From Escherichia coli (GTDB taxonomy: Bacteria > Pseudomonadota > Gammaproteobacteria > Enterobacterales > Enterobacteriaceae): 64,000 bases of DNA. The number at the start of each line of letters is the position of its first letter. Positions within the stretch are counted from its first letter, which is position 1. The translations under genes and the position numbers were made by a program. This document shows, in pieces, positions 1 to 64,000 of the stretch. The notes under the pieces were generated by a model that was not told where the DNA came from, made no database searches, and saw only the letters and a list, made by a program, of their open reading frames with translations. The stretch lies in assembly GCF_041886205.1 (NCBI RefSeq), contig NZ_CP169029.1; one strand, written 5' to 3'.

Positions 1-102
1 GGCTTCTCGCCGGTGTTGACGGTTAATATGCGTGCTGCCAGTAAGTCTGAACCGCAAACCGTGGTGGATGCCAGCTATAGCGTGACAGGATTCAACCTGT
101 GA
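1..102 (+). CDS. ppdB: prepilin-type protein PpdB, C-terminal fragment (5' end lies outside window)
   Basis: Frame 1 is open from the window start to TGA at 100-102; it sits immediately upstream of ygdB-ppdC-recC as in the conserved ppdA-ppdB-ygdB-ppdC-recC operon. Assignment is by synteny only. Confidence 0.5.
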
Positions 103-506
103 ACCGCGAAAAAGGTGTTTCGTCACTGGCTCTGGTCCTGATGCTGCTGGTTTTGGGTAGCTTGCTATTGCAAGGAATGAGTCAGCAGGATCGCAGTTTT
201 GCCTCTCGCGTGAGCATGGAAAGTCAGTCATTGCGCCGCCAGGCCATCGTTCAGTCGGCGCTGGCGTGGGGAAAAATGCACTCCTGGCAGACGCAGCCAG
301 CAGTTCAGTGCTCGCAGTACGCTGGAACCGATGCCCAGGTTTGTTTGCGTTTACTGGCAGATAATGAAGCCTTATTGATTGCCGGTTATGAAGGCGTTTC
401 GTTGTGGCGAACAGGCGAAGTCATTGATGGAAAAATTGTTTTTTCGCCACGCGGCTGGAGCGATTTTTGTCCGCTGAAAGAGGGGGCATTATGTCAGCTT
501 CCCTGA
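99..506 (+). CDS. ygdB: DUF2509 family protein YgdB (135 aa), GTG start overlapping ppdB stop
   Basis: ORF track 99..506, 135 aa with hydrophobic N-terminal segment; length and position between ppdB and ppdC match YgdB. Confidence 0.7.
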
Positions 507-814
507 AGAATCAACAAGGCTTTAGCCTGCCGGAGGTAATGGTTGCGATGGTGCTGATGGTGATGATTGTCACTGCGTTATCGGGTATCCAGCGAACATT
601 AATGAACAGTCTCGCCAGCAGAAACCAGTACCAACAGCTCTGGCGGCATGGTTGGCAGCAAACGCAACTGCGCGCGATTTCGCCACCTGCCAACTGGCAG
701 GTCAACCGAATGCAGACATCGCAGGCGGGATGTGTCAGCATCAGCGTTACGCTAGTTTCACCCGGGGGCAGAGAAGGCGAGATGACCCGCCTGCATTGCC
801 CGAATCGTCAGTAG
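491..814 (+). CDS. ppdC: prepilin peptidase-dependent protein C (type IV pilin-like, 107 aa)
   Basis: Internal ATG at 491 of ORF 467..814 gives [23 protein letters not shown]..., a pilin-like N-terminus with hydrophobic helix; directly upstream of recC. Confidence 0.75.
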
Positions 815-826
815 TCAGGAGCCGCT

Positions 827-3800
827 ATGTTAAGGGTCTACCATTCCAATCGTCTGGACGTGCTGGAAGCGTTGATGGAGTTTATTGTCGAACGCGAACG
901 GCTGGACGATCCTTTCGAACCAGAGATGATTCTGGTGCAAAGTACCGGTATGGCGCAGTGGCTGCAAATGACCCTGTCGCAAAAGTTTGGTATTGCGGCA
1001 AACATTGATTTTCCGCTGCCAGCGAGCTTTATCTGGGATATGTTCGTCCGGGTGTTACCGGAGATCCCCAAAGAGAGTGCCTTTAACAAACAGAGCATGA
1101 GCTGGAAACTGATGACTCTGCTGCCGCAATTGCTGGAGCGCGAAGACTTTACCCTGTTGCGGCATTATCTGACTGACGATAGCGACAAGCGAAAACTGTT
1201 CCAGCTTTCCTCAAAAGCGGCGGACCTGTTTGACCAGTATCTGGTCTATCGTCCGGACTGGCTGGCACACTGGGAAACAGGACATTTGGTTGAAGGGCTG
1301 GGAGAGGCACAGGCCTGGCAAGCGCCGTTGTGGAAGGCGCTGGTGGAATATACCCATGAACTCGGACAACCGCGTTGGCACCGCGCCAATCTCTATCAGC
1401 GCTTTATCGAAACGCTGGAGTCCGCGACGACCTGCCCGCCGGGGTTACCTTCGCGCGTCTTTATATGCGGTATTTCCGCGTTACCGCCTGTTTATCTCCA
1501 GGCGCTACAGGCGCTGGGTAAACATATTGAAATCCATCTCCTGTTTACCAACCCCTGCCGTTATTACTGGGGCGATATTAAAGATCCTGCTTATCTGGCG
1601 AAACTGCTGACCCGTCAGCGTCGACACAGTTTTGAAGATCGCGAATTGCCGCTATTTCGTGATAGCGAAAATGCCGGGCAGCTCTTTAACAGCGATGGTG
1701 AACAGGATGTCGGCAACCCGCTGCTGGCTTCATGGGGTAAGCTTGGGCGCGACTACATTTATCTCCTTTCTGACCTGGAGAGCAGCCAGGAGCTGGACGC
1801 CTTTGTCGATGTCACGCCAGATAACCTGCTGCATAACATTCAGTCTGACATTCTGGAACTGGAAAACCGCGCCGTTGCGGGTGTGAACATCGAAGAGTTT
1901 TCCCGTAGCGATAACAAACGCCCGCTTGATCCACTGGATAGCAGTATCACATTCCACGTTTGCCATAGCCCGCAGCGTGAAGTTGAAGTTTTACACGATC
2001 GCTTGCTGGCGATGCTGGAGGAAGACCCGACACTTACTCCGCGCGACATCATCGTGATGGTGGCTGATATCGACAGCTACAGTCCGTTTATTCAGGCAGT
2101 GTTTGGTAGCGCACCTGCGGATCGTTACCTGCCTTACGCCATTTCCGACCGTCGTGCGCGGCAGTCACATCCGGTACTGGAAGCGTTTATCAGCCTGTTA
2201 TCACTGCCTGACAGTCGCTTTGTGTCAGAGGATGTGCTGGCGCTGCTGGATGTGCCGGTGCTGGCGGCGCGGTTTGACATCACCGAAGAAGGGCTGCGTT
2301 ATTTACGCCAGTGGGTCAACGAATCCGGCATTCGTTGGGGGATAGATGACGACAACGTTCGCGAGCTGGAACTCCCCGCCACCGGACAACACACCTGGCG
2401 ATTTGGCCTGACGCGTATGTTGCTGGGCTACGCGATGGAGAGCGCGCAGGGCGAGTGGCAATCGGTTCTACCTTATGATGAATCGAGCGGCTTAATTGCA
2501 GAACTGGTGGGGCATCTGGCTTCACTGCTAATGCAGCTAAACATCTGGCGTCGAGGGCTGGCACAGGAGCGTCCGCTAGAAGAGTGGTTGCCGGTTTGTC
2601 GCGATATGCTCAACGCCTTCTTCCTGCCGGATGCGGAAACCGAAGCGGCGATGACGCTGATCGAACAACAATGGCAGGCGATTATCGCCGAAGGTTTAGG
2701 TGCGCAGTATGGCGACGCGGTGCCGCTGTCACTATTGCGTGATGAACTGGCGCAGCGTCTGGATCAAGAACGTATCAGCCAGCGTTTTCTCGCCGGACCG
2801 GTTAACATTTGTACTCTGATGCCAATGCGTTCAATTCCGTTCAAAGTGGTTTGCCTGCTGGGAATGAACGACGGCGTTTATCCACGTCAGCTTGCGCCAT
2901 TGGGCTTTGACCTGATGAGCCAGAAACCGAAGCGTGGCGACCGTAGCCGTCGCGATGACGACCGCTACCTGTTCCTGGAAGCGTTAATTTCCGCGCAGCA
3001 AAAACTCTATATCAGCTATATCGGGCGTTCCATTCAGGATAACAGTGAACGTTTCCCGTCGGTACTGGTGCAGGAACTGATCGACTACATCGGGCAAAGT
3101 CATTATCTACCGGGCGATGAAGCGCTCAACTGTGATGAAAGCGAGGCAAGGGTAAAAGCGCATCTTACTTGCCTCCATACCCGGATGCCGTTTGATCCAC
3201 AAAACTACCAGCCAGGCGAACGACAAAGCTATGCTCGTGAATGGCTACCTGCGGCCAGCCAGGCTGGTAAAGCACATTCTGAATTTGTTCAGCCGCTGCC
3301 GTTTACCTTACCGGAAACCGTGCCGCTGGAAACGCTACAACGATTCTGGGCACATCCGGTGCGGGCGTTCTTCCAGATGCGTTTGCAGGTGAACTTCCGT
3401 ACTGAAGACAGCGAAATCCCAGACACCGAGCCATTTATTCTGGAAGGACTTAGCCGTTATCAAATCAATCAGCAGTTATTGAATGCACTGGTTGAGCAGG
3501 ATGATGCCGAACGCTTGTTCCGCCGCTTCCGGGCGGCAGGGGATTTACCGTATGGCGCTTTTGGTGAAATTTTCTGGGAAACACAGTGCCAGGAGATGCA
3601 GCAGCTTGCCGACAGAGTCATTGCCTGTCGCCAGCCGGGGCAGAGTATGGAAATTGATCTCGCCTGCAACGGTGTGCAGATAACTGGCTGGTTGCCGCAG
3701 GTGCAGCCGGATGGCCTGTTGCGCTGGCGTCCCTCTTTATTAAGTGTGGCGCAGGGAATGCAACTTTGGCTGGAACACCTTGTCTACTGTGCCAGCGGTG

Positions 3801-4195
3801 GTAATGGCGAAAGTCGCCTTTTTCTACGCAAAGACGGTGAGTGGCGTTTTCCGCCGCTTGCAGCCGAACAGGCTTTGCATTACCTCTCACAACTGATTGA
3901 GGGGTATCGTGAAGGAATGTCCGCGCCATTGCTGGTGTTACCTGAAAGTGGCGGCGCGTGGCTAAAAACCTGTTATGACGCGCAAAACGATGCCATGCTG
4001 GATGACGATTCCACGTTGCAAAAAGCCCGTACGAAATTCCTTCAGGCTTACGAAGGCAACATGATGGTGCGTGGCGAAGGTGATGATATCTGGTATCAAC
4101 GGCTCTGGCGGCAATTAACACCAGAGACAATGGAGGCCATCGTTGAACAGTCGCAACGTTTCCTGTTACCGCTGTTTCGCTTTAATCAGTCATGA
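827..4195 (+). CDS. recC: exodeoxyribonuclease V gamma subunit RecC (1122 aa)
   Basis: ORF track 827..4195, 1122 aa, the same length as E. coli RecC; followed by ptrA-recB-recD in the canonical order. Confidence 0.96.
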   Translation: MLRVYHSNRLDVLEALMEFIVERERLDDPFEPEMILVQSTGMAQWLQMTLSQKFGIAANIDFPLPASFIWDMFVRVLPEIPKESAFNKQSMSWKLMTLLPQLLEREDFTLLRHYLTDDSDKRKLFQLSSKAADLFDQYLVYRPDWLAHWETGHLVEGLGEAQAWQAPLWKALVEYTHELGQPRWHRANLYQRFIETLESATTCPPGLPSRVFICGISALPPVYLQALQALGKHIEIHLLFTNPCRYYWGDIKDPAYLAKLLTRQRRHSFEDRELPLFRDSENAGQLFNSDGEQDVGNPLLASWGKLGRDYIYLLSDLESSQELDAFVDVTPDNLLHNIQSDILELENRAVAGVNIEEFSRSDNKRPLDPLDSSITFHVCHSPQREVEVLHDRLLAMLEEDPTLTPRDIIVMVADIDSYSPFIQAVFGSAPADRYLPYAISDRRARQSHPVLEAFISLLSLPDSRFVSEDVLALLDVPVLAARFDITEEGLRYLRQWVNESGIRWGIDDDNVRELELPATGQHTWRFGLTRMLLGYAMESAQGEWQSVLPYDESSGLIAELVGHLASLLMQLNIWRRGLAQERPLEEWLPVCRDMLNAFFLPDAETEAAMTLIEQQWQAIIAEGLGAQYGDAVPLSLLRDELAQRLDQERISQRFLAGPVNICTLMPMRSIPFKVVCLLGMNDGVYPRQLAPLGFDLMSQKPKRGDRSRRDDDRYLFLEALISAQQKLYISYIGRSIQDNSERFPSVLVQELIDYIGQSHYLPGDEALNCDESEARVKAHLTCLHTRMPFDPQNYQPGERQSYAREWLPAASQAGKAHSEFVQPLPFTLPETVPLETLQRFWAHPVRAFFQMRLQVNFRTEDSEIPDTEPFILEGLSRYQINQQLLNALVEQDDAERLFRRFRAAGDLPYGAFGEIFWETQCQEMQQLADRVIACRQPGQSMEIDLACNGVQITGWLPQVQPDGLLRWRPSLLSVAQGMQLWLEHLVYCASGGNGESRLFLRKDGEWRFPPLAAEQALHYLSQLIEGYREGMSAPLLVLPESGGAWLKTCYDAQNDAMLDDDSTLQKARTKFLQAYEGNMMVRGEGDDIWYQRLWRQLTPETMEAIVEQSQRFLLPLFRFNQS

Positions 4196-4370
4196 GTGCT
4201 GTATAAAAATTGCGCAATTCATTCGCTTACATTATGATGCGCACCAGTCACGGACTGATGGATATATAGACATAGGCTGACTCGTGCAGCACAAGATTAA
4301 ATTCTGGCAGATGATTTGCGTTAACCTGTTGAATCTGGCCAGAAAATAAAGTTGATTATGAGGTCCGTGA

Positions 4371-7259
4371 ATGCCCCGCAGCACCTGGTTCAAAGCATTA
4401 TTGTTGTTTGTTGCCCTTTGGGCACCCTTAAGTCAGGCAGAAACGGGATGGCAGCCGATTCAGGAAACCATCCGTAAAAGTGATAAAGATAACCGCCAGT
4501 ATCAGGCTATACGTCTGGATAACGGTATGGTGGTCTTGCTGGTTTCTGATCCGCAGGCGGTTAAATCGCTCTCGGCGCTGGTGGTGCCCGTTGGGTCGCT
4601 GGAAGATCCCGAGGCGTACCAGGGGCTGGCACATTACCTTGAACATATGAGTCTGATGGGGTCGAAAAAGTACCCGCAGGCTGACAGTCTGGCCGAATAT
4701 CTCAAAATGCACGGCGGCAGTCACAATGCCAGCACGGCACCGTATCGCACGGCTTTCTATCTGGAAGTTGAGAACGACGCCTTGCCCGGTGCGGTAGACC
4801 GCCTGGCGGACGCTATTGCAGAACCCTTGCTCGACAAGAAATACGCCGAACGTGAACGTAATGCAGTGAATGCCGAATTAACCATGGCGCGTACGCGTGA
4901 CGGGATGCGCATGGCGCAGGTCAGCGCAGAAACCATTAACCCGGCACACCCCGGTTCAAAGTTTTCTGGTGGTAACCTCGAAACTTTAAGCGACAAACCT
5001 GGTAATCCGGTGCAGCAGGCGCTGAAAGATTTCCACGAGAAGTACTATTCCGCCAATCTGATGAAGGCGGTTATTTACAGCAATAAACCGCTGCCGGAGT
5101 TGGCAAAAATGGCGGCGGACACCTTTGGTCGCGTGCCGAACAAAGAGAGCAAAAAACCGGAAATCACCGTGCCGGTAGTCACCGACGCGCAAAAGGGCAT
5201 TATCATTCATTACGTCCCGGCGCTGCCGCGTAAAGTGTTGCGCGTAGAGTTTCGTATTGATAACAACTCGGCGAAATTCCGTAGCAAAACCGATGAATTG
5301 ATTACCTATCTGATTGGTAATCGCAGCCCAGGTACACTTTCCGACTGGCTGCAAAAGCAGGGATTAGTTGAGGGCATTAGCGCCAACTCCGATCCTATCG
5401 TCAACGGCAACAGCGGCGTATTAGCGATCTCTGCGTCTTTAACCGATAAAGGTCTGGCGAATCGCGATCAGGTTGTGGCGGCTATTTTTAGCTACCTCAA
5501 TTTGTTACGTGAAAAAGGGATCGATAAACAATACTTCGATGAACTGGCGAATGTGCTGGATATCGACTTCCGTTATCCGTCAATCACCCGTGATATGGAT
5601 TACGTCGAATGGCTGGCAGATACCATGATTCGCGTTCCTGTTGAGCATACGCTGGATGCAGTCAATATTGCCGATCGGTACGATGCTAAAGCAGTAAAGG
5701 AACGTCTGGCGATGATGACGCCGCAGAATGCGCGTATCTGGTATATCAGCCCGAAAGAGCCGCACAACAAAACGGCTTACTTTGTCGATGCGCCGTATCA
5801 GGTCGATAAAATCAGCGCACAAACTTTCGCCGACTGGCAGAAAAAAGCCGCCGACATTGCGCTCTCTTTGCCAGAGCTTAACCCTTATATTCCTGACGAT
5901 TTCTCGCTGATTAAGTCAGACAAGAAATATGACCATCCAGAGCTGATTGTTGATGAGTCGAATCTGCGCGTGGTGTATGCGCCAAGCCGTTATTTTGCCA
6001 GCGAGCCAAAAGCCGATGTCAGCCTGATTTTGCGTAATCCGAAAGCCATGGACAGCGCCCGCAATCAGGTGATGTTTGCGCTCAATGATTATCTCGCAGG
6101 GCTGGCGCTTGATCAGTTAAGCAACCAGGCGTCGGTTGGTGGCATAAGTTTTTCCACCAACGCTAACAACGGCCTTATGGTTAATGCTAATGGTTACACC
6201 CAGCGTCTGCCGCAGCTGTTCCAGGCATTGCTGGAAGGCTACTTTAGCTATACCGCCACGGAAGATCAGCTTGAGCAGGCGAAGTCCTGGTATAACCAGA
6301 TGATGGATTCCGCAGAAAAGGGTAAAGCGTTTGAGCAGGCGATTATGCCCGCGCAGATGCTCTCGCAAGTGCCGTACTTCTCGCGAGATGAACGGCGTAA
6401 AATTTTGCCCTCCATTACGTTGAAAGAGGTGCTGGCCTATCGCGACGCCTTAAAATCAGGGGCTCGACCAGAGTTTATGGTTATCGGCAACATGACCGAG
6501 GCCCAGGCAACAACGCTGGCACGCGATGTGCAAAAACAGTTGGGCGCTGATGGTTCAGAGTGGTGTCGAAACAAAGATGTAGTGGTCGATAAAAAACAAT
6601 CCGTCATCTTTGAAAAAGCCGGTAACAGCACCGACTCCGCACTGGCAGCGGTATTTGTACCGACTGGCTACGATGAATACACCAGCTCAGCCTATAGCTC
6701 TCTGTTGGGGCAGATCGTACAGCCGTGGTTCTACAATCAGTTGCGTACCGAAGAACAATTGGGCTATGCCGTGTTTGCGTTTCCAATGAGCGTGGGGCGT
6801 CAGTGGGGCATGGGCTTCCTTTTGCAAAGCAATGATAAACAGCCTTCATTCTTGTGGGAGCGTTACAAGGCGTTTTTCCCAACCGCAGAGGCAAAATTGC
6901 GAGCGATGAAGCCAGATGAGTTTGCGCAAATCCAGCAGGCGGTAATTACCCAGATGCTGCAGGCACCGCAAACGCTCGGCGAAGAAGCATCGAAGTTAAG
7001 TAAAGATTTCGATCGCGGCAATATGCGCTTCGATTCGCGTGATAAAATCGTGGCCCAGATAAAACTGCTGACGCCGCAAAAACTTGCTGATTTCTTCCAT
7101 CAGGCGGTGGTCGAGCCGCAAGGCATGGCTATTCTGTCGCAGATTTCCGGTAGCCAAAATGGGAAAGCCGAATATGTGCATCCTGAAGGCTGGAAAGTGT
7201 GGGAGAACGTCAGCGCGTTGCAGCAAACAATGCCCCTGATGAGTGAAAAGAATGAGTGA
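4371..7259 (+). CDS. ptrA: protease III (pitrilysin), periplasmic M16 zinc metalloprotease (962 aa)
   Basis: 962 aa with signal peptide MPRSTWFKALLLFVALWAPLSQA and the inverted zinc motif HYLEH in the N-terminal region; located between recC and recB. Confidence 0.95.
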   Translation: MPRSTWFKALLLFVALWAPLSQAETGWQPIQETIRKSDKDNRQYQAIRLDNGMVVLLVSDPQAVKSLSALVVPVGSLEDPEAYQGLAHYLEHMSLMGSKKYPQADSLAEYLKMHGGSHNASTAPYRTAFYLEVENDALPGAVDRLADAIAEPLLDKKYAERERNAVNAELTMARTRDGMRMAQVSAETINPAHPGSKFSGGNLETLSDKPGNPVQQALKDFHEKYYSANLMKAVIYSNKPLPELAKMAADTFGRVPNKESKKPEITVPVVTDAQKGIIIHYVPALPRKVLRVEFRIDNNSAKFRSKTDELITYLIGNRSPGTLSDWLQKQGLVEGISANSDPIVNGNSGVLAISASLTDKGLANRDQVVAAIFSYLNLLREKGIDKQYFDELANVLDIDFRYPSITRDMDYVEWLADTMIRVPVEHTLDAVNIADRYDAKAVKERLAMMTPQNARIWYISPKEPHNKTAYFVDAPYQVDKISAQTFADWQKKAADIALSLPELNPYIPDDFSLIKSDKKYDHPELIVDESNLRVVYAPSRYFASEPKADVSLILRNPKAMDSARNQVMFALNDYLAGLALDQLSNQASVGGISFSTNANNGLMVNANGYTQRLPQLFQALLEGYFSYTATEDQLEQAKSWYNQMMDSAEKGKAFEQAIMPAQMLSQVPYFSRDERRKILPSITLKEVLAYRDALKSGARPEFMVIGNMTEAQATTLARDVQKQLGADGSEWCRNKDVVVDKKQSVIFEKAGNSTDSALAAVFVPTGYDEYTSSAYSSLLGQIVQPWFYNQLRTEEQLGYAVFAFPMSVGRQWGMGFLLQSNDKQPSFLWERYKAFFPTAEAKLRAMKPDEFAQIQQAVITQMLQAPQTLGEEASKLSKDFDRGNMRFDSRDKIVAQIKLLTPQKLADFFHQAVVEPQGMAILSQISGSQNGKAEYVHPEGWKVWENVSALQQTMPLMSEKNE

Positions 7260-10200
7260 TGTCGCCGAGACACTAGATCCTTTGCGCTTGCCCTTACAGG
7301 GCGAGCGCCTGATTGAAGCCTCTGCCGGCACAGGCAAAACCTTTACGATTGCGGCGCTCTATTTGCGCCTGTTACTTGGACTAGGCGGTTCCGCCGCCTT
7401 TCCCCGCCCGCTGACCGTTGAAGAACTGCTGGTGGTCACCTTTACCGAGGCTGCCACGGCAGAATTGCGCGGTCGTATCCGTAGCAATATCCACGAGTTG
7501 CGCATCGCCTGTCTGCGTGAAACCACCGACAATCCACTGTACGAACGCCTGCTGGAAGAGATCGACGATAAAGCGCAAGCCGCGCAGTGGTTGTTGTTAG
7601 CCGAACGGCAGATGGATGAAGCGGCAGTCTTTACTATTCACGGCTTTTGCCAGCGCATGCTCAACCTGAATGCCTTTGAATCCGGCATGCTGTTTGAGCA
7701 GCAGCTGATTGAAGATGAGTCTCTGCTACGCTACCAGGCCTGCGCCGATTTCTGGCGTCGCCACTGCTACCCGCTGCCGCGTGAAATTGCCCAGGTCGTC
7801 TTTGAAACCTGGAAAGGGCCGCAGGCGTTACTGCGCGATATTAATCGTTATCTGCAAGGCGAAGCGCCGGTTATCAAAGCGCCGCCGCCCGATGATGAAA
7901 CGCTGGCTACCCGCCACGCGCAAATTGTGGCGCGTATTGATACGGTAAAACAGCAGTGGCGCGACGCGGTGGGTGAACTGGATGCGCTGATCGAATCTTC
8001 TGGTATTGATCGACGCAAGTTTAACCGTAGCAATCAGGCTAAATGGATCGACAAGATCAGCGCCTGGGCAGAAGAAGAGACCAACAGTTATCAGTTGCCA
8101 GAGTCGCTGGAAAAATTCTCTCAGCGTTTCTTAGAAGATCGCACGAAAGCCGGGGGGGAAACCCCGCGACATCCACTGTTTGAGGCGATCGATCAACTGC
8201 TTGCAGAACCATTGTCGATCCGCGATCTGGTGATCACCCGCGCATTGGCTGAGATCCGCGAAACAGTAGCGCGTGAAAAACGCCGCCGTGGCGAATTGGG
8301 TTTTGATGACATGTTAAGTCGGCTCGATTCCGCGCTGCGTAGCGAAAGCGGCGAGGTGTTGGCAGCGGCGATCCGTACGCGATTCCCGGTGGCAATGATC
8401 GATGAATTTCAGGATACCGACCCCCAGCAGTACCGAATTTTTCGCCGTATCTGGCACCATCAGCCGGAAACCGCATTGTTGCTTATTGGCGACCCGAAGC
8501 AGGCCATATATGCATTCCGGGGTGCGGATATCTTCACTTATATGAAGGCGCGTAGCGAAGTTCACGCCCACTACACTTTAGACATCAACTGGCGTTCCGC
8601 ACCAGGAATGGTGAACAGTGTGAACAAGCTTTTCAGCCAGACTGATGACGCGTTCATGTTTCGCGAAATACCGTTTATTCCAGTGAAATCAGCCGGGAAA
8701 AATCAGGCGTTACGTTTTGTATTTAGAGGTGAAACGCAGCCTGCGATGAAAATGTGGCTGATGGAAGGCGAAAGCTGCGGCGTTGGCGACTATCAAAGTA
8801 CCATGGCGCAGGTATGTGCTGCGCAAATCCGCGACTGGCTACAAGCCGGACAGCGGGGCGAAGCGTTGCTGATGAACGGCGACGAAGCGCGTTCGGTGCG
8901 TGCTTCGGACATCAGCGTGCTGGTGCGCAGCCGCCAGGAGGCCGCTCAGGTGCGCGATGCCTTAACGCTGCTGGAAATCCCTTCCGTTTACCTTTCGAAC
9001 CGCGACAGTGTTTTTGAAACTCTGGAAGCGCAGGAAATGCTTTGGTTGTTGCAGGCGGTGATGACGCCCGAACGTGAGAACACCCTGCGCAGTGCGCTGG
9101 CAACGTCAATGATGGGGCTGAATGCGCTGGATATTGAAACGCTGAACAATGACGAACATGCGTGGGATGCGGTAGTTGAAGAGTTCGATGGTTATCGGCA
9201 AATCTGGCGCAAACGTGGCGTTATGCCGATGCTGCGGGCGCTGATGTCGGCGCGTAACATTGCAGAAAACTTGCTGGCAACGGCAGGCGGTGAGCGGCGT
9301 CTTACCGATATCTTGCATATCAGCGAACTGCTTCAAGAAGCCGGAACGCAGCTGGAAAGTGAACATGCGCTGGTACGCTGGTTATCGCAACATATCCTCG
9401 AGCCAGACAGTAATGCCTCCAGCCAACAAATGCGCCTCGAAAGTGATAAACATCTGGTGCAGATTGTCACGATCCATAAATCGAAAGGGCTGGAATATCC
9501 GCTTGTCTGGTTGCCATTTATTACCAATTTCCGCGTCCAGGATCAGGCGTTTTATCACGATCGCCACTCGTTTGAGGCTGTTCTGGATCTTAACGCTGCG
9601 CCAGAAAGTGTCGATCTCGCGGAGGCCGAACGTCTGGCGGAAGATCTGCGTTTGCTTTACGTGGCGCTGACGCGTTCGGTTTGGCATTGCAGTCTCGGCG
9701 TTGCACCGCTGGTGCGCCGTCGTGGCGATAAAAAAGGTGACACCGACGTCCACCAAAGTGCGCTCGGGCGTTTGCTGCAAAAAGGGGAACCGCAAGATGC
9801 GGCAGGGCTTCGCACCTGTATTGAAGCGTTATGCGATGATGATATTGCCTGGCAAACGGCACAAACTGGTGATAACCAGCCCTGGCAGGTTAATGATGCT
9901 TTAACTGCAGAACTGAATGCGAGGACGCTACAACGATTGCCCGGCGATAACTGGCGTGTCACCAGCTACTCCGGATTGCAGCAGCGTGGTCACGGTATCG
10001 CTCAGGATCTGATGCCACGGCTGGATGTTGATGCCGCAGGCGTGGTCAGCGTCGTTGAAGAACCGACGTTAACACCACATCAGTTTCCGCGCGGTGCGTC
10101 ACCGGGGACGTTCTTGCACAGTTTGTTTGAAGACCTGGATTTTACCCAGCCGGTTGACCCGAACTGGGTGCGGGAAAAACTGGAACTCGGCGGCTTTGAA

Positions 10201-10794
10201 TCGCAGTGGGAACCGGTATTGACCGAGTGGATCACGGCTGTCCTCCAGGCACCTCTCAATGGAACGGGTGTTAGCCTGAGTCAGCTTTCCGACCGCGATA
10301 AACAGGTGGAGATGGAGTTTTACCTGCCGATTAGCGAACCGCTCATCGCCAGCCAGCTTGATGCACTAATTCGCCAGTTTGACCCGCTATCTGCTGGCTG
10401 CCCGCCGCTGGAGTTCATGCAGGTACGTGGCATGTTAAAAGGCTTTATCGACCTGGTGTTCCGCCACGAAGGGCGTTATTACCTGCTCGACTATAAATCC
10501 AACTGGTTGGGTGAAGACAGTTCGGCTTACACCCAACAGGCTATGGCGGCGGCGATGCAGGCACACCGCTATGATTTGCAATATCAGCTTTATACCCTGG
10601 CGCTACACCGTTATCTGCGCCATCGCATTGCTGATTACGACTATGATCGTCACTTTGGCGGCGTTATCTATCTGTTCCTGCGTGGCGTTGATAAAGAACA
10701 TCCGCAACAAGGGATTTACACAACCCGACCCAACGCCGGGTTGATTGCCCTGATGGATGAGATGTTTGCCGGTATGACCCTGGAGGAGGCGTAA
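7252..10794 (+). CDS. recB: exodeoxyribonuclease V beta subunit RecB (helicase-nuclease, 1180 aa)
   Basis: Internal ATG at 7252 gives [31 protein letters not shown] with Walker A GTGKT; overlaps the ptrA stop; length matches RecB. Confidence 0.96.
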
Positions 10795-12620
10795 TGAAAT
10801 TGCAAAAGCAATTACTGGAAGCTGTGGAGCACAAACAGCTACGCCCGCTGGATGTGCAATTTGCCCTGACCGTGGCGGGAGATGAACATCCTGCCGTCAC
10901 CCTCGCGGCGGCACTGTTAAGTCATGATGCCGGAGAGGGACACGTCTGTTTGCCGCTTTCACGACTGGAAAATAACGAGGCGTCGCATCCGCTGTTGGCG
11001 ACCTGTGTCAGTGAAATCGGTGAGCTACAAAATTGGGAAGAATGCTTGCTGGCTTCTCAAGCGGTCAGCAGGGGAGATGAACCCACGCCGATGATCCTCT
11101 GTGGCGATCGTCTTTATTTGAATCGCATGTGGTGTAACGAGCGGACGGTAGCGCGCTTCTTCAATGAGGTGAATCATGCCATTGAGGTTGATGAAGCTCT
11201 ACTGGCGCAAACCCTGGACAAACTTTTTCCAGTAAGCGATGAAATTAACTGGCAAAAAGTTGCAGCGGCAGTGGCGCTGACGCGGCGGATCTCGGTGATT
11301 TCCGGCGGCCCAGGCACCGGTAAAACGACCACCGTGGCGAAGTTGCTGGCAGCGTTAATTCAAATGGCCGACGGCGAACGCTGCCGTATCCGTCTGGCTG
11401 CACCAACGGGTAAAGCTGCCGCGCGCTTAACCGAATCTCTCGGCAAGGCTTTGCGACAGTTACCGCTGACCGATGAACAAAAGAAACGCATTCCGGAAGA
11501 TGCCAGCACTTTGCACCGATTGCTGGGCGCGCAGCCGGGTAGCCAGCGTTTACGTCATCATGCCGGTAACCCGCTGCATCTTGATGTGCTGGTGATAGAT
11601 GAAGCGTCAATGATCGATCTGCCTATGATGTCGAGACTGATCGACGCCTTGCCAGATCATGCGCGAGTGATCTTTCTCGGCGATCGTGATCAACTGGCCT
11701 CGGTTGAGGCTGGGGCTGTGCTGGGCGATATCTGCGCTTATGCCAACGCGGGCTTTACCGCCGAGCGTGCCAGGCAGCTAAGCCGCCTGACGGGGACTCA
11801 CGTTCCGGCAGGAACTGGCACAGAAGCGGCATCTTTGCGCGACAGTCTCTGCCTGCTGCAAAAAAGCTATCGTTTCGGCAGCGATTCTGGCATTGGTCAG
11901 TTAGCTGCGGCGATCAACCGTGGTGATAAAACGACAGTGAAAACCGTTTTTCAGCAGGATTTTACTGATATCGAAAAACGACTTTTACAGAGCGGCGAAG
12001 ATTATATTGCGATGCTTGAGGAAGCTCTTGCGGGTTATGGACGTTATCTGGATCTGCTGCAAGCGCGTGCCGAGCCGGATTTAATCATTCAGGCGTTCAA
12101 TGAGTACCAACTTTTGTGCGCCCTGCGGGAAGGGCCGTTTGGCGTGGCTGGACTGAATGAGCGAATTGAGCAGTTTATGCAACAGAAGCGCAAAATTCAT
12201 CGTAATCCGCACTCTCGTTGGTACGAAGGCCGACCGGTGATGATTGCCCGTAATGACAGCGCGCTTGGGTTGTTTAATGGCGATATCGGTGTCGCTCTGG
12301 ATCGCGGGCAGGGGACGCGCGTCTGGTTTGCGATGCCGGACGGCAATATTAAGTCTGTGCAACCGAGTCGCTTGCCAGAGCACGAAACTACGTGGGCGAT
12401 GACGGTACATAAATCGCAGGGATCGGAGTTCGACCATGCGGCGTTGATTTTGCCGAGCCAACGCACGCCGGTAGTAACGCGAGAGCTGGTTTATACCGCG
12501 GTGACCCGCGCGCGTCGCCGTCTGTCGCTGTATGCCGATGAGCGCATATTAAGTGCGGCAATCGCCACTCGTACTGAGCGGCGCAGTGGTCTGGCGGCGT
12601 TGTTTAGTTCACGGGAATAA
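10794..12620 (+). CDS. recD: exodeoxyribonuclease V alpha subunit RecD (608 aa)
   Basis: 608 aa, Walker [11 protein letters not shown]; start ATG overlaps the recB stop (TAATG) by 1 nt. Confidence 0.96.
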
Positions 12621-12630
12621 ACGTAATTGC

Positions 12631-12666
12631 CGGATGCGACGTACGAGTGTTACGCATGTCGCATCC
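12631..12666. terminator. inverted repeat (10-bp arms cggatgcgac / gtcgcatccg) between convergent recD and argA; candidate bidirectional terminator or REP-like element
   Basis: Read directly from sequence at 12631-12640 and 12657-12666; lies in the 61-bp gap between the two convergent stops. Confidence 0.45.
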
Positions 12667-12681
12667 GACGATTTTCATCGC

Positions 12682-14013
12682 TTACCCTAAATCCGCCATC
12701 AACACTTTGGATTTACGCTGGTAGTTGTACAACTGCTTTTTGCTCTCGGGCAGTAAATCAATATCCACTGGGGTAAATCCACGTTCCTGGAACCAGTGAA
12801 TACTGCGCGTGGTCAGCACAAACAATTTGCTTAAGCCGCTCTGCTTCGCCTGAGCGGCAATGCGTTCCAGCAGAACTTCACCCCTTGATGAACTGCGGTA
12901 ATCCGGGTGAACTGCCACACAGGCCATTTCCCCAATCTTCTCTTCCGGGAACGGATAGAGCGCGGCGCAGGCAATAGTCGTGTTATCGCGCTGAATAATG
13001 GTGAATTTGTCGATTTCCATCTCCAGCTGCTCGCGAGAACGGCGTACCAGAATACCTTGCTGCTCCAGTGGGCGAATCAACTCCAGAATACCGCCAATAT
13101 CGTTGATTGTTGCGCGACGAATCTGCTCGGCGCTTTCCATCACAATCTGCGTACCGATACCGTCGCGTGAGAACAACTCTTGCAACAGCGCGCCATCTTC
13201 CTGATAACTGATTAAATGACAGCGACGCACGCCGCTGCGGCAGGCTTTCACTGCGCCACGCAAAAAGCGCACCGTACCGGAGTTGTAATCGCCTTTCTCT
13301 TCCTGGGCTTCTACCCGCGCTTGCGCTTCGTTAGGGAAAAGTTCGGAGACAATATCACCGTCGTCATTAGTGACGCCCTGGGAAGAGCAAAAACCAATCA
13401 TCTTTTCAGCTTTCAGTTTGATGGCCAGTTGAGTGGCAATCTCTTCCGAGGTCAGGTTAAAGCTCTCGCCAGTGACTGAAACAGCGACCGGCCCCATTAG
13501 CACTATTGCACCGCTGTCCAGTTGACGATGGATCGCGTCTTCATCAATCCGCCGGATACGCCCGCTATGGCAGTAATCCACGCCGTCATCGACGCCCAGC
13601 GGCTGGGCAATAATAAAATTGCCACTGACGACGTTGATATGCGCGCCCTGCAGCGGCGTGTTATTGAGACTCATCGACAGGCGAGCAGTAATATCCAGTT
13701 GCAATGTTCCCGCAGCCTGCTTCACCAGTTCCAGTGTTTTGGCGTCGGTCACACGTATATTCTTGTGATACAGCGGTTCGTGGTGATGCGCAGCCAGATT
13801 TGCGTCGATCTGCGGACGTGCGCCATAGACCACCACCAGACGGATGCCGAGGCTGTGCAACAACCCGATATCATTAACGATACTGGAGAAATTCTCATGC
13901 TCAATGGCTTCACCGCCGAGCATGATGACAAACGTTTTTCCCCGGTGGGTATTGATATAGGGAACCGAATGGCGGAATCCCTCGACCAGCTCGGTTTTAC
14001 GTTCCTTTACCAC
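12682..14013 (-). CDS. argA: amino-acid N-acetyltransferase (N-acetylglutamate synthase), 443 aa, GTG start
   Basis: Minus-strand ORF 12682..14079; trimmed to the GTG at 14011-14013 to give [36 protein letters not shown], the known ArgA N-terminus. Confidence 0.94.
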
Positions 14014-14023
14014 GGCACACCTC

Positions 14024-14062
14024 TTTGCATGATTATTCGAAATTATTGTATTTTTATTCTGT
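14024..14062 (-). promoter_or_regulatory. candidate ArgR operator (tandem ARG-box-like sequence) at the argA promoter
   Basis: Minus-strand reading acagaataaaaatacaataatttcgaataatcatgcaaag directly upstream of the argA start resembles tandem 18-bp ARG boxes; argA is a known ArgR regulon member. Confidence 0.4.
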
Positions 14063-14244
14063 TTTTTCGCAGGGTGCAAGTGTAAATTTTATGCGAGAGC
14101 GACTTTTTTATCAGTAATGCCGTGAATATAAAAAGAATGTTTACCGTTTATTAGATGACAGATTATGCGTCTTTCGCTAAAGTTTCCGGTCAAATTAGTC
14201 GTTTACTTGTTACACAGCTTAGATTTCTTTTGCTCGGGAGAGGC

Positions 14245-15498
14245 ATGTCAGGATCCAACACTGCAATCAGCCGTCGTCGTTTACTGCAAGGCGCGGGTGC
14301 CATGTGGCTATTGAGCGTAAGTCAGGTCAGTCTGGCTGCGGTCAGCCAGGTCGTGGCGGTGCGCGTCTGGCCTGCGTCCAGCTACACCCGCGTGACGGTA
14401 GAATCAAATCGTCAGCTGAAATATAAGCAGTTCGCGTTGAGTAACCCGGAACGCGTGGTGGTGGATATCGAAGATGTAAACCTGAACTCGGTACTCAAGG
14501 GGATGGCGGCACAAATTCGTGCAGACGACCCGTTCATCAAGTCGGCGCGCGTCGGGCAATTTGACCCGCAAACCGTACGGATGGTTTTTGAATTAAAGCA
14601 AAACGTAAAACCGCAGCTGTTTGCCCTTGCGCCGGTCGCCGGGTTTAAAGAGCGTCTGGTGATGGACCTCTATCCGGCCAATGCACAGGATATGCAGGAC
14701 CCGCTGCTGGCGCTGCTGGAGGATTACAACAAAGGCGACCTCGAAAAGCAGGTGCCGCCAGCGCAAAGTGGTCCACAACCAGGTAAAGCAGGGCGCGATC
14801 GTCCGATTGTCATTATGCTTGACCCTGGCCACGGTGGCGAAGACTCCGGTGCGGTGGGGAAATACAAAACGCGCGAAAAAGACGTGGTATTGCAAATAGC
14901 TCGCCGTCTGCGCTCTCTGATCGAGAAAGAGGGCAATATGAAGGTGTACATGACGCGCAATGAAGACATCTTCATTCCGTTGCAAGTGCGCGTAGCAAAA
15001 GCCCAGAAACAGCGTGCTGACCTGTTTGTCTCTATCCATGCCGACGCCTTTACCAGTCGTCAGCCGAGCGGTTCCTCTGTGTTTGCGCTCTCAACCAAAG
15101 GTGCAACCAGTACTGCGGCAAAATATCTGGCACAAACCCAGAACGCCTCGGACTTGATTGGTGGCGTGAGCAAAAGCGGTGACCGCTATGTCGACCACAC
15201 CATGTTCGATATGGTGCAGTCGCTGACCATTGCTGACAGCCTTAAGTTTGGTAAAGCGGTACTGAATAAGCTCGGTAAAATCAACAAGCTGCATAAAAAT
15301 CAGGTTGAACAGGCCGGGTTTGCCGTACTAAAGGCACCAGATATTCCCTCCATTCTGGTCGAAACGGCGTTTATCAGTAACGTTGAGGAAGAGCGTAAAC
15401 TGAAAACGGCGACTTTCCAGCAGGAAGTTGCGGAGTCTATTCTTGCGGGAATTAAAGCGTATTTTGCCGATGGGGCGACGCTGGCGAGAAGGGGATGA
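14245..15498 (+). CDS. amiC: N-acetylmuramoyl-L-alanine amidase AmiC (417 aa, Tat signal)
   Basis: Internal ATG at 14245 (RBS gggagagg) gives [24 protein letters not shown]..., a twin-arginine signal; amidase_3 family; divergent from argA as in E. coli. Confidence 0.93.
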
Positions 15499-15507
15499 TG
15501 TTTTTAA

Positions 15508-15540
15508 TTTATTCAATGAATTTATGTTTCATTGAATAAA
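15508..15540. repeat. perfect 13-bp AT-rich inverted repeat (tttattcaatgaa / ttcattgaataaa, 7-nt loop) 10 bp after the amiC stop
   Basis: Read directly from sequence; lies at the left edge of the accessory island. Confidence 0.5.
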
Positions 15541-15689
15541 TATTATTTACATAAATGTTGAACGATGGTTTTGTGACTGCTGTCGAATATTTGAATATCG
15601 GCTTAAAAAATAAGCCTGTCATCTCTTTTATTAAGCACAATTCCGTGTAAGGTATACGCATTAGTTAATTATCTTGTAACTGTTAAATC

Positions 15690-15744
15690 AGGCAAGGCAA
15701 TGTTTGAAGTAATTATTACTTCTGACATGCCTTGCCTTTTTTTT
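15690..15744 (+). terminator. leader stem-loop plus U8 tract upstream of the antiterminator gene; candidate conditional (RAT-associated) terminator
   Basis: Outer stem aggcaaggca (15690-15699) pairs with tgccttgcct (15728-15737); inner palindrome gaagtaat-t-attacttc (15706-15722); followed by 8 T (15737-15744); ends 12 nt before RBS gggag and ATG 15757. Confidence 0.6.
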
Positions 15745-15756
15745 GGGAGCCATGGA

Positions 15757-16581
15757 ATGATCATCGAAAAAGTCATGAACAATAATTGTGTACAGGCATC
15801 GGTGAACGGACAGGAGGTTATCATTTCTGGGCCTGGCGTTGGTTACAATAAAAAATATGGTATGTCGGTCCCTGAGCATCCTGCAAACCGGATTTTTTAT
15901 GTCAGAAATGAGCAAAAAAATAAACTCTACAAATTGATTGAGCATGTGGGTATTGAGTATATTTTTGTTGCCGAAAAGATAGTGCATTATGCGGAGAGTA
16001 ATCTCGAAAAAAAACTCAATCCATCGCTACTACTGATTCTTGCTGATCACATTTCGAATGCAATATCCCGAGTCGTCTCAGGCATACAAATTAATAATGT
16101 TTTCCTTGAGGAAATCAAAGCGTTGTACAAAGCAGAGTATGCAATAAGTCGTGATGCATTAACAATCATTAATGAGCAATTTAGCGTTCAACTACCGGAT
16201 GATGAGATTGGTTTTATAGCATTGCATATTTTAAATAATTATGAAAATTCAGTTGATTATGAATCAGTAAGGATCATTGAGCTGTCTCAAAAAATCACGG
16301 AGCTTATTGAAGTTGTTTATAACAGAAGGGTGGACAGAAGTTCATTTAACTACTCCAGATTTATGATGCACCTTAAATATTTTTCTAGTCGTGTGTTATG
16401 TAATGAAAAAATAAAACAGAAAAATATTGGTGATATCTATGAGCAGTTTCTTGAAAAAGATTTTCAGTTACAACGTGCCATTCATGAAATTGAAAGATAT
16501 CTGTACGCAACTTTTAAATATGATTTGATTCTGGAAGAGAAACTATATCTTTCTATTCGCATCAAAGTATTAATGGACTAA
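15757..16581 (+). CDS. BglG/LicT-family transcriptional antiterminator (CAT RNA-binding domain + PRD domains), ~274 aa
   Basis: N-terminus MIIEKVMNNNCVQASVNGQEVIISGPGVGYNKK is the typical CAT-domain start; ATG 15757 is preferred over the track start 15700 because of RBS gggag and because 15700 lies inside the leader hairpin. Confidence 0.85.
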   Translation: MIIEKVMNNNCVQASVNGQEVIISGPGVGYNKKYGMSVPEHPANRIFYVRNEQKNKLYKLIEHVGIEYIFVAEKIVHYAESNLEKKLNPSLLLILADHISNAISRVVSGIQINNVFLEEIKALYKAEYAISRDALTIINEQFSVQLPDDEIGFIALHILNNYENSVDYESVRIIELSQKITELIEVVYNRRVDRSSFNYSRFMMHLKYFSSRVLCNEKIKQKNIGDIYEQFLEKDFQLQRAIHEIERYLYATFKYDLILEEKLYLSIRIKVLMD

Positions 16582-16612
16582 TTATACATAACATTTTCAT
16601 GAGATAACCAGT

Positions 16613-18193
16613 ATGAAACAAAAGAAAGCCTGGAGTTTTTTTCAGAGCCTGGGGAAGGCATTTATGTATCCCATCGCTCTGTTAAGTGTATGTGGTATGA
16701 TGTTAGGGCTGGGAAGTGGTTTAGCCAGCGATGATATGGGAAAATTCATTCCAGTGTTGGCTATTCCGTTAATTAAAACCATACTTGATTTTATTGTTAG
16801 CCTTGGTTTGTTTGCCTTCGTTAATTTACCTGTATTGTTTGCGATAGCTATACCTTTGGGATTATTAAAAGAGAAAGATGATAAAGCCTATGGCGCTTTT
16901 TCTGGCTTAATTGGCTTTATGGCGATGCATCTTGGAACGAACTTTTATCTTAAACAGCACGACTTATTGGTAGCTGCTGACCAAATGTCGACACATGGGC
17001 AAACCATCATACTCGGGATCCAGTCCTACAATACCAGCGTGTTGGGTGGGATTGTGGCAGGGTTATTAGTCGCCAGCATGTATAAAAAGATCGTTAACTT
17101 ACGTATTCCTGAATCATTAGGGTTTTATAGTGGCCCACGCCTTGTGCCTATCATTACACTGATTGTGATGAGTGGATTTGGTCTGTTCATTCCTTTTATC
17201 TGGCCGCCATTTTTCAATCTTTTCATGCTCATTGGTCACTGGATTTCAACTTCCGGTCCTGTTGGTTATTTCTTCTATGCTGTTGCCGAACGCGTGACGA
17301 TACCTTTTGGCTTAAATCACTTGGTGACATCAGTTTTCCGCTTTACCCCAATCGGCGGATCGGCAGTGATTGGCGGTGAAGAGTATTACGGCACCCTGAA
17401 CATGTTTATGGCATACGTCAAAGAGAATGCGGTCATTCCGCTGGATTTGGCGGGGAAAATGGAGCAGGGCAAACTGATGATTCAGTATGGTCTGGCTGGA
17501 GCCGCGCTGGCGATGTATCGCACTGCTCATGCTCAAAACAGAAGGGCTATCAAAGCATTGCTGATTTCCGGTGTGCTCACGGTAATTATTGGCGGCGTCA
17601 GCGAGCCGATTGAATTTCTGTTCTTATTTGTCAGCCCGCTGTTGTTTGTCTTCCATGCCTTTATGAATGGATTGGCTAACATGGTTCTGCCATATATGGG
17701 CGTGAAGATGGGCTTTACTGGCGATCTGATTCAATTTATTAGCTTTGGTGTCTTACGTGGCACAAGAACGGGATGGCCATTAGCGGTATGTGTTGAAGTG
17801 GCTTATTTCTTCATTTATTACTTTGTGTTCCGTTGGACCATTCTCAAATTTAACCTGATGACTGTAGGCCGTGAAGAGTCCAGTCCTGTCACGCTGAACG
17901 CTCACGAAGAAACTGCAATAGCTAACATCCCAGTTCATGATAAATCAGAGTTGCAGGCAGCGGAGCAAATGGTTAAGGCTCTGGGTGGTAAAGAAAATAT
18001 TAAATCACTGGATAATTGTGTAACTCGTTTGCGTTTAACTATCGCGGATATGGGATTGATAGATGAGGCTGCAATAAAAAGGGCCGGAGGAATTGCGGTT
18101 GTGAAACTTGATCAAAATACCTTACAAGTCATTATCGGTACAAAAGTCATCGCCCTACGTCGGGATATGGATAATTACATGGGGATATGTTGA
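16613..18193 (+). CDS. PTS system glucose-family EIICB component (MalX/PtsG-like), 526 aa, no EIIA domain
   Basis: Multi-span membrane domain followed by C-terminal EIIB with the cysteine motif NCVTRLRLTIADMG; N-terminus MKQKKAWSFFQSLGKAFMYPIALL resembles PtsG/MalX. Confidence 0.9.
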   Translation: MKQKKAWSFFQSLGKAFMYPIALLSVCGMMLGLGSGLASDDMGKFIPVLAIPLIKTILDFIVSLGLFAFVNLPVLFAIAIPLGLLKEKDDKAYGAFSGLIGFMAMHLGTNFYLKQHDLLVAADQMSTHGQTIILGIQSYNTSVLGGIVAGLLVASMYKKIVNLRIPESLGFYSGPRLVPIITLIVMSGFGLFIPFIWPPFFNLFMLIGHWISTSGPVGYFFYAVAERVTIPFGLNHLVTSVFRFTPIGGSAVIGGEEYYGTLNMFMAYVKENAVIPLDLAGKMEQGKLMIQYGLAGAALAMYRTAHAQNRRAIKALLISGVLTVIIGGVSEPIEFLFLFVSPLLFVFHAFMNGLANMVLPYMGVKMGFTGDLIQFISFGVLRGTRTGWPLAVCVEVAYFFIYYFVFRWTILKFNLMTVGREESSPVTLNAHEETAIANIPVHDKSELQAAEQMVKALGGKENIKSLDNCVTRLRLTIADMGLIDEAAIKRAGGIAVVKLDQNTLQVIIGTKVIALRRDMDNYMGIC

Positions 18194-19401
18194 TGGATAT
18201 TTTTAATACCTCAATTTCTCGTAAAGGAACATATTGCACACAATGGGACTTTTGTGAAGACAGATTTGGTGTAAAAGATGTATTACCATTCTCTATTTCA
18301 GATATGGATCTTCCGATACCGGAAGCTATCATCAGAACATTAAAAAAACGTCTGGAACACCCGATTTTAGGGTACAGTCGTTGGCAGCATGATGACTATC
18401 TGAATTCGATAGTCAATTGGTATCATCAACAATATAAAACAGAGATTCAACCAGAATGGATCACCTATAGCCCAAGCGTGATGTATTCAATATCTAAGGC
18501 AATAGAAATATTGACATTGAATGGAGATAATATTCTCATTTTCACGCCTGTTTATAACGCATTTTTTGATGTGATTAAGCATAATGGTCGAAACATGCTA
18601 ACAACCTCTTTGATGAAAGAAAATGGGAGAGGCTACGTTATCAACTGGCAAGACTTTGAGCTTAAAATTAAAAGCGCGAAGATGGTGTTATTATGTAATC
18701 CTCATAACCCGACAGGAACGGTCTGGTCGGAAGACGATCTTCACAGAATCGCAGCATGCTGTGCAAGGCATAATATTTGGTTATGTTCAGATGAAATACA
18801 TAGTGATTTTGTTTTTAATCATAGTTTCACGTCAGCGCTAACAATAAAAGATGACAAAGTGGTGGTGTTTAATTCGATTTCGAAAACATTTAATGTTCCT
18901 GCGCTAACCGGATCATATATGATTTCAACTGACGATAATTTTAATCATAAGTTCAGAACGATATCGAGGTATCGCGATTTCGTAAACTCCCCATCAGTAC
19001 TGAATGTAATTGCGACCATTGTTGCCTATAATGAATGTGAAGAATGGTTAAAGTCGTTAAAGGTACATATTGCCTCTAACATTCAATTTACTTTGCAGTA
19101 TTTAAATGAAAATATTCCGGAATTGATCGTATGGCCAGCTGAGGGCTGCTATTTTTCGTGGGTTGATTGCTCGGCCCTTGGTTATCCCTTTGATAAATTT
19201 TACCGTCGATTAATTAACGAAGGGAGAGTAGGTATTATGGCGGGGCATGTTTATGGTACTGAAGGAGAGGGCTATCTGCGTCTTAATCTGGCCTGCAGTC
19301 GAGAAAAATTATATATGGGGCTTGCGCGCCTTGCGAGTGTAATTAAAAATATTAATCAGGAAAAAGAAAATGAACAATACGGATCTTATCCATCTTATTA
19401 A
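18187..19401 (+). CDS. PLP-dependent aminotransferase class I/II fold protein, MalY/PatB-like cystathionine beta-lyase (C-S lyase), 404 aa
   Basis: N-terminal RKGTYCTQWDF...FGVKDVLPFSISDMDLP and the SISKTFN lysine motif are typical of MalY/PatB; start overlaps the PTS stop. Confidence 0.85.
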   Translation: MLMDIFNTSISRKGTYCTQWDFCEDRFGVKDVLPFSISDMDLPIPEAIIRTLKKRLEHPILGYSRWQHDDYLNSIVNWYHQQYKTEIQPEWITYSPSVMYSISKAIEILTLNGDNILIFTPVYNAFFDVIKHNGRNMLTTSLMKENGRGYVINWQDFELKIKSAKMVLLCNPHNPTGTVWSEDDLHRIAACCARHNIWLCSDEIHSDFVFNHSFTSALTIKDDKVVVFNSISKTFNVPALTGSYMISTDDNFNHKFRTISRYRDFVNSPSVLNVIATIVAYNECEEWLKSLKVHIASNIQFTLQYLNENIPELIVWPAEGCYFSWVDCSALGYPFDKFYRRLINEGRVGIMAGHVYGTEGEGYLRLNLACSREKLYMGLARLASVIKNINQEKENEQYGSYPSY

Positions 19402-19966
19402 ACGTTTTATGCGTAACGAACATAAAGCAGTAGAAGAGGTTATTGATTCCCCCCTTTCGGAAGTCGCGAATTTAATTAAAATATTACAATCTTGCCAGGG
19501 AAAAGTTGTTTTTATTGGTGTTGGGAAATCTGGCATTATTGCCAGAAAACTTGCTGCAACATTTGCCAGCACCGGAACTCCCTCGTTTTTTGTTCACGGT
19601 ACGGAAGCGGTACACGGCGACCTTGGGATGGTGGCGAAAGACGATGTTGTTATTCTTATTTCAAACAGTGGTGAGACGGCGGAAATCCTGGCGACACTGC
19701 CTAGTTTGAAAAAAATGGGTAATTATTTGATCTCTTTTACCCGCAGTCATCACTCATCGCTTGCGATAAGTTGTGATTTATCTGTTGAAATCCCCGTCAA
19801 AAGTGAGGCGGATAATTTAGGTTTAGCACCGTCATGCTCGTCTACTGTTGTTCTGGTTGTTGGTGATGCGGTGGCGCTTGCACTCTCTGAATTGAAAAAA
19901 TTTACTCGTGCTGATTTCGGCTTATATCATCCAGGAGGTGCACTCGGCATTAAAGCAAATTCATAA
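19370..19966 (+). CDS. single SIS-domain sugar-phosphate isomerase, KpsF/GutQ-like but lacking CBS domains (198 aa)
   Basis: VVFIGVGKSGIIARKLAATFASTGTPSFFVHGTEAVHGDLGMV...ILISNSGET matches the arabinose-5-phosphate isomerase SIS domain; overlaps the preceding gene by about 30 nt. Confidence 0.8.
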   Translation: MNNTDLIHLIKRFMRNEHKAVEEVIDSPLSEVANLIKILQSCQGKVVFIGVGKSGIIARKLAATFASTGTPSFFVHGTEAVHGDLGMVAKDDVVILISNSGETAEILATLPSLKKMGNYLISFTRSHHSSLAISCDLSVEIPVKSEADNLGLAPSCSSTVVLVVGDAVALALSELKKFTRADFGLYHPGGALGIKANS

Positions 19967-20037
19967 TTTCAAAGTATAAATACAGTAACCGGTCACGCCA
20001 TCTTTTGGGGTGGCGTTCATTGAAGTGAGTGTCAGCT

Positions 20038-20985
20038 ATGAAAAATGTTCTGGTCACCGTCCCCAACTTTTCAGCACGCTGTGTTTCCGCCAGCAAGTTG
20101 CTAAGAGAGAATAATTTTAATCTTATTATTAAGAATAATGTGGAGCATCTGCTTAAATCAGAATCCACTGCATTACGAGAATCTATTTGCGCGGTCATCG
20201 CCGGAAAAGATTGTTATCAGGCGGACACGCTATCATTGCTGCCTGGTGTGAAAATAATATCAAGATTCGGGACGGGGATAGATAATATTGATCTTCGTGC
20301 AGCACAACAATCCGGTATTGTAGTCAATAATGCGGTTGGGATTAATTCAAATGCTGTCGCGGAATTTATCATTGGACTTATCTTCGCGAGCATGAGAAAT
20401 ATTCCAGGCAGCTATCATGCGATGCAAAATGGCTACTGGGGTGAGTCGCATGGCTATGAATTACAAGGCAAACGGATTGGCATGGTTGGCTACGGCAATA
20501 TAGGTAAAACCCTGGCAAAAAGGTTATCCGGTTTTGATGTTGAGCTTTTAGCTTATGACAAACAACCCGATTATCAGGTTGCTGACAAAGTTGGAGTTCA
20601 GTTTGTATCAATTGAAGATATCTTTATGCAGTCGCATGTCATCATTGTTCTTTTGCCTTTTTCTCCTGAGCTGGAGAACTTCATTAGTCATAAATATTTG
20701 TCGATGATGCGCAATGGTGCTCTAATCATCAATGCCGCAAGGGGAAAGTTGCTGGATGAGGGCGCTTTACTACAGGTGATTGAAGAACGAAATGTGTTTG
20801 CGGCGCTGGATGTGTTTAGCTCTGAACCGTTGGCGCAATTTAGCCCACTGCTACATGCCAAAAATATCATTACAACGCCGCATATTGCGGCCGCCACCGT
20901 TGAGTCATACCAGCAAACCGGTACACACGTTGCCCAGTCGATAATTGATTACTTCGCAGGAAGGGAGATAAAAAACGTGTTGTGA
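20038..20985 (+). CDS. D-isomer-specific 2-hydroxyacid dehydrogenase family NAD-binding protein (~315 aa)
   Basis: Rossmann motif GKRIGMVGYGNIGKTLAKRL and the family pattern ...LLPFSPELENFIS...; ATG 20038 preferred over the GTG at 20029 (uncertain). Confidence 0.8.
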   Translation: MKNVLVTVPNFSARCVSASKLLRENNFNLIIKNNVEHLLKSESTALRESICAVIAGKDCYQADTLSLLPGVKIISRFGTGIDNIDLRAAQQSGIVVNNAVGINSNAVAEFIIGLIFASMRNIPGSYHAMQNGYWGESHGYELQGKRIGMVGYGNIGKTLAKRLSGFDVELLAYDKQPDYQVADKVGVQFVSIEDIFMQSHVIIVLLPFSPELENFISHKYLSMMRNGALIINAARGKLLDEGALLQVIEERNVFAALDVFSSEPLAQFSPLLHAKNIITTPHIAAATVESYQQTGTHVAQSIIDYFAGREIKNVL

Positions 20986-21011
20986 GTTCAGCGAACGAAG
21001 TTTTTAAATAC

Positions 21012-21047
21012 AAAAAAACCGCAATTTGTGGAACACATTGCGGTTTA
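21012..21047 (-). terminator. rho-independent terminator of the tRNA-fMet operon (8-bp GC-containing stem followed by U7 on the minus strand)
   Basis: Stem accgcaat (21018-21025) pairs with attgcggt (21037-21044); the plus-strand A7 at 21012-21018 reads as U7 after the hairpin on the minus strand; 17 bp from the metV 3' end. Confidence 0.7.
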
Positions 21048-21063
21048 TCAGCATTCTAAGTAT

Positions 21064-21140
<77 letters not shown>

Positions 21141-21172
21141 TCACCGTACTGCTTTATTTCATCAAATTTGAT

Positions 21173-21249
<77 letters not shown>

Positions 21250-21282
21250 TCACCGTACTGCTTTACTTCATCAAATTTTAAT

Positions 21283-21359
<77 letters not shown>

Positions 21360-21365
21360 TCCGTG

Positions 21366-21400
21366 GATGCGCACTATACTCCGCTCGCGTTTTCATGCAA
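21366..21400 (-). promoter_or_regulatory. candidate sigma70 promoter of the metZWV operon (TTGCAT-N16-TATAGT with GC-rich discriminator)
   Basis: Minus-strand reading ggTTGCATgaaaacgcgagcggagTATAGTgcgcatcc immediately upstream of the first tRNA 5' end; the GCGC discriminator is typical of stringently controlled stable-RNA promoters. Confidence 0.55.
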
Positions 21401-21567
21401 CCTTTTTTTTACCCCGATCACGGATTTGGCATGATTTTGAACAAAAACAAATCAGTAAAGCCTATTTTTTGTGCAAAATTTGCGTCAGGGAGAGGCTGCT
21501 CATTTCATTAAACGCGGCGGTTTGTTATCTTCGTTGCGCCTTATTTTTTAACCTGAAGAAGAGAACA

Positions 21568-22665
21568 ATGAAAGGACGTTGGGTAAAGTACCTTCTTATG
21601 GGCACGGTTGTGGCAATGCTTGCCGCCTGCTCTTCCAAACCAACCGATCGCGGACAGCAATATAAAGACGGGAAATTTACCCAGCCTTTCTCTCTGGTGA
21701 ACCAGCCAGATGCCGTTGGCGCGCCGATTAACGCCGGTGATTTTGCCGAGCAAATTAACCATATCCGTAATTCGTCACCGCGTCTGTATGGCAACCAGAG
21801 TAATGTTTATAACGCGGTGCAAGAGTGGCTGCGCGCAGGCGGTGATACCCGCAATATGCGCCAGTTCGGCATTGATGCCTGGCAGATGGAAGGTGCCGAC
21901 AACTATGGTAACGTGCAGTTTACAGGCTATTACACGCCGGTAATTCAGGCGCGCCATACCCGCCAGGGCGAGTTCCAGTATCCTATTTACCGTATGCCGC
22001 CAAAACGTGGTCGTCTGCCGTCTCGTGCGGAGATCTACGCGGGGGCATTGAGTGATAAATATATTCTCGCTTACAGTAACTCCCTGATGGATAACTTCAT
22101 TATGGATGTGCAGGGTAGTGGGTATATCGACTTTGGTGATGGCAGTCCGCTTAACTTTTTCAGCTATGCAGGGAAAAACGGTCATGCCTATCGCAGCATT
22201 GGTAAGGTGCTGATCGACCGTGGCGAAGTGAAAAAAGAAGATATGTCGATGCAGGCGATTCGTCACTGGGGCGAAACACACAGTGAAGCCGAGGTTCGCG
22301 AGCTGCTGGAACAGAACCCGTCTTTCGTTTTCTTTAAACCGCAATCTTTTGCACCGGTGAAAGGGGCAAGTGCGGTGCCGCTGGTTGGCCGTGCTTCTGT
22401 TGCCTCCGATCGTTCAATTATTCCGCCAGGTACAACCTTGCTGGCAGAAGTGCCGCTGCTGGATAATAACGGCAAATTTAACGGTCAGTACGAATTGCGT
22501 CTGATGGTGGCGCTGGATGTCGGTGGCGCAATCAAAGGCCAACACTTCGATATCTATCAAGGGATCGGGCCGGAAGCCGGGCACCGCGCAGGTTGGTACA
22601 ACCACTATGGACGTGTCTGGGTGCTGAAAACCGCCCCGGGCGCAGGTAACGTCTTTAGCGGCTGA
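21568..22665 (+). CDS. mltA: membrane-bound lytic murein transglycosylase A (lipoprotein, 365 aa)
   Basis: Internal ATG at 21568 gives MKGRWVKYLLMGTVVAMLAACSS, a lipoprotein signal with lipobox LAAC; the track ORF is artificially extended upstream into the tRNA genes. Confidence 0.94.
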   Translation: MKGRWVKYLLMGTVVAMLAACSSKPTDRGQQYKDGKFTQPFSLVNQPDAVGAPINAGDFAEQINHIRNSSPRLYGNQSNVYNAVQEWLRAGGDTRNMRQFGIDAWQMEGADNYGNVQFTGYYTPVIQARHTRQGEFQYPIYRMPPKRGRLPSRAEIYAGALSDKYILAYSNSLMDNFIMDVQGSGYIDFGDGSPLNFFSYAGKNGHAYRSIGKVLIDRGEVKKEDMSMQAIRHWGETHSEAEVRELLEQNPSFVFFKPQSFAPVKGASAVPLVGRASVASDRSIIPPGTTLLAEVPLLDNNGKFNGQYELRLMVALDVGGAIKGQHFDIYQGIGPEAGHRAGWYNHYGRVWVLKTAPGAGNVFSG

Positions 22666-22741
22666 TGTGATATTCTGTATACCGTTTTGACGGATACGAT
22701 AGGGTGAGGGATAACCTCGCCCTTTTTAATTCTGAGGTGCT

Positions 22742-23548
22742 ATGTCTGTGGTAATTAGTGATGCATGGCGTCAGCGTTTTGGTGGCACAGCGCGTCTGTA
22801 TGGTGAAAAAGCGTTGCAACTGTTTGCTGACGCGCATATTTGTGTGGTTGGTATCGGTGGTGTCGGTTCCTGGGCGGCGGAAGCGCTGGCGCGCACGGGG
22901 ATTGGCGCAATCACGCTTATCGATATGGATGATGTGTGCGTCACCAATACCAATCGGCAAATTCACGCTCTGCGCGATAACGTCGGGCTGGCAAAAGCGG
23001 AAGTCATGGCGGAGCGTATTCGCCAGATTAACCCGGAGTGCCGTGTAACGGTGGTGGATGATTTCGTGACGCCGGATAACGTAGCGCAATATATGAGTGC
23101 CGGTTATTCGTACGTGATTGATGCCATTGATAGTGTACGGCCCAAAGCGGCGCTGATTGCTTATTGTCGGCGCAATAAAATCCCGCTGGTCACGACCGGT
23201 GGCGCGGGTGGGCAGATTGATCCGACGCAGATTCAGGTTACCGATCTGGCGAAAACGATTCAGGACCCGCTGGCGGCGAAGTTGCGCGAGCGCCTGAAAA
23301 GCGATTTTGGCGTAGTGAAAAACAGTAAAGGTAAGCTCGGCGTGGATTGCGTGTTTTCTACTGAAGCGCTGGTGTACCCGCAGTCAGACGGTACGGTGTG
23401 CGCGATGAAAGCCACGGCAGAAGGGCCGAAGCGGATGGATTGTGCATCTGGATTTGGCGCGGCAACGATGGTGACCGCCACCTTTGGGTTTGTTGCGGTT
23501 TCTCATGCGCTGAAGAAGATGATGGCGAAAGCGGCGCGTCAGGGTTAA
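22742..23548 (+). CDS. tcdA: tRNA threonylcarbamoyladenosine dehydratase (E1-like, 268 aa)
   Basis: 268 aa with nucleotide-binding GIGGVGSW motif of the ThiF/MoeB fold; adjacent to csdE-csdA as in E. coli. Confidence 0.93.
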   Translation: MSVVISDAWRQRFGGTARLYGEKALQLFADAHICVVGIGGVGSWAAEALARTGIGAITLIDMDDVCVTNTNRQIHALRDNVGLAKAEVMAERIRQINPECRVTVVDDFVTPDNVAQYMSAGYSYVIDAIDSVRPKAALIAYCRRNKIPLVTTGGAGGQIDPTQIQVTDLAKTIQDPLAAKLRERLKSDFGVVKNSKGKLGVDCVFSTEALVYPQSDGTVCAMKATAEGPKRMDCASGFGAATMVTATFGFVAVSHALKKMMAKAARQG

Positions 23549-23555
23549 ACAATCA

Positions 23556-23587
23556 GGTCGGATGAGACGCGAACGTCTTATCCGACC
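23556..23587. terminator. 14-bp-arm inverted repeat (ggtcggatgagacg / cgtcttatccgacc, 1 mismatch) between convergent tcdA and csdE; bidirectional terminator or REP-like
   Basis: Read directly from sequence between the two convergent stop codons. Confidence 0.5.
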
Positions 23588-23598
23588 CGGTTCTGTGC

Positions 23599-24042
23599 TT
23601 AAACCTGCTTCGTCGCAGCGATAATCGCCTCGCTTAACGCATTTAACCCCTGGCTGCGTGAGGCGCTAAGTTGCGCACGCAATCCCAGCTCATCAAACAA
23701 TGCCAGCGGCGACTGTGCCTGCAATTCGGCGGCGGTTTTCCCCTCAACGGCAGTCAACAGCACCGCCAGCAGGCCGCGCACAATGCGCCCTTCGCTGTCG
23801 CCAAAGAAGTGCATTTTACCGTTTTCAGTCACGGTATATCCCAGCCAGACGCGGTTTTCGCATCCGGCAATCTCTTTAGCCTGCGCTTTTAACTCGTCTG
23901 GCAAAGCCGGAAGCTGTTTCCCCAGCATGATCAACTGGCGATATTTATCTTCCCATTGCGACAACGGAGCGAAGGTATTGCGTAACGTTTCTGCGGTTAC
24001 GGTTGTGCCGAACGGATGTCCGGCGAATTGCGGGTTCGTCAT
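23599..24042 (-). CDS. csdE: sulfur acceptor protein CsdE (SufE-like, 147 aa)
   Basis: 147 aa minus-strand ORF immediately downstream of csdA, start overlapping the csdA stop. Confidence 0.92.
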
Positions 24043-25247
24043 TAATCCACCAATAATTCCAGCGCGCGGTCAACGGCATTCACCAGCGCATCCACATCAC
24101 TCTTTGTATTATATGGCGCAAATGAGGCGCGCAGTGTGCCGGTTACGCCTAATTCTGCCAGTAGCGGCTGAGCGCAATGTTGCCCGGCCCGCAAGGCAAT
24201 ACCGTACTCCGCCAGTAGCGTCACCATATCGCTGTGATGAACGCCAGCAAAATCAAAGGCCAGCAGGCTGGAATCCTGGCAGCGGAATGAACGAAAGCCT
24301 GGACGTTTCGCCAGCGCTTCTTCTGCAAGCGTTGCTAAGCTACGGCTCCAGCTTTCGGCCTGGTTGATATCGTAATCTGCCAGCCATTCCAGCGCCGCGC
24401 TTAATCCTATGACGCCAGCGACATTTGGCGTTCCTGCTTCCAGTTTCCACGGCGCAGATTGAGTGGTGAAACCGTCAAAACTCACTTCGTGAATCATTTT
24501 GCCGCCACCCAGCCAGGGCGACATCGCTTCCAGCAGTTCTGATTTGCCATACAGCACGCCGATACCCGTCGGGCCATACAGTTTGTGACCAGAGAAAGCA
24601 TAGAAATCGATATCCAGTTGCTGAACATCTGCGGGGAAATGCACCGCCCCCTGAGCACCATCAACCATCACCACCATCCCGGCTGAATGAGCAAAGGTAA
24701 TCGCTCGCGCCAGATCCGGGCAACCGCCAGTAACGTTCGACATCTGACCCAACGCCAGAATCCGACTACGGGGAGTAATCAGTTCTGGCAACAAATCGAC
24801 ACCCGGCAGTCGCTGCGCATTAAGCGGCAATTTAACCACTTTGGCTCCAGTTTGTTGGGCGACCATCAGCCAGGGGACGAGGTTGGCGTGGTGTTCTGCC
24901 ACGCTGACAATAATCTCATCGCCCGGTTGCAGACGCGGACGCGCATAGCATTGTGCAACCATGTTGATGGATTCAGTGGTGCCGCGCGTCCAGACGATAG
25001 TTTTATCATCCGGTGCATTCAGTAATTGCGCCACTTTCTCTCGTGCAGCTTCATAACGCGCGGTCAGGCGTTGGGCTTCGGCAAACTGGCTGCGATGGAC
25101 GTTTCCGGCGCTCAGGCTGTAAAACTGTCGGGTGGCTTCAACCACGGCTTCAGGTTTAAGCGCGGTCGCGGCGCTGTCGAGATAGACGCCCGCATCCTGT
25201 AGAGCGGGAAACTGGGCGCGAAACTGCGCGGGATTAAAAACGTTCAT
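24042..25247 (-). CDS. csdA: cysteine sulfinate desulfinase / cysteine desulfurase CsdA (PLP-dependent, 401 aa)
   Basis: Trimmed to the ATG at 25245-25247 (RBS aggag) giving [32 protein letters not shown], the known CsdA N-terminus. Confidence 0.94.
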
Positions 25248-25438
25248 GGTACTCCTCGGCTTGATGCACCGATCGTGACGCAAAATTCACTTTGATACAA
25301 GGAGAGTGCTAACCATCAGAATTATCTGGATATCCTGGCGAAGCCGCGTAAGTAACATATGCTGAATAGTGTTAGGCGTTAATTTTAGCCTGTTAATCAA
25401 TACTATTAAGATTTATTAATCGCTTTAAGGAGAAGATG

Positions 25439-25666
25439 ATGAAAAAGACTGCCGCAATTATTTCTGCCTGTATGCTGACTTTTGCCCTGAGCGCCTGTTC
25501 CGGTTCGAACTATGTGATGCACACCAATGACGGACGTACCATCGTCTCTGACGGCAAACCACAGACTGATAACGATACCGGTATGATTTCGTATAAAGAC
25601 GCTAATGGCAACAAACAGCAGATCAACCGTACTGACGTGAAAGAGATGGTCGAACTGGATCAGTAA
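25439..25666 (+). CDS. ygdI: small lipoprotein YgdI (DUF903, 75 aa)
   Basis: [22 protein letters not shown] lipoprotein signal; RBS aaggag; located between csdA and gcvB. Confidence 0.85.
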
Positions 25667-25682
25667 TTCACGATCGCAAGGT

Positions 25683-25888
25683 AAAAAAAAGCACCGCAAT
25701 TAGGCGGTGCTACATTAATCACTATGGACAGACAGGGTAAATGTACAGGAAGTGAAAAAAGGTAGCTTTGCTACCATGGTCTGAATCGCAGACCAATTGC
25801 AAACACAACAACACAACATCACAACCGTAAGCCAAAAGTTCACCAGAACACGCATTCCGATAAAACTTTTCGTTCCGGCTCAGGAAGT
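25683..25888 (-). ncRNA. gcvB: GcvB small regulatory RNA (~206 nt), divergent from gcvA
   Basis: Minus-strand reading starts ACTTCCTGAGCCGGAACGAAAAGTTTTATCGGAATG, contains the GU-rich TGTGATGTTGTGTTGTGTTTGCAATTGGTCTG region, and ends with hairpin GCACCGCCTAATTGCGGTGC plus U8. Confidence 0.9.
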
Positions 25889-26016
25889 GCCGCCACTATA
25901 GGTATTTGCTGGTAGAAGCTCAACGGACAATTTATAATGGCTCAGATTAAAAAAACTAATAGGTTACATAGTGTGATCTAATTGTTAAATTCATTTAACA
26001 TCAAAGTTTAAAAGCC

Positions 26017-26934
26017 ATGTCTAAACGATTACCACCGCTAAATGCCTTACGAGTTTTTGATGCCGCAGCACGCCATTTAAGTTTCACTCGCGCAGCAGAA
26101 GAGCTTTTTGTGACCCAGGCCGCAGTAAGTCATCAAATCAAGTCTCTTGAGGATTTTCTGGGGCTAAAACTGTTCCGCCGCCGTAATCGTTCACTCCTGC
26201 TGACCGAGGAAGGTCAAAGCTATTTCCTCGATATCAAAGAGATATTTTCGCAATTAACCGAAGCGACGCGTAAACTCCAGGCCCGTAGCGCCAAGGGGGC
26301 GTTGACGGTCAGTTTACTCCCCAGTTTCGCCATTCATTGGTTGGTTCCGCGACTTTCCAGCTTTAATTCAGCTTATCCGGGAATTGACGTTCGAATCCAG
26401 GCGGTTGACCGTCAGGAAGATAAGCTGGCGGATGATGTTGATGTGGCGATATTTTATGGTCGGGGCAACTGGCCGGGGCTACGGGTGGAAAAACTGTACG
26501 CCGAATATTTATTGCCGGTGTGTTCGCCGCTACTGCTGACAGGCGAAAAACCCTTGAAGACCCCGGAAGATCTGGCTAAACATACGTTATTACATGATGC
26601 GTCACGCCGTGACTGGCAGACATATACCCGACAGTTGGGGTTAAATCATATCAACGTTCAGCAAGGGCCAATTTTTAGTCATAGCGCCATGGTGCTGCAA
26701 GCGGCTATTCACGGGCAGGGAGTGGCGCTGGCAAATAACGTGATGGCGCAATCTGAAATCGAGGCCGGACGTCTTGTTTGCCCGTTTAATGATGTTCTGG
26801 TCAGTAAAAACGCTTTTTATCTGGTTTGTCATGACAGCCAGGCAGAACTGGGTAAAATAGCCGCCTTTCGCCAATGGATCCTGGCGAAAGCCGCTGCTGA
26901 ACAAGAAAAATTCCGCTTTCGTTATGAACAATAA
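26017..26934 (+). CDS. gcvA: LysR-family transcriptional regulator of the glycine cleavage system (305 aa)
   Basis: 305 aa; N-terminal HTH LNALRVFDAAARHLSFTRAAEELFVTQAAVSHQIKSLE; divergent from gcvB. Confidence 0.95.
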   Translation: MSKRLPPLNALRVFDAAARHLSFTRAAEELFVTQAAVSHQIKSLEDFLGLKLFRRRNRSLLLTEEGQSYFLDIKEIFSQLTEATRKLQARSAKGALTVSLLPSFAIHWLVPRLSSFNSAYPGIDVRIQAVDRQEDKLADDVDVAIFYGRGNWPGLRVEKLYAEYLLPVCSPLLLTGEKPLKTPEDLAKHTLLHDASRRDWQTYTRQLGLNHINVQQGPIFSHSAMVLQAAIHGQGVALANNVMAQSEIEAGRLVCPFNDVLVSKNAFYLVCHDSQAELGKIAAFRQWILAKAAAEQEKFRFRYEQ

Positions 26935-26952
26935 TTTACGTAGGGTACGACC

Positions 26953-27348
26953 ATGACCAGCCGTTTTATGCTGATTTTCGCCGCCATTAGCGGCTTCATT
27001 TTTGTGGCTCTGGGCGCTTTTGGCGCGCATGTGTTAAGTAAAACCATGGGGGCCGTTGAGATGGGCTGGATCCAGACCGGCCTCGAATACCAGGCGTTTC
27101 ATACGCTGGCGATCTTAGGTCTGGCGGTGGCAATGCAGCGTCGCATCAGTATCTGGTTTTACTGGAGTAGCGTTTTCCTCGCGTTAGGCACGGTGTTATT
27201 CAGCGGCAGCCTTTATTGCCTGGCGCTGTCCCATCTGCGTTTGTGGGCGTTTGTCACTCCGGTTGGCGGCGTGAGCTTCCTCGCGGGCTGGGCGTTAATG
27301 TTAGTTGGTGCTATCCGTTTAAAGCGCAAGGGCGTAAGTCATGAATAA
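26953..27348 (+). CDS. ygdD: DUF423 inner membrane protein YgdD (131 aa)
   Basis: 131 aa hydrophobic protein between gcvA and rlmM. Confidence 0.88.
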
Positions 27349-28441
27349 GGTTGTATTGCTGTGCCGTCCGGGCTTTGAAAAAGAGTGCGCCGCAGAAATT
27401 ACCGATAAAGCCGGCCAGCGGGAAATTTTCGGTTTTGCCCGCGTGAAAGAGAATGCGGGTTATGTCATTTATGAATGTTATCAACCTGATGATGGCGATA
27501 AGTTAATCCGTGAGCTGCCGTTCAGTTCATTAATTTTTGCCCGCCAGTGGTTTGTGGTGGGGGAACTCCTGCAGCACTTGCCGCCAGAAGATCGTATTAC
27601 CCCCATTGTCGGCATGTTACAGGGCGTAGTAGAGAAGGGCGGTGAACTGCGTGTTGAAGTTGCCGATACCAACGAAAGCAAAGAGTTGCTGAAATTCTGC
27701 CGTAAATTTACTGTTCCGCTACGCGCTGCCTTGCGCGATGCCGGGGTGCTGGCGAACTATGAAACGCCGAAGCGTCCGGTTGTGCATGTATTCTTTATTG
27801 CACCAGGCTGCTGCTATACCGGTTACTCATACAGCAACAATAATTCGCCGTTCTATATGGGCATTCCGCGCCTGAAATTTCCGGCAGATGCGCCGAGTCG
27901 TTCCACGCTCAAACTGGAAGAGGCATTTCATGTGTTTATTCCTGCGGATGAGTGGGATGAACGCCTGGCGAACGGGATGTGGGCGGTGGATTTAGGCGCT
28001 TGCCCTGGCGGCTGGACCTACCAACTGGTGAAGCGCAACATGTGGGTTTATTCCGTCGACAACGGCCCGATGGCGCAAAGTCTGATGGATACCGGACAGG
28101 TGACGTGGCTGCGGGAAGACGGTTTCAAATTCCGTCCGACGCGCAGCAATATCTCCTGGATGGTATGCGATATGGTTGAAAAACCGGCGAAAGTTGCGGC
28201 ATTGATGGCGCAGTGGCTGGTTAATGGCTGGTGTCGTGAAACCATTTTCAACCTCAAACTGCCGATGAAAAAACGCTACGAAGAAGTGTCACACAATCTG
28301 GCGTATATTCAGGCACAGCTTGATGAACATGGCATAAATGCTCAGATTCAGGCGCGGCAGTTGTATCACGATCGCGAAGAAGTGACGGTGCACGTCCGCC
28401 GCATCTGGGCTGCGGTGGGTGGTCGTCGCGACGAGCGATAA
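27341..28441 (+). CDS. rlmM: 23S rRNA (cytidine2498-2'-O)-methyltransferase RlmM (366 aa)
   Basis: 366 aa; N-terminus [20 protein letters not shown]; overlaps the ygdD stop. Confidence 0.93.
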
Positions 28442-28447
28442 CAGGCA

Positions 28448-28471
28448 AGGCCGGGGCGTCGTCTCCGGCCT
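28448..28471. terminator. GC-rich hairpin (aggccgg / ccggcct, 10-nt loop) between convergent rlmM and fucR
   Basis: Read directly from sequence, 7 nt after the rlmM stop. Confidence 0.5.
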
Positions 28472-28484
28472 GCTACCCTTTCCG

Positions 28485-29216
28485 TCAGGCTGTTACCAAA
28501 GAAGTTGCAACCTGGCGCTCATCAGAAATAATGTGCGTTACCTCATCCAGATGCCCGATGCGGGCTTCCCCTGAACGATTAAATTTACTTTTATCAATCA
28601 ATAACAACGATTGCGCGGCACGTTTTAATAGCATCGATTTGTAATCAGCGTTGATGGCATTGGAGTCCCACAGTGCGCCGCTGCTATCGATCCCTTCACA
28701 AGAAAAAATAAACAGATCGATTTCCAGCGATTTAAGTTGGGAAATCAGCGAGGGATTGACGTAACAGCCATATTTGCGCTCAAGTGTGCCGCCGGAACTG
28801 ATCAGTTGAATGCGTTCGCGTTTACCGAGTTCATGGCAAATCGGATGGCTATTGGTGAAGACCTGAATGTTGATGTCAGGCAACTGGCGTGCCAGATACC
28901 AGCAAGTTGAACTGGCGTCTAAGGCTATCACCATCCCTTCTTCAATCCACGCGAGCGCCTCGCGCGCGATATCTGCTTTATGCGCATAATGGCTTTTCAG
29001 CCGGATGTGAAAGGGATCGCCACTGTCTTGATTTTGACGGTGGATATATTTAGCGCGTCCATGATTGCGCAGAATTTTACCCTGCGTCTGTAATTCATTG
29101 AGATCGCGACGAATGGTTTCTTTACTGACCTTTAGCTGTTCAGAGAGAGCTTCCGTGGTCAGGCTGGTATGGTTCAGCAGCAGGTCGACTATCGCTTGCT
29201 GGCGTGCCGCTTTCAT
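28485..29216 (-). CDS. fucR: L-fucose operon activator FucR (DeoR family, 243 aa)
   Basis: ATG at 29214-29216 gives MKAARQQAIVDLLLNHTSLTTEALSEQLKVSKETIRRDLNEL, a DeoR-type HTH. Confidence 0.94.
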   Translation of the reverse strand: MKAARQQAIVDLLLNHTSLTTEALSEQLKVSKETIRRDLNELQTQGKILRNHGRAKYIHRQNQDSGDPFHIRLKSHYAHKADIAREALAWIEEGMVIALDASSTCWYLARQLPDINIQVFTNSHPICHELGKRERIQLISSGGTLERKYGCYVNPSLISQLKSLEIDLFIFSCEGIDSSGALWDSNAINADYKSMLLKRAAQSLLLIDKSKFNRSGEARIGHLDEVTHIISDERQVATSLVTA

Positions 29217-29273
29217 ATTTTTCACCCCATCATTCGATAACCGCCCGCGTCATGCGGGCGTACCGGTATGAGA

Positions 29274-29696
29274 TTACGGTGTTACCCCTTTTTTTAAAAG
29301 AATATTCCCGTACTTCGCTCGTTCGCCTGTGATAACGATCGCAAAGGCTTTTTGCGCCCGTTCATAAAACGCAAAACGATTGATGCGGATGATGTCAGGA
29401 CACGGGGCTTGTAGTGAAAGCGCATTACGGTAACGTCGTTCTACTTCAGGATCGAGAGTATCACCTTCTACCGCTGCCATCATCACCAGCGGCGGTGCAT
29501 AACTGTCCAGTTCAAATAACGGGATAATCGCCTGGAGCAAGTCGCTCACCAACAGGCCATCAGCGCGGATCACCTGCGGTCCCATCGAATGGGCGGGAAA
29601 GTGAGCATCGGAAAAAATAATTTCATCTCCATGTCCCATCTCTGCCAGCACTTTCAATAGTTCGGGAGAAATTAACGGCGAAATTGTTTTCAGCAT
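29274..29696 (-). CDS. fucU: L-fucose mutarotase FucU (RbsD/FucU family, 140 aa)
   Basis: 140 aa; N-terminus [35 protein letters not shown]. Confidence 0.94.
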
Positions 29697-29697
29697 T

Positions 29698-31116
29698 TCA
29701 CACTTCCTCTATAAATTCAGGTTCAGTTTGCGGGTAGAAATAACGGTACTGATAATGAATCTGTGCACGGGCTTCTTCCGGGCTGTTAAATTCCCCTACG
29801 CCATACCAACCGAACAGCGCAGCTCCTGCGACGGTCGTTTCGGCATCGTCGAGAACTTTTACCGGAATATCAAGCATATTGGCTTTAATCTGATTCCACA
29901 ATGTGTTGCGACTTCCTCCGCCGACTAACAATAATTCAGAGGCTTTAAAGTGCCCGATTTTTTCCAGCATCTGTAGATTGCGCTGTAATTGCGCGGTTAA
30001 CCCTTCCAGCGCCGCGCGATAGAAATGCCCCCGCGTAGTATTAAGCGTCACTCCTTGCCAGCCAGCGTTCTGACACGACAATAAATCACACTGCATTTTC
30101 ACGCCATCCGCGCCAGGTGCGATCAGACGAGCTTCTTCAATCAACATTTGCCAGGGTGTTTCAGCCGTCCAGAACAGTTTTCTCACCCATTCCAGCACGC
30201 CGGATGCCAGCCATTGCATACCTGGGTTATACAACCCTGCCTGGCTATCCAGTTCGCAGGTGGAACCGGCGTACTGACTTAACAGCGAAGTATCAACCTG
30301 GGCGCTACGGACCATTAAAATTTCCCATGTACCGGAGGAGAGCACTGGTTCATTTTGTTCGGCACCAGCGCCAAAAAGGGCGAACTGGGTATCGTGACCT
30401 GCGGAAATCACCGGTATGCCAACGGGTAAGCCGAGCATTGCTGCGGCGCTGTTCTGTAGCGTACCAATCTGTTCACCCGCTTCCACCAGACGAGGGAAGA
30501 GTCGGCATGGAATACCGGTGGCTTGTAAAATTTGCGGACTGAAATCGCGTTGCTGGATATCCAGCATCTGGCTGGTTCCGGCCATCGTGATATCAGTAGT
30601 GAATTCGCCGGTTAAACGGTGGTTAATCAGCGACGAAATGAAGAGCCAGGCGTGCGCGCGTTCCAGCAGTTGTGGATGATTTTCTTTCAACCACACCAAC
30701 TTATATAACGTATTGAAACTAAAGGCTCCGACGCCAGAAATAGCCTGCAACCGCTGTGCGGAGATTAACCGTTTAATATTGTCCATAACCGCTGCTGTTC
30801 GCGGACATTTCCAGCTAATGATCGGATAGAGCAGATTGCCTTGCTTATCTACCAGAGCGCCATCCACACCAAAGGTGGTGACGGCGATACCGCGGATGTG
30901 GCATTCAGTCAGTTCACTATTGATTTGCCGACAGCAATCAGCAAAGCGTTGCAAAATGGCGTCTAAAGACCACTGGTGCCAGGTGTTGTTTTCCATCGCG
31001 ATATCGCTGGCATTAGGCGTTGAGGCGCGGGCAACAATTTTTCCCTGCCGATTAACCGCGATGGCCCTGACATTGGTCGCGCCACAGTCGAGTACCAGGA
31101 TAACTTCTTGTTTCAT
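29698..31116 (-). CDS. fucK: L-fuculokinase FucK (FGGY family, 472 aa)
   Basis: ATG at 31114-31116 with RBS aggag gives [21 protein letters not shown]; an alternative upstream start at 31146 would give 482 aa. Confidence 0.93.
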
Positions 31117-31224
31117 AATCGCTCCTGCAATATAGCCGGATAACATTGCTTATCCGGCTAACCACTCTTGCTTGTTCAGGCCCGGTAGCCGGAGCGACCG
31201 GGCATCACATCAGGGAGTAATGTA

Positions 31225-33000
31225 TTAACGCTTGTACAACGGACCGTAGTTCTGGCAAGCGCGGTAATCCTGGCCTTCAATATCCATGCCGTGCGCAGCC
31301 CAGGCAGAAGGACGATACACTTTGGTCTCTTCAACGTTGTGCATACATACCGGGATACGCAGCATGGAGGCGAGAGTGATAAAGTCTGCGCCAACGTGGC
31401 CGATGGTCAGAACCCCATGGTTAGCGCCCCAGTTCGCCATTACCGAGTACACATCCGTAAACGGCCCTTTACCGGTGAGGCGCGGTGCAAACCAGGTGGT
31501 TGGCCAGGTTGAGTTGGTGCGTTTGTTGAGGATGTCATGCACATCCTTCGGCAATTCCACGCTCCAGCCTTCCGCGATTTGCAGTACCGGTCCCAGGCCT
31601 TTGATGATATTGACACGGGTCATGGTGAACGGGACGCCGCCTTCGGTAAGGAAGCGGGAAGAGTAACCGCCGCCACGGAAGTATTCGTGGATCGCCGGGC
31701 ACCATTCGGTAGCGGCGAGGCAAGCGTCAGCCTCTTGCTGAGAGATTTTCCAGTGCGGCTTCATCGTCGGGTTACCTTCGCTGTCGCGTTGTTTACAGGA
31801 ACCGTCCAGCGCAGCAGAACCTGAGTTGATCAAATGGATGATGCCGTGTTCTGCCAGTCCGTCGAGTTTATGCCCCGTTACACGCTCAATTGCTTCTGGT
31901 GACCAGTAGGTACGCACATCGGCAAATACCTGAGCGGTGCCGGTGAGCTGGTGACCCATTAGCATTGCCACGCCGTTAAGACTGTCGTTTTCGGTCGCCA
32001 CGACAAAGGGTTCGCGCACGCCATTCCAGTCAAATGAACTGTTGAGGATCGCTTCGGCAGTGTCACCATTGGGATATTGATCGGTCCAGTGGCGTTGTCC
32101 CTGGAAGCCCGCAGCGATGGCGTTGTAGCCAAGTGATTCTTCCACGCGACCAATATCGGCCAGTTTGCTGTTGCCTTGCATCATGTCGCGGATACACATC
32201 GCCATCAGTAAACTTTCGCGCAGAACTGCGCGGCTTTGCTCGGCATTGCGTTGATACTGTTTGTTATTTTCATCTTCGCCGTAGCGGAAGTTTTTATCAG
32301 CCCAGGCCAGCGCCATTTCCAGTTCGGCTTCGTCGTAAATCTTCTGATCGATACGGCGACGCAGTTCGGTCATATCCACCGCCTGGACTTTCATTCCCAG
32401 CCAGGATTCAAAGAAGTTGTGATCAACGATGGAACCAGCGATACCCATCGAAACGCCGCCCAGCGACAGATAGCTTTTACCTTTCATGCTGGCGACTGCC
32501 AAACCGGCGCGGGCAAAGCGCAGCAGTTTTTCTTCAACATCGGCTGGAATCGATGTGTCATCGGCATCCTGAACGTCATGACCGTAAATGGAGAATGCCG
32601 GGATGCCTTTCTGGCTGTGAGCTGCCAGAGCCGCTGCCAGGTAAACAGCGCCGGGACGTTCAGTGCCGTTAAAGCCCCAAATGGCTTTCGGGCGGGTTGG
32701 ATCCATGTCGATGGTTTCACTGCCATAGCACCAGCAAGGCGTTACCGTAATGGTGAGGCCTACATTCTGGCTGCTGAATTTTTCTTCGCAAGCAGCGGCT
32801 TCAGCCATACCCGCGATACAGGTATCGGAAATGACACACTCGACGGCAGCTCCGCAGGCATGGCGCAGTTTCTCGGTCAGCAGTGTGGCCGTGGCTTTCG
32901 CCATATTCATTGTTTGTTCTTCAAGCGACTCACGAACACCCATGCGACGACCGTCAATAACCGGGCGGATACCAATTTTCGGTAACGTATTAATTTTCAT
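31225..33000 (-). CDS. fucI: L-fucose isomerase FucI (591 aa)
   Basis: 591 aa; N-terminus [34 protein letters not shown]; RBS gagga. Confidence 0.95.
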
Positions 33001-33082
33001 CAGGATTCCTCATCTCGCTTTATTGGCGCTCTGCTAAGGCGGAGAAAGGAAACCACCGAAGCAGTAGTATTGGTCATTATTT

Positions 33083-33098
33083 GCTAACTCGAGTTAGC
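33083..33098. promoter_or_regulatory. perfect 16-bp palindrome GCTAACTCGAGTTAGC (copy 1), candidate LacI-family operator, about 83 bp upstream of the fucI start
   Basis: Read directly from sequence; the central CG and the 16-bp twofold symmetry are typical of LacI/GalR-family operators. Confidence 0.55.
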
Positions 33099-33321
33099 TT
33101 AGGTTTGTAGGCTTTTTATGCACAACTTTTTTGTTGTTGAAATGTGAGGGGCTTCACGAGAAGTGGTTAAAATACGATCTCTGTCAAATTATTATTTAGC
33201 GGGAGAAAAATAAATTTTACGTATAATCATATGGTTATTAGATTTTAATGGTTATGCATCACAGTTTTAACTCAAATGATTTGGCTAATTTGTATACCTA
33301 AAATAGCTTTAAAAGGCGATC

Positions 33322-33337
33322 GCTAACTCGAGTTAGC
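33322..33337. promoter_or_regulatory. perfect 16-bp palindrome GCTAACTCGAGTTAGC (copy 2), candidate operator about 133 bp upstream of the ABC transporter ATG
   Basis: Identical to copy 1, 239 bp away; a consensus TATAAT hexamer lies at 33222-33227 on the plus strand between the two copies. Confidence 0.55.
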
Positions 33338-33469
33338 AAAATGCGAAGAATAGATTGATGCGATGAATATTTATTCAAAGGTTATTCGTATCACAGTGGA
33401 GATGGCTTTAGTAGCGACGTTTATGCCGTACTTCACATTTTCAGTTTCTGATTATTGAGGAAAGCTGCA

Positions 33470-34969
33470 ATGTCCGAAACATTTTTGCAAATGAAGCATA
33501 TCACCAAACGCTTTCCTGGAGTGTTGGCGCTTAATGACGTGCAATTTTCCCTACGCCGGGGCGAGGTTCATGCATTATTAGGTGAAAATGGTGCAGGAAA
33601 ATCTACCTTAATGAAAATTTTGTCGGGGGTTTATCAACCTGATGAAGGCGAAATAATTTTTGAAGATAAACCAGTCTCATTTTCTGATCCGTTAAGTGCG
33701 CAAAACGTAGGTATTACTATTATTCACCAGGAATTTAATTTATTTCCCGAGCTTACAGTAGAAGAAAATATTTTTATCGGCAGGGAGTTTTGTAAAAAAA
33801 ATCGCTGGCGTCTGGATGAAAAACAGCAACGCCAGGCGACGATTGAAATTTTGCAAAAATTAAATTTGGCGATCAAACCAGATACTCTGGTTGCCGACCT
33901 TACGGTAGCTCAGCAGCAGATGGTAGAAATTGCCAAGGCCATTTCAGTTAACGCCAGGATTCTCATTATGGATGAACCTACTGCGGCGTTAACAGAAACT
34001 GAAATTGAAAGCTTATTTCGCGTCACCCGGTTATTGAAAGAGCAGGGGACCGGCATTGTTTATATCTCCCACCGTCTGGAAGAGTTGGCGCTAATTGCCG
34101 ACCGTGCGACTGTAATGCGTGATGGTCAGTACATCAGCACGGTGGATTATGAGTGCGTAAAAATCAGCGATCTGATTGCCATGATGGTTGGTCGCGATTT
34201 AGGGAATATCTATCCCCGCCGCGAGGCCTTGCAGCAGCGGATTCCGGTTCTGGAGGTAAACGGACTGACGCGCAAAGGCGTCCTGAACGATATTAATTTT
34301 ACGCTTTATCGTGGCGAGATCCTCGGCTTTGCCGGACTGATGGGCGCGGGGCGTACTGAACTTGCGCGTGCGATTTTTGGTGCGGATTCTATTGACAGCG
34401 GAACGCTAAAATTAAATGGTAAGGAAACCGTTATTAAAGATATTTCGGATGCTATTCAGCAGGGAATTAGTTACCTGACGGAAGACCGCAAAAAAGAAGG
34501 GCTGGCGCTGAATTTATCTGTTGAACGAAATATTATGTTAGGAAACTACCCTGAATATTCCGATCGTTTTGGGAATGTCGATTCGCGTCGTTGCCAACAA
34601 ACCAGTGAGGAACAGGTAAAAGCGTTAAGGATTAAAACGCCAAATCTTGAACAGGCGGCATTAAATCTAAGTGGAGGAAACCAGCAGAAAATTATAATTG
34701 CACGTTGGGTGTGTAAAGATACTGATATTTTAATCTTCGATGAACCCACTCGCGGCATTGATGTTGGCGCCAAACTGGAAATCTATGAGTTAATGAATCG
34801 CCTGGTGGCAAAAGGGAAATCAATCATCATGATCTCCTCTGAATTGCCTGAGGTGTTAGGAATGTGCGACCGTATTTTAGTGATGCGCAGTGGTCGAATT
34901 ACCGGCGAACTTAGCGCAAAAGAAGCGACACAAGAAAAAATTATGCAATACGCGACGTTAGAGGATTAA
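33470..34969 (+). CDS. sugar ABC transporter ATP-binding protein with two fused ABC domains (CUT2 family, RbsA/MglA-like), ~499 aa
   Basis: ATG 33470 preferred over TTG 33455 (RBS gaggaaag); Walker A GENGAGKST, signature LSGGNQQK in the second half, and total length indicate a duplicated ABC ATPase. Confidence 0.9.
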   Translation: MSETFLQMKHITKRFPGVLALNDVQFSLRRGEVHALLGENGAGKSTLMKILSGVYQPDEGEIIFEDKPVSFSDPLSAQNVGITIIHQEFNLFPELTVEENIFIGREFCKKNRWRLDEKQQRQATIEILQKLNLAIKPDTLVADLTVAQQQMVEIAKAISVNARILIMDEPTAALTETEIESLFRVTRLLKEQGTGIVYISHRLEELALIADRATVMRDGQYISTVDYECVKISDLIAMMVGRDLGNIYPRREALQQRIPVLEVNGLTRKGVLNDINFTLYRGEILGFAGLMGAGRTELARAIFGADSIDSGTLKLNGKETVIKDISDAIQQGISYLTEDRKKEGLALNLSVERNIMLGNYPEYSDRFGNVDSRRCQQTSEEQVKALRIKTPNLEQAALNLSGGNQQKIIIARWVCKDTDILIFDEPTRGIDVGAKLEIYELMNRLVAKGKSIIMISSELPEVLGMCDRILVMRSGRITGELSAKEATQEKIMQYATLED

Positions 34970-34972
34970 ATT

Positions 34973-35956
34973 ATGACTATCTCTGTAACCTCTCCAGACA
35001 GTAATAATAAGAAAATAAAGATAAATAAAGAACTTTTGATGCGTCTTGCGCCTCTTTTTAGCTTAATTATATTAGTGCTGTTTTTTAGTTTCAGCTCTCC
35101 CTTTTTCTTTAATACCGAAAATATCATGACGATTGCTCTGCAAACGTCGGTTATCGGCATTATGGCCATTGGGGTAACTTTCGTCATTATTACCGCGGGC
35201 ATCGATCTTTCATTGGGCTCCGTGGTGGCTTTTTCTGGTGTCGCCGTGGGGATTTGCGCCACACTGGGCCTGCCGCTGCCAGTGTGTATTATTGCCGGTG
35301 TTTTAGCCGGTGGAATGTGCGGCTATGTGAATGGTTTGTTGGTCACTAAAATGACCATTCCACCATTTATCGCTACCTTGGGCCTGATGATGTCCGTCAG
35401 AGGTATCAATATGGTGATGACCGACGGGCGCGCCATCTATTTTGCCGATTACCCGATGTTCAAAACGCTCGCTCAGGGACGCTTATTTGATGTGCTGCCT
35501 TATCCTGTTTTCTACCTTGTCATTGTAGCGCTTGTCGGCGCTTACATCCTGAAGAAAACCGTCATTGGTCGCTATGTCTATGCCGTAGGCAGTAATGAAG
35601 TTGCTGCTCATCTTTCTGGTATTAAAGTTCAGCGCGTGAAAATTTTCGTCTATGCCTTCTGTGGATTATTAACGGGGATTGCAGGTGTCATTCTGGCATC
35701 TCGTCTCAACTCCGGACAACCGACGGTAGGTGTGGGTTATGAACTGGAAGCTATTGCCGCGGTAGTGATTGGCGGAACCAGCTTAATGGGCGGTATTGGC
35801 ACTATTGGCGGCACAATCATTGGCGCTTTCATTATGAGTGTACTGAAAAATGGCCTCAATTTAATGGGCGTCTCCCAGTTCTGGCAAATGGTCGCGATGG
35901 GCGTCGTTGTGGTCGCTGCCGTTTACCTCGATACATTACGCAAAAAGATTCGTTGA
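34973..35956 (+). CDS. sugar ABC transporter permease (RbsC/AraH-like, 327 aa)
   Basis: Polytopic membrane protein; ATG 4 nt after the ATPase stop with RBS gagga. Confidence 0.88.
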   Translation: MTISVTSPDSNNKKIKINKELLMRLAPLFSLIILVLFFSFSSPFFFNTENIMTIALQTSVIGIMAIGVTFVIITAGIDLSLGSVVAFSGVAVGICATLGLPLPVCIIAGVLAGGMCGYVNGLLVTKMTIPPFIATLGLMMSVRGINMVMTDGRAIYFADYPMFKTLAQGRLFDVLPYPVFYLVIVALVGAYILKKTVIGRYVYAVGSNEVAAHLSGIKVQRVKIFVYAFCGLLTGIAGVILASRLNSGQPTVGVGYELEAIAAVVIGGTSLMGGIGTIGGTIIGAFIMSVLKNGLNLMGVSQFWQMVAMGVVVVAAVYLDTLRKKIR

Positions 35957-36029
35957 CTTAGGCTCCCTGTTTTATCGGGAAACAACTGCCCTGACGTTAA
36001 GGGTGATTCACTCAGAACGGAGTACAACA

Positions 36030-36980
36030 ATGAAAACCAGGCATTTTATCTATGCGTTATCTCTGCTGGCTTGCGTAAGTTCCAGCGCACTGGCGAAGGA
36101 TTTAAATCTTCCGGTTGTTAGTAAAGGTTTCCAACATGAATTCTGGCAAACCGTAAAAATGGGGACTGAAGCTGCGGCTAAAGAGTTGGGGGATAAAACC
36201 AGCTATGTTGGCCCGGCTGATGAAACGCAAATAGCCGAGCAAATTCAGTTAGTCGAAAATGCGATGGCGCAGAAACCGAATGGCTTGCTTCTGGCAGCCC
36301 TCGACGCGAATGCGCTCGCCCCACTGGTAGAAACGGCAAATTCACGCGGTATCAAAGTGGTGACCTTTGATTCAGGCATCAATTCAGACATTCCGGTGAG
36401 TTTTGTCGCCACCAATAACCGTAAAGCAGGTGCTCAGGCAGCTGATGCCTTAGCCTCGCAGGTAAATAATAAAGGGAAAGTTGGGATTATCGCGCACGTT
36501 GCAGGAACATCTTCCGCTATTGAACGCTCGGAAGGCTTCATGGAGCGTATGAAAGAAAAATATCCTGACATTAAAGTCTTACCCGTTCAGTACAGCGATG
36601 GTGACCCGCAAAAAGCGATGGATAAAACTATCGATATGATTCAGGCCAATCCCGATCTTGCTGGGATCTATGGCACCAATGAAGGTTCAACGCTCGGGGT
36701 GGCGAATGCCATTGATAGCCAGAATCTGAAAGGTAAGGTGAAGGTCATTGGTTTTGATAGTACGGAAGCGATTATTAACTTCCTGAAGAACGGCGTCATT
36801 CAGGGCTTTGTTGTTCAGGATGCATACCAGATTGGCTATCAAGGGATCAAAACGTTGAACGCGGCCCTTTCGGGGCAAGCCGTTGAAAAAGAGATCGATA
36901 TTCCCGTGAAATTTGTTAATGCCGAGAATATTAACACGCCAGAAATCGACAAACTCCTGCACCCATTCGGTAAGAAATAA
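36030..36980 (+). CDS. periplasmic sugar-binding protein (RbsB-like, type I PBP fold), ~316 aa
   Basis: Internal ATG at 36030 gives MKTRHFIYALSLLACVSSSALA, a signal peptide; the track ORF upstream extension overlaps the permease and lacks signal-peptide character. Confidence 0.88.
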   Translation: MKTRHFIYALSLLACVSSSALAKDLNLPVVSKGFQHEFWQTVKMGTEAAAKELGDKTSYVGPADETQIAEQIQLVENAMAQKPNGLLLAALDANALAPLVETANSRGIKVVTFDSGINSDIPVSFVATNNRKAGAQAADALASQVNNKGKVGIIAHVAGTSSAIERSEGFMERMKEKYPDIKVLPVQYSDGDPQKAMDKTIDMIQANPDLAGIYGTNEGSTLGVANAIDSQNLKGKVKVIGFDSTEAIINFLKNGVIQGFVVQDAYQIGYQGIKTLNAALSGQAVEKEIDIPVKFVNAENINTPEIDKLLHPFGKK

Positions 36981-37032
36981 AAAATTGGGGATGAATTTTC
37001 ATCCCCGTTATCTCCAGCGTCAGGGAGGCTTT

Positions 37033-38613
37033 ATGCACAACGGTTATTTTCTCGGTGTCGATGTCGGATCGGCCAGTGTCAGGGCAGGCGTTTACAGTGC
37101 CAGTGGCCACAGGCTGGCATTCGCTACTGCGCCCGTCTCCCAGTTTCGCCCTGGCGGCGAGCGTGTCGAACAGTCTTCGGCAGAGATCTGGCAACAAGTT
37201 TGTAAAACGGTGAAAGAGGCGACAGCTTTGGCAGGCATCCCCATTTCCGCAATTCGCTCACTGGGTTTTGACGCTACCTGCTCGCTGGTTGTTCTTGATG
37301 AACAAGGCCAGGGTTTAGCGGTTTCGTCCGGTGGATCTGCGAATCACGACATTATTATGTGGATGGATCATCGTGCAACTGTCGAGACGGCGCAGATTAA
37401 CGCAATGAAGGATCCCGCATTGCGCTACGTTGGCGGCGAAGTGAGCGTCGAGATGGAGTTACCAAAGTTACGTTGGTTGAAGACGCATCTACCGCAAACC
37501 TGGCAGGCCGCTCATCGCTTTTTCGATCTGGCGGATTTTCTGGTCTGGAAAGCAACAGGGCGAGACGTCGCGGGATTATGCACGCTAACGTGTAAATGGA
37601 ATTATCTAGCTCATGAGCAACGCTTTAGCCATAGCTTACTGGAATCGATAGACCTGACCGATATGCTTGAAAGAATTCCTGCCAACATTCTTCCGCCTGG
37701 CGCTGCCGTGGGAACGTTAACCGCCACAGCTGCTGAAGAGTTAGGATTAACGACTAATGTTATCGTGGCCAGTGGCTTGATTGATGCCCATGCCGGTGGC
37801 GTGGCGCTGGCTGGCGCTCACCCATCAGGAACGCTGGCATTGATAAGCGGAACGTCGAACTGCCATATGCTGTGTAGTGAAAAAGAGATATTCACCCCTG
37901 GCGTCTGGGGGCCATACTGGTCGGCCATGTTGCCAAATTACTGGCTAACCGAAGGCGGGCAAAGCGCCGCAGGGGCGCTGGTGGAGTGGACGCTTCAGGA
38001 GTCAGGGGCAAGCGCAAATCTTTTTCACAAGGCGCAGCAACGCGGATGTCATCCGATTCAACTGATTAATGAATGGGTAGCAGCCCTTGAAGCTAACGAG
38101 TCAGAACCCACACGAAATTTACATGTGCTTGCCGATCATCACGGCAACCGTTCGCCACGAGCGCGGCCCGATGCCAGAGGCAGTGTTTATGGCTTAACAC
38201 TGGAGCGTGGTGAAAATCAGCTCGCGCGACTTTATCTTGCGACTTTACAGGCAATAGCCTTTGGCACCAGACATATTATTGAAACTCTGCGGGAAAATGG
38301 GCATACCATTACCCGATTAACATTATGTGGTGGTGCAACGCACAACCCTTTATGGCTACGCGAATATGCAGACGTGACAGGTTGCGATATCCACCTGATG
38401 CAAGAAGAAGATGCCGTTACGTTGGGCGCAGCAATTAGCGGCGCTGTTGCCAGCGGAGCATGGGGGGATTTTACATCTGCGTGTAAAGCAATGGTTGAAG
38501 CCGGAGAGATTATTCAGGTAAATCCACAACGCCGTGAATTTTTAGAGCGTAAATACCGGGTTTACCTGACGCTTTGGGAGCAACAACAGGCGGTTAACCA
38601 ACTGATGCAATAA
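37033..38613 (+). CDS. FGGY-family carbohydrate kinase, pentulose-kinase-like subgroup (~526 aa)
   Basis: Internal ATG at 37033 (RBS cagggagg) gives MHNGYFLGVDVGSASVRAGVY, the FGGY N-terminal motif; GTSNCHM motif mid-protein; the track ORF start at 36913 overlaps the binding-protein gene. Confidence 0.87.
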   Translation: MHNGYFLGVDVGSASVRAGVYSASGHRLAFATAPVSQFRPGGERVEQSSAEIWQQVCKTVKEATALAGIPISAIRSLGFDATCSLVVLDEQGQGLAVSSGGSANHDIIMWMDHRATVETAQINAMKDPALRYVGGEVSVEMELPKLRWLKTHLPQTWQAAHRFFDLADFLVWKATGRDVAGLCTLTCKWNYLAHEQRFSHSLLESIDLTDMLERIPANILPPGAAVGTLTATAAEELGLTTNVIVASGLIDAHAGGVALAGAHPSGTLALISGTSNCHMLCSEKEIFTPGVWGPYWSAMLPNYWLTEGGQSAAGALVEWTLQESGASANLFHKAQQRGCHPIQLINEWVAALEANESEPTRNLHVLADHHGNRSPRARPDARGSVYGLTLERGENQLARLYLATLQAIAFGTRHIIETLRENGHTITRLTLCGGATHNPLWLREYADVTGCDIHLMQEEDAVTLGAAISGAVASGAWGDFTSACKAMVEAGEIIQVNPQRREFLERKYRVYLTLWEQQQAVNQLMQ

Positions 38614-38677
38614 GACAAAAGTTGAAAATACTTTTATGATTGTGATTTGACGTCTGGATGTTAACTGGGAAATACCT

Positions 38678-39676
38678 ATGGCTAAAACAGTAGAGCAGAT
38701 AGCCAGCGACCTGAATTTATCGGTTACGACCGTGCGACTGGTGCTAAATGGAAAAGCGGAACAATATCGAATCAGCGTCAAAACCCAAACGCGTATCAAT
38801 GAATATGTTGAACGCTATGGTTATATCATTAATCATTCCGCTCGCAGCCTTAAGCTTAACAAAACTGATACATTAGGGTTGATTGTTCCCAACATATCCA
38901 ACGTCTTTTTTGCTACGCTGGCAGAAAAACTCGAACAACGCTGTCGACGTTCCGGATATCAACTTACAATCAGTTGCACTTATGATGATGTTGACTATGA
39001 AAATAAATTGACGAAAGCATTTATCGCACGAAATGTAGATGGTCTTTTTATTGTTCCTTCGACGCTGGAAAATCAGCAGCATCATTTACGCAAAATTCGT
39101 AAGCCCATGGTTTTACTCGATCGTGATTTTAAATATACCGATAACGCATTGGTAGAGAGTAATAATATTTCTGGCGGAGAAAAGCTGACGCAAAATATTC
39201 TTGAGGCCGGGCAGACTCCAGTATGGTTTTTGCTGGGAGATGCCGGTTTGCCGAGTATCAGCGATCGTCTGACAGGTTATTTGAATGCGTTGGCAAAAAA
39301 AGGGATTACCCATCGCGATTGGGTGCGGGAAGGTCCGGTAAATACTCCGGAAGGCGGCTATGTCATTATGGAAAAACTCATTGAAGAGCAGGGATGTCCG
39401 CAGGCATTTATCGCCTCGTCTTTGCCTGTGCTTGAAGGCGCTGTCCGCGCGATTCGCGACCGTCTTGGCGCTGTACCGCCAGAAATCAATATTGGCACTT
39501 TCGATGAACATCCTATGCTGGGATTTCTCGCCAACAATGTCTGGTCAATGCAGCAGGATGAAAATGCCTGGGCAGAAAAAGCGTTCGAAATGATGTTAAG
39601 CGCGATCGAAGAAAGACCAGTCAAAAAAACAGTTAAAGTAGAAATGAAATTAATTAAGCGCATAAGAAAAAAATAA
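38678..39676 (+). CDS. LacI/GalR-family transcriptional regulator (332 aa)
   Basis: N-terminal HTH region followed by a periplasmic-binding-protein-like sugar-binding fold (LGLIVPNISNVFFATLAEKLE). Confidence 0.88.
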   Translation: MAKTVEQIASDLNLSVTTVRLVLNGKAEQYRISVKTQTRINEYVERYGYIINHSARSLKLNKTDTLGLIVPNISNVFFATLAEKLEQRCRRSGYQLTISCTYDDVDYENKLTKAFIARNVDGLFIVPSTLENQQHHLRKIRKPMVLLDRDFKYTDNALVESNNISGGEKLTQNILEAGQTPVWFLLGDAGLPSISDRLTGYLNALAKKGITHRDWVREGPVNTPEGGYVIMEKLIEEQGCPQAFIASSLPVLEGAVRAIRDRLGAVPPEINIGTFDEHPMLGFLANNVWSMQQDENAWAEKAFEMMLSAIEERPVKKTVKVEMKLIKRIRKK

Positions 39677-39808
39677 TAATCGCCAAAAGATATCAGGCTA
39701 CTGAACAATGATATTCAGTGGCCTCCCCTTACTAAAAATAACCCCGTCTTCATTTGCGGTGCTGTTTTACGCAACAAGGCGAGCTGAAACTGTATCTGGA
39801 GAATAGAA

Positions 39809-40456
39809 ATGGAAAGAACACGTTTATCCCGTGAAATAATTGAAACCTGTCTGGAAATGACGCGCCTTGGGTTAAATCAGGGGACAGCGGGGAATGTCAG
39901 CACACGTTTTGAAAACGGCATGTTGATTACTCCCAGCGGTATTCCTTATGAAAGAATGACGGAGAATATGATTGTCTATGTTGATGGCAACGGCAAATAC
40001 GAAGAAGGTAAGATTCCTTCCAGCGAGTGGCGTTTCCATATGGCAGCCTATCAAAGCAGACCGGATGCCAACGCGGTTGTTCACAATCATGCCGTTCATT
40101 GCACGGCAGTTTCCATTCTTAACCGACCGATCCCCGCTATTCACTACATGATTGCGGCGGCGGGCGGTAATTCTATTCCTTGCGCGCCTTATGCGACCTT
40201 TGGAACACGTGAACTTTCTGAACATGTTGCGCTGGCTCTCAAAAATCGTAAGGCAACTTTGTTACAACATCATGGGCTTATCGCTTGTGAGGTGAATCTG
40301 GAAAAAGCGTTATGGCTGGCGCATGAAGTTGAAGTGCTGGCGCAACTTTACCTGACGACCCTGGCGATTACGGACCCGGTGCCAGTGCTGAGCGATGAAG
40401 AGATTGCCGTAGTGCTGGAGAAATTCAAAACCTATGGGTTACGGATTGAAGAGTAA
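39809..40456 (+). CDS. fucA: L-fuculose-phosphate aldolase (class II aldolase, 215 aa); N-terminal ~70 residues appear divergent from the K-12 allele
   Basis: 215 aa; residues from about 75 onward (SSEWRFHMAAYQSRPDANAVVHNHAVHCTAVSIL...KFKTYGLRIEE) match E. coli FucA as recalled; the N-terminal part carries many substitutions. Confidence 0.9.
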   Translation: MERTRLSREIIETCLEMTRLGLNQGTAGNVSTRFENGMLITPSGIPYERMTENMIVYVDGNGKYEEGKIPSSEWRFHMAAYQSRPDANAVVHNHAVHCTAVSILNRPIPAIHYMIAAAGGNSIPCAPYATFGTRELSEHVALALKNRKATLLQHHGLIACEVNLEKALWLAHEVEVLAQLYLTTLAITDPVPVLSDEEIAVVLEKFKTYGLRIEE

Positions 40457-40483
40457 TTTCGTAAAGCAACAAGGAGAAGGATG

Positions 40484-41632
40484 ATGGCTAACAGAATGAT
40501 TCTGAACGAAACGGCATGGTTTGGTCGGGGTGCTGTTGGGGCTTTAACCGATGAGGTGAAACGCCGTGGTTATCAGAAGGCGCTGATCGTCACCGATAAA
40601 ACGCTGGTGCAATGCGGCGTGGTGGCGAAAGTGACCGATAAGATGGATGCGGCAGGGCTGGCATGGGCGATTTACGACGGCGTAGTGCCCAACCCAACAA
40701 TTACTGTCGTCAAAGAAGGGCTCGGTGTATTCCAGAATAGCGGCGCGGATTACCTGATTGCTATTGGTGGTGGTTCTCCACAGGATACTTGTAAAGCGAT
40801 TGGTATTATCAGCAACAACCCGGAATTTGCCGATGTGCGTAGCCTGGAAGGACTTTCCCCGACCAATAAACCCAGTGTACCGATTCTGGCAATTCCCACC
40901 ACAGCAGGCACTGCGGCAGAAGTGACCATTAACTACGTGATCACTGACGAAGAAAAACGGCGCAAGTTTGTTTGCGTTGATCCGCATGATATCCCGCAGG
41001 TGGCGTTTATTGACGCTGACATGATGGATGGTATGCCTCCAGCGCTGAAAGCTGCGACGGGTGTCGATGCGCTCACTCATGCTATTGAGGGGTATATTAC
41101 CCGTGGCGCGTGGGCGCTAACCGATGCGCTGCACATTAAAGCGATTGAAATCATTGCTGGGGCGCTGCGAGGATCGGTTGCTGGTGATAAGGATGCCGGA
41201 GAAGAAATGGCGCTCGGGCAGTATGTTGCGGGTATGGGCTTCTCGAATGTTGGCTTAGGGTTGGTGCATGGTATGGCGCATCCACTGGGCGCGTTTTACA
41301 ACACTCCACACGGTGTTGCGAACGCCATCCTGTTACCGCATGTCATGCGCTATAACGCTGACTTTACCGGTGAGAAGTACCGCGATATCGCGCGCGTTAT
41401 GGGCGTGAAAGTGGAAGGTATGAGCCTGGAAGAGGCGCGTAATGCCGCTGTTGAAGCGGTGTTTGCTCTCAACCGTGATGTCGGTATTCCGCCACATTTG
41501 CGTGATGTTGGGGTACGCAAGGAAGACATTCCGGCACTGGCGCAGGCGGCACTGGATGATGTTTGTACCGGTGGCAACCCGCGTGAAGCAACGCTTGAGG
41601 ATATTGTAGAGCTTTACCATACCGCCTGGTAA
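40484..41632 (+). CDS. fucO: L-1,2-propanediol oxidoreductase / lactaldehyde reductase (iron-containing alcohol dehydrogenase, 382 aa)
   Basis: MANRMILNETAWFGRGAVGALTDEVKRRGYQKALIVTDK; RBS aaggaga; second of two adjacent ATGs preferred. Confidence 0.94.
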   Translation: MANRMILNETAWFGRGAVGALTDEVKRRGYQKALIVTDKTLVQCGVVAKVTDKMDAAGLAWAIYDGVVPNPTITVVKEGLGVFQNSGADYLIAIGGGSPQDTCKAIGIISNNPEFADVRSLEGLSPTNKPSVPILAIPTTAGTAAEVTINYVITDEEKRRKFVCVDPHDIPQVAFIDADMMDGMPPALKAATGVDALTHAIEGYITRGAWALTDALHIKAIEIIAGALRGSVAGDKDAGEEMALGQYVAGMGFSNVGLGLVHGMAHPLGAFYNTPHGVANAILLPHVMRYNADFTGEKYRDIARVMGVKVEGMSLEEARNAAVEAVFALNRDVGIPPHLRDVGVRKEDIPALAQAALDDVCTGGNPREATLEDIVELYHTAW

Positions 41633-41650
41633 ATGCGCTGATGTGATAAT

Positions 41651-41683
41651 GCCGGATACGACGCTAGCCGCGTCTTATCCGGC
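41651..41683. repeat. REP-like palindromic element (gccggatacgacg / cgtcttatccggc) downstream of fucO
   Basis: Read directly from sequence between convergent fucO and xni; matches the E. coli REP family pattern GCCGGATA...TATCCGGC. Confidence 0.6.
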
Positions 41684-41736
41684 ATATAAGTGCATTAAAT
41701 TCAATGTGTTGATAATCGTTTGCATACGGCACGTCG

Positions 41737-42603
<867 letters not shown>

Positions 42604-43971
42604 TTAATCGCAGGCAACGATCTTCATTGCCAGGCCGCCGCGAGAGGTTTCGCGGTACTTGGCGTTCATATCTTTACCTGTTTCGTACATGGTTTCGATA
42701 ACTTTATCGAGGCAGACGCGCGGCTCGCTGGTACGGCGCAGCGCCATACGTGCGGCGTTCACCGCTTTTACTGCCGCAATGGCGTTACGCTCGATGCATG
42801 GCACCTGGACCTGTCCGGCGACCGGGTCACACGTCAGACCGAGGTTGTGCTCCATGGCGATTTCCGCCGCGATGCACACCTGCGCCGGGCTTGCGCCTAA
42901 TAGTTCTGCCAGACCAGCCGCCGCCATTGAGCACGCCACGCCAACTTCACCCTGGCAACCCACTTCAGCACCAGAAATCGACGCGTTCATCTTATAAAGA
43001 GAACCAATGGCGCTGGCTACCAGCAGGTAACGAGCCAGTGAGTTAGCGTTCACTTCGCGGATAAACTTATCGTAGTACGCCAGCACAGCCGGGATAATCC
43101 CGCACGCACCGTTAGTCGGCGCAGTCACCACGCGACCGCCAGCGGCGTTCTCTTCGTTCACTGCCAGTGCAAACATGTTGATCCAGTCAACAACCGCCAT
43201 CGGGTCAGTGGTGGTTTTATCCTGGCTGACCAGCATCCGGCGTAGTGCCGCAGCACGGCGTGGAACGCGCAGTTTGCCAGGCAACACGCCTTCGGTGGAA
43301 ATACCGCGCTCAATACCGCCACGCATGACTTCCCAGACGTTCGCCAGGTGCTGTTCCAGCTCTTCTTTGCTGTGCAGCGCCAGCTCGTTTTTCATCATCA
43401 GGCCAGAGAGTGACAGCCCGGTTTCCTGACAATGTTTTTGCAGATCGGCTGCTGAACTGTACGGATAAGGAACTTCAACCGGTGCGCTATCCTGCTGGCC
43501 AAAATGCTCTTCATCAACGATAAAGCCACCGCCAATAGAGTAGTAAGTCTGGCTGTAAACGACTTTATCGCCCGCCAGCGCGGTAATGCGCATACCGTTT
43601 TCATGCAGAGAAAGGTTGTCTGCATGGAAGTTCATGCACTGATCAACCGGGAACTCCACTTCATGCTGACCGTTTGCCAGCATCAGGCGACCATGAGTAT
43701 TCACATCCTGAATAAAACCGGGGATGGAATCGATATCCACGGTATCCGGCAGGTTACCCGCCAGGCCCATAATAATGGCGATATCAGTGTGGTGGCCTTT
43801 ACCAGTCAGAGAGAGCGAGCCGTACACGTCAACCACCACGCGGGTCACGTCTTTAAGCAGGTTACGGGCAATCAGATCGTCGGTAAATTGTTTACCCGCT
43901 TTCATTGGTCCAACGGTATGAGAACTGGAAGGGCCAATGCCGATTTTGAAAATATCGAATACGCTAATCAT
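42604..43971 (-). CDS. sdaB: L-serine dehydratase 2 (iron-sulfur, 455 aa)
   Basis: 455 aa; N-terminus MISVFDIFKIGIGPSSSHTVGPMKAG; downstream of sdaC as in E. coli. Confidence 0.95.
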   Translation of the reverse strand: MISVFDIFKIGIGPSSSHTVGPMKAGKQFTDDLIARNLLKDVTRVVVDVYGSLSLTGKGHHTDIAIIMGLAGNLPDTVDIDSIPGFIQDVNTHGRLMLANGQHEVEFPVDQCMNFHADNLSLHENGMRITALAGDKVVYSQTYYSIGGGFIVDEEHFGQQDSAPVEVPYPYSSAADLQKHCQETGLSLSGLMMKNELALHSKEELEQHLANVWEVMRGGIERGISTEGVLPGKLRVPRRAAALRRMLVSQDKTTTDPMAVVDWINMFALAVNEENAAGGRVVTAPTNGACGIIPAVLAYYDKFIREVNANSLARYLLVASAIGSLYKMNASISGAEVGCQGEVGVACSMAAAGLAELLGASPAQVCIAAEIAMEHNLGLTCDPVAGQVQVPCIERNAIAAVKAVNAARMALRRTSEPRVCLDKVIETMYETGKDMNAKYRETSRGGLAMKIVACD

Positions 43972-44028
43972 AGGAAATACATCGCGTTAAAACGGAGGAA
44001 GCGCCGCCCGAAAGCGGCGCGAAAGGAC

Positions 44029-45318
44029 TTAGCTGAACAGAGAGTAGAAGATTGCGGAGATTGCAATCAGACCCATCACGACAACGAATACGTTGCTGAT
44101 GTGACCGCTGTACTTACGCATTGCCGGTACTTTCTGAATTGCGTACATCGGCATCAGGAACAGGATCATCGCGATGATTGGGCCGCCCAGGGTTTCAATC
44201 ATACCCAGGATGCTCGGGTTCAGGGTGGCAACAATCCAGGTCGTTACCAGCATGAACAGCGCAGTGATACGGTTCAGCTTGTTGATTTCGATAGACTTAC
44301 CTTTACCACGCAGAGATTTAATCACCATACCGTTGAAGCCTTCACGTGCGCCCAGGTAGTGGCCGAGGAAGGATTTGGTGATAGCGATAATCGCGATAAT
44401 CGGAGCCATCCACGCGATAACCGGTGCGTTAAAGTGGTTAGCCAGGTAAGACAGAATCGAGATGTTCTGCTCTTTAGCCGCAGCCAGGTCCGCCGGAGTC
44501 AGGCTCAGTACGCAGCTGAAGACGAAGAACATTACGGTCAGCACCATCATGATGTGTGCGAATGCCAGGATCTTCGAGCATTTCTGTTCTGCCATATCGC
44601 CGTACTCTTCACGCTTCGCAACGGCGAAAGAAGAGATGATCGGAGAGTGGTTGAACGAGAACACCATTACCGGAATTGCCAGCCACAGGGTCATCCACAG
44701 ACCGTTTCCGGTTGCAGATGCAGTGTCCAGAGACAGCGTTTCCAGTGCTGCGCCGTTCCACTGCGGGATGAGGTACAGAGCCAGCAGCATCAGTACGCCA
44801 ACAAACGGGAATACCAGAATACTCATCGCTTTAACGATCATCTGCTCACCGAAGCGAACGATGGTCATCATACCCACGATCAGGATCAGCGACAGAATCG
44901 CACGCGGCGGTGGCGTCATACCCAGCTGGTGAGACATGAAGCTTTCAACGGTATTGGTGATTGCCACGCTATAAACCAGCAGGATCGGGTAGATAGCGAA
45001 GAAGTAGAGCAGGGTAATCAGTTTACCTGCGCCAATACCAAAGTGTTCTTCTACAACCTCGGTGATGTCTTCGCCCGGGTTTTTACCAGACAGTACGAAG
45101 CGAGTCAGGCCGCGGTGAGCAAAAAACGTCATCGGGAACGCAAGGATAGCCATGATGATCAGCGGGATCATACCGCCAACACCGGCGTTGATTGGCAGGA
45201 ACAGCACGCCCGCGCCGATTGCCGTGCCGTAAAGGCCCAGCATCCACATGGTGTCTGTCTTGCGCCAGGCACTACGAGAGTCTTTCGACGCAATCGTGCT
45301 GGTTTGAGTCGTTTCCAT
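44029..45318 (-). CDS. sdaC: serine:H+ symporter SdaC (HAAAP family, 429 aa)
   Basis: 429 aa polytopic membrane protein; [46 protein letters not shown]. Confidence 0.95.
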
Positions 45319-45874
45319 CTATTTCTCCTGGAGGAATGCAAATAATTCAGCTTTTAGCCAGTTCAGCCCGGGAAGGTGCCTGACCGTAAAAATGAAATCT
45401 GTCTATCGGCGATGGCTTAATCATTTACCGCCGTAATAATTTGAGGGCGGAAAGATACACACAAGTTATGTATCTATCAGTGATCTTGATCCCAAATACA
45501 ATAATCTACTTGGAAGATAGATTATCCCAACGCTTTACTCTGTAAATCAAAAGTAAAAGAGAATTTAAGGGCAATATTTGCCCATTAAACGACATCTGAC
45601 TTCTTCCGGGGCGCGCAATATATGTAGGTTGAACTGAAAAAATCAATACTTTTAGTTAATCATGGCGATAATTTCTTTTTCATAGCGATAAAATACGGTT
45701 TATGAAAATAGGGAAACGTTTGCGTTGCAATATAAATTGTATGACATATTAACTATGATGATATTTGTCGCGTGAGGGTGGTAAGAAACATTTATATAAC
45801 AAATGAAATGAGTTGATGAGTAAGTGACCAAAAACGAGAAAACCCGGCAACAAACGTCACCGGGGGAGGGGAGA

Positions 45875-47239
45875 TTACGTGCAGATTTCGTAGCAAGGGA
45901 TGTAGGCTGAGCCTGGCAACTTCATACGATGCTGGGCAACAAAACCCTGTAGCAGGTCGTCCATACGACGCATAATCTCTTTATCGCCGTTGATTTTGTA
46001 AGGACCAAACTCTTCAATGGCGCGAATACCGACTTCTTTTACGTTACCCGCCACAATACCGGAGAACGCACGGCGCAGGTCGGCAGCCAGCACTTCAACA
46101 GGTTGATCCGGGTAAAGCTTCAGATTAGCCATATTCTCGTGAGACGGCTCAAACGGCATTTGCAAATCTGGCGCAATGCGCATTGACCAGTTAAAGCTGT
46201 AGGCATCGCCTGTATCACGGCGATTTTCTTTCACCAGCGGCATCGATTTTTTCATCTGACGAGCGACTTCAGCGGCGTCATCAATGATGATGCGGTAATG
46301 GCGGCGCGCGTTTTCGCCCAGCGTATGTACGACAAACTCGTCCAGTACGCGGAAGTAGTCGGCGCTCTCTTTCGGGCCGGTGAGGATCAATGGTAAAACC
46401 TGATCTTTGTTGGCCGGGTTCATTAAAATTCCCAGCAAATACAGCAACTCTTCTGCCGTACCCACACCGCCAGGGAAGATAATGATGCCGTGAGCGATAC
46501 GGACAAACGCTTCCAGACGTTTTTCGATATCCGGCATGATGATCAATTCGTTGACCAGCGGGTTAGGCGGTTCAGCGGCGATAATCGACGGCTCTGTCAT
46601 ACCAATAAAACGACTGTCTTTGTAACGCTGCTGCGCGTGTCCGACCGCAGCACCTTTCATCGGCGCTTCCATCGCTCCCGGACCACAGCCGGTGCAGATA
46701 TTCAGCTCACGCAGGCCCAGCTGGTTTCCGACGCGACGGGCATACAAATACTCATTTTCGTTAATTGAGTGACCGCCCCAGCAGACCACCATATTTGGCG
46801 CTTCACCCACATGCAGCGCGCGAGCGTTACGCAAGATGGAAAAGACCAGGTTAGTGATGTGGACGGAGTTGTCGAGATTCAGGTTGGGAAAACGAACGGT
46901 ATTATGGATTTGCCCGTAAACGAAGAGAATGTCTCGCAGAACCGCGAACAAGTTGGCCTGCAAAGCGCGAATAATTCGCCCATCGACAAAAGCCTCTTCC
47001 GGGGGATTAATCAGTTCCAGCTTTACGCCGCGTTCACGGCGCAGGACGTTAATATCGAAATTTTCAAAACGAGACAGCAATTCTTTGCTGTTATCGGTCA
47101 AACTACCGGAGTTCAGTACGGCAAGTGAACAGTTGCGAAACAGTTGATAGAGGTCGCTGCTGGCGGTGCGTTTAAGCATATCCACTTCCAGCTGCGACAA
47201 CATATCCATGGAGCCAAGCGGGCTAATATGTGTAATCAA
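45875..47239 (-). CDS. ppnN: pyrimidine/purine nucleotide 5'-monophosphate nucleosidase PpnN (LOG family, 454 aa)
   Basis: 454 aa; order queF-ppnN-sdaC-sdaB on one strand matches E. coli. Confidence 0.93.
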
Positions 47240-47350
47240 GAAAAACTCCTTATGGGACGAATATCGTCATTCCCTTTGATTACAATAGCCCTGCCTGATG
47301 ACCTTTCACAACCTTCTGCGTGAATCCAGCACGCAAAATTGAGAAAAAAT

Positions 47351-48199
47351 TTATTGCCGAACCAGTCTTGTGGTCGATGGGACAAAATCGCTATTACTGC
47401 GCCACGGGTTAATGTCCAGACCGCCACGACGGGTATAACGTGCGTAAACGCTTAATTTCTCTGGCTGGCAGAAGCGTAACAGGTCATTAAAGATGCGTTC
47501 CACGCACTGTTCGTGGAACTCGTTGTGATGACGGAATGAGACCAGGTAACGCAGCAGTTTTTCTCTGTCAATTTGGCGTCCACGATACTGAATTTGGATC
47601 GAACCCCAATCTGGTTGATGGGTGATCAGGCAGTTTGATTTCAGCAGGTGGCTGACAAGCGTCTCTTCCACTACTTTTTCACCGCTGGTGGCATTCTCCA
47701 GATAGTCAGTAGTGAATTCATAGTTATCGATAGTGATATCCTGGTCATCAATGCAGGTGCCATTGAAATGACCTATCGGCTGGCCTTCCAGTTCATCAAG
47801 ACGATATAACGCCACGCTAACCTTACCCTGGGCGCAAGTGCTTAAGTCGCGCTCCAGCGTCTGGCGCACCTCATCCCAGTTATTAAAACGCGTCTGGTTA
47901 AAACTGTTGAGATAGAGCTTAAAACTCTTCGACTCAATCAGATTTGCGCTGGTGTAATCAAGTTCAACGTGACCGACGGCAACCTGCGGCAAACCTTTCG
48001 CATTCAGCCAGGAAAGTTCATACAGCGTCCAGATATCCGTACCGTGAAAAGGCAGGTTACCCGCTTTCAGACCCAGCGGGTCGCGATTCAGGCTGCGTGG
48101 AACGCCTTGCAGTAGGCTGGCGTCATAGGTATCCCGGTAATCGGTTGATTTTCCAAGAGTCAGGCCCGCAAGTGCCTGATGGTTTGCATAAGAAGACAT
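47351..48199 (-). CDS. queF: NADPH-dependent 7-cyano-7-deazaguanine reductase QueF (282 aa)
   Basis: 282 aa two-domain QueF type; [35 protein letters not shown]. Confidence 0.94.
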
Positions 48200-48266
48200 G
48201 TTTCACCGTCATAAACCAGATAAACTAAACGACAAGTGTATCTGGTTTAAGTGAAGAGAAAAATTA

Positions 48267-48812
48267 GTGGACGATTTGACCGCACAAGCCCTGAAAGATT
48301 TTACTGCACGCTACTGCGATGCGTGGCATGAAGAGCATAAAAGCTGGCCGTTAAGTGAGGAACTGTACGGTGTTCCTTCACCGTGCATTATTTCAACTAC
48401 CGAAGATGCCGTATACTGGCAACCCCAGCCGTTTACCGGGGAACAAAATGTAAACGCGGTTGAACGCGCTTTTGATATTGTGATACAACCCACAATTCAT
48501 ACCTTTTATACGACTCAGTTTGCCGGGGATATGCACGCGCAGTTTGGCGATATCAAACTGACATTGCTGCAAACCTGGAGTGAAGACGACTTCCGTCGGG
48601 TGCAGGAAAATCTGATTGGTCATCTGGTGACTCAGAAAAGGCTAAAACTGCCGCCCACGCTATTTATCGCGACGCTGGAAGAAGAGTTAGAGGTCATCTC
48701 GGTGTGTAATCTCTCCGGTGAAGTGTGCAAAGAGACGCTGGGAACACGTAAACGGACGCATTTAGCCTCAAATCTTGCGGAATTCCTTAATCAACTTAAG
48801 CCTCTTCTGTAA
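48267..48812 (+). CDS. syd: SecY-interacting protein Syd (181 aa)
   Basis: 181 aa; located immediately upstream of csrB as in E. coli. Confidence 0.92.
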
Positions 48813-48831
48813 TCCAAATACCCCATCTGGT

Positions 48832-48849
48832 TGTGAGAGATCTCTTACA
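48832..48849. promoter_or_regulatory. UvrY/SirA response-regulator binding box TGTGAGAGATCTCTTACA upstream of csrB
   Basis: 18-bp near-perfect palindrome read directly from sequence about 180 bp upstream of the csrB 5' end; matches the known BarA-UvrY target site of csrB. Confidence 0.65.
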
Positions 48850-49031
48850 GACTCTGTAGGAGATCGCCAGGAAATAAGCGAATACTTAAAAAGATAAGAA
48901 TCGTTATTTTCATTTAAAATCAAAATGTTGATTGTTAATTCTTAACTTTCATATGAAATTTTCCTTAAGGCATTGTCTGTAAGCGCCTTGTAAGACTTCG
49001 CGAAAAAGACGATTCTATCTTCGTCGACAGG

Positions 49032-49388
49032 GAGTCAGACAACGAAGTGAACATCAGGATGATGACACTTCTGCAGGACACACCAGGATGGTGTTTCAGG
49101 GAAAGGCTTCTGGATGAAGCGAAGAGGATGACGCAGGACGCGTTAAAGGACACCTCCAGGATGGAGAATGAGAACCGGTCAGGATGATTCGGTGGGTCAG
49201 GAAGGCCAGGGACACTTCAGGATGAAGTATCACATCGGGGTGGTGTGAGCAGGAAGCAATAGTTCAGGATGAACGATTGGCCGCAAGGCCAGAGGAAAAG
49301 TTGTCAAGGATGAGCAGGGAGCAACAAAAGTAGCTGGAATGCTGCGAAACGAACCGGGAGCACTGTGAATACAGTGCTCCCTTTTTTT
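49032..49388 (+). ncRNA. csrB: CsrB small RNA (CsrA-sequestering sRNA with repeated GGA motifs)
   Basis: Starts GAGTCAGACAACGAAGTGAACATCAGGATGATGACAC; carries about 16-18 GGA motifs, many as CAGGATG; ends with hairpin GGGAGCACTGTGAATACAGTGCTCCC plus U7 (49356-49388). Confidence 0.92.
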
Positions 49389-49433
49389 ATTCCTGCTATC
49401 CTTCGCGGCAGTTTTTCTTATTGAGGTTGCTTT

Positions 49434-49763
49434 ATGACCACTCATGACCGCGTTCGTCTCCAGTTGCAGACGCTTGAAGCGTTACTGCGTGAACATCAGC
49501 ACTGGCGAAACGATGAACCCCAGCCGCATCAATTTAATAGTACCCAACCGTTCTTTATGGACACCATGGAACCACTGGAGTGGTTGCAGTGGGTGCTGAT
49601 CCCGCGAATGCACAATTTGTTAAATAACAACCAGCCGTTACCGGGTGCTTTTGCCGTTGCACCCTATTATGAAATGGCGCTGGCGACGGACCATCCGCAA
49701 CGCGCGCTTATTCTGGCTGAGCTGGAAAAACTGGATGCTCTTTTTGCGGATGATGCGAGCTAA
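49434..49763 (+). CDS. yqcC: DUF446 protein YqcC (109 aa)
   Basis: 109 aa; position between csrB and truC matches E. coli. Confidence 0.9.
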   Translation: MTTHDRVRLQLQTLEALLREHQHWRNDEPQPHQFNSTQPFFMDTMEPLEWLQWVLIPRMHNLLNNNQPLPGAFAVAPYYEMALATDHPQRALILAELEKLDALFADDAS

Positions 49764-50545
49764 TGCTGGAAATACTCTATCAGGATGAATGGCTGGTTGC
49801 GGTAAATAAACCCTCCGGCTGGCTGGTTCACCGTAGCTGGCTGGATCGCGACGAGAAAGTAGTGGTCATGCAAACCGTGCGTGACCAGATAGGCCAGCAT
49901 GTTTTTACTGCTCATCGTCTGGACCGACCAACTTCTGGTGTGTTGTTGATGGGATTATCCAGCGAGGCCGGACGGCTGCTGGCACAACAGTTTGAACAGC
50001 ACCAAATCCAGAAACGTTACCATGCGATTGTGCGCGGCTGGTTGATGGAAGAAGCGGTGCTGGATTATCCACTGGTGGAAGAACTGGACAAAATCGCTGA
50101 TAAATTTGCCCGCGAAGATAAAGGCCCGCAGCCAGCAGTGACGCATTATCGCGGTCTGGCGACCGTAGAAATGCCGGTAGCGACCGGACGTTACCCGACC
50201 ACGCGCTACGGCCTGGTGGAACTGGAGCCGAAAACCGGACGCAAACATCAGCTTCGCCGACATCTTGCCCATCTGCGTCATCCGATTATTGGCGATAGCA
50301 AACATGGCGATTTACGCCAGAATCGCAGCGGTGCTGAGCATTTTGGCCTTCAGCGGTTAATGCTACATGCCAGTCAGTTGTCATTGACGCATCCTTTTAC
50401 TGGCGAGCCGCTGACTATTCATGCGGGTCTGGACGATATCTGGATGCAGGCGTTATCACAATTTGGCTGGCGCGGTCTGCTTCCTGAAAATGAAAGGGTT
50501 GAGTTCAGTACGCCATCGGGTCAGGATGGAGAGATAAGTTCCTAA
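49763..50545 (+). CDS. truC: tRNA pseudouridine(65) synthase TruC (260 aa)
   Basis: 260 aa RluA-family pseudouridine synthase; start overlaps the yqcC stop. Confidence 0.93.
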
Positions 50546-50562
50546 TCCAGGGAGAAAACGGT

Positions 50563-51012
50563 ATGGCGGAAATTGGTATTTTTGTCGGCACCATGTACGG
50601 AAATTCGCTGTTAGTGGCGGAAGAAGCAGAAGCAATTCTGACCGCACAGGGCCACAAAGCAACGGTATTTGAAGATCCTGAATTAAGCGACTGGCTGCCC
50701 TATCAGGATAAGTATGTTCTGGTGGTTACGTCCACGACCGGGCAGGGCGACCTTCCTGATAGCATTGTGCCGCTCTTTCAGGGAATCAAAGATAGTCTGG
50801 GCTTCCAGCCGAATCTGCGTTATGGCGTGATTGCGCTCGGCGACAGCAGTTATGTAAATTTCTGCAATGGCGGCAAACAGTTCGATGCCTTGTTGCAGGA
50901 ACAGAGCGCTCAGCGGGTTGGCGAAATGCTGTTGATTGACGCCAGTGAGAACCCGGAACCGGAAACGGAATCAAATCCGTGGGTCGAACAGTGGGGCACG
51001 CTGTTGTCCTGA
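50563..51012 (+). CDS. yqcA: flavodoxin YqcA (149 aa)
   Basis: 149 aa short-chain flavodoxin; [26 protein letters not shown]. Confidence 0.9.
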
Positions 51013-51064
51013 TATGTTCAGCGAGCGGTAAATGCCGTTTTAGCGGTGCTGAATCGAATCTTTT

Positions 51065-51121
51065 CAGGCAAATGCCAGTAAAAACTGCTTCATAGCGCGG
51101 ATTTTTACTGGCGTTTGCCTG
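51065..51121. repeat. 20-bp-arm inverted repeat (caggcaaatgccagtaaaaa / tttttactggcgtttgcctg, 1 mismatch, 17-nt loop) downstream of yqcA
   Basis: Read directly from sequence; about 50 bp after the yqcA stop. Confidence 0.5.
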
Positions 51122-51446
51122 GAGTCAAGCGATCCATTTCATACTCTTCTTTATTTCTTCGTTTTTACCCTTCCTTTCTTGTTCTTGTTTTCATTTCCGT
51201 GAAGTGGATTCCACCGTCCAGGGCTAATGCCAAAATCGGGCCTCATTGAACGCATTAATGTTGTGTTGTTGCACGGTGAGCCGCTATGGCGCGCTTTTTA
51301 TACTGCTATTGCCAGATATAAACACGCGCCGTATTCGGCGAACGACCTATAAAAACGGCAAAAAACACCCTACGTCACCTCTGATTTCCTGGCGATGTCG
51401 CAGTCCAGAGTGAGCGTGGCTAACGCGAATTTTCAGGAGTGCAACA

Positions 51447-52799
51447 ATGAGTTCTTTAAGTCAGGCTGCGAGCAGTGTGGAAAAACGCACGAATGCTCGT
51501 TACTGGATAGTGGTGATGTTGTTTATCGTCACATCCTTCAACTACGGCGACCGCGCTACGCTTTCTATTGCCGGTTCGGAAATGGCCAAAGATATCGGCC
51601 TTGATCCCGTGGGAATGGGCTATGTGTTCTCTGCCTTCTCATGGGCTTATGTTATCGGGCAGATCCCTGGTGGTTGGTTGCTGGATCGTTTTGGTTCAAA
51701 ACGCGTCTATTTCTGGTCGATCTTTATCTGGTCGATGTTTACCTTGCTGCAAGGCTTCGTCGATATCTTTAGTGGATTCGGCATTATCGTTGCCCTGTTT
51801 ACGCTGCGCTTCCTGGTCGGGCTTGCTGAAGCGCCATCTTTCCCCGGCAACAGTCGCATTGTTGCGGCCTGGTTTCCGGCGCAGGAAAGGGGAACGGCGG
51901 TGTCGATTTTTAACTCCGCTCAATACTTCGCAACGGTGATCTTCGCGCCGATTATGGGCTGGCTGACGCATGAAGTGGGCTGGTCACACGTCTTCTTCTT
52001 TATGGGCGGTCTGGGCATTGTCATCAGCTTTATCTGGTTGAAAGTCATCCACGAGCCAAATCAACATCCGGGGGTAAATCAGAAAGAGCTGGAGTATATC
52101 GCCGCGGGTGGCGCGCTGATCAATATGGATCAGCAAAACACCAAAGTTAAAGTGCCATTCAGCGTGAAGTGGGGACAGATCAAACAACTGCTCGGGTCAC
52201 GGATGATGATCGGCGTTTATATTGGTCAGTACTGTATCAACGCCCTGACTTACTTTTTCATTACCTGGTTCCCGGTTTATCTGGTGCAGGCGCGTGGGAT
52301 GTCGATTCTGAAAGCGGGCTTTGTGGCTTCCGTTCCGGCGGTTTGCGGTTTTATCGGCGGTGTCCTGGGTGGGATTATTTCCGACTGGCTGATGCGCCGC
52401 ACGGGATCGCTGAACATTGCGCGTAAAACACCGATCGTAATGGGCATGTTGCTGTCGATGGTGATGGTGTTCTGCAACTACGTCAACGTTGAGTGGATGA
52501 TCATCGGCTTTATGGCGCTGGCCTTCTTCGGTAAGGGCATCGGGGCGCTGGGTTGGGCAGTAATGGCAGATACCGCGCCAAAAGAGATCAGCGGTCTTTC
52601 CGGTGGCCTGTTCAACATGTTCGGTAACATTTCTGGCATCGTCACGCCAATCGCAATTGGTTATATCGTTGGCACGACTGGCTCCTTTAATGGGGCGCTG
52701 ATTTATGTTGGTGTTCATGCCTTAATCGCGGTACTGAGCTACCTGGTGCTGGTGGGCGATATCAAGCGTATCGAGCTGAAACCTGTCGCGGGGCAATAA
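51447..52799 (+). CDS. gudP: glucarate/galactarate MFS transporter GudP (450 aa)
   Basis: 450 aa MFS permease upstream of gudX-gudD. Confidence 0.92.
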
Positions 52800-52800
52800 G

Positions 52801-54141
52801 ATGACGACACAATCCAGTCCTGTTATTACTGATATGAAAGTCATTCCGGTCGCCGGACATGACAGCATGTTGCTCAATATTGGTGGTGCGCATAACGCAT
52901 ACTTCACCCGCAATATCGTGGTACTCACCGATAACGCCGGGCATACCGGCATTGGTGAAGCGCCAGGCGGAGAGGTGATTTATCAAACACTGGTCGATGC
53001 TATTCCGATGGTTCTGGGCCAGGAAGTTGCGCGACTGAATAAAGTGGTCCAGCAGGTGCATAAAGGTAATCAGGCGGCCGATTTTGATACCTTCGGTAAA
53101 GGGGCCTGGACTTTTGAATTGCGCGTTAATGCCGTGGCGGCGCTGGAAGCCGCCTTGCTTGACCTGCTAGGTAAGGCGTTGAATGTTCCGGTCTGCGAAC
53201 TGTTAGGGCCAGGCAAGCAACGCGATGCTATTACCGTCCTCGGTTATCTGTTTTATATCGGTGATCGGACCAAAACCGATCTTCCTTATCTGGACAATAC
53301 GCCGGGCAACCATGAGTGGTATCAGTTGCGGCATCAGAAAGCGATGAACAGCGAAGCCGTTGTGCGTCTGGCGGAAGCCTCACAGGATCGCTATGGCTTT
53401 AAAGATTTCAAACTTAAGGGCGGGGTGTTACCTGGCGAGCAAGAAATCGACACTGTTCGTGCATTGAAGAAAAGCTTCCCGGATGCGCGGATTACCGGTG
53501 ATCCCAATGGTGCCTGGCTGCTTGATGAAGCCATTTCTCTGTGCAAAGGGCTGAATGATGTTCTTACCTATGCCGAAGATCCATGCGGCGCAGAACAGGG
53601 CTTCTCCGGACGTGAAGTGATGGCGGAGTTTCGGCGGGCGACCGGCTTGCCCGTCGCGACTAACATGATCGCCACCAACTGGCGCGAAATGGGTCATGCG
53701 GTGATGCTCAATGCGGTAGATATTCCACTTGCCGATCCGCACTTCTGGACGCTTTCCGGTGCAGTCCGCGTGGCGCAGCTTTGCGACGACTGGGGGCTGA
53801 CCTGGGGCTGCCATTCTAATAACCATTTCGATATCTCTCTGGCGATGTTTACCCATGTGGGCGCGGCGGCACCGGGTAATCCTACCGCTATCGATACCCA
53901 CTGGATTTGGCAGGAGGGCGATTGTCGCCTGACCAAAAATCCGCTGGAGATTAAAAACGGAAAAATTGCCGTTCCTGATGCGCCCGGTCTGGGCGTGGAA
54001 CTGGACTGGGAACAGGTACAAAAGGCACATGAGGCCTATAAACGTCTGCCTGGCGGTGCGCGTAACGACGCAGGTCCGATGCAGTACCTGATCCCCGGCT
54101 GGACCTTTGACCGTAAACGTCCCGTTTTCGGCCGTCATTGA
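52801..54141 (+). CDS. gudX: glucarate dehydratase-related protein GudX (enolase superfamily, 446 aa)
   Basis: 446 aa paralog of the downstream gudD with the same motif architecture. Confidence 0.92.
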
Positions 54142-54161
54142 TTCTGAAAAAGGACATAAAT

Positions 54162-55502
54162 ATGAGTTCTCAATTTACGACGCCTGTTGTTACTGAAATG
54201 CAGGTCATCCCGGTGGCGGGTCATGACAGTATGCTGATGAATCTGAGTGGTGCACACGCACCGTTCTTTACGCGTAATATTGTGATTATCAAAGATAATT
54301 CTGGTCACACTGGCGTAGGGGAAATTCCCGGCGGCGAGAAAATCCGTAAAACGCTGGAAGATGCGATTCCGCTGGTGGTAGGTAAAACGCTGGGTGAATA
54401 CAAAAACGTTCTGACGCTGGTGCGTAATACTTTTGCCGATCGTGATGCTGGTGGGCGCGGTTTGCAGACATTTGATTTGCGTACCACTATTCATGTAGTT
54501 ACCGGGATAGAAGCGGCAATGCTGGATCTGCTGGGGCAGCATCTGGGGGTAAACGTGGCATCCCTGCTGGGCGATGGTCAACAGCGTAGCGAAGTCGAAA
54601 TGCTCGGTTATCTGTTCTTCGTCGGTAATCGCAAAGCCACACCGCTGCCGTATCAAAGCCAGCCGGATGACTCATGCGACTGGTATCGCCTGCGTCATGA
54701 AGAAGCGATGACGCCGGATGCGGTGGTGCGCCTGGCGGAAGCGGCGTATGAAAAATATGGCTTCAACGATTTCAAACTGAAAGGCGGTGTACTGGCCGGG
54801 GAAGAAGAAGCCGAGTCTATTGTGGCACTGGCGAAACGTTTCCCGCAGGCGCGTATTACGCTCGATCCTAACGGTGCCTGGTCGCTGAACGAAGCGATTA
54901 AAATTGGTAAATACCTGAAAGGGTCGCTGGCTTATGCAGAAGATCCGTGTGGTGCGGAGCAAGGTTTCTCCGGGCGTGAAGTGATGGCAGAGTTCCGTCG
55001 CGCGACTGGCCTGCCGACTGCAACCAATATGATCGCCACCGACTGGCGGCAGATGGGCCATACACTCTCGTTACAATCCGTTGATATCCCGCTGGCGGAT
55101 CCGCATTTCTGGACGATGCAAGGTTCGGTACGTGTGGCGCAAATGTGCCATGAATTTGGCCTGACCTGGGGTTCACACTCAAACAACCACTTCGATATTT
55201 CCCTGGCGATGTTTACCCATGTTGCCGCCGCTGCACCGGGTAAAATTACTGCTATTGATACGCACTGGATCTGGCAGGAAGGTAATCAGCGCCTGACCAA
55301 AGAACCGTTTGAGATCAAAGGCGGGCTGGTACAGGTGCCAGAAAAACCGGGGCTGGGTGTAGAAATCGATATGGATCAAGTGATGAAAGCCCATGAGCTG
55401 TATCAGAAACACGGGCTTGGCGCGCGTGACGATGCGATGGGAATGCAGTATCTGATTCCTGGCTGGACGTTCGATAACAAGCGCCCGTGCATGGTGCGTT
55501 AA
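54162..55502 (+). CDS. gudD: D-glucarate dehydratase GudD (enolase superfamily, 446 aa)
   Basis: Internal ATG at 54162 gives [32 protein letters not shown]; overlaps the gudX stop region. Confidence 0.94.
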
Positions 55503-55514
55503 GACAGAAAACCA

Positions 55515-55540
55515 AAACCGGCTCTGTCAGGAGCCGGTTT
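55515..55540 (+). terminator. hairpin aaaccggctc / gagccggttt (6-nt loop) 13 nt after the gudD stop; candidate gudPXD terminator
   Basis: Perfect 10-bp inverted repeat read from sequence; followed by ttt. Confidence 0.55.
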
Positions 55541-55564
55541 GAGACTGATGCCAAACACAAAATT

Positions 55565-55593
55565 GCCTGATGCGCTACGCTTATCAGGCCTAC
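55565..55593. repeat. REP element (GCCTGATGCGCTACGCTTATCAGGCCTAC)
   Basis: Classical E. coli REP consensus read directly from sequence in the gudD-barA convergent intergenic region. Confidence 0.8.
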
Positions 55594-55626
55594 ATGCTTT
55601 TTAATTTATTGAATTTAATTGGTTTT

Positions 55627-55661
55627 GTAGGCCGGATAAGGCGTTAACGCCGCATCCGGCA
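55627..55661. repeat. REP element (GTAGGCCGGATAAGGCGTTAACGCCGCATCCGGCA); forms a BIME-like pair with the preceding REP
   Basis: Second REP in inverted orientation 33 bp from the first. Confidence 0.8.
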
Positions 55662-55734
55662 TAAACACAGGCACTTTGTCACCAATCTGAAACCAGCGTC
55701 ATAAAAAGCCGATTGCTACTCGACAAGACGTCCG

Positions 55735-58491
55735 TTACCCGAGAATTTTGCTGGCTTCGCGCGCGACATTATCCATCTCGTCCAACAGTTCCAGCAGCTC
55801 CGGCTCCAAATCTTCTTCTTTAGTACCGCTACGTAGCTGTTGTTCGATCAGTTGGCAGAGATTCTTCATACGCGGCACACCGCTATAGCCGCAACTGCCA
55901 TGCAGTTTATGAATCAAATCAACCAGGCCTTCTGGGTTTTCTCCAACCAGCTGTTCCTCAACTTTGTTGCGAACTTCAGGCAGGAAATCGAGTAACATTT
56001 GCAGCATATCGCGCGCTAAATCGGTTTTTCCTGCTGCCTGGCGTAGTGCCAGTTGCCAGTCGAGGGTCGCATTCGGGTTCACCACAATTTCGTTGACTTC
56101 GGGCGTCACGACGCGAGACGAAATACCGCTGCCAGGCTTGTAGCGCAACAACAAATTATGCAATCGCTCTTCTTCAATCGGTTTCGCCAGATAATCGCTC
56201 ATCCCTGCGCCAAGCAGCTTCTCTTTTTGCCCGGCCATTGCATGCGCCGTTACCGCGATAACCGGCGTTTGTTGCTGATGGGGGAGCTGGTGGATGAGCT
56301 CGCAGGCCCGAATGCCATCCATGTCAGGCATTTGAATATCCATTAAGATCAAATCGAACGGCATCTGTTTCGCCCGTTCAACCGCCTGATGCCCGCTATC
56401 GCAAAGTTCCACATGTTGCACCATATCTTCCAGCAATGCGCCGATAAGTTTCAGGTTAGCGGGGTTGTCATCAACTGCCATGACTGTCATTGCCAGCTTG
56501 CTTTCATCGGTTACAGGCAAAAGCGTGTTTTGTTTGTGATGACAAAATTCCGTCAGGGCAGGCAACAGGCGTGTAGGTGTTAATGGTTTCAGCAGACACG
56601 CGCCGATACCATCTTGCTTGAGTTTTTCAGCATTGACTTGTGCATGGCAAGGAAGTGCCAGCATCAGGAAATCGGTCATCGATACCGCTTTCGCTAATCG
56701 CTCATGTTGCATTGTTAGCGGCTCGCGGAAGGTCACCGCGATGCCTAACAACATCATGTCGTAATGCGCGGGAGGCAGCGCGGAGAACGTTGGGCTATAA
56801 ACCACTTCCAGCGGCGTTTCACTTAAAATATCCAGCGTGCATTGCGCTGCTGCGGAGTTTGGTTCGACATAGGCCAGGCGCTTACCTGCGAGGCACTGGG
56901 TGGATGGCCCTTCGATAATAATGTTCGGGTTCAGATCGAGATTAATGTGGAACCAGAAAGTTGAACCGCGATTCGGCTGGCTATGGAACGAAATATCGCC
57001 GCCCATTTCATTAACCAGTTTTTGTGTAATCACCAGCCCCAGCCCGGTGCCACCATGACGGCGGGAAATACTGGCATCAGCCTGTCGGAAGGCCTGGAAT
57101 AAGCGCGATTGATCGCGTTCAGGAATACCAATGCCGGTATCCCGAATCTGCACTTCAATCTGCACTTTGGTATTACTCAGCGCACGTTTTTCTACCAGAA
57201 TATCAATGTTGCCATTCTCGGTGAATTTAATTGCATTCCCCACCAGGTTAGTGATGATTTGCTGTAATCGCAGCGGGTCGCCGATCACGTTATCAGGCAC
57301 GTCGCTTTTAATATTGAGCGTCAGTTCCAACCCTTTATCGTGAGAAGAATGTGCCAGCAGAGTAACGACTTCATCCAGCGTGCTGCGTAGTGGGAATGGA
57401 ATACTTTCCAGAATCAGCTTACCTGCTTCCAGTTTCGAGAAGTCGAGAACATCATTAATAATTGCCAGCAAATTATTTGCCGAACGTTCAATCGTATTCA
57501 GGTGATCGCGCTGCGTTGGTGTTAATTCTGTTTTCAGCGTCAGGCGGGTAAAGCCAATAACACCATTCAGTGGTGTACGCAGCTCGTGTGACATATTTGC
57601 CAGAAACTCGGATTTAATACGCGCCGCTTCCTGGGCGCGCTTTTTCGCCAGATCCAACTCAACGTTCTGAATTTCCATCTGCTCCAGCGTTTCACGCAGA
57701 TCGGACGTCGCCTGGTCGATATTGTGCTGCATCTCTTCGTGATAAGCAGCCAGCGACATTGCCATCGAGTTGATACCGTTTTTCAGCATATCCAGCTCGC
57801 CGAGCATAAATCCTTCCACCCGGCTGTCGAGTTGCCCGCGACGGATGCGGTCGACGGTATTCACCATGTTGCGAATCGGACCGGTTACATCGCGCATTAA
57901 GCGCCAGCCAAAAATAAGCGCAATACCGATACAAAACAGCATCATCACGCTGGAAATAAAGATCTCTTTATATTGCTGCAAGCGAACCGATTTAAGATCC
58001 AGCTCAAGCGCAATATATCCCAACATATTTTGACTATTTTTGGCATCGCTACTGGGCGATTCGTCGGGGGAGTAACTCTCAGAAATAATCGGCGTGCGGA
58101 GGATCATAATATCGCCGTCACGAGTGACAGTGAGCTGGCGAGGAAAAGGCACGTTGCTGCCGAGCTGCATCGATGAGGGATCAAGATGAAAATTGGAGGT
58201 GACAAAGAGTCGGTTATTTTCATCATAAACCGAAATCGCGCGAACAATATCGGAATGGCGACGATGCAGTACGCTTATTAACTGACCGATAGATTCGCGA
58301 TTTTGCAGGCTCATGCCATATTCAGTAGAAACTGCAAGCGGCTCAATAATGCTGGCACCGGCATCTTCCAGTTGACGCTGCAAGTCGTTATAGCGATGCA
58401 CGACGAAAAAGATACTCAGCAATAAACCAATAAGGACGGTCGGTGCCAGGATCAGAATCATCATGCGTGCGCGCAGGCTGTAGTTGGTCAT
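55735..58491 (-). CDS. barA: hybrid sensor histidine kinase BarA (tripartite HK-REC-HPt, 918 aa)
   Basis: 918 aa; HisKA motif [15 protein letters not shown], receiver domain and C-terminal HPt; partner of UvrY, which controls csrB present in this window. Confidence 0.95.
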
Positions 58492-58547
58492 GGAGTTCCG
58501 TTATGGGACAATTAAGGTCACACTGTTAAATTGAGAAAGTCTCGCCA

Positions 58548-59849
58548 ATGGCGCAATTCTACTCTGCAAAACGACGCACGACGACGCGTCAGATCATAAC
58601 CGTTTCAGTCAACGACCTCGACTCTTTTGGTCAGGGCGTGGCGCGACATAACGGCAAAACGCTATTTATCCCCGGATTATTGCCGCAGGAAAACGCGGAA
58701 GTTACTGTTACTGAAGATAAAAAACAGTATGCCCGCGCTAAAGTCGTACGCCGGTTAAGCGATAGCCCGGAACGCGAAACGCCACGCTGTCCTCATTTTG
58801 GCGTATGCGGCGGCTGTCAGCAACAACACGCCAGCGTGGATTTACAGCAGCGAAGCAAAAGTGCGGCACTCGCCCGATTAATGAAACACGAAGTCTCTGA
58901 AGTGATCGCCGATGTTCCCTGGGGCTATCGCCGTCGCGCGCGTTTAAGTCTGAACTACTTACCGAAAACACAGCAACTTCAGATGGGGTTTCGCAAAGCG
59001 GGCTCCAGTGACATTGTCGACGTTAAACAATGTCCCATTTTAGTGCCCCAACTTGAAGCATTGCTGCCCAAAGTCAGGGCATGCCTGGGCAGCTTACAAG
59101 CTATGCGCCATCTTGGTCATGTTGAACTGGTACAGGCAACCAGCGGCACGCTGATGATTTTGCGCCATACCGCACCGCTAAGTTCGGTAGATCGCGAAAA
59201 ACTGGAACGCTTTTCGCATTCTGAAGGCCTGGATCTGTATCTCGCCCCCGATAGTGAGATACTCGAAACCGTCTCTGGTGAGATGCCCTGGTATGACTCA
59301 AACGGGTTGCGCTTAACTTTTAGCCCGCGCGATTTTATTCAGGTCAATGCGGGTGTGAACCAAAAAATGGTAGCGCGTGCGTTGGAATGGCTGGATGTTC
59401 AACCTGAAGATCGCGTACTGGATCTGTTCTGCGGTATGGGCAACTTTACACTGCCATTGGCGACACAAGCTGCCAGTGTGGTCGGTGTAGAAGGTGTTCC
59501 GGCGCTGGTGGAAAAAGGCCAGCAGAATGCGCGTCTTAATGGCTTACAGAATGTGACGTTTTATCACGAAAATCTTGAAGAAGATGTCACAAAGCAGCCG
59601 TGGGCGAAAAACGGCTTCGATAAAGTGTTGCTGGACCCGGCGCGAGCAGGTGCCGCAGGTGTTATGCAGCAAATTATAAAACTGGAACCTATTCGTATAG
59701 TTTATGTATCCTGTAACCCTGCAACGCTGGCTCGGGATAGCGAAGCGTTATTAAAAGCAGGATATACCATTGCGCGACTGGCGATGCTGGATATGTTCCC
59801 ACACACGGGACATCTGGAATCGATGGTACTTTTCTCGCGCGTTAAATAG
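58548..59849 (+). CDS. rlmD: 23S rRNA (uracil1939-C5)-methyltransferase RlmD (RumA, 433 aa)
   Basis: 433 aa; TRAM domain plus Fe-S cysteine cluster [11 protein letters not shown] and SAM methyltransferase fold. Confidence 0.94.
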
Positions 59850-59896
59850 TTACGATTTGCCGATTTCGGCAGGTCTGGTCCCTAAAGGAGAGGACA

Positions 59897-62131
59897 ATGG
59901 TTGCGGTAAGAAGTGCACATATCAATAAGGCTGGTGAATTTGATCCGGAAAAATGGATCGCAAGTCTGGGTATTACCAGCCAGAAGTCGTGTGAGTGCTT
60001 AGCCGAAACCTGGGCGTATTGTCTGCAGCAGACGCAGGGGCATCCGGATGCCAGTCTGTTATTGTGGCGTGGTGTTGAGATGGTGGAGATCCTCTCGACA
60101 TTAAGTATGGACATTGACACGCTGCGGGCGGCGCTGCTGTTCCCTCTGGCCGATGCCAACGTAGTCAGCGAAGATGTGCTGCGTGAGAGCGTCGGTAAGT
60201 CTGTCGTTAACCTTATTCACGGCGTGCGTGATATGGCGGCGATCCGCCAGCTGAAAGCGACGCACACTGATTCTGTTTCCTCCGAACAGGTCGATAACGT
60301 TCGCCGGATGTTATTGGCGATGGTCGATGATTTTCGCTGCGTGGTCATCAAACTGGCGGAGCGTATTGCTCATCTGCGCGAAGTAAAAGATGCGCCGGAA
60401 GATGAACGCGTACTGGCGGCAAAAGAGTGCACCAATATCTACGCGCCGTTGGCGAACCGTCTTGGGATTGGGCAACTGAAATGGGAGCTGGAAGATTACT
60501 GCTTCCGTTATCTGCACCCGACCGAATACAAACGCATCGCAAAACTGCTGCATGAACGCCGTCTCGACCGCGAACACTATATCGAAGACTTTGTCGGTCA
60601 TCTGCGCGCTGAGATGAAAGCTGAAGGCGTTAAAGCTGAAGTGTATGGCCGTCCGAAACACATCTACAGCATCTGGCGCAAAATGCAGAAAAAGAACCTC
60701 GCCTTCGATGAGCTGTTTGATGTGCGTGCGGTACGTATTGTCGCCGAGCGTTTACAGGATTGTTATGCCGCACTGGGGATAGTGCACACTCACTATCGCC
60801 ACCTGCCGGATGAGTTTGACGATTATGTCGCTAACCCGAAACCAAACGGTTATCAGTCTATTCATACCGTGGTTCTGGGGCCAGGTGGCAAAACCGTTGA
60901 GATCCAAATCCGCACCAAACAGATGCATGAAGATGCAGAGTTGGGTGTTGCTGCGCACTGGAAATATAAAGAGGGCGCGGCAGCTGGCGGCGCACGTTCG
61001 GGACATGAAGACCGGATTGCCTGGCTGCGTAAACTGATTGCGTGGCAGGAAGAGATGGCTGATTCCGGCGAAATGCTCGACGAAGTACGCAGCCAGGTCT
61101 TTGACGACCGGGTGTATGTCTTTACGCCGAAAGGTGATGTCGTTGATTTACCTGCGGGATCAACGCCGCTGGACTTCGCTTACCACATCCACAGTGATGT
61201 CGGACACCGCTGCATCGGGGCAAAAATTGGCGGGCGCATTGTGCCGTTCACCTACCAGCTGCAGATGGGCGACCAGATTGAAATTATCACCCAGAAACAG
61301 CCGAACCCCAGCCGTGACTGGTTAAACCCAAACCTCGGTTACGTCACAACCAGCCGTGGGCGTTCGAAAATTCACGCCTGGTTCCGTAAACAGGACCGTG
61401 ACAAAAACATTCTGGCTGGGCGGCAAATCCTTGACGACGAGCTGGAACATCTGGGGATCAGCCTGAAAGAAGCAGAAAAACATCTGCTGCCGCGTTACAA
61501 CTTTAATGATGTCGACGAGTTGCTGGCGGCGATTGGTGGCGGGGATATCCGTCTCAATCAGATGGTGAACTTCCTGCAATCGCAATTTAATAAGCCGAGT
61601 GCCGAAGAGCAGGACGCCGCCGCGCTGAAGCAACTTCAGCAAAAAAGCTACACGCCGCAAAACCGCAGTAAAGATAACGGTCGCGTGGTAGTCGAAGGTG
61701 TTGGCAACCTGATGCACCACATCGCGCGCTGCTGCCAGCCGATTCCTGGAGATGAGATTGTCGGCTTCATTACCCAGGGGCGCGGTATTTCAGTACACCG
61801 CGCCGATTGCGAACAACTGGCGGAACTGCGCTCCCATGCGCCAGAACGCATTGTTGACGCGGTATGGGGTGAGAGCTACTCCGCCGGATATTCGCTGGTG
61901 GTCCGCGTGGTGGCTAATGATCGTAGTGGGTTGTTACGTGATATCACGACCATTCTCGCCAACGAGAAGGTGAACGTGCTTGGCGTTGCCAGCCGTAGCG
62001 ACACCAAACAGCAACTGGCGACCATCGACATGACCATTGAGATTTACAACCTGCAAGTGCTGGGGCGCGTGCTGGGTAAACTCAACCAGGTGCCGGATGT
62101 TATCGACGCGCGTCGGTTGCACGGGAGTTAG
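59897..62131 (+). CDS. relA: GTP pyrophosphokinase RelA ((p)ppGpp synthetase I, 744 aa)
   Basis: 744 aa; MVAVRSAHINKAGEFDPEKWIASLG; followed by mazEFG. Confidence 0.96.
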   Translation: MVAVRSAHINKAGEFDPEKWIASLGITSQKSCECLAETWAYCLQQTQGHPDASLLLWRGVEMVEILSTLSMDIDTLRAALLFPLADANVVSEDVLRESVGKSVVNLIHGVRDMAAIRQLKATHTDSVSSEQVDNVRRMLLAMVDDFRCVVIKLAERIAHLREVKDAPEDERVLAAKECTNIYAPLANRLGIGQLKWELEDYCFRYLHPTEYKRIAKLLHERRLDREHYIEDFVGHLRAEMKAEGVKAEVYGRPKHIYSIWRKMQKKNLAFDELFDVRAVRIVAERLQDCYAALGIVHTHYRHLPDEFDDYVANPKPNGYQSIHTVVLGPGGKTVEIQIRTKQMHEDAELGVAAHWKYKEGAAAGGARSGHEDRIAWLRKLIAWQEEMADSGEMLDEVRSQVFDDRVYVFTPKGDVVDLPAGSTPLDFAYHIHSDVGHRCIGAKIGGRIVPFTYQLQMGDQIEIITQKQPNPSRDWLNPNLGYVTTSRGRSKIHAWFRKQDRDKNILAGRQILDDELEHLGISLKEAEKHLLPRYNFNDVDELLAAIGGGDIRLNQMVNFLQSQFNKPSAEEQDAAALKQLQQKSYTPQNRSKDNGRVVVEGVGNLMHHIARCCQPIPGDEIVGFITQGRGISVHRADCEQLAELRSHAPERIVDAVWGESYSAGYSLVVRVVANDRSGLLRDITTILANEKVNVLGVASRSDTKQQLATIDMTIEIYNLQVLGRVLGKLNQVPDVIDARRLHGS

Positions 62132-62208
62132 GCCGAAATTTGCTCGTATCTACAATGTAGATTGATATATACTGTATCTACATATGATAGCGGTTTGAGG
62201 AAAGGGTT

Positions 62209-62457
62209 ATGATCCACAGTAGCGTAAAGCGTTGGGGAAATTCACCGGCGGTGCGGATCCCGGCTACGTTAATGCAGGCGCTCAATCTGAATATTGATGA
62301 TGAAGTGAAGATTGACCTGGTGGATGGCAAATTAATTATTGAGCCAGTGCGTAAAGAGCCCGTATTTACGCTTGCTGAACTGGTCAACGACATCACGCCG
62401 GAAAACCTCCACGAGAATATCGACTGGGGAGAGCCGAAAGATAAGGAAGTCTGGTAA
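62209..62457 (+). CDS. mazE: antitoxin MazE (82 aa)
   Basis: [47 protein letters not shown], an AbrB/SpoVT-type fold. Confidence 0.95.
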
Positions 62458-62792
62458 TGGTAAGCCGATACGTACCCGATATGGGCGATCTGATTTGGGT
62501 TGATTTTGACCCGACAAAAGGTAGCGAGCAAGCCGGACATCGTCCGGCTGTTGTCCTGAGTCCGTTCATGTACAACAACAAAACAGGTATGTGTCTGTGT
62601 GTTCCTTGTACAACGCAATCAAAAGGATATCCGTTCGAAGTTGTTTTATCCGGTCAGGAACGTGATGGCGTAGCGTTAGCTGATCAAGTAAAAAGTATCG
62701 CCTGGCGGGCAAGAGGAGCAACGAAGAAAGGAACGGTTGTCCCAGAGGAATTACAACTCATTAAAGCCAAAATTAACGTACTGATTGGGTAG
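62457..62792 (+). CDS. mazF: mRNA interferase toxin MazF (ACA-specific endoribonuclease, 111 aa)
   Basis: [36 protein letters not shown]; start overlaps the mazE stop. Confidence 0.95.
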   Translation: MVSRYVPDMGDLIWVDFDPTKGSEQAGHRPAVVLSPFMYNNKTGMCLCVPCTTQSKGYPFEVVLSGQERDGVALADQVKSIAWRARGATKKGTVVPEELQLIKAKINVLIG

Positions 62793-62862
62793 TGTTACTA
62801 ACTCACTTCTATTCTGGTCACAGGTTTCCACCTGACAGACCCGCAATTTTCAGGACATTCTA

Positions 62863-63654
62863 ATGAATCAAATCGACCGTTTGCTCACTATTATGCAGCG
62901 CCTGCGCGATCCGGAAAACGGCTGCCCGTGGGATAAAGAGCAGACATTTGCCACCATTGCGCCTTACACCCTTGAAGAAACCTACGAAGTGCTGGACGCC
63001 ATCGCCCGTGAAGATTTTGACGATCTGCGCGGTGAACTGGGCGATCTGCTATTCCAGGTGGTGTTTTACGCGCAAATGGCTCAGGAAGAAGGGCGCTTTG
63101 ACTTTAATGATATTTGCGCTGCTATTAGCGATAAATTAGAGCGTCGCCATCCGCATGTTTTTGCTGATAGTTCTGCCGAAAACAGTAGTGAAGTGCTTGC
63201 CCGTTGGGAGCAAATCAAAACCGAAGAGCGCGCGCAGAAAGCGCAGCATTCGGCGCTGGACGATATTCCTCGTAGTTTACCGGCTTTAATGCGGGCGCAA
63301 AAAATCCAGAAACGTTGCGCCAACGTTGGCTTCGACTGGACGACGCTTGGCCCGGTGGTTGATAAAGTCTACGAAGAGATCGACGAGGTGATGTACGAGG
63401 CGCGGCAGGCTGTTGTCGACCAGGCTAAACTGGAGGAGGAAATGGGGGACCTGCTGTTTGCCACGGTTAATCTGGCTCGCCATTTAGGGACGAAAGCAGA
63501 AATCGCATTGCAAAAAGCGAACGAAAAATTCGAGCGTCGTTTTCGCGAAGTGGAGCGTATTGTTGCCGCGCGTGGACTGGAAATGACAGGTGTTGACCTC
63601 GAAACAATGGAAGAAGTCTGGCAACAGGTAAAACGGCAGGAAATTGATCTCTAA
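62863..63654 (+). CDS. mazG: nucleoside triphosphate pyrophosphohydrolase MazG (263 aa)
   Basis: 263 aa with tandem MazG domains; downstream of mazEF. Confidence 0.94.
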   Translation: MNQIDRLLTIMQRLRDPENGCPWDKEQTFATIAPYTLEETYEVLDAIAREDFDDLRGELGDLLFQVVFYAQMAQEEGRFDFNDICAAISDKLERRHPHVFADSSAENSSEVLARWEQIKTEERAQKAQHSALDDIPRSLPALMRAQKIQKRCANVGFDWTTLGPVVDKVYEEIDEVMYEARQAVVDQAKLEEEMGDLLFATVNLARHLGTKAEIALQKANEKFERRFREVERIVAARGLEMTGVDLETMEEVWQQVKRQEIDL

Positions 63655-63881
63655 GGGAATTACGCGGTCAAGCGCCATTTGTGTCATTTTTTAAATGACA
63701 AGCGCTTGATTTGCGTCAAAAACATTTACCCCAAAGGGGCTATTTTCTCACTCCTGATTTCAATAGTGCGCTGGCGAAGAGGAGGGATAATGAAAGTTTG
63801 TGGCACAGGTCATGTTCGGGTATACTGCTTTCCCGTCCTGGTTATTCCATCGTCTTTTCAACCTAACTTCTCAGGTTCAGC

Positions 63882-64000
63882 ATGACAACGAACTATATTT
63901 TTGTGACCGGCGGGGTCGTATCCTCTCTGGGTAAAGGCATTGCCGCAGCCTCCCTCGCAGCCATTCTTGAAGCCCGTGGCCTCAATGTGACCATCATGAA
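63882..64000 (+). CDS. pyrG: CTP synthase PyrG, N-terminal fragment (3' end outside window)
   Basis: ATG at 63882 gives [39 protein letters not shown], the conserved CTP synthase N-terminus. Confidence 0.9.

Follow-up and report, generated by a model that had tools for sequence, protein, structure and literature searches.

What operons of the malXY kind import, and why a C–S lyase and an arabinose-5-phosphate isomerase accompany the sugar transporter in such loci, has been a question since the description of malXY in 1991, and it is not first raised here. The operon studied here, in a 64,000-nucleotide stretch of Escherichia coli DNA (GCF_041886205.1 NZ_CP169029.1; hereafter, the window), encodes an antiterminator, a PTS EIICB, a lyase, an isomerase, and a dehydrogenase (Table 1). 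A first-pass annotation had taken the last three for an unusual enzyme set; the gene set is, in fact, already known as the c3405–c3410 operon of PAI-CFT073-metV in the uropathogen CFT073, and the SIS protein is an allele of the purified and crystallised c3406. The coordinates and family assignments proposed for the three ORFs agree with profile searches and with the RefSeq annotation, which lists the identical five genes. We consider it probable that this "metV-island" PTS operon is best explained as a self-contained module for carbohydrate uptake that was acquired horizontally and is of the malX–malY type, with its closest non-enterobacterial relatives in Clostridia. New in this analysis are the RAT/terminator leader, the purifying selection on the five genes, and the loss of six of the seven MalT-contact residues in the lyase.

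Table 1. Features of the island and its borders, in coordinates of the window.
Feature	Position	Strand	Description or basis
Whole island	15499..21063		from just after the amiC stop codon to 3′ end of tRNA-Met metV; in place of the 73-bp K-12 amiC–metV spacer
RAT (ribonucleic antiterminator) element	15674..15694	+	TTGTAACTGTTAAATCAGGCA; motif search
Intrinsic terminator	15690..15745	+	hairpin AGGCAAGGCA...TGCCTTGCCT and U8 tract; folding, inverted repeat I13
LicT/BglG-family PRD antiterminator, 274 aa	15757..16581	+	NF046042 LicT; RefSeq start
Glucose-family PTS EIICB, MalX-like, without EIIA domain, 526 aa	16613..18193	+	TIGR02004 malX
MalY/PatB-family PLP-dependent beta C–S lyase, 402 aa	18193..19401	+	TIGR04350
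Predicted single-SIS-domain arabinose-5-phosphate isomerase, allele of c3406, 198 aa	19370..19966	+	homology to 5UQI/5VHU
D-isomer-specific 2-hydroxyacid dehydrogenase, short form without ACT domain, 315 aa	20038..20985	+	profile search; 1WWK alignment
Hairpin between dehydrogenase stop codon and metV	21018..21045		AACCGCAAT...ATTGCGGTT; read directly from the sequence
metV, metW, metZ, three tRNA-fMet genes marking the insertion site	21064..21359	-	ARAGORN, Rfam, K-12 annotation

Extraintestinal pathogenic E. coli is already documented to carry this locus as an accessory operon. In the published record, c3405–c3410 is named "PTS system, maltose/glucose specific", lies inside PAI-CFT073-metV, and occurs in all four UPEC genomes compared, and the metV island is linked to uropathogenicity in the title of a publication. 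We found the operon in 1683 of 5426 complete E. coli genomes. Lloyd in 2009 and Mosberg in 2011 are said to have observed lower fitness in mouse urinary infection upon deletion of the operon.

The region between 15.5 and 21.06 kb of the window is a low-GC island (0.39–0.40 vs about 0.52), and comparison with K-12 shows divergence from 15500 and rejoining at the 3′ end of metV. A repeat search revealed neither direct repeats flanking the island nor att-like duplications of the tRNA 3′ end, the annotation of the island contains no integrase gene, and an Rfam scan of the island (E ≤ 1) returned three tRNAs only, with no RAT match. The hairpin preceding metV is followed by T7 on the minus strand and is therefore likely, as judged from its layout, to be the metZWV terminator; it is unlike the metV terminator of K-12 and possibly also forms the end of the island operon.

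The five genes are tightly spaced (from antiterminator to dehydrogenase, the first and last junctions are gaps of 31 and 71 nt, and the two between them are overlaps of 1 and 32 nt, respectively), their order in the cassette is kept in Citrobacter and Clostridioides difficile, and their dN/dS values are 0.05–0.21, all of which argues for a real operon rather than a chance array of ORFs. Purifying selection acts on all five genes, and the same dN/dS values rule out a reading of the locus as a decaying remnant. The operon is nevertheless dispensable, since some strains carry a frameshifted antiterminator gene or an IS1 inside the lyase gene. The cassette of antiterminator, EIICB, lyase, and SIS protein is also found in Citrobacter, Enterobacter, and C. 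difficile (CD3027–CD3031), occupying three differing chromosomal sites in E. coli, Citrobacter, and Enterobacter, with EIICB identities of 68–84% across the four taxa. These comparative data define a four-gene core.

The leader of the operon contains a RAT element that overlaps the 5′ arm of an intrinsic terminator. The RAT is the single match in the 64-kb window, where 0.01 is expected by chance, and the motif recurs at the matching position in Citrobacter and other E. coli loci. The terminator, spotted by eye and missed by a simple terminator scan (loop >8 nt), was confirmed by folding, with an MFE of −31.6 kcal/mol and z = −5.4, and none of 200 shuffles folded as well. The antiterminator matches NF046042 LicT at 230 bits over profile positions 1–271 of 273 and comprises a CAT RNA-binding domain and two PRDs, as indicated by the LicT model and by PDB matches to the LicT PRD and a BglG-family CAT-PRD1; its Citrobacter ortholog contains Pfam CAT_RBD and PRD. 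A 293-aa ORF for this protein, beginning at 15700, was rejected as an artefact, its start falling inside the terminator. If the regulatory histidines of LicT are, as we take them to be, H100, H159, H207, and H269, the residues aligned to the first three are kept and Arg is aligned to the fourth (LYLSIRIK vs LYLTIHIE), so that HPr control may differ from that of LicT; there are members of the PRD antiterminator family without HPr control. Judging from the family, transcription would start in the 258-nt leader and halt at the terminator unless the overlapping RAT is occupied by the antiterminator. On the model of BglG and LicT, the idle EIIB would phosphorylate and thereby inactivate the antiterminator, which would be freed while EIICB transports its substrate. 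The switch may lend itself to a reporter screen for the inducer.

The transporter shows EIIC and EIIB domain matches; its translation contains the G-[IV]-[ST]-E-P motif of EIIC, as GVSEP, and the phosphorylatable Cys of EIIB, in DNCVTRLR, and its 526 residues leave no room for an EIIA domain. It is 43% identical to K-12 MalX and scores below the MalX cut-offs (TIGR02004, 537.7 vs 632.2 bits; NF007509, 522 vs 665), and by these scores it is assigned to a subfamily related to, yet distinct from, MalX. The pairing of such an EIICB with a C–S lyase, thought at first to be unusual, proved to be widespread: among the matches listed, EIICB immediately precedes the lyase at 68 of the 80 loci surveyed, from many phyla, the matches of this contig scan being mostly MalY-level relatives and the numbers of SIS-containing cassettes a lower bound.

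The lyase (ORF 18187–19401, RefSeq start 18193) exceeds the cut-off of the PatB-family C–S lyase model TIGR04350 (368.9 vs 340 bits), and its best PDB match is MalY (1D2F, E = 3.5e-88). Its PLP lysine, the presence of which the first-pass annotation had left to be checked, is Lys231, aligned to Lys233 of MalY; this residue and the NPxNPTG and SDEIH motifs are invariant in the ortholog alignment, and the dN/dS of the gene is 0.13. Cysteine desulfhydrase or C–S lyase activity has been reported for both E. coli MalY and the C. difficile ortholog.

The SIS protein and the chain in PDB 5UQI/5VHU share 97.5% identity, CFT073 c3406 being identical to the 5UQI chain, and the five differences of the SIS protein from c3406 all fall in residues 12–38. 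The protein matches the KdsD model (E = 3.2e-58) over profile positions 36–201 of 328, lacks the CBS pair, as had been proposed, and scores 191.8 against TIGR00393 (cut-off 203.7). It had been called truncated; instead, it belongs to a natural single-domain subgroup of arabinose-5-phosphate isomerases, with 3ETN and 3FXA as relatives and the crystallised c3406 (PDB 5UQI) as a member, the latter published under the description "unique arabinose 5-phosphate isomerase". The predicted assignment of the island protein as such an isomerase draws its activity from that description. A catabolic role of the isomerase is suggested by the Firmicutes single-SIS homologs, which adjoin either a sugar kinase and a transporter or PTS and aldolase-family genes.

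The dehydrogenase (ORF 20029–20985, RefSeq start 20038) has PGDH TIGR01327 as its best model, at 222 bits vs a cut-off of 454, and scores 159 vs 404 with NF008759. Its alignment with 1WWK shows the NAD-binding GxGxxG motif, here GYGNIG, and the catalytic triad, made up of the Arg in INAARG, the Glu in SSEP, and the His in TPHIA, and its orthologs contain Pfam 2-Hacid_dh and 2-Hacid_dh_C. Identity as a true SerA is ruled out by score, domain content (no ACT/ASB), and the context of its relatives, the nearest of which outside the cassette lie in a cluster with TRAP-transporter, aldolase-family, and sugar-kinase genes. The dehydrogenase is accessory to the cassette, being linked to it in three lineages and absent from the C. 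difficile and Enterobacter cassettes.

In the uptake module that we favor, the MalX-like EIICB would draw on the chromosomal EIIA-Glc (Crr) to import and phosphorylate a gluco-type carbohydrate or glycoconjugate, and the PLP lyase, by analogy to its paralog MalY and the C. difficile ortholog, may beta-eliminate a cysteine- or serine-type amino-acid moiety. The SIS enzyme would interconvert arabinose-5-phosphate and ribulose-5-phosphate, as published in the description of the 97.5%-identical CFT073 protein, and would most likely drain a pentose-phosphate product into the pentose-phosphate pathway, while the accessory dehydrogenase would reduce a 2-oxo acid. The earlier statement that the substrate could not be inferred from the sequence was borne out. 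The EIICB, the isomerase, and the dehydrogenase each fall short of the cut-off of the nearest NCBIfam equivalog, so that exact specificities are not transferable. Literature searches for a substrate of the gene set or of malXY found none, and the operon genes include no glycoside hydrolase or other enzyme that would join a hexose-type PTS product to arabinose-5-phosphate.

A more specific reading builds on the glycosylated or S-linked amino acid suggested in the first-pass annotation: the catabolism of, for example, an S- or O-glycosyl cysteine or serine, in which EIICB phosphorylates the sugar, the lyase releases pyruvate and ammonia, the dehydrogenase reduces the 2-oxo acid, and the SIS protein isomerises the sugar phosphate. 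The ancient and very widespread EIICB–lyase pairing suggests that transporter and lyase are metabolically linked, the catalytic residues of the lyase are intact under purifying selection, cysteine S-conjugates are cleaved by the lyase family (as named in PDB entries), and three lineages have a dehydrogenase linked to the cassette. However, the activity given in the published description of the SIS protein is on arabinose-5-phosphate and ribulose-5-phosphate, not on a hexose phosphate, and a glyco-amino-acid route gives no pentose phosphate; furthermore, a dehydrogenase that C. difficile and Enterobacter do without in their cassettes cannot perform a core step, and literature searches found no glyco-amino-acid compound or pathway of such a kind. 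We therefore regard this reading as unlikely. With a similarly low probability, the EIICB–lyase pair together with the isomerase could constitute an unrecognised catabolic route, in which a PTS-phosphorylated glyco-amino-acid or amino-sugar-acid conjugate is cleaved by the PLP lyase to yield a pentose phosphate. If true, such a route would give a physiological substrate to E. coli MalX/MalY, to C. difficile CD3027–31, and to the UPEC metV-island operon. D-Glucosaminate-like amino-sugar acids, Kdo-8-P, O-glycosyl serine, and Amadori compounds were also considered as substrates, and none found specific support.

The isomerase might alternatively serve an anabolic, virulence-related purpose, furnishing extra arabinose-5-phosphate for the Kdo of LPS and group 2 capsule during import of a glucose-like sugar. 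Its product is the Kdo precursor, and the presence of the island in four of the four UPEC genomes compared, together with the uropathogenicity named in the publication title, would fit a contribution to the urinary-infection fitness effect. We nonetheless hold this to be very unlikely, as C. difficile and other Firmicutes have the cassette too yet make no LPS, and E. coli already possesses KdsD and GutQ. Against it, too, Mosberg in 2011 reportedly saw no drop in colonisation after deletion of c3406 alone.

The first-pass annotation had also offered the lyase as a regulator of MalT. The MalT-interface residues of MalY, A84, C181, D182, E185, S218, N219, and A221, correspond in the island lyase to E, E, D, H, L, T, and K, so that only D182 of the seven is retained, and this suggestion thus found no support. 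That the lyase is mainly a MalT anti-activator, with the isomerase making an arabinose-5-phosphate signal and the enzymes tuning other sugar regulons rather than serving catabolism, has in its favor the published sequestration of MalT by K-12 MalY, a regulatory role hypothesised in the literature for the isomerase in Gram-positives, and the precedent of gutQ in the glucitol operon, yet it is the most improbable of the readings, given this interface, the reported inability of V. furnissii MalY with just two of these changes to repress, the catalytic lysine and active-site motifs conserved under purifying selection, and the occurrence of MalY-type lyases beside PTS genes in bacteria reported to have no MalT (L. 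sakei).

The preferred uptake module is worth comparing with known systems. It shares with the bgl operon of E. coli, and with LicT-bglPH and SacY of B. subtilis, a PRD antiterminator and a RAT overlapping an intrinsic terminator, placed as for bglG upstream of the antiterminator gene, but it lacks a phospho-beta-glucosidase and has Arg in place of the fourth regulatory histidine of LicT. The E. coli glucitol (srl/gut) PTS operon likewise contains, in gutQ, an arabinose-5-phosphate isomerase without an obvious catabolic role; the SIS domains of GutQ, KdsD, and KpsF are homologous to the island protein, whereas their C-terminal CBS pair is missing from it, and the PTS of the gutQ operon is of the glucitol rather than the glucose/maltose family. 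In K-12 malI–malXY, a glucose-family EIICB without EIIA is also followed directly by a PLP beta C–S lyase; MalX and MalY are, however, only 43 and 37% identical to the island proteins, MalI is a repressor in contrast to the LicT-type antiterminator, the isomerase and dehydrogenase are additions of the island, and the MalT-binding surface of K-12 MalY is not kept. Closer is C. difficile CD3027–CD3031 ("putative glucose–maltose PTS"), in which antiterminator, EIICB, lyase, and single-SIS protein follow the order of the island under RAT-based control, the last three at 68, 50, and 52% identity, differing in having its own EIIA-Glc gene, in lacking the dehydrogenase, and in its RAT/terminator, which is quadruplicated and located between the antiterminator and EIICB genes. 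Its MalY (CD3029), described as part of a PTS operon CD3027–CD3030, acts as a cysteine desulfhydrase; its gene, malY, is reportedly essential and, in biofilm, strongly induced. Closest of all is CFT073 c3405–c3410, with the same five genes, order, and site adjoining amiC, and protein identities of 94.5% (antiterminator), 96.8% (EIICB), 85.4% (lyase), 97.5% (SIS), and 95.9% (dehydrogenase). Nevertheless, DNA identity is only 92.4%, dS is 0.34–0.52 for antiterminator, EIICB, and lyase vs about 0.09–0.13 for SIS, dehydrogenase, and amiC, the lyases end in unlike C-termini (402 aa in the window vs 391 aa in CFT073), and a type VI secretion cluster separates the CFT073 operon from metV, which the operon in the window directly abuts.

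The five genes lying between amiC and metV in the window form an allele of an operon that has already been published. In uropathogenic Escherichia coli CFT073, the same set of five genes adjoins amiC, with a type VI secretion cluster occupying the remaining island as far as metV, and c3405-c3410 within PAI-CFT073-metV were labelled 'PTS system, maltose/glucose specific' by Bryant et al. (PMC2831201). The block is present at a coverage of at least 80% in 1683 of 5426 complete E. coli genomes. The CFT073 protein c3406 is the topic of a study by Mosberg et al., in which c3405-c3410 are reported to have been treated as one operon serving an unknown carbohydrate, c3406 to have arabinose-5-phosphate isomerase (API) activity, and deletion of c3405-c3410 to lower fitness in mouse urinary infection, with no defect on deletion of c3406 only. 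The chain in PDB entries 5UQI and 5VHU matches this SIS protein at every residue, whose counterpart in the window differs from it at 5 of 198 residues, all within positions 12-38. As an allele of c3406, the isomerase, described as truncated in the first-pass annotation, is instead a characterised member of a natural group of single-domain APIs, with relatives in Bacteroides (3ETN) and Listeria (3FXA); the oddest-looking protein of the operon had already been purified and crystallised.

The island occupies 5.56 kb of the E. coli chromosome between amiC (end at 15498) and metV/W/Z, and has a GC content of 0.39-0.40 versus about 0.52 in its surroundings. Comparison with K-12 places the left border right after the amiC stop codon and the right border at the metV 3' end, the island being found in place of a 73-bp spacer in K-12. 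No integrase gene is annotated within the island, and direct repeats flanking it were sought and are not present. Its extreme left end, right past the amiC stop, contains a perfect 14-bp inverted repeat (ATTTATTCAATGAA N7 TTCATTGAATAAAT; 15507-15541), a candidate operator or AT-rich amiC terminator; a half-good CRP-like site (TGTGA-N6-TCGAA) was read by eye at about 15573-15588. On the other side, a 459-aa ORF (21286-22665) runs antisense across the tRNA-Met genes, and homology with an annotated record puts the mltA start at about 21567. Farther along the window, GC content is below the average at 32000-36000 and 38000-40000 (0.45-0.46). All five island genes point in the same direction; in gene order, 31 nt separate the first two, the next two junctions overlap by 1 nt and 32 nt, and 71 nt separate the last two.

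Coordinates of the island genes and the adjacent tRNA genes in the window
Feature	Position	Strand
LicT/BglG-type antiterminator	15757-16581	
MalX-like EIICB	16613-18193	
MalY/PatB C-S lyase	18193-19401	
Single-SIS KpsF/GutQ-type protein, 198 aa	19370-19966	
D-2-hydroxyacid dehydrogenase, 315 aa	20038-20985	
metV/W/Z, three initiator tRNA-Met genes	21064-21359	minus

The leader contains a motif resembling a ribonucleic antiterminator (RAT), TTGTAACTGTTAAATCAGGCA, at 15674-15694, the sole match within the 64-kb window (chance expectation, 0.01). A long hairpin with a trailing U8 tract (15690-15745) uses the 3' half of this motif as its 5' arm and has a predicted MFE of -31.6 kcal/mol (z = -5.4); the same motif occurs at the equivalent position in Citrobacter. 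This arrangement is the classic design of BglG/LicT antitermination, placed upstream of the antiterminator gene itself. A 293-aa ORF beginning at 15700 was rejected, its first codon lying inside the terminator; the true start is the ATG at 15757, with GGGAG just before it. On alignment, the antiterminator keeps His at the positions of LicT H100, H159, and H207 and has Arg in place of H269. Between the antiterminator and EIICB genes of Clostridioides difficile (locus L004, 5974-6392), four tandem 104-nt units of 92% identity each contain a full RAT (GGATTGTAACTGGTTAAGCAGGCAAAACC), a terminator hairpin, and a T-run, so that this leader would present four conditional terminators in series, compared with one in E. 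coli and Citrobacter.

The coordinates and family assignments previously proposed for the lyase, SIS protein, and dehydrogenase are borne out by ORFs, annotation, and profile matches. The lyase scores above the PatB-family cut-off, aligns over its full length with MalY (1D2F), and retains the PLP lysine (Lys231, corresponding to MalY Lys233) and the NPHNPTG and SDEIH motifs. The dehydrogenase retains GxGxxG and the Arg/Glu/His triad; because it scores far under the PGDH cut-offs and is devoid of a regulatory domain, and because its closest relatives beyond the cassette (43%) are clustered with a TRAP transporter, a DHDPS-family gene, and sugar kinases, it is more likely a 2-keto-(sugar-)acid reductase than a serine-pathway enzyme. 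Single-SIS homologs in Firmicutes, 52-60% identical, occur in catabolic gene settings: with a LacI regulator, PfkB kinase, and MFS transporter, and an RbsD/FucU mutarotase nearby, in Mammaliicoccus (L094, 5350-9850), and divergent from a PTS operon also coding DHDPS-family and KDPG-aldolase-family (Pfam Aldolase) proteins in lactobacilli (Lactiplantibacillus and Companilactobacillus; L093 and L095, 3000-7600). These settings favour a catabolic role of the isomerase, converting arabinose-5-phosphate to ribulose-5-phosphate, over one in Kdo synthesis; they do not account for a step from a MalX-type PTS product to arabinose-5-phosphate. The role of API in Gram-positives has been termed unknown, possibly regulatory (PMC5758725); the single-SIS clusters there look like uncharacterised routes via arabinose-5-phosphate, possibly starting, we speculate, from Kdo or D-arabinose.

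Comparison of the window and CFT073 alleles gives dN/dS values of 0.05-0.21 for the five genes (0.13 for the lyase), showing purifying selection. The dS values are 0.34-0.52 for the antiterminator, EIICB, and lyase (15757-19401), versus about 0.09-0.13 for the SIS protein and dehydrogenase (19370-20985) and the flanking amiC. Divergence is greatest in the lyase (85% identity), which also differs at its C-terminus, with 402 aa in the window versus 391 aa in CFT073, where the 32-nt lyase/SIS overlap is absent. The island is thus a mosaic, and the split dS values, together with the divergence and altered C-terminus of the lyase, suggest that recombination has brought together two old allelic lineages. 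Some E. coli/Shigella records (P0046-P0051) show one 550-592-aa ORF with aminotransferase and SIS domains, a lyase-isomerase fusion; because A-runs occur inside the overlap (19355-19401), these ORFs may be frameshift or sequencing artefacts, not true fusions. Among island-positive strains, the antiterminator is frameshifted in LHM10-1 (L001, 9258-10081) and the lyase is split by IS1 in the pigeon strains PT62 and LP5-1; therefore, the operon is undergoing inactivation in part of the population.

As to function, catabolism of a sugar conjugate, as envisaged in the first-pass annotation, is possible but unsupported. The other suggestion, that the MalY-like protein acts as a regulator of MalT, is disfavoured. 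A cryo-EM study of MalT-MalY places A84, C181, E185, S218, N219, and A221 at the interface on the basis of mutagenesis, and Vibrio furnissii MalY with D182C and S218V gives no repression (PMC10427625). At MalY positions 84, 181, 182, 185, 218, 219, and 221, the residues of the island lyase are E, E, D, H, L, T, and K, respectively, and because D182 alone is retained, binding to MalT via the known surface seems unlikely.

Beyond E. coli/Shigella, the nearest lyase homologs are found in Citrobacter (67%), followed by metagenome proteins (50-57%) and those of C. difficile and Terrisporobacter (50%). Citrobacter has the full five-gene set at another chromosomal site, whereas Enterobacter sp. ENT03 has antiterminator-EIICB-lyase-SIS between nfo and fruA without the dehydrogenase, and C. 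difficile has antiterminator-EIICB-lyase-SIS-EIIA(Glc). One Firmicute-like contig encodes the antiterminator, EIICB, lyase, and SIS protein, and another contig EIICB-lyase-SIS-dehydrogenase, its dehydrogenase being just 48% identical. Over these cassettes, identities to the window proteins are 68-84% (EIICB), 52-85% (SIS), 50-67% (lyase), and 36-78% (antiterminator). From these occurrences, the core is a four-gene cassette, with the dehydrogenase as a recurrent accessory. In C. difficile, CD3027-CD3030 are regarded as a 'putative glucose-maltose PTS', and malY is reportedly essential, the top induced gene in biofilm, and the source of a protein with cysteine desulfhydrase activity in vitro (PMC6143707, PMC5767170).

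Our literature search found no paper assigning a substrate to the operon or to malXY, and the natural ligand of MalY has been termed unclear (PMC5845896); the substrate question, for this operon and for malXY-type pairs generally, is real but long recognised. The combination of EIICB and lyase itself is not unusual, contrary to the initial impression: in a lyase-alignment scan of species-representative genomes, a MalX-like EIICB gene lies immediately upstream of the lyase in 68 of 80 loci among the matches listed, which span Enterobacterales, Vibrionaceae, Aeromonas, Firmicutes, Fusobacterium, Brachyspira, and Streptomyces. The pair therefore represents the old, widespread malX-malY arrangement, of which the window island is a diverged version, with 43% identity to K-12 MalX and 37% to MalY.

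Follow-up and report, generated by a model that had tools for sequence, protein, structure and literature searches.

A horizontally acquired EIICB permease of Escherichia coli lacking a linked EIIA and probably served by EIIA-Glc of the host

A low-GC island within a 64-kb stretch of Escherichia coli DNA (the whole of this stretch is referred to as the window) carries an acquired operon with an intact PTS permease of the EIICB type. The reading favoured here, with fairly high but incomplete confidence, is that this permease borrows its EIIA, most likely EIIA-Glc (Crr), and that the borrowed protein would serve both transport and antiterminator control of the operon. The two parts of this proposal carry different weight: a need for a borrowed EIIA is well supported by sequence comparison, and Crr is the probable donor. 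EIICB permeases that share Crr are a common arrangement and belong to textbook biology, and the permease is an ordinary representative of this known type, with an unsurprising architecture. What appears to be new is that the same cassette also occurs in Firmicutes, with a linked EIIA gene there but none in the enterobacterial loci.

As claimed in the initial annotation, the open reading frame at 16613-18193 (+ strand) encodes a protein of 526 aa ending in an EIIB domain, with the motif NCVTRLRLTIADMG at residues 468-481. Translation, Pfam and NCBIfam assign it to the MalX-like subfamily of the glucose family, the best NCBIfam models all being of 'IIBC' types. The domain order is EIIC followed by EIIB. 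The EIIC membrane domain spans residues 14-353 (16652-17671, + strand; Pfam PF02378, E=1e-72) and carries GVSEPIEF at residue 331, a sugar-binding motif of the form GxxE(P)xEF. The EIIB domain extends over residues ~445-523 (17945-18181, + strand), as defined by PDB matches together with Pfam PTS_EIIB (PF00367), whose own match comprises residues 452-484 (E=1e-14); the PDB matches are to PtsG IIB and include chain 1o2f_B of the IIA-Glc:IIB-Glc complex. The phospho-accepting Cys469 (codon 18017-18019) lies in the loop LDNCVTRLRL, which fits the pattern C(I/V)TRLR and is conserved in the alignment with MalX, PtsG and all orthologues. The permease is an intact EIICB under strong purifying selection (dN/dS of 0.046 at a dS of 0.34 relative to the CFT073 allele), and the MalX type of its EIIC points to a substrate resembling glucose or to a glucoside.

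The protein had been described as 'EIICB only', with PTS_EIIA_1 domain annotation named as the way to check it and with no EIIA gene noticed in the island, and both descriptions held. PTS_EIIA_1 (PF00358) had no Pfam match in the permease at E<=0.01, and an EIIA domain was absent from all five island ORFs in Pfam and NCBIfam searches. With Crr as query, tblastn and phmmer searches for EIIA returned noise only, as did an EIIA_1 profile of 7 sequences run against the whole 64-kb window with --max on 768 six-frame segments (best E=1.5-3.3, 3 bits; positive control 190 bits). Because the permease C-terminus lies 3 residues past the EIIB alignment to MalX/PtsG, an EIIA of ~150 aa cannot fit there, and the intergenic gaps of the island (31 nt separating the antiterminator and PTS genes, 71 nt separating the SIS gene from the dehydrogenase gene) are too short to leave room for an EIIA gene. 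Two concealed locations were also excluded: the permease linker at residues 354-445 aligns with the C-terminal TM helices and linker of MalX/PtsG, and a pseudogene remnant downstream of the SIS gene would have had only the 71-nt gap before the dehydrogenase gene to occupy.

The description of the surrounding segment as an island is borne out by the K-12 junction alignment and by its low GC content. The island measures ~5.56 kb (15501-21062, + strand) and runs from the amiC stop codon to the 3' end of the tRNA-Met gene metV; divergence from K-12 starts right past that stop codon, homology resumes at the metV 3' end, and K-12 has a 73-bp intergenic region in the equivalent place. GC is ~0.29-0.49 within the island versus ~0.53 in the flanks. 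Its right-hand anchor consists of three tRNA-fMet genes (metV, metW and metZ; 21064-21359, - strand), identified by ARAGORN, Rfam and K-12 annotation. Five genes are present, encoding a BglG/LicT-type antiterminator, the EIICB, a MalY/PatB lyase, a CBS-less SIS isomerase and a 2-hydroxyacid dehydrogenase. The island occurs in 1683 of 5426 complete E. coli genomes (about 31%) at a coverage of at least 80%. Its counterpart is the amiC-proximal module c3405-c3410 of PAI-CFT073-metV, of which it is a 'short' form without the T6SS cluster, and its genes make up a horizontally acquired operon. In some strains the antiterminator gene is frameshifted or the lyase gene carries an IS1 insertion, so the module is not universally needed. 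The AT-rich island is also a likely target of H-NS.

Downstream of the permease gene lies the gene for a PLP-dependent C-S lyase of the MalY/PatB family (18193-19401, + strand; 402 aa; NCBIfam TIGR04350, 369 bits against a cutoff of 340), 37% identical to K-12 MalY. Its start codon overlaps the PTS stop codon (TGATG), which implies translational coupling. The lyase alleles of the window and CFT073 are unequal in length. The next gene encodes a single-SIS-domain sugar-phosphate isomerase of 198 aa without CBS domains (19370-19966, + strand; Pfam SIS), covered only by the N-terminal half of the KdsD/KpsF models. Arabinose-5-phosphate isomerase activity was reportedly found for the SIS protein by Mosberg et al. 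in 2011, an activity suggesting the pentose-phosphate pool as the outlet of the pathway. The last gene (20038-20985, + strand; Pfam 2-Hacid_dh_C) encodes a 2-hydroxyacid dehydrogenase specific for D-isomers, which carries the annotation phosphoglycerate dehydrogenase. Only the cassettes of Escherichia, Citrobacter and Atlantibacter have this extra gene, and the 71-nt spacer on its 5' side contains a small hairpin.

The view that the EIIA is borrowed, as the initial annotation had proposed, is strengthened by the distribution of the cassette across phyla. A four-gene core of antiterminator, EIICB, MalY-like lyase and SIS isomerase is common to the E. coli island and gut Firmicutes; literature on malY in C. 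difficile yielded no information on what the cassette does. The Firmicute PTS proteins of the cassette are 62-71% identical to the island permease, which belongs to an orthologue group at a level of at least 60% identity shared with Clostridia, the next homologues reaching at most 46%. In 6/6 Firmicute-type loci whose flanks could be inspected (C. difficile, Clostridium sp. KNHs214, one MAG and three metagenome loci), a gene for a Crr-like EIIA_1 protein is adjacent to the cassette, versus 0/8 enterobacterial loci. Three loci cut by contig ends were left out of this scoring, namely L024 and the two of Enterococcus termitis type (L010 and L019), whose contigs stop 150 bp past the SIS gene. The contig scan by exact-peptide patterns recovers close relatives only (8 loci), and the Firmicute sample comes from look-ups of encoding contigs. 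The enterobacterial loci probably represent only two acquisition events, one between amiC and metV with the dehydrogenase gene and one beside fruBKA in Enterobacter, so the contrast of 6/6 versus 0/8 has few independent data points. EIIA genes were found neither in the 7-8 kb around each enterobacterial cassette nor in the 50-kb region of CFT073.

The clostridial cassette EIIAs are 33-44% identical to Crr and conserve both catalytic His residues, while the Firmicute cassette EIIAs are 31-69% identical among themselves. When relatives of the clostridial cassette EIIA were listed, the 120 closest (at least 45% identity) included no named protein from Escherichia or another enterobacterium; the named ones are from Clostridioides/Clostridium, save one compost-metagenome entry. 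Nothing thus points to an EIIA transferred along with the cassette to an unlinked site. The presence of an EIIA gene in the Firmicute cassettes and its absence from the enterobacterial copies make a relay through Crr the most likely arrangement in E. coli. The choice of Crr as the most probable donor is based on its near-universal gene (crr is present in 5425/5426 complete E. coli genomes), the MalX/PtsG-like EIIB loop of the permease and the Crr-like nature of the clostridial EIIAs.

The operon also has its own control system, a PRD antiterminator with a RAT/terminator leader, which did not feature in the initial annotation. The BglG/LicT-family transcription antiterminator (15757-16581, + strand; 274 aa) consists of CAT, PRD1 and PRD2 domains (Pfam CAT_RBD and PRD); its start at 15757 is the PGAP start of an identical strain, whereas the listed ORF start at 15700 falls inside the terminator. 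It matches the NCBIfam LicT model over its full length with 230 bits, where the equivalog cut-off is 300, and its PDB matches are LicT, BglG and GlcT, the LicT PRD1-PRD2 alignment covering residues 57-270. Relative to the phosphorylatable LicT histidines 100, 159, 207 and 269, His98, His157 and His205 are kept and the equivalent of His269 is Arg268; this fourth position is Arg in E. coli, Citrobacter and Atlantibacter and His in Enterobacter and Firmicute orthologues. The antiterminator has a dN/dS of 0.07 relative to the CFT073 allele.

Upstream of this gene, the RAT (ribonucleic antiterminator) element CTTGTAACTGTTAAATCAGGCAAG (15673-15696, + strand) fits the classical pattern with 0 substitutions, and in its 3' half it runs into the 5' arm of an intrinsic leader terminator (15690-15745, + strand), in which a hairpin at 15690-15737 is followed by U8 at 15738-15745. 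The terminator fold has an energy of -32.2 kcal/mol (z = -4.7), with 0/200 shuffles equally stable; a simple terminator scan did not pick it up because its stem/loop is long. An Rfam scan of 15300-21500 in evalue mode returned the three tRNAs only and nothing overlapping the leader. In 13/14 related loci the strict pattern locates a RAT ahead of the antiterminator or PTS gene, and a relaxed pattern locates one in the remaining locus. The upper stem of the RAT shows a compensatory G:C to A:U change among these loci, and the terminator stems vary among species with complementarity retained. The antiterminator gene is the first of the operon and follows the RAT/terminator, an arrangement that makes it autoregulated as in bgl. 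No promoter could be assigned, as a simple promoter scan gave fewer promoter-like matches than were found in shuffles; a conserved block, CATCTC...GTGTAAGGTATAC (~15620-15657), may mark the promoter location. A candidate CRP half-site, TGTGActgctgTCGAA (~15573-15588), was set aside, being conserved only within Escherichia and having a poor right half-site fit.

In the proposed relay, phosphate would pass from PEP through EI and HPr to His90 of EIIA-Glc (Crr), then to Cys469 of the island EIIB and finally to the substrate in EIIC. The LicT/BglG-type antiterminator would allow the operon to be read through the RAT/terminator leader, and when substrate is absent the cognate P~EIIB would phosphorylate PRD1 and keep the antiterminator inactive. 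Given the conserved leader, the borrowed EIIA should therefore control induction of the operon too, feeding both processes, and uptake of the island substrate would drain the shared P~EIIA-Glc/P~HPr pool. Control of PRD1 by the island EIIB is inferred, as are the effects on cAMP and on the P~EIIA-Glc pool. The earlier expectation that the acquired pathway is coupled to host catabolite repression and inducer exclusion was imprecisely worded: the targets of inducer exclusion are permeases outside the PTS, and what would be expected instead is the drain on the shared pool. The leader would offer the more direct route from PTS phosphorylation state to operon expression.

To say that the permease must use Crr would be too strong, since MalX is only 'probably' Crr-dependent and the EIIA domains of BglF and NagE are documented substitutes for Crr in E. 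coli (PMC6148471). The EIIA might thus come mainly from NagE, BglF or a strain-specific stand-alone protein, in which case a crr mutant would show little phenotype. Cross-talk between glucose-family EIIAs and EIIBs is indeed common; BglF replaces Crr for PtsG and ScrA, and uptake of methyl-alpha-glucoside is lost only in crr man nagE triple mutants (PMC6148471). The diversity of the Firmicute cassette EIIAs also suggests that the EIIB tolerates different partners. Such a donor is nevertheless considered unlikely, as Crr is universal and is produced constitutively in abundance while nagE and bglF belong to inducible or cryptic systems, no enterobacterial protein was found that resembles the clostridial cassette EIIA more than Crr does, and neither the 7-8 kb around the enterobacterial cassettes nor the CFT073 region yielded an EIIA. 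Direct phosphorylation of the EIIB by HPr, which would make an EIIA dispensable, was raised as a formal possibility for the EIIA-less permeases of B. subtilis, but there the EIIA domains of PtsG, GamP and PtsA restored growth on the substrates of those permeases (PMC6148471). A linked EIIA gene in Firmicute cassettes would moreover be pointless if HPr sufficed, and this route is regarded as highly improbable.

The missing EIIA would be of little consequence if the permease acted mainly as a sensor or regulator in the manner of SacX or MalX/MalY, or if it were silent or cryptic. By K-12 annotation, MalX has no known natural substrate and MalY regulates MalT; the antiterminator frameshift or IS1-disrupted lyase gene of some strains and the probable targeting of the AT-rich island by H-NS point in the same direction. 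Against this stand the low dN/dS of the PTS gene with its catalytic motifs all intact, and the retention of the four-gene core across phyla with translational coupling. Deletion of c3405-10 was reportedly found by Lloyd et al. in 2009 to lower UPEC fitness in mice, which also argues for a functional system, and a sensory or cryptic role is accordingly judged improbable, somewhat more so than an alternative EIIA donor.

With Crr as the favoured donor, the host-EIIA requirement of this permease, the PTS of the ExPEC-associated PAI-CFT073-metV module c3405-c3410, can guide the choice of strain background (crr+, or crr nagE bglF mutants) in the search for its substrate, and a borrowed EIIA predicts de-repressed antitermination in a crr mutant. 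The phylum-level contrast in EIIA linkage provides a testable case of a transferred PTS module joining the phosphorelay of its recipient and hence its cAMP/CRP physiology. A broader and rather doubtful possibility is that antiterminator, EIICB, lyase and SIS isomerase form a mobile catabolic module of gut Firmicutes that shed its EIIA on entering Enterobacterales and was rewired onto Crr. If so, uptake and PRD-antiterminator control would be hostage to the P~EIIA-Glc state of the host, and the module would illustrate a natural 'plug-in' modularity of the PTS and explain a UPEC fitness locus. Its substrate could, purely speculatively, be a glycosyl-amino-acid conjugate, for example an S-/O-glycosyl cysteine/serine, suited to the C-S lyase and the CBS-less isomerase.

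Among known systems, the closest likeness is to MalX, which has the same C-then-B order, a similar length (530 vs 526 aa), 42% identity end to end, the common LDNC(I/V)TRLRL loop and likewise no EIIA domain; a MalY homologue is encoded downstream of the permease in both the malX malY operon and the island. MalX is the best-matching family, but the scores of 537.7 and 522.1 bits against TIGR02004 and NF007509 fall below the cut-offs of 632.2 and 665, and the permease is therefore not a MalX orthologue. The two also differ in control (the LacI-type repressor MalI for MalX, a PRD antiterminator with RAT/terminator for the island permease) and in the SIS isomerase and dehydrogenase genes that accompany only the latter. 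PtsG is an EIICB with its EIIA in trans, as proposed for the island permease; it is 35% identical overall and 43% identical in EIIB, with the Cys and Arg residues conserved and the IIB chain of 1O2F alignable. PtsG is an established client of Crr and MalX a probable one. Unlike PtsG, a core gene product under Mlc/CRP/SgrS, the island permease is accessory and antiterminator-controlled. Like the island, the PRD antiterminator-controlled PTS operons bglGFB of E. coli and glcT-ptsG and licT of B. subtilis have a regulator made of a CAT domain with two PRDs, and their leaders contain a RAT that overlaps an intrinsic terminator. BglF and B. subtilis PtsG, however, possess their own EIIA domain, whereas the island EIIB is expected to control PRD1 via a foreign EIIA; LicT also differs in having His269 where the E. 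coli/Citrobacter/Atlantibacter antiterminator clade has Arg.

The CFT073 module c3405-c3410 has the identical five-gene set and order beside amiC, with PTS and SIS proteins each 97% identical, and differs in that a T6SS cluster of ~27 kb separates its dehydrogenase gene from metV; no such cluster occurs in the window. Relative to CFT073, dS is unusually high for the antiterminator and PTS genes (0.34-0.37), compared with 0.09 for amiC. These genes were described within PAI-CFT073-metV as 'PTS system, maltose/glucose specific' and are kept in 4/4 UPEC genomes examined (PMC2831201). For EIIA sharing itself, the precedent is B. subtilis, whose EIIA-less MalP, TreP, SacP, SacX, NagP and MurP are served by the EIIA of PtsG, GamP or PtsA (PMC6148471). 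There, sharing within the glucose family was shown by experiment among native genes of one host, whereas for the island permease it apparently arose, or was exploited, when the cassette crossed phyla and lost its linked EIIA.

The permease encoded in the low-GC island between amiC and metV (16613-18193, plus strand) is a clean 526-codon ORF. Domain annotation, which had been proposed as the check for an EIIA domain, assigned to it only PTS_EIIC (residues 14-353, E=1e-72) and PTS_EIIB (residues 452-484, E=1e-14), with no further Pfam domain at E<=0.01, and its top NCBIfam matches are 'IIBC' models throughout. All catalytic motifs are intact; the EIIC motif GVSEPIEF lies at residue 331, the phospho-accepting Cys469 lies within LDNCVTRLRL, and the motif cited in the initial annotation occupies residues 468-481. 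K-12 MalX aligns with the protein from end to end (42% identity, 530 vs 526 aa), and since the permease ends where MalX ends, there is no room for an EIIA domain, which bears out its earlier description as EIICB only. The accompanying claim that the island lacks an EIIA gene also holds: Pfam and NCBIfam scans detected none in any island ORF, tblastn and phmmer searches with E. coli Crr (EIIA-Glc) found none in the whole 64-kb window, and an EIIA_1 profile, built from seven sequences and run with --max over all 768 six-frame segments of the window, returned a top match of only E=3.3 and 3 bits (positive control, 190 bits).

The window follows the E. coli chromosomal order recC-ptrA-recB-recD, argA, amiC, the island, metV-metW-metZ, mltA and tcdA. 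Divergence from K-12 starts directly after the amiC stop codon and the match resumes at the metV 3' end, with approximately 5.56 kb (15501-21062; GC 0.29-0.49 vs approximately 0.53 outside) in place of a 73-bp spacer. The island holds five co-directional genes, which are the permease gene and those for a BglG/LicT-type antiterminator with a CAT domain and two PRDs (15757-16581), a MalY/PatB C-S lyase (18193-19401) whose start overlaps the PTS stop (TGATG), a single-SIS isomerase of 198 aa without CBS domains (19370-19966), and, behind a 71-nt gap containing a small hairpin, a 2-hydroxyacid dehydrogenase (20038-20985) that some lineages carry as an add-on. Coverage of the island region reaches at least 80% in 1683 of the 5426 complete E. 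coli genomes. Two ORF-list starts are misleading, namely 15700 (ATG) for the antiterminator, which falls inside the leader terminator (real start 15757), and 21286 (TTG) for mltA, which runs into the oppositely oriented metZ tRNA (annotated start ~21568). A perfect 12-bp inverted repeat (TTATTCAATGAA-N7-TTCATTGAATAA, 15509-15539) marks the left edge right behind the amiC stop and could serve as the amiC terminator or for protein binding; its outer positions are altered in a compensatory way in E. coli E69 (CCATTCAATGAA ... TTAATTGAATGG). Elsewhere in the window (~33455-39676), a five-gene insert between fucI and fucA (sugar ABC transporter ATPase, permease, binding protein, FGGY kinase and LacI-family regulator) occupies the place of K-12 fucP, and no fucP is annotated in that region.

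Homology searching placed the permease in a distinct group of orthologues sharing >=60% identity, comprising members from Escherichia, Atlantibacter, Citrobacter and Enterobacter together with Clostridioides difficile (68%), Enterococcus termitis (71%), Clostridium sp. KNHs214 and several gut metagenome bins, beyond which lie ordinary MalX-family proteins at <=46% identity. When each orthologous locus was scored with phmmer in six frames, using Crr and the island proteins as queries, the four-gene core of antiterminator, EIICB, lyase and SIS isomerase proved to be conserved across phyla. An EIIA_1 gene was linked to the cassette in all six Firmicute-type loci with inspectable flanks: immediately behind the SIS gene in C. 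difficile (L005), divergent and just upstream of the antiterminator in Clostridium sp. KNHs214 (L006), divergent and just upstream in a MAG (L011) and a metagenome locus (L023), within a divergent EIIA-SIS pair in L012, and co-directional upstream in L025 (both metagenome). Enterococcus-type loci were left out of this count, as their contigs stop just past the SIS gene. In contrast, none of the eight enterobacterial loci, which probably represent only two insertions, carries one within 7-8 kb (two E. coli strains, the window and L013; E. whittamii, L018; Atlantibacter hermannii, L008; two Citrobacter, L015 and L017; two Enterobacter, L009 and L016). The two insertion sites are amiC-metV, with the dehydrogenase gene, and beside fruBKA in Enterobacter, without it; this different chromosomal site indicates that the Enterobacter insertion was independent of the other. 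In both Enterobacter loci, the four-gene cassette has an AP-endonuclease gene on one side and the fruA-fruK-fruB operon on the other. The dehydrogenase gene is limited to the Escherichia/Citrobacter/Atlantibacter version, being missing from Enterobacter and every Firmicute locus, and in A. hermannii (L008, 11370-12380) it is split into two ORFs and is likely a pseudogene.

The proposal that the permease must borrow an EIIA is supported by the absence of this domain and by the 6/6 vs 0/8 linkage contrast. As to the donor, the clostridial cassette EIIAs share 33-44% identity with Crr and keep both catalytic histidines, and crr is present in 5425 of 5426 complete E. coli genomes. Of the 120 proteins most similar to the C. 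difficile cassette EIIA, those that carry a name are Clostridioides or Clostridium, except for one compost-metagenome entry, and include no enterobacterial protein; nothing here thus points to an unlinked EIIA transferred together with the cassette. MalX and PtsG share the EIIB active-site loop of the permease, whose EIIB domain also aligns with the IIB chain in the solved structure of the IIA-Glc:IIB-Glc complex (1O2F). Taken together, these sequence comparisons argue firmly that the permease would require an EIIA in trans, and make Crr its probable donor, although the EIIA domains of BglF and NagE can also stand in for Crr (PMC6148471).

The antiterminator gene is preceded by a textbook ribonucleic antiterminator (RAT; CTTGTAACTGTTAAATCAGGCAAG, 15673-15696, plus strand), whose 3' half doubles as the 5' arm of an intrinsic terminator on the same strand (hairpin 15690-15737 plus U8; -32.2 kcal/mol, z=-4.7). 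This pair is present in 14/14 related loci scanned, among which a compensatory exchange of G:C for A:U is seen in the RAT upper stem and the terminator stems vary between species yet remain complementary. In the C. difficile locus (L005, 1177-1600), the antiterminator gene is separated from the PTS gene by four tandem RAT-terminator modules, repeats of ~104 nt in each of which a near-perfect RAT (GGATTGTAACTG...CAGGCAAAACC) precedes a terminator hairpin of its own with a T-run; such a fourfold antitermination checkpoint is unusual. A conserved block upstream of the E. coli RAT (CATCTC...GTGTAAGGTATAC, ~15620-15657) probably holds the promoter. A weak CRP-like site (TGTGActgctgTCGAA, ~15573-15588), also upstream of the RAT, is conserved within Escherichia only and was judged unconvincing as a candidate CRP half-site.

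The antiterminator aligns with LicT across both PRDs, with His98 and His157 (PRD1) and His205 (PRD2) conserved. The position of LicT-His269, the second PRD2 histidine, is Arg268 (16558-16560) in E. coli, E. whittamii, Citrobacter and Atlantibacter, and His in Enterobacter and in every Firmicute orthologue; the Arg-bearing clade is also the one with the extra dehydrogenase gene. The PRD-antiterminator systems BglG/BglF, LicT and GlcT/PtsG provide the model for control of PRD1 by P~EIIB. By analogy, P~EIIB would phosphorylate PRD1 and silence the antiterminator when substrate is absent, and the borrowed EIIA would therefore serve induction control as well as transport. If so, a crr mutant would read through the terminator constitutively yet be unable to take up the substrate. 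The suggested coupling to catabolite repression and inducer exclusion was imprecise, because inducer exclusion acts on non-PTS permeases, the permease itself would compete for P~EIIA-Glc and P~HPr and drain both, and the PRD antiterminator, not CRP as far as shown, governs expression.

In the UPEC strain CFT073, the same five genes adjoin amiC in PAI-CFT073-metV, as in the window, whereas a T6SS cluster of ~27 kb separates them from metV. The PTS and SIS proteins each share 97% identity with those of CFT073, and judged by this identity and by gene order, the island is the c3405-c3410 module. The lyase alleles differ in length (402 vs 391 aa). Between the two strains, dN/dS is 0.046 for the PTS gene (dS=0.34) and 0.07 for the antiterminator gene. 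The island is mosaic relative to CFT073, with dS of 0.34-0.37 across the antiterminator and PTS genes (15757-18193), 0.09-0.13 across the SIS and dehydrogenase genes (19370-20985) and 0.09 in the flanking core gene amiC, which suggests either a pair of long-separated allelic lineages or recombination within the island. Some E. coli strains show decay of the module: LHM10-1 has a frameshifted antiterminator (H5; L001, 3258-4081), and IS1 interrupts the lyase gene in two pigeon isolates (H2, H3). The SIS protein is presumably the 'unique arabinose 5-phosphate isomerase' reported by Mosberg et al. 2011.

Earlier work on UPEC has already covered this locus, terming the c3405-c3410 genes 'PTS system, maltose/glucose specific' and finding them kept in 4/4 UPEC genomes examined (PMC2831201). 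For both E. coli and B. subtilis, EIIA sharing within the glucose family is likewise well established, and MalX is only 'probably' Crr-dependent (PMC6148471). The permease would work like both MalX and PtsG; it scores under both NCBIfam MalX cut-offs and is therefore not a MalX orthologue. What is new here, and was not found in the literature, is that the EIIA gene is cassette-linked in Firmicutes and absent from the cassette in enterics.

Follow-up and report, generated by a model that had tools for sequence, protein, structure and literature searches.

The 64,000-nucleotide stretch of Escherichia coli DNA analyzed here (hereafter the window) carries, on its minus strand, the gene of the small RNA (sRNA) GcvB between the convergent gene ygdI and the divergent gene gcvA (Table 1). 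GcvB is an Hfq-dependent sRNA that represses many mRNAs of amino-acid and peptide transport and metabolism. A preliminary description, made from the letters of the sequence, had assigned a 206-nt minus-strand sequence to GcvB, including its GU-rich seed and terminator, and had proposed a search with the Rfam GcvB model. Scanning the whole 64-kb window with Rfam 15 gave five matches above the gathering thresholds, among them RF00022 (GcvB) at 25888..25683 on the minus strand, exactly the interval that had been assigned. This match reaches 199.0 bits (gathering score 42; E-value 1.1e-46) and extends untruncated over all 204 positions of the model (1-204). Furthermore, the sequence agrees at every position with the 206-nt gcvB annotated in E. 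coli K-12 (b4443; 100% identity), and the gcvB strand folds with a minimum free energy of -62.1 kcal/mol (z = -3.63 versus dinucleotide shuffles). The assignment to GcvB was thereby borne out.

The described placement of the gene holds as well. The start of gcvA at 26017 on the plus strand lies 128 nt from the gcvB +1, and the K-12 annotation shows the same divergent orientation. The ygdI stop codon (TAA, 25664-25666) and the last U of gcvB (25683) are 17 positions apart, counted from the last stop-codon base, which leaves 16 nt between them. In K-12 MG1655, where gcvB occupies 2942696..2942901 (+), ygdI (b2809) 2942918..2943145 (-) and gcvA 2941650..2942567 (-), the geometry of the 3 genes is the same as in the window. 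Compared with the K-12 GcvB locus (b4443, RF00022), the window shows the same 206-nt sequence, the same R1, R2 and R3 regions, internal hairpin and terminator, and the same placement relative to gcvA and ygdI; there is no difference within the gene, and the only SNPs from the ygdI start to the gcvA ATG are located at 25670, in the spacer, and at 26012, shortly before the gcvA start codon. A query of 651 bp spanning ygdI-gcvB-gcvA (window 25400-26050) found a match in 5425 of 5426 complete E. coli genomes, at an identity of at least 99% in 5383 of them. The segment is absent from the remaining genome, and one of the matches is located on a plasmid.

Taken together, the full-length Rfam match, the identity to b4443, the divergent gcvA and a correctly placed sigma-70-like promoter identify the gene. 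Judged by its sequence, the feature is a canonical gcvB gene that possesses all sequence-testable defining features of RF00022. The family is further characterized by an RNA of approximately 200 nt whose expression depends on GcvA and glycine and which binds Hfq, with the U-tailed terminator as part of the Hfq-binding module. The absence of an approximately 200-nt minus-strand transcript, which would speak against this identity, is already contradicted by data from K-12: for the identical K-12 sequence, expression has been documented by Term-seq (PMC7815308) and Northern blots (PMC9765468), and its regulation, including the control of gcvB by GcvA, has been described (PMC9299463).

Table 1. 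Features of the ygdI-gcvB-gcvA locus in window coordinates (a point in the strand column marks features without assigned strand).
Feature	Position	Strand	Basis and remarks
ygdI, 75-aa DUF903 lipoprotein, convergent with gcvB	25439..25666	+	ORF, K-12/PGAP annotation, 100% identical to K-12
Spacer between ygdI stop and gcvB 3' end, 16 nt	25667..25682	.	One SNP versus K-12, at 25670
gcvB sRNA gene, 206 nt	25683..25888	-	+1 = 25888, last U = 25683; Rfam, K-12 identity, fold
GcvB U8 tail (A8 on the ygdI strand)	25683..25690	-	First U can pair as last stem base
gcvB terminator AGCACCGC-CUAAUU-GCGGUGCU plus U-tail, nt 178-206	25683..25711	-	Terminator scan, location
Shared 22-bp palindrome, 8-bp stem and 6-nt loop	25690..25711	.	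gcvB terminator hairpin (-); ygdI mRNA 3' stem-loop (+)
Mapped ygdI mRNA 3' end, 25714 or 25715	25712..25715	+	K-12 Term-seq; 3-4 nt past the stem, within the region transcribed as gcvB from the other strand
R3 seed, CUGUCUGUC, GcvB nt 154-162	25727..25735	-	G156, G160 and C162 of PMC9299463 match the window sequence
R2, conserved single-stranded region, CACUUCCUGUACAUUU, nt 135-150	25739..25754	-	Sequence location
SL3, internal hairpin and U6 run, GGUAGC-AAA-GCUACC-UUUUUU, nt 114-134	25755..25775	-	Terminator scan; terminator-like site inside gcvB
C-rich, G-poor tract (R1 antisense), candidate Rho loading site	25787..25861	+	Composition; putative function
R1, GU-rich seed, GGUUGUGAUGUUGUGUUGUUGUGUUUGCAAU, GcvB nt 63-93	25796..25826	-	Sequence location
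gcvB-gcvA divergent control region, 128 bp	25889..26016	.	Sequence and annotation
gcvB promoter-like site TTGAGC-17 nt-TATAGT	25895..25923	-	Consensus scan, 9/12 matches; putative function, from position
gcvA, LysR-type regulator, divergent from gcvB, co-directional with ygdI	26017..26934	+	ORF and annotation

The anatomy of the RNA corresponds to that of a complete GcvB. The -10 element of the promoter-like site ends 6 nt before the gcvB +1 (25888), and in the consensus scans this promoter and two terminator-like hairpins were found on the minus strand only. In an alignment of 21 GcvB homologues from Enterobacterales and Pasteurellaceae, the core of R1 (UUGUGUUUGC), whose role as a seed is known from Miyakoshi 2022 (PMC9299463), is invariant, as are CACUUCCUGUA and, within R2, CACTTCCTGTA. 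RNAalifold retained SL2, SL3 and the terminator across the 21 sequences, with 9 pairs showing compensatory changes, and such changes are found among the pairs of SL3. Furthermore, 20 diverse loci of Enterobacterales and Pasteurellaceae that had been fetched by a GcvB pattern all match RF00022, with scores of 99-192 bits. A 46-aa open reading frame inside gcvB (25715..25855, minus strand) was considered as a gene and rejected, as only Enterobacteriaceae preserve it; in Yersinia, Serratia and Hafnia, which do conserve the RNA, no more than 7-22 aa remain.

The terminator of gcvB is part of a palindrome that begins 23 nt past the ygdI stop codon and can fold in the RNA of either strand, with similar predicted free energies (gcvB strand, -13.8 kcal/mol; ygdI strand, -14.4 kcal/mol). 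The flanks of the stem differ between the directions. On the gcvB strand, the stem is followed by seven further U, the U8 tail including the pairable first U. On the ygdI strand, it is followed by ACAUUAAU, with 3 U in 8 positions and ACA as the first three nucleotides, and the longer flank ACAUUAAUCACUAUGG is the complement of GcvB nt 162-177. Correspondingly, a terminator d-score, calculated with a formula of the d'Aubenton-Carafa 1990 type, amounts to +32 in the gcvB direction and -46 in the ygdI direction, and the consensus scan detected no terminator-like site on the plus strand. The ygdI direction is devoid of a U-tract because its flank is GcvB sequence: ACAUUAAU is fixed since it corresponds to GcvB nt 170-177, and the ygdI-side flank, being functional sRNA sequence, cannot evolve a U-tract. 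A U-rich tract on both strands, as expected for a bidirectional intrinsic terminator, is therefore not present, and the element is not a canonical two-way terminator. In the gcvB direction, a two-terminator Northern assay on a plasmid without ygdI showed approximately 5% read-through, i.e., approximately 95% termination (Morita 2022, PMC9765468). The shared hairpin can best be regarded as a canonical terminator in one direction only, and its reverse complement additionally provides the 3' stem-loop of the ygdI mRNA.

The preliminary description had suggested that the terminator hairpin may serve both genes and had named RNA-seq read ends as a way to examine this. Published Term-seq data from K-12 (Adams 2021, PMC7815308, Supplementary file 1) indeed place both RNA ends at the hairpin. 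The primary ygdI 3' end was mapped to K-12 2942870 in LB at OD 0.4 (36,630 reads), 2942869 in LB at OD 2.0 (1,164,820 reads) and 2942870 in M63 (441,780 reads), and the GcvB 3' end to 2942894 in LB at OD 0.4 (134,815 reads). We transferred these coordinates to the window as 25683 + (2942901 - K-12 coordinate), which relies on the sequence identity to K-12; the printed 61-nt Term-seq strings comprise 50 nt upstream, the 3' end and 10 nt downstream, and their register was checked against the stop codon and the gcvB start. With this conversion, the ygdI end lies 3-4 nt past the palindrome in 3 of 3 conditions, while the dominant GcvB end in LB at OD 0.4 corresponds to 25690 on the minus strand, so that both convergent transcripts end at the same hairpin (25690 for GcvB and 25714/25715 for ygdI). 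This supports that one hairpin defines the 3' ends of both transcripts, and the suggestion stands in the sense that to serve a gene means to define the 3' end of its RNA. The ygdI end was 12- to 32-fold stronger in stationary phase or minimal medium than in LB at OD 0.4, as judged from the read counts in PMC7815308.

As a consequence of these positions, the two RNAs overlap tail to tail across the whole hairpin, by 25 nt when the Term-seq ends are used and by up to 33 nt when the annotated gcvB end is used. The exact overlap is uncertain because the dominant GcvB end, nt 199 and hence the first U of the U8 tail, falls 7 nt before the annotated end of the 206-nt RNA. A GcvB molecule ending at nt 199 would retain almost no free U-tail; trimming, or an artifact of mapping within the homopolymer, could account for this end. 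In LB at OD 2.0 and in M63, the GcvB ends given in PMC7815308 are only internal (K-12 2942768 and 2942763); these correspond to 25816 and 25821 on the minus strand, i.e., nt 73 and 68, within the R1 seed. They indicate a stable 5' fragment that is cut inside the seed, with cleavage or sponge-induced decay as possible causes.

The GcvB pattern scan across genomes yielded 120 loci, or 122 with two E. coli reference loci, the window being counted in addition. Of these 122 loci and the window taken together, 117 possess a recognisable GcvB terminator. The pattern matches without a terminator (L044, L049, L051, L080 and L119) were regarded as chance matches and dropped; they lay in Paenibacillus, Borreliella, Ignavibacteriales, Flavobacteriales and Faecalicatena. 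The locus of Pasteurella atlantica (L042) failed the strict hairpin rule, with the T-run present.

A YgdI homologue is encoded convergently downstream of gcvB in 73 loci including the window, and in 61 of these the distance from the hairpin stem to the ygdI stop is 15-50 nt. This spacing was observed in every sampled genus of the Enterobacteriaceae with ygdI downstream (including Salmonella, Citrobacter, Enterobacter, Kluyvera, Pluralibacter, Cedecea, Buttiauxella, Mangrovibacter and Shimwellia) as well as in several Serratia and in Chimaeribacter. Longer distances occur in Hafnia (69-70 nt), Yersinia and Rahnella (88-169 nt) and one Serratia (287 nt). In two Hafnia loci (L059 and L090), ygdI has its own hairpin and T-run (e.g., AACGCTGGCCTTGGCTGGCGTT TTTGCTAA) directly before the gcvB terminator, so that back-to-back terminators take the place of the shared one. 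No ygdI was found after gcvB in the sampled Morganellaceae, Pasteurellaceae, Edwardsiella and Plesiomonas, nor in a few Enterobacteriaceae (e.g., Kluyvera cryocrescens, L095). The gcvB terminator hairpin is nevertheless retained in lineages without a downstream ygdI; its stem is conserved across the Enterobacterales, while other G+C stems are found in its place in Pasteurellaceae. The retention without ygdI shows that the hairpin is maintained for gcvB, with ygdI using it where the two genes abut. The conservation of the hairpin thus owes nothing demonstrable to ygdI.

We propose the following explanation for the locus. gcvB is transcribed leftward from a putative sigma-70 promoter in the divergent region between gcvA and gcvB, and GcvB pairs with its targets through the GU-rich R1 as well as through R2 and R3. 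Its transcription ends at a strong intrinsic terminator, consisting of an 8-bp G+C stem and the U8 tail. In the ygdI direction, the stem-loop most likely defines the 3' end and blocks exonucleases, perhaps with weak termination in addition. Polymerases that pass the hairpin from ygdI are probably halted downstream, perhaps by Rho acting on the C-rich antisense of R1. We consider it very likely that this explanation is correct as a whole, i.e., that gcvB has a canonical terminator whose reverse complement acts as the ygdI 3'-end stem-loop. For the more specific proposition that transcription from ygdI terminates downstream and the RNA is then trimmed 3'-to-5' as far as the stem-loop, we see roughly even chances.

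This last proposition draws on a known class of transcripts. In E. coli mRNAs terminated by Rho, the 3' ends left after trimming are found at stable stem-loops that lack a U-tract (Dar and Sorek 2018, PMC6061677), and the ygdI end likewise lies just after a stable, U-less stem-loop with more C than G downstream. Specifically, the ratio of C to G on the ygdI strand is 17:5 and 17:6 in 50-nt windows located 75-150 nt downstream, and the tract at 25787..25861 is C-rich and G-poor on this strand because it is the antisense of the GU-rich R1. Against the proposition, the data of PMC7815308 obtained with bicyclomycin (BCM; Supplementary file 2) contain no Rho region on the ygdI strand near K-12 2942500-2942870, although these data stem from LB at OD 0.5, the condition with the weakest ygdI signal. 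Furthermore, Term-seq cannot separate termination from processing. The ygdI mRNA thus shares with the transcripts of Dar and Sorek 2018 the stem-loop, the 3' end near the stem and the downstream excess of C over G, and it is a candidate for dependence on Rho and exonucleases. It differs from these transcripts in that its stem-loop simultaneously serves, on the other strand, as the canonical terminator for an sRNA.

The main alternative origin of the ygdI end would be intrinsic termination at the palindrome itself, which would then be a true bidirectional terminator at which the polymerase coming from ygdI stops despite the poor U-tract, with subsequent trimming by a few nt. We regard this as doubtful. 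While the stem-loop is strong on the ygdI strand (-14.4 kcal/mol) and the sharp ygdI end at 25714/25715 is reproducible in three conditions, the nucleotides that follow the stem argue against it: ACA comes directly after the stem, only 3 of the 8 tail positions are U, the d-score is -46, and the scan of the plus strand gave no terminator-like site. This composition is not a peculiarity of the window, as the ygdI-side tail contains at most 3 U in 8 across all Enterobacteriaceae sampled. Weak intrinsic termination is possible at sites with few U according to Dar and Sorek (PMC6061677), and a direct stop at the hairpin would be compatible with PMC7815308 reporting no Rho region downstream on the ygdI strand.

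A further possibility is that the two polymerases are required for each other, as in the collision-type bidirectional terminators of Ju et al. 2019, where converging polymerases, here those of gcvB and ygdI, would pause at the hairpin and dislodge each other. According to the SEnd-seq work and its single-molecule follow-up, convergent pairs whose 3' ends overlap around a hairpin are the class in question, and ygdI and gcvB form such a pair. However, gcvB terminates efficiently on a plasmid without ygdI, with the 5% read-through given above (PMC9765468), and the ygdI end is strongest in LB at OD 2.0 and in M63, for which the tables contain no full-length GcvB end. A maximum of the ygdI signal under such conditions speaks against termination by collision, which we consider highly improbable. 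It also appears improbable to us that the proximity is incidental, with the hairpin serving gcvB only and the ygdI end representing a decay intermediate without functional consequence. Conservation of the hairpin is just as high at loci that lack ygdI or have it further away, and in the one phenotype assay that was found, for acid resistance, deletion of ygdI had no effect (PMC2676305), both of which would fit with an incidental proximity. On the other hand, the hairpin site is the dominant, primary ygdI end in 3 of 3 conditions with very high read counts, the 16-nt spacer contains no other hairpin and has no room for one, and the longer spacer of Hafnia goes together with a separate terminator for ygdI.

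Compared with the bidirectional terminators of Ju et al. 2019, exemplified by ynaJ-uspE, the locus is alike in consisting of a convergent pair whose 3' ends overlap around one hairpin. In contrast to the ynaJ-uspE element, which is weak on its own in either direction, the gcvB direction corresponds to a strong classical terminator. Furthermore, as judged from the Term-seq conditions, the ygdI end does not appear to need concurrent transcription of gcvB, in which it would differ from that class. The locus can be characterized as an asymmetric shared 3' element, which on one strand forms a canonical sRNA terminator and on the other a U-less, end-defining mRNA stem-loop. The arrangement as such is already known: the position of gcvB against ygdI is annotated in every E. 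coli and Salmonella, and a Salmonella listing gives the arrangement with gcvA and ygdI as '<- -> <-'. With the arrangement annotated and both 3' ends contained in public Term-seq tables, nothing in it is new, and for a textbook sRNA such as GcvB, both ends of which are public, the finding matters little.

Read-through at the shared hairpin would produce antisense RNA in both directions. In PMC7815308, a Rho-termination region is reported with a top coordinate at K-12 2943134 (+), a Rho score of 10.3 and a p-value of 2e-71. This coordinate corresponds to approximately 25450 on the minus strand of the window. It is situated in antisense orientation to the ygdI 5' end, 233 nt past the gcvB terminator, and indicates that residual gcvB read-through is stopped by Rho. 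The location of this region at the ygdI 5' end implies that gcvB read-through would be antisense to the whole of ygdI. In the opposite direction, one strand carries in series ygdI, the shared hairpin, the antisense of gcvB, and gcvA, and the ygdI mRNA reaches very high levels in stationary phase and in minimal medium. With an abundant mRNA upstream in such a series, leakage through the hairpin could yield anti-GcvB RNA and interfere with the gcvB promoter. If regulation of ygdI read-through into antisense gcvB and gcvA were demonstrated, the control of a global amino-acid regulator would gain a cis-antisense layer. That the 25- to 33-nt overlap together with mutual read-through could reciprocally couple the expression of GcvB and YgdI, beyond what their independent promoters do, is improbable in our estimation. 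A trans-acting role of the ygdI 3' UTR or an interaction between GcvB and ygdI was also considered and found no support. Searching Hfq CLASH data for either gave only one ygdI-aldB hybrid with a count of 1, and an sRNA predictor based on RIL-seq assigned a probability of 0.003 to gcvB.ygdI.IGR, both of which are at noise level.

Beyond this locus, the window contains further RNA genes. Full-length CsrB is encoded at 49032-49391 (+) in its usual place beside syd/yqcC (RF00018, 383 bits), and the initiator tRNA-Met genes metZ, metW and metV are arranged in tandem at 21067-21359 (-), with 61.4 bits each in the tRNA model. Furthermore, the window differs from K-12 in two larger segments. The fucose locus at 33013-39829 harbors 6.8 kb in place of an approximately 1.9-kb K-12 segment with fucP and the fucA-fucP control region, while the flanking fucI and fucA are kept; among the 5426 genomes, 383 have this variant. 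The replacing DNA carries genes for a sugar ABC transporter with its ATPase, permease and binding protein, for a kinase of the FGGY family and for a regulator of the LacI type. Since the segment with fucP is replaced, the strain appears to be devoid of a fucose permease gene at the fuc site. The second segment, 5.56 kb at 15500-21060, is absent from K-12 and is located between amiC and metV, which are separated by approximately 70 bp in K-12. It encodes a PRD-domain antiterminator, a PTS EIIC(B) transporter, a MalY/PatB-type aminotransferase, a KpsF/GutQ-type SIS isomerase and a 2-hydroxyacid (phosphoglycerate-type) dehydrogenase, and it was found in 1689 of 5426 complete E. coli genomes, with an identity of at least 99% in 261 and of 90-95% in 1422 of them.

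Follow-up and report, generated by a model that had tools for sequence, protein, structure and literature searches.

A fucP-less fucose locus of Escherichia coli that probably combines L-fucose and D-arabinose utilization

The window, that is, the whole 64-kb stretch of Escherichia coli DNA analyzed here, carries a fucose locus in which fucR, fucU, fucK, fucI, fucA, and fucO are all present and five further genes lie between fucI and fucA, all on the fucAO strand. The genes of the locus are as follows.

28485-29225, minus strand: fucR
29274-29696, minus strand: fucU
29698-31146, minus strand: fucK
31225-33000, minus strand: fucI, K-12-like save for codons 3-5
33470-34969, plus strand: ABC ATPase with two fused cassettes, 499 aa (RefSeq: sugar ABC transporter ATP-binding protein)
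34973-35956, plus strand: ABC permease, 327 aa, a single gene
36030-36980, plus strand: periplasmic sugar-binding protein, 316 aa, with an N-terminal signal peptide
37033-38613, plus strand: DarK, an FGGY-family pentulose kinase (D-ribulokinase), 526 aa
38678-39676, plus strand: LacI-family regulator, 332 aa
39809-40456, plus strand: fucA, intact and mosaic
40481-41632, plus strand: fucO

The original prediction had described these six fuc genes, with correct coordinates, as well as the five-gene content of the interval between fucI and fucA, and its claim that fucP is missing was borne out by a tblastn search with K-12 FucP, which found no match in the whole 64 kb (best E = 0.64). The start of the module is AT-rich, as had also been noticed, with GC contents of 0.36 (469-bp intergenic region) and 0.44 (ATPase gene) vs. 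0.55 in fucI and 0.54 in fucO. The arrangement is not the common E. coli configuration: of 5426 complete genomes, 382 have the module (there were 383 matches, but one is just a fucA fragment), as against 5039 genomes with fucP, and fucP and the module are complementary alleles.

This locus is real, and it is not new. It belongs to a minority type of E. coli fucose locus that was described earlier, the one known from strains B, BL21, and C; both the missing fucP and the ABC-DarK-LacI module have been documented for those strains, so that the finding in itself adds nothing to what was known. The same five genes lie between fucI and fucA in those strains, fucP is likewise absent, the segment shares 99.9-100% nucleotide identity with their genomes, and the annotation is the same. 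The D-arabinose cluster of B strains has been published (PMC3446290, PMC6150544), darK has been described between fucI and fucA, its position here (PMC12307932 section 10; PMC6150544), and PMC12307932 attributes its publication to Elsinghorst and Mortlock in 1994. In 2023, the form with an ABC transporter in place of fucP was published as "Variant 2" of the fucose operon (PMC10221146), and a module frequency of about 7% has already been published. The published descriptions of the B-type locus consulted here make no mention of junctions within fucI and fucA, operators, or a distribution across genera. What is added here is the placement of the junctions inside fucI and fucA, the cross-genus layout, the paired palindromes, and the occurrence of transporter orthologs in fucose operons; the interpretation initially offered for the locus is partly supported.

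Like the K-12 fuc regulon (fucPIKUR and fucAO, controlled by FucR and CRP), the locus lies between rlmM and xni, and identity to K-12 is 98-100% in fucI, fucK, fucU, fucR, fucO, and the 3' two-thirds of fucA. It differs in lacking fucP, in the replacement of the 546-bp fucA-fucP control region by DNA with no similarity to it, and in the addition of an ABC importer, a second kinase, and a LacI-type regulator. Alignments to K-12 delimit the replaced segment.

32986-40027: allelic cassette of 7042 bp, from fucI codon 5 to fucA nucleotide 219

The cassette thus comprises the first fucI codons, the divergent control region, the five genes, the intergenic region, and the first 219 nucleotides of fucA. 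At its start, fucI nucleotides 7-15 differ from K-12; at its end, nucleotides 1-219 of fucA, belonging to the cassette allele, are 27% different from K-12, whereas nucleotides 220-648 are K-12-like (0.9% different). The gene content originally assigned to the interval 33001-39808 therefore stands and its bounds do not, since the foreign DNA starts inside fucI and ends inside fucA, at about 32986 and 40027. The cassette takes the place of 2129 bp of K-12 DNA, including the whole fucA-fucP regulatory region, for a net extra length of 4.9 kb; the restriction map of Elsinghorst and Mortlock (1994) reportedly gave about 5.2 kb. Outside the cassette, identity to K-12 is 96-100%; the interior is without a counterpart in K-12, and the junctions are identical in three E. 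coli haplotypes.

One explanation for this structure is recent horizontal acquisition: the module would have entered as an island between fucI and fucA, and fucP would have been lost by deletion. The GC content of the module, mostly 0.36-0.47 and below that of the flanks, and its presence in just 7% of genomes would fit such an event, and Elsinghorst and Mortlock are said to have written of "acquisitive evolution." We reject recent insertion as very unlikely, however, because the junctions lie within the fucI and fucA coding sequences and diversity within E. coli is as high in the cassette (1.15-1.35%) as in its flanks (0.9-2.7%). There are, moreover, no mobility genes, direct repeats, or tRNA at the cassette ends, and E. 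whittamii carries the module at the same rlmM-flanked position with species-level divergence, its identity across the module (86-98%) being similar to that of the flanking genes. The cassette is an old allelic replacement rather than an insertion. It takes the place of fucP, the divergent promoters controlled by FucR and CRP, and the 5' end of fucA together, and homologous recombination within fucI and fucA probably swaps it as one unit.

The fucP-less layout extends beyond E. coli to E. whittamii, Citrobacter, Enterobacter, Lelliottia, Huaxiibacter, Atlantibacter, and Affinibrenneria. This architecture was seen in 8 genera, and the transporter is present beside fucI in every fucP-less fuc locus recovered. 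In at least five such loci, those of E. whittamii, Huaxiibacter, C. freundii M-21, Atlantibacter, and Affinibrenneria, there is no fucR beside fucU, a count that leaves out the Lelliottia and Enterobacter loci, where the sequence ends too near fucU or fucK.

The control region between the divergent genes and the intergenic region upstream of fucA contain the following elements.

33083-33098: perfect 16-bp palindrome O1, GCTAACTCGAGTTAGC, with a central CG; candidate operator, 83 bp upstream of the fucI start codon
33322-33337: O2, the same 16-bp palindrome as O1; candidate operator, 133 bp upstream of the ABC ATPase start codon
33143-33158: CRP-like site, TGTGA-N6-TCACG, between the divergent genes
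33273-33283: short palindrome, CAAATGATTTG, with CAAA...TTTG invariant in a 9-sequence alignment
39695-39724, plus strand: hairpin in the regulator-fucA intergenic region, from RNA folding, with no T run after it and arms conserved in Escherichia and Citrobacter

The O1/O2 sequence occurs in two exact copies in the 64 kb, both in the control region, as against 0.17 copies expected in the 64 kb with up to 3 mismatches. Both palindromes are conserved with 0-2 mismatches in 8 genera in which the surrounding DNA is 64-80% identical, and their start-to-start distance, 239 bp here, is 239-240 bp in Escherichia, Citrobacter, Lelliottia, Huaxiibacter, Enterobacter, and Affinibrenneria. The TGTGA and TCACG halves of the CRP-like site are invariant in 9 of 9 aligned genera or species, and the site would lie near -42 of a weak fucI -10 element (TTTATG, 33115-33120). 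Promoter placements are tentative, as a promoter scan returned 16 promoter-like sites, weak matches to consensus, and was not above the expectation from shuffled sequence (11.5). A terminator scan likewise gave 7 hits vs. 7.8 expected from shuffled sequence, and a search of 32800-40200 against Rfam at a permissive threshold found no RNA family.

The regulator aligns over residues 4-328 to the whole of the TIGR02417, PRK11303, RbsR, and PurR models and is thus a full-length member of the LacI/GalR family. Its nearest subfamily is Cra/FruR, but with 236 bits against a cut-off of 390 for TIGR02417 and 218 against 385 for PRK11303, it falls below both cut-offs and was rejected as a Cra/FruR equivalog; it is a relative. 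Judging from their conservation, O1 and O2 are probably the operators of this regulator. Bound there, it would act on the start regions of fucIKUR and of the ABC-darK-regulator(-fucAO) genes, which the two palindromes flank together with the conserved CRP site; D-arabinose and L-fucose, or the corresponding ketoses, are its probable effectors. The lack of fucR beside fucU in at least five fucP-less loci favors this model of control, and the retention in E. coli of a FucR that is 100% K-12-like counts against it. Some 25 other loci have the same palindrome upstream of a darK homolog, and in many of them a gene homologous to that of the LacI-type regulator is present as well. In three genera, the palindrome is also found upstream of an operon adjoining the locus that encodes a GH172 protein and a GPH symporter.

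Taken together, these observations allow a wider interpretation, which we put forward tentatively, at a little under an even chance. The LacI-type protein ("DarR"), and not FucR, may be the native master switch of the locus and part of a Proteobacteria-wide regulon built around D-arabinose, D-ribulose, and DarK, with fucIKU placed under D-arabinose control through O1 and O2; the two fuc alleles would then represent a long-standing trans-species polymorphism kept in Escherichia and Citrobacter, and the same operator would mark two further operons. If correct, the interpretation would explain the induction of B-type strains, but not K-12, by D-arabinose. Both further operons would point to natural sources of D-arabinose: one encodes the GH172 glycosidase and GPH symporter, and the other, a Serratia-type operon encoding DarK, an isomerase, a DHDPS-type lyase, BNR, and TctABC, could constitute a catabolic pathway for Kdo-type ulosonic acids.

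As for the transporter, the RbsA, XylG, AraG, and AlsA models each match the ATPase over its full length, with scores under their equivalog cut-offs, and single-cassette models match it in two stretches. Matches of the permease to RbsC, AraH, and AlsC likewise stay under the cut-offs, and its orthologs carry PF02653, while homologs of the binding protein carry PF13407 and PF00532. The N-terminus of the binding protein, MKTRHFIYALSLLACVSSSALA, reads as a signal peptide, and its AlphaFold model (pLDDT 91.8) has a two-lobe fold for which the top PDB matches are sugar-binding proteins. A fused ATPase of about 500 aa, a permease of the RbsC/AraH type (BPD_transp_2), and a type I binding protein with a signal peptide place the system in CUT2 (TC 3.A.1.2). 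Within that family, all three components score below every NCBIfam equivalog cut-off for Rbs, Ara, Xyl, Als, Mgl, Ytf, and Lsr (RbsA, 589 vs. 745; RbsC, 304 vs. 398; AlsB, 128 vs. 335). A PADLOC search of the five proteins returned generic ABC and AAA ATPase matches only, and a defense-system role was rejected. The best solved relatives of the binding protein are 4RXT (E = 1.4e-54, 188.7 bits) and 4WUT. The former we take to be a D-arabinose complex, and the latter is a D-fucose complex according to a preprint.

In Vibrio, Endozoicomonas, and a Clostridiales contig, complete L-fucose operons include orthologs of all three transporter parts, at 56-75% identity. The Vibrio operon (DeoR-ABC-permease-SBP-fucI-fucK-fucU-fucA-fucO) and the Clostridiales operon (ABC-SBP-fucU-fucI-kinase-aldolase-diol dehydratase, with an SBP ortholog at 56% identity) are without DarK, the second FGGY gene of the Vibrio locus having been rejected as not DarK-like; the Endozoicomonas fucose operon has both kinases. 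These operons, together with the transporter in every fucP-less fuc locus, lend support to the alternative in the original prediction, namely that fucose uptake proceeds through the ABC system. We propose that the binding protein, permease, and ATPase import L-fucose and its stereochemical analog D-arabinose. A three-component CUT2 importer tied to fucose catabolism has a precedent in Clostridium phytofermentans, where Cphy_2010-2012 is induced 58-82-fold by fucose (PMC3557285), although, unlike in the window, no DarK and no LacI-type partner are described for it.

A narrower possibility is that the transporter is specific for D-arabinose or D-ribulose, like the Rbl system of Citrobacter rodentium and the Aau system of EHEC, and that L-fucose enters carriers only by unrelated low-affinity systems. 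The transporter shares its strand and probably its operon with darK, the BL21 metabolic model assigns D-arabinose uptake to it (DARBabcpp, PMC6150544), and K-12 ΔfucP still grows slowly on fucose (PMC10221146), implying that other entry routes exist. Rbl and Aau, which handle D-ribulose and L-arabinose, are also CUT2-type systems, and Rbl is paired with an FGGY D-ribulokinase, as here, both feeding D-ribulose 5-phosphate (PMC12307932). Nevertheless, the narrower reading is unlikely. The window binding protein is distant from AauA (9I1M; 69.5 bits, E = 2.9e-18, compared with 1.4e-54 for 4RXT), whereas AauA and RblA are about 60% identical to each other; the context of the window transporter is the fuc locus, unlike that of Rbl and Aau; and the fuc-locus DarK clade has been set apart from Rbl (PMC12307932). 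The presence of orthologs in the DarK-less fucose operons of Vibrio and Clostridiales and the retention of the transporter beside fucI throughout the 8 genera also argue against it, as do three clinical isolates with the B-type allele that fermented fucose (PMC10221146). Growth of laboratory strains on fucose, which is poor in BL21 (PMC10221146) and absent in REL606 (PMC3446290), is in both cases confounded by fucA::IS1, and aldolase-positive B revertants grow on L-fucose without fucP (PMC10221146 discussion).

The kinase passes the TIGR01315 model for FGGY pentulose kinases (531.4 bits vs. a cut-off of 408.7) and is 100% identical to the DarK protein of BLR(DE3) and E. coli B. Phosphorylation of D-ribulose by E. 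coli B DarK is reported to have been described by others in the 1994 darK paper; the same paper is said to have put fucP beside fucI in strain B, a position at odds with the genome. In K-12, the conversions of L-fucose to L-fuculose and of D-arabinose to D-ribulose are established activities of FucU and FucI, and FucI here is 99% identical to the K-12 enzyme; the same pair would supply both ketoses. L-Fuculose would be handled by FucK, FucA, and FucO, and D-ribulose by DarK.

The product of DarK bears on the role of FucA. Characterized D-ribulokinases yield D-ribulose 5-phosphate (PMC3245297 table). In B-lineage laboratory strains, fucA is broken by IS1 (41 of 41 B-lineage genomes), whereas the fucA of the window strain is intact, and D-arabinose supports growth of both REL606 and BL21(DE3) (PMC3446290, PMC6150544; scored "++" in PMC3446290). 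Because fucA::IS1 is common to all B-lineage genomes, growth on D-arabinose indicates a kinase branch without need for FucA. Both the kinase family and this independence of FucA suggest that DarK forms D-ribulose 5-phosphate, which would then enter the pentose phosphate pathway.

It had also been proposed that the module and the FucA and FucO enzymes could make up a self-contained route for an unknown sugar or deoxy-sugar, proceeding through uptake, phosphorylation, aldol cleavage, and reduction; the reading weighed here has the phosphate at position 1. The module genes do lie on the fucAO strand, and the end of the regulator gene is separated from fucA by 24-25 bp in Lelliottia, Huaxiibacter, and Enterobacter, a gap that makes co-transcription likely. 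FucA can reportedly cleave D-ribulose 1-phosphate in K-12 mutants (LeBlanc and Mortlock, 1971), which would also suit such a route. The proposal is nonetheless unsupported, and we regard it as extremely improbable: the kinase is DarK, its substrate is already assigned, and its pentulose-kinase family is one whose characterized D-ribulokinases make the 5-phosphate (PMC3245297). B-lineage strains grow on D-arabinose despite fucA::IS1 (PMC3446290), and Chimaeribacter has darK and the regulator with fucI but without fucA, fucK, and fucO.

We therefore consider the window to hold the B-type fuc allele, probably a combined locus for L-fucose and D-arabinose utilization that works in the manner proposed above. 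The IS1 in fucA confounds whatever BL21 or REL606 might suggest about fucose uptake, and carriers with an intact fucA are available in the window strain, E. coli C, and isolates such as LHM10-1. With the whole FucR/CRP control region replaced, the conserved pair of candidate operators provides a concrete model for induction by D-arabinose. The candidate operator also ties DarK-type kinases to other operons, which may reveal the sources of D-arabinose used by gut and soil bacteria.

K-12 FucP had no match across the 64-kb window (tblastn; best E-value, 0.64), bearing out the original prediction that fucP is missing, and the gene content between fucI and fucA was read the same way by an ORF map, NCBIfam scans, and the RefSeq annotation of an identical genome:

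28485-33000, minus strand: fucR, fucU, fucK, fucI
33470-34969, plus strand: two-cassette ABC ATPase
34973-35956, plus strand: permease
36030-36980, plus strand: periplasmic binding protein (SBP)
37033-38613, plus strand: FGGY kinase (DarK)
38678-39676, plus strand: LacI-family regulator
39809-40456, plus strand: fucA
40481-41632, plus strand: fucO

The start of this module is AT-rich, as had been noted, with a GC content of 0.36 across the 469 bp between fucI and the ATPase gene and 0.44 within the latter, versus 0.55 in fucI. Separately, the fucO-xni intergenic region (41600-41800) is only ~72% identical to K-12 between genes at 97-100%; it is a small variable spot with no relation to the module.

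Strains B, BL21, BLR, and C of E. coli, along with many isolates, carry the 6.8-kb interval at 99.9-100% identity, and the nucleotide search proposed earlier to establish strain distribution places it in a minority: of 5426 complete genomes, 383 gave a match, single copy and chromosomal in every case (one of the matches covers no more than a fragment of fucA), and fucP was found in 5039. The 382 full carriers and the fucP genomes sum to 5421 of 5426, in keeping with fucP and the module being alternative alleles of one locus. One carrier, strain HNSQ2209 (NZ_CP137737.1, hit H40), has an IS5-like ISKpn26 element within the module. Among 1058 genomes, Saif et al. 2023 described 50 in which an ABC transporter takes the place of fucP, as it does in 3 of 40 isolates; BL21 is their type strain for the variant (PMC10221146). 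The D-arabinose gene sets of REL606 (Yoon et al. 2012; PMC3446290) and BL21(DE3) (Kim et al. 2018; PMC6150544) were placed between fucA and fucI. The largest Escherichia D-ribulokinase clade of Cottam et al. 2025 is DarK, an insertion in the L-fucose locus (PMC12307932, section 10), for which they cite Elsinghorst & Mortlock 1994. The original description is accurate and the feature genuine, but ordinary in that it had been reported before; the additions made here, useful but modest, are the cassette boundaries, cross-genus conservation, a candidate operator pair with a putative wider regulon, and a caveat concerning fucA::IS1.

Alignment with K-12 indicates that the exchanged cassette extends beyond both start codons. 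Differences in fucI are confined to nt 7-15 (MKINT against MKKIS), and fucA differs at 59 positions (27%) over nt 1-219 versus 4 (0.9%) over nt 220-648, so the cassette covers about 32986-40027 (7042 bp). Its K-12 counterpart, which it replaces, is a 2129-bp stretch comprising fucP, the 5' third of fucA, and the whole 546-bp fucA-fucP control region, to which no similarity is left in the window. Three E. coli haplotypes are 1.15-1.35% apart within the cassette, similar to the 0.9-2.7% of their flanks; their intragenic junctions are identical, and neither mobility genes nor repeats are present at the cassette ends, a picture at odds with a recent island. The cassette is an old allele, swapped through homologous recombination at fucI and fucA. 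The module of E. whittamii is 86-98% identical to that of E. coli, like its neighboring genes, and the boundary predates E. coli, since fucA divergence between K-12 and E. whittamii also steps from 30% to 9.8% at nt 219.

Outside E. coli, a DarK scan of one genome per species recovered the fucP-less layout, fuc(R)UKI divergent from ABC-permease-SBP-DarK-regulator-fucA(-fucO), in E. whittamii (at the same rlmM-flanked site), eight Citrobacter species, C. freundii M-21, Lelliottia, Huaxiibacter, Enterobacter hormaechei, Atlantibacter, and Affinibrenneria (without an adjacent regulator). E. coli retains fucR, as does the C. youngae group; the gene is absent in E. whittamii, whose rlmM lies directly next to fucU (L003 2250-2299), and from the fetched DNA of the Huaxiibacter, C. 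freundii M-21, Atlantibacter, and Affinibrenneria loci (L013, L015, L016, L018), an assessment made without Lelliottia and Enterobacter, whose loci end too near fucU or fucK. A partial binding protein (P0022) 97% identical to that of the window is recorded in Escherichia marmotae, yet its representative genome is not among the DarK hits, and the two alleles may therefore also segregate within that species.

The divergent control region contains two identical 16-bp palindromes, GCTAACTCGAGTTAGC, at 33083 (O1) and 33322 (O2), which have at their center the CG characteristic of operators of the LacI family and occur nowhere else in the 64 kb (0.17 expected by chance with ≤3 mismatches). Both are kept with 0-2 mismatches at a spacing of 239-240 bp in Escherichia, Citrobacter, Lelliottia, Huaxiibacter, Enterobacter, and Affinibrenneria, while the DNA around them falls to 64-80% identity; C. 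freundii M-21 and Atlantibacter have a recognizable O1 only. A CRP-like site (TGTGA-N6-TCACG, 33143-33158) is invariant in 9/9 aligned sequences, and promoter positions are tentative because a consensus promoter scan did not rise above background. The same palindrome lies 30-100 bp upstream of DarK homologues at about 25 further loci in Alpha-, Beta-, and Gammaproteobacteria (L035/L088, L020, L021, L025, L042, L057, L062, L076, and others), many also with a homologous LacI-type gene. The regulator comes closest to the Cra/FruR models, under cut-off for both. The Chimaeribacter locus, which is fucI-darK-regulator-GPH-GH172 only, and the loci without fucR point to the LacI-type protein as the putative native regulator of D-arabinose and L-fucose genes as one regulon. 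The regulator gene ends 24-25 bp before fucA in three genera, implying co-transcription; Escherichia and Citrobacter have a 123-232 bp spacer containing a hairpin (39695-39724; 11-bp stem, no T run) with conserved arms, and a second nested stem lies at about 39747-39802 (fold z-score -2.3). In O178:H19 strain 2012C-4431 (L087 11678-12703), the regulator is annotated 9 codons longer (1026 vs 999 bp), implying that its C-terminus or stop codon is altered in that haplotype.

A third copy of the palindrome precedes an operon that encodes a GH172 (DUF2961) protein and a GPH symporter and adjoins the locus in Lelliottia (L012 10949-13793), Huaxiibacter (L013 about 13379-16221), and Chimaeribacter (L017 12704-15624). 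As exo-α-D-arabinofuranosidases belong to GH172 (PMC10509167), this suggests D-arabinofuranosides as a natural D-arabinose source. In Serratia marcescens (L035/L088; L088 4511-14454), the palindrome lies upstream of a DarK homologue in an operon encoding this FGGY kinase, a Fucose_iso_C-like isomerase, a DHDPS-family lyase, a BNR_2 propeller, TctCBA, and a LacI-type regulator (56% identical). Kdo is a 3-deoxy-ulosonic acid cleaved by aldolase to D-arabinose and pyruvate, and, speculatively, the operon could be a catabolic route for such an acid.

D-Arabinose is the five-carbon analogue of L-fucose. All three transporter parts match the CUT2 pattern, each under every substrate-specific NCBIfam cut-off. 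The solved structures nearest to the binding protein are both structural-genomics entries from Agrobacterium: 4RXT (E = 1.4e-54, 36% identity), whose ligand we take to be D-arabinose, and 4WUT, with D-fucose; AauA (9I1M) is only a distant relative (E = 2.9e-18). Fucose loci elsewhere contain orthologues of each of the three parts (56-75% identity), which supports the alternative originally offered, ABC uptake of fucose: in a Vibrio operon without DarK (DeoR-ABC-permease-SBP-fucI-fucK-fucU-fucA-fucO), in an Endozoicomonas locus that encodes homologues of FucK as well as DarK, and in a Clostridiales contig adjoining fucU-fucI-kinase-aldolase-diol dehydratase. One CUT2 transporter of C. phytofermentans is induced 58-82-fold by fucose (PMC3557285), L-fucose supports the growth of aldolase-positive strain B revertants despite their having no fucP (PMC10221146, discussion), and a BL21 model assigns the transporter to D-arabinose (PMC6150544). 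We conclude that its primary association is with the fucose pathway. Given the analogy between the two sugars and the assignment in the BL21 model, their shared uptake would be the most economical reading.

The kinase matches its BLR(DE3) counterpart at 100% identity and exceeds the cut-off of the FGGY pentulose-kinase model TIGR01315 (531 vs 409 bits); the product of characterized D-ribulokinases is the 5-phosphate (PMC3245297). IS1 lies within fucA in 41 of 41 B-lineage genomes, including REL606, BL21(DE3), B, and ATCC 11303 (in BLR(DE3) at L001 13250-14017, equal to about 40249 in the window fucA), and fucA of the window strain is intact. REL606 and BL21(DE3) nevertheless grow well on D-arabinose (PMC3446290, PMC6150544), so its catabolism bypasses FucA, which argues for entry as D-ribulose 5-phosphate and against the new pathway of aldol cleavage and reduction via FucA and FucO first envisaged. 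The fucA::IS1 insertion also has implications for the poor or absent growth of BL21 and REL606 on fucose in comparisons with K-12, as it confounds the published attribution of this phenotype to the missing fucP.

Follow-up and report, generated by a model that had tools for sequence, protein, structure and literature searches.

Among the closest described counterparts of the locus analyzed here are the fuc regulon of K-12-type Escherichia coli and the L-fucose/D-arabinose (dar) cluster of E. coli B. The latter goes back to Elsinghorst and Mortlock 1994, taken here as relayed in PMC12307932, where DarK is treated as having been inserted into the fucose locus (section 10). A fuc operon lacking fucP has also been described in BL21 as "variant 2" (PMC10221146). 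According to published phenotypes, REL606 grows on D-arabinose, and fucI of BL21 is still induced by a sugar (fucose) despite the absence of fucP and its promoter. The literature that we found on the E. coli B dar or variant 2 locus covers genes and phenotypes, and no mention of the regulator, boxes or promoters discussed below was found in it. A search for a LacI-type regulator of fucose or D-arabinose utilization returned no description, and a search with the box sequence led to nothing but shRNA constructs that contain CTCGAG loops. The module is known; its boxes, its promoter layout and the role of its regulator appear to be undescribed.

The fuc control region was imported together with the D-arabinose module

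We analyzed a window of 64,000 nucleotides of E. coli DNA (contig NZ_CP169029.1), in which the genes of interest are arranged as follows.

28485..33000, minus strand: fucR-fucU-fucK-fucI, read leftward from the imported promoter
32986..40027: imported segment of ~7.0 kb, with junctions in fucI (codon ~5) and fucA (~nt 218)
33470-34969, plus strand: ABC transporter ATPase
34973-35956, plus strand: ABC transporter permease
36030-36980, plus strand: ABC transporter binding protein
37033-38613, plus strand: darK, FGGY pentulose kinase (D-ribulokinase)
38678..39676, plus strand: LacI-family regulator, 332 aa, Cra/FruR-like, presumed box binder
39809..41632, plus strand: fucA-fucO

Alignment with a K-12-type locus (L002) showed near-identity up to position 32986 that resumes from about 40027; within fucA, the initial 218 nt differ clearly from those of L002, and identity is ~99% beyond them. 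fucP, the head of this operon in K-12, is missing from the locus, and K-12-type strains carry fucP and a 546-bp fucP-fucA intergenic region where the transporter, kinase and regulator stand here. The positions of these junctions indicate that ~7.0 kb was swapped via recombination within fucI and fucA and, since both junctions fall inside coding sequences, that the control region with its two palindromes (described below) was imported as well. The imported promoter/operator block took the place of fucP and of both FucR-dependent promoters. An earlier note on this DNA had proposed that an acquired regulator governs the native fucIKUR operon; a regulatory box on the fucI side is supported by the results below, but the control region on that side is imported rather than native, and with the junction at about codon 5 of fucI no native promoter was captured by the regulator. 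The whole control region, and not the genes alone, can thus be swapped by recombination inside the flanking coding sequences.

The ~7-kb module is the known dar cluster of E. coli B, and REL606 shares the accessions of DarK, the binding protein and the permease with this locus. The full-length fucI-ABC intergenic region was found in 381 of 5426 complete E. coli genomes (~7%). The two-box fucI/ABC arrangement is no E. coli novelty: fucI and the ABC-regulator-fucA genes, reading divergently from between two boxes, are the usual order in Citrobacter, E. whittamii, Enterobacter, Lelliottia, Atlantibacter, Buttiauxella and others.

The fucA-fucO genes probably form the tail of the ABC-darK-regulator transcription unit, as suggested by the spacing of only ~30 bp that separates fucA from the regulator gene in Lelliottia, Enterobacter and Pseudenterobacter and by the fact that neither a box nor a terminator was found in the corresponding E. 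coli gap. The fucA junction at about nt 218 further implies that the native fucA promoter was lost. If fucAO does belong to the ABC unit, the two boxes would control all fuc and dar genes of this locus, the regulator gene included. A conserved stem-loop without a T-run is also present in the E. coli regulator-fucA gap.

Two identical palindromes bracket the fucI-ABC control region

The intergenic region between fucI and the ABC operon contains two copies of the same palindrome.

33083..33098: OP1, GCTAACTCGAGTTAGC, fucI side; exact palindrome, conserved in 27 fucI/ABC loci
33322..33337: OP2, GCTAACTCGAGTTAGC, ABC-operon side; exact palindrome, conserved in 27 loci

Both copies are exact and perfectly symmetric, and they lie 239 bp apart, centre to centre, as the earlier note had stated. 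That note had also placed them ~83 bp from the fucI start and ~133 bp from the ABC start, which agrees with the 82 nt that we measured between OP1 and the fucI ATG (33000, minus strand) and the 132 nt between OP2 and the ATG of the ABC ATPase (33470). A third copy is absent from the 64-kb window even when up to 3 mismatches are allowed; in 100 dinucleotide-preserving shuffles of the window, matches averaged 0.17 and never numbered 2 or more. The box can be written GCTAACT-CG-AGTTAGC, an even-length inverted repeat of 16 bp with a central CG, which is the form of a LacI/GalR-family operator.

E. coli B REL606 carries the same pair of boxes at the same 239-bp spacing, with no further box in 50 kb of REL606 DNA neighbouring the locus. 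There is also no box in the 12 kb of the K-12-type fuc locus L002. The K-12-type intergenic region is therefore free of the palindromes, whose presence in fucA-fucP DNA of strains without the module would, according to the earlier note, have linked them to FucR or CRP and spoken against the regulator.

The palindrome co-occurs with one family of LacI-type regulators

We compiled 80 genome loci around homologues of the regulator (1.54 Mb) and searched them for the box GCTAAnTCGAnTTAGC, allowing up to 2 mismatches. The box occurs 120 times, in 65 of the 80 loci, compared with 1-2 occurrences for shuffled copies; as the loci were chosen via the regulator, this count tests the association mainly in one direction. 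The contexts of the box are varied. Wherever the regulator is at least 72% identical, a pair of boxes lies between fucI and the ABC operon (27 fucI/ABC loci). A single box is found 16-100 bp upstream of darK homologues, and where the regulator gene stands alone a box lies 55-70 bp upstream of it, in an autoregulatory position. In Lelliottia, Huaxiibacter, Superficieibacter and Chimaeribacter, a third box precedes an operon encoding a DUF2961 protein and a GPH symporter.

The reverse check was a metagenome scan for the exact 16-mer, which returned 93 contigs. Recognisable fuc, ABC, darK or regulator neighbours are present on 27 of these, and all 7 contigs with two exact boxes 239-240 bp apart proved to be fucI/ABC loci. 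About two thirds of the contigs with the exact 16-mer have no recognisable neighbour, and most of these are short or probably chance matches. One of them (L091) proved to be an unrelated 38-bp repeat.

Variation among the 120 sites also bears on what kind of element the box is. Bases 1-3, 8-10 and 13-15 are fixed or nearly so, hardly any site departs from the central TCGA, and variation is centred on positions 6 and 11, where 64 sites have asymmetric changes and just 2 have compensatory ones. This ratio argues that a protein reads each half-site, and against a hairpin. The palindromes could in principle be small terminators, transcript-stabilising stems or a REP-like repeat with no protein bound, and a generic scan does rate OP1 as a weak terminator-like stem of 6 pairs followed by TTAGGTTTGT. 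OP2, however, lacks a T-run, and the stem is broken in those 64 sites and preserved by a double change in just the 2. The invariance of the outer and central bases suits a sequence-specific reader, and whatever their context the sites are found in promoter regions, in company with a single regulator family. We consider the hairpin explanation highly improbable.

Taken together, comparison across loci strongly supports the palindromes as putative operators of the adjacent LacI-family regulator. The earlier note had suggested as much for the protein encoded at 38678-39676, and the co-occurrence of box and regulator over about 65 of 80 loci, in several contexts, favours that assignment.

The regulator resembles Cra but is not a Cra equivalog

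The best NCBIfam matches of the regulator, for which we use the convenience label DarR (not an official name), are fruct_sucro_rep and Cra, each below its cut-off: 235.8 vs a cut-off of 389.55 for TIGR02417, and 217.6 bits vs a cut-off of 385 for the Cra model NF008452. It is therefore not a Cra equivalog. Pfam identifies a LacI helix-turn-helix at residues 6-51 (E 6.5e-4) and Peripla_BP domains. Residues 4-328 align with residues 2-327 of dimeric PurR, and the protein likewise aligns end to end with Cra; neither alignment reveals a LacI-type C-terminal tetramerisation segment or other extension.

Orthologues with 70-97% identity are found in E. whittamii, Citrobacter, Buttiauxella, Enterobacter, Atlantibacter, Superficieibacter and others, and remoter homologues (49-65% identity) in many Enterobacterales as well as Gilliamella. 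The hinge motif ARSLKLN is kept among the orthologues, and the DNA-reading head, hinge SLK included, hardly changes among them even at 56% identity, which leads one to expect conservation of the target sequence as well. Around the homologues of Klebsiella (L052) and Mangrovibacter (L037), which have 53-58% identity, we found sugar-acid-type genes and several proteins without an NCBIfam match; these neighbourhoods gave no clue to the effector.

We also considered that the boxes might be read by FucR, CRP or Cra instead of the adjacent regulator. An intact fucR is present in the window, and Cra is the closest characterised relative of the regulator; the Cra operator is itself a 16-bp palindrome with GC ends and a central CG. 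Each of these candidates nonetheless conflicts with the distribution of the box or with other features of the locus. K-12-type loci, where FucR acts, have no box, and the five TGACCG/CGGTCA repeats carried by L002 have no TGACCG counterpart here in 33001-33469 or 39677-39808. In Pluralibacter, Lelliottia, Enterobacter and Atlantibacter, the sequenced flanks of the two-box loci yielded no FucR homologue. CRP has separate conserved CRP-type sites in the same control region. Cra is present in all E. coli, yet the box is confined to module-bearing loci; the Cra score of the regulator lies below the cut-off, and its recognition helix reads SVTTVRLV vs SRTTASYV in Cra. A reader other than the adjacent regulator is very unlikely in our estimation.

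The retention of fucR next to these genes in E. coli and Citrobacter, for which control by the adjacent regulator does not account, counts against that assignment.

Conserved anatomy of the control region and predicted promoters

We aligned the fucI-ABC intergenic region from 17 species and measured distances in the 27 loci, which represent ~12 genera. The conserved islands are, in order, OP1, TTGT (minus strand), TGTGA-N6-TCACG, an AT-rich TCA..TA patch, GTCACAATT, TTTGgc, ATAGcTTT and OP2. From these we infer the following elements, the CRP assignments being made by consensus only.

33096..33125, minus strand: predicted fucI promoter; -35 TTGTGC (33125-33120), 18-nt spacer, -10 TAAGCT (33101-33096)
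33143..33158 (centre 33150.5): putative CRP site 1, TGTGA-N6-TCACG, invariant in 27 of 27 loci
33159..33247: central AT-rich spacer, 88-89 bp, of fixed length
33245..33266 (centre about 33255.5): tentative CRP-like site 2, with the right half GTCACAATT at 33258-33266 conserved
33281..33309, plus strand: predicted ABC-operon promoter; -35 TTGGCT (33281-33286), 17-nt spacer, -10 TAGCTT (33304-33309)

OP1 is conserved as TTGCTAACTCGAnnTAGCwTAG across the 27 loci. TTGT and TAwGCT recur at fixed spacing across genera on the fucI side, where the -10 element overlaps OP1 and transcription is predicted to start near 33089 (minus strand). Relative to this putative promoter, CRP site 1 would lie at -61.5, a class I position, and OP1 at about -9 to +7. 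On the ABC side, TTTG and ATAGnTTT are conserved, the predicted start is near 33316-33317 (plus strand), CRP-like site 2 would be centred at about -61, and OP2 would extend from +6 to +21, that is, at about +13. CRP-like site 2 has TCACA at 33259-33263; its right half is kept in the 27 loci and its left half is weak.

The conserved bases of both -10 elements are the critical TA...T. Both predicted promoters are weak, with 3 of 6 matches per hexamer, and neither is called by a generic promoter scan; such poor matches would fit dependence on an activator. The consensus TATAAT that the earlier note had pointed out at 33222-33227 is present in this DNA, but other genera do not keep it, and as only TCA is conserved there we rejected it as a promoter; the -35/-10 elements beside each operator are better conserved. 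The promoters that the generic scan does call, at 33167-33195 (plus) and 33270-33242 (minus), score no better than shuffles and are not conserved. A perfect TTGACA on the minus strand (33187-33182) was also rejected, there being no usable -10 at 16-18 nt from it.

The distances between these elements are nearly constant. The centres of OP1 and CRP site 1 are 60 bp apart in 27 of 27 loci, CRP site 1 and CRP-like site 2 are separated by 104-105 bp, CRP-like site 2 and OP2 by 74-75 bp, and OP1 and OP2 by 238-240 bp. The outer flanks vary, from 90 to 121 bp between the fucI start codon and OP1 and from 47 to 160 bp between OP2 and the ABC start codon. The length of the spacer is constant within 1 bp in 15 species even as its ungapped identity to the E. 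coli sequence falls to 30-38% in Atlantibacter, Buttiauxella and Serratia DD3, by our estimate the level of unrelated AT-rich sequence. The spacer contains an IHF-like WATCAR-N4-TTR (33225-33237), of which only TCA and TA are conserved.

Fixed operator spacing and the question of a DNA loop

The fixed spacing, with a centre whose length is kept and whose sequence is free to drift, is the sole feature that goes beyond one operator per promoter. One account of it is that regulators bound at OP1 and OP2 touch and loop out the intervening 239 bp, perhaps with the aid of an IHF-like bend, to give tighter repression of both promoters in the manner of lac or gal. The near-constant distance between the operators in 27 loci from ~12 genera speaks for such a loop, as does the fact that this length has been kept independently of sequence in a drifting 88-89-bp spacer next to outer flanks that range from 47 to 160 bp; the conserved TCA..TA patch would be a place for the bend. 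Several observations weigh on the other side. The 332-aa protein aligns end to end with Cra and with dimeric PurR, without a LacI-type tail, although it might bridge two operators by some other route. Promoter geometry already sets each sub-interval, such that only the 104-105 bp between the two CRP sites wants a further reason, and two CRP dimers on one helix face (105 bp being 10.0 turns) could by themselves constrain that length. At 10.5 bp per turn, 239 bp corresponds to 22.8 turns, which is not a whole number and leaves the operators neither clearly in phase nor clearly out of phase, and paired boxes of homologues elsewhere are 112, 219 or 365-376 bp apart. Repression by looping, as proposed in the earlier note, consequently loses ground: the regulator has no tetramerisation segment and one operator per promoter would suffice, even though a spacing of 238-240 bp is compatible with a loop. 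On balance we regard the loop as doubtful.

A repressor model for the locus and its candidate effector

In the model that we favour, with one operator acting on each promoter, one regulator dimer would occupy each box, its reading heads contacting the half-sites GCTAAnT and its hinge helices inserting at the central CG. Bound at OP1, it would cover the -10 element and start of a CRP-dependent fucI promoter; bound at OP2, it would sit at about +13 of the divergent promoter of the ABC transporter-darK-regulator(-fucAO) unit. This placement of the boxes on the two promoters suggests that both would be blocked when no sugar is present, with the regulator curbing its own synthesis through OP2. An inducing sugar would then free the repressor and allow CRP-cAMP to drive both operons. 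As a whole, the proposal that the regulator binds OP1 and OP2 and represses two CRP-linked promoters until relieved by a sugar is, in our judgment, highly probable.

The inducer is probably D-arabinose or L-fucose, or one of the ketoses D-ribulose and L-fuculose. Several loci without darK still keep the regulator, the ABC transporter and fuc genes, and Chimaeribacter retains only fucI, darK, the regulator and the DUF2961/GPH pair; these gene sets suggest that the effector is most likely a sugar common to both routes. In work attributed to Elsinghorst and Mortlock (1988), the fucose enzymes and D-ribulokinase of E. coli B were reportedly induced in a coordinate manner by L-fucose or D-arabinose, and single mutants are said to have been constitutive for all fucose enzymes and D-ribulokinase. 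Coordinate induction and single-step constitutive mutants would be expected if these genes share a repressor. The model also matches the growth of REL606 on D-arabinose and the induction of fucI in BL21.

A broader reading is that the box marks a regulon, so far undescribed, that occurs in Enterobacterales and leaves traces elsewhere among bacteria, and that centres on the use of D-arabinose/D-ribulose. A Cra-like local repressor would then control FucI (acting as D-arabinose isomerase), DarK and the ABC transporter, joined in some genera by a glycosidase of the DUF2961 (GH172-type) family and its GPH symporter. In the fucI/ABC version, the fixed 239 bp between the operators would reflect a loop that the repressor closes, without a LacI-type tail, over two CRP sites and a central bend. 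In this full form the proposal is speculative and we think it unlikely; if true, the regulon would be a pathway for scavenging D-arabinofuranosides.

The repressor model also provides a testable wiring diagram for a locus found in ~7% of complete E. coli genomes, BL21 and REL606 included. In such strains the textbook FucR-controlled fuc promoters are gone, and one LacI-type repressor with two boxes probably governs the genes instead. For engineering purposes, box and regulator could offer a new switch that responds to sugar and is expected to work independently of lac.

Comparison with known systems

The design of the locus can be placed among well-characterized systems. Like lac, it appears to have a LacI-family repressor palindrome at or just past the start of a weak promoter, a CRP site at -61.5 and more than one operator. 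Unlike lac, it has two divergent promoters, each with a full-strength operator, the regulator has no tetramerisation tail, the half-site is GCTAAnT, and the system is known from sequence alone. In the gal system, where GalR acts with HU at OE and OI, there are similarly two operators and a dimeric LacI-family protein without a tetramerisation tail, and an architectural protein could aid a loop here as well; the gal operators, however, are 113 bp apart around one promoter pair, whereas those described here are 239 bp apart, each on its own promoter.

By sequence, the closest system is Cra/FruR with its fruBKA operator, with which the regulator has in common the hinge region and, in its head, an insertion of three residues (NGKAxQYR). 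The regulator nevertheless falls below the family cut-offs and departs from Cra in the residues of the recognition helix and in the inner bases of the half-site, and Cra is a global regulator while the one described here is local, encoded inside a sugar-utilization operon.

With the K-12 fuc regulon (FucR and CRP acting on fucPIKUR and fucAO), the locus shares FucI, FucK, FucU, FucA and FucO, the rlmM-xni site, a divergent layout and dependence on CRP, the last as predicted. It differs in that fucP and the 546-bp FucR-controlled region have been replaced, with a LacI-type repressor box instead of an activator, and in that fucA and fucO are downstream of the transporter operon. Very likely, then, the locus represents a lac-like design duplicated back to back under a Cra-like local regulator, an arrangement that would not surprise a specialist.

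The box regulon may extend to D-arabinofuranosides

Beyond the box pair of the control region, i.e. the exact 16-bp palindromes that are putative operators of the LacI-family regulator, a third copy of the box is found in Lelliottia, Huaxiibacter, Superficieibacter and Chimaeribacter. It lies ~90-105 bp upstream of an operon encoding a DUF2961 protein (Pfam PF11175) and a GPH-family symporter. DUF2961 is the GH172 glycosidase family, with alpha-D-arabinofuranosidases among its members, and the placement of this box suggests that the regulon also takes in the uptake and cleavage of D-arabinofuranosides.

Positions of the third box in the compared loci
L019: 13778
L020: 14555
L030 and L032: 13931
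L034: 13910
L079: 13901

The box outside the module

A paralogue of the regulator (~53% identity), encoded in loci from Klebsiella, Mixta, Franconibacter, Atlantibacter and Citrobacter freundii M-21 (L051, L052, L054, L056, L064, L075-L077 and L080), is accompanied by the box as well: GCTAACTCGAATTAGT lies 56 bp ahead of the paralogue gene. These loci also hold a box pair, 219-376 bp apart, at a distance of 8-9 kb. The pair in L052 adjoins genes for an unnamed 549-aa protein, an MFS transporter, an enolase-family dehydratase, an SDR and a DapA-like aldolase. This arrangement looks like a distinct regulon of the sugar-acid type in which the same DNA specificity is used again.

In four metagenome contigs (L106, L130, L131 and L159), darK homologues of 55-57% identity are likewise preceded by the exact 16-mer, at a distance of ~20-30 bp. 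With a GC content of 0.63-0.66, these contigs are unlikely to come from Enterobacterales, so the association of the box with the kinase may predate the enteric family and reach beyond it. The 16-mer of another metagenome contig, Ga0049103_1001801, was rejected as a regulator box, being a chance inclusion in an unrelated 38-bp perfect palindrome, TTTACAACTATGCTAACTCGAGTTAGCATAGTTGTAAA, that is present in four copies in non-coding DNA (L091 1290-1620).

Additional elements of the control region and operon

Three further elements were evident in the module-type locus:

33164-33186: GGTyAAAATTCGATCnnnGTCA block, adjoining putative CRP site 1 (33143-33158) between the two boxes
33225-33237: AATCATATGGTTA, IHF-like segment
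39696-39723: stem-loop between the regulator gene and fucA, GGCTACTGAA..TTCAGTGGCC, 10-bp stem and 8-nt loop

Conservation of the first block extends from E. coli to Pseudenterobacter and is lacking in Atlantibacter, Buttiauxella and Serratia DD3. The block bears no likeness to the box or to a workable promoter, and it does not covary with fucR. The second segment fits 8 of the 9 positions of the IHF consensus WATCAR-N4-TTR; its TCA and TA are kept across genera within an AT-rich centre that is otherwise unconserved. It overlaps the TATAAT singled out in the earlier note, which is itself non-conserved. E. whittamii and Citrobacter retain the core of the stem-loop, CTGAAyAA..TATTCAG, which is absent from genera in which the regulator-fucA gap is ~30 bp. 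No T-run follows the stem-loop, and its candidate roles are transcript processing or stability, or the binding of another protein.

Comparison with other E. coli fuc loci

The intergenic region of E. coli 510016 is 100% identical to that of the window. In this strain a Tn3-family transposon interrupts fucR (L001 415-5267), and the gene for the ABC ATPase carries an internal stop and is annotated as a pseudogene (L001 9521-11020). Both genes are intact in the window.

The K-12-type fucP-fucA intergenic region contains five TGACCG/CGGTCA repeats in alternating orientation (L002 7557-7756), which are candidate FucR sites. There are none in the module-type control region (33001-33469), and thus FucR, whose gene is kept at 28485-29225, may be without its former targets there.

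In E. coli B REL606, an IS1A insertion splits fucA (L084 21971-23395, corresponding to NC_012967.1 2821970-2823394), which is annotated as two pseudogene fragments. The L-fucose-negative phenotype of REL606 has been ascribed to the absence of the fucose permease (PMC3446290); the broken fucA could by itself be sufficient for it. Growth of REL606 on D-arabinose despite this lesion implies that DarK, the module's D-ribulokinase, routes D-ribulose to the pentose phosphate pathway rather than via FucA.
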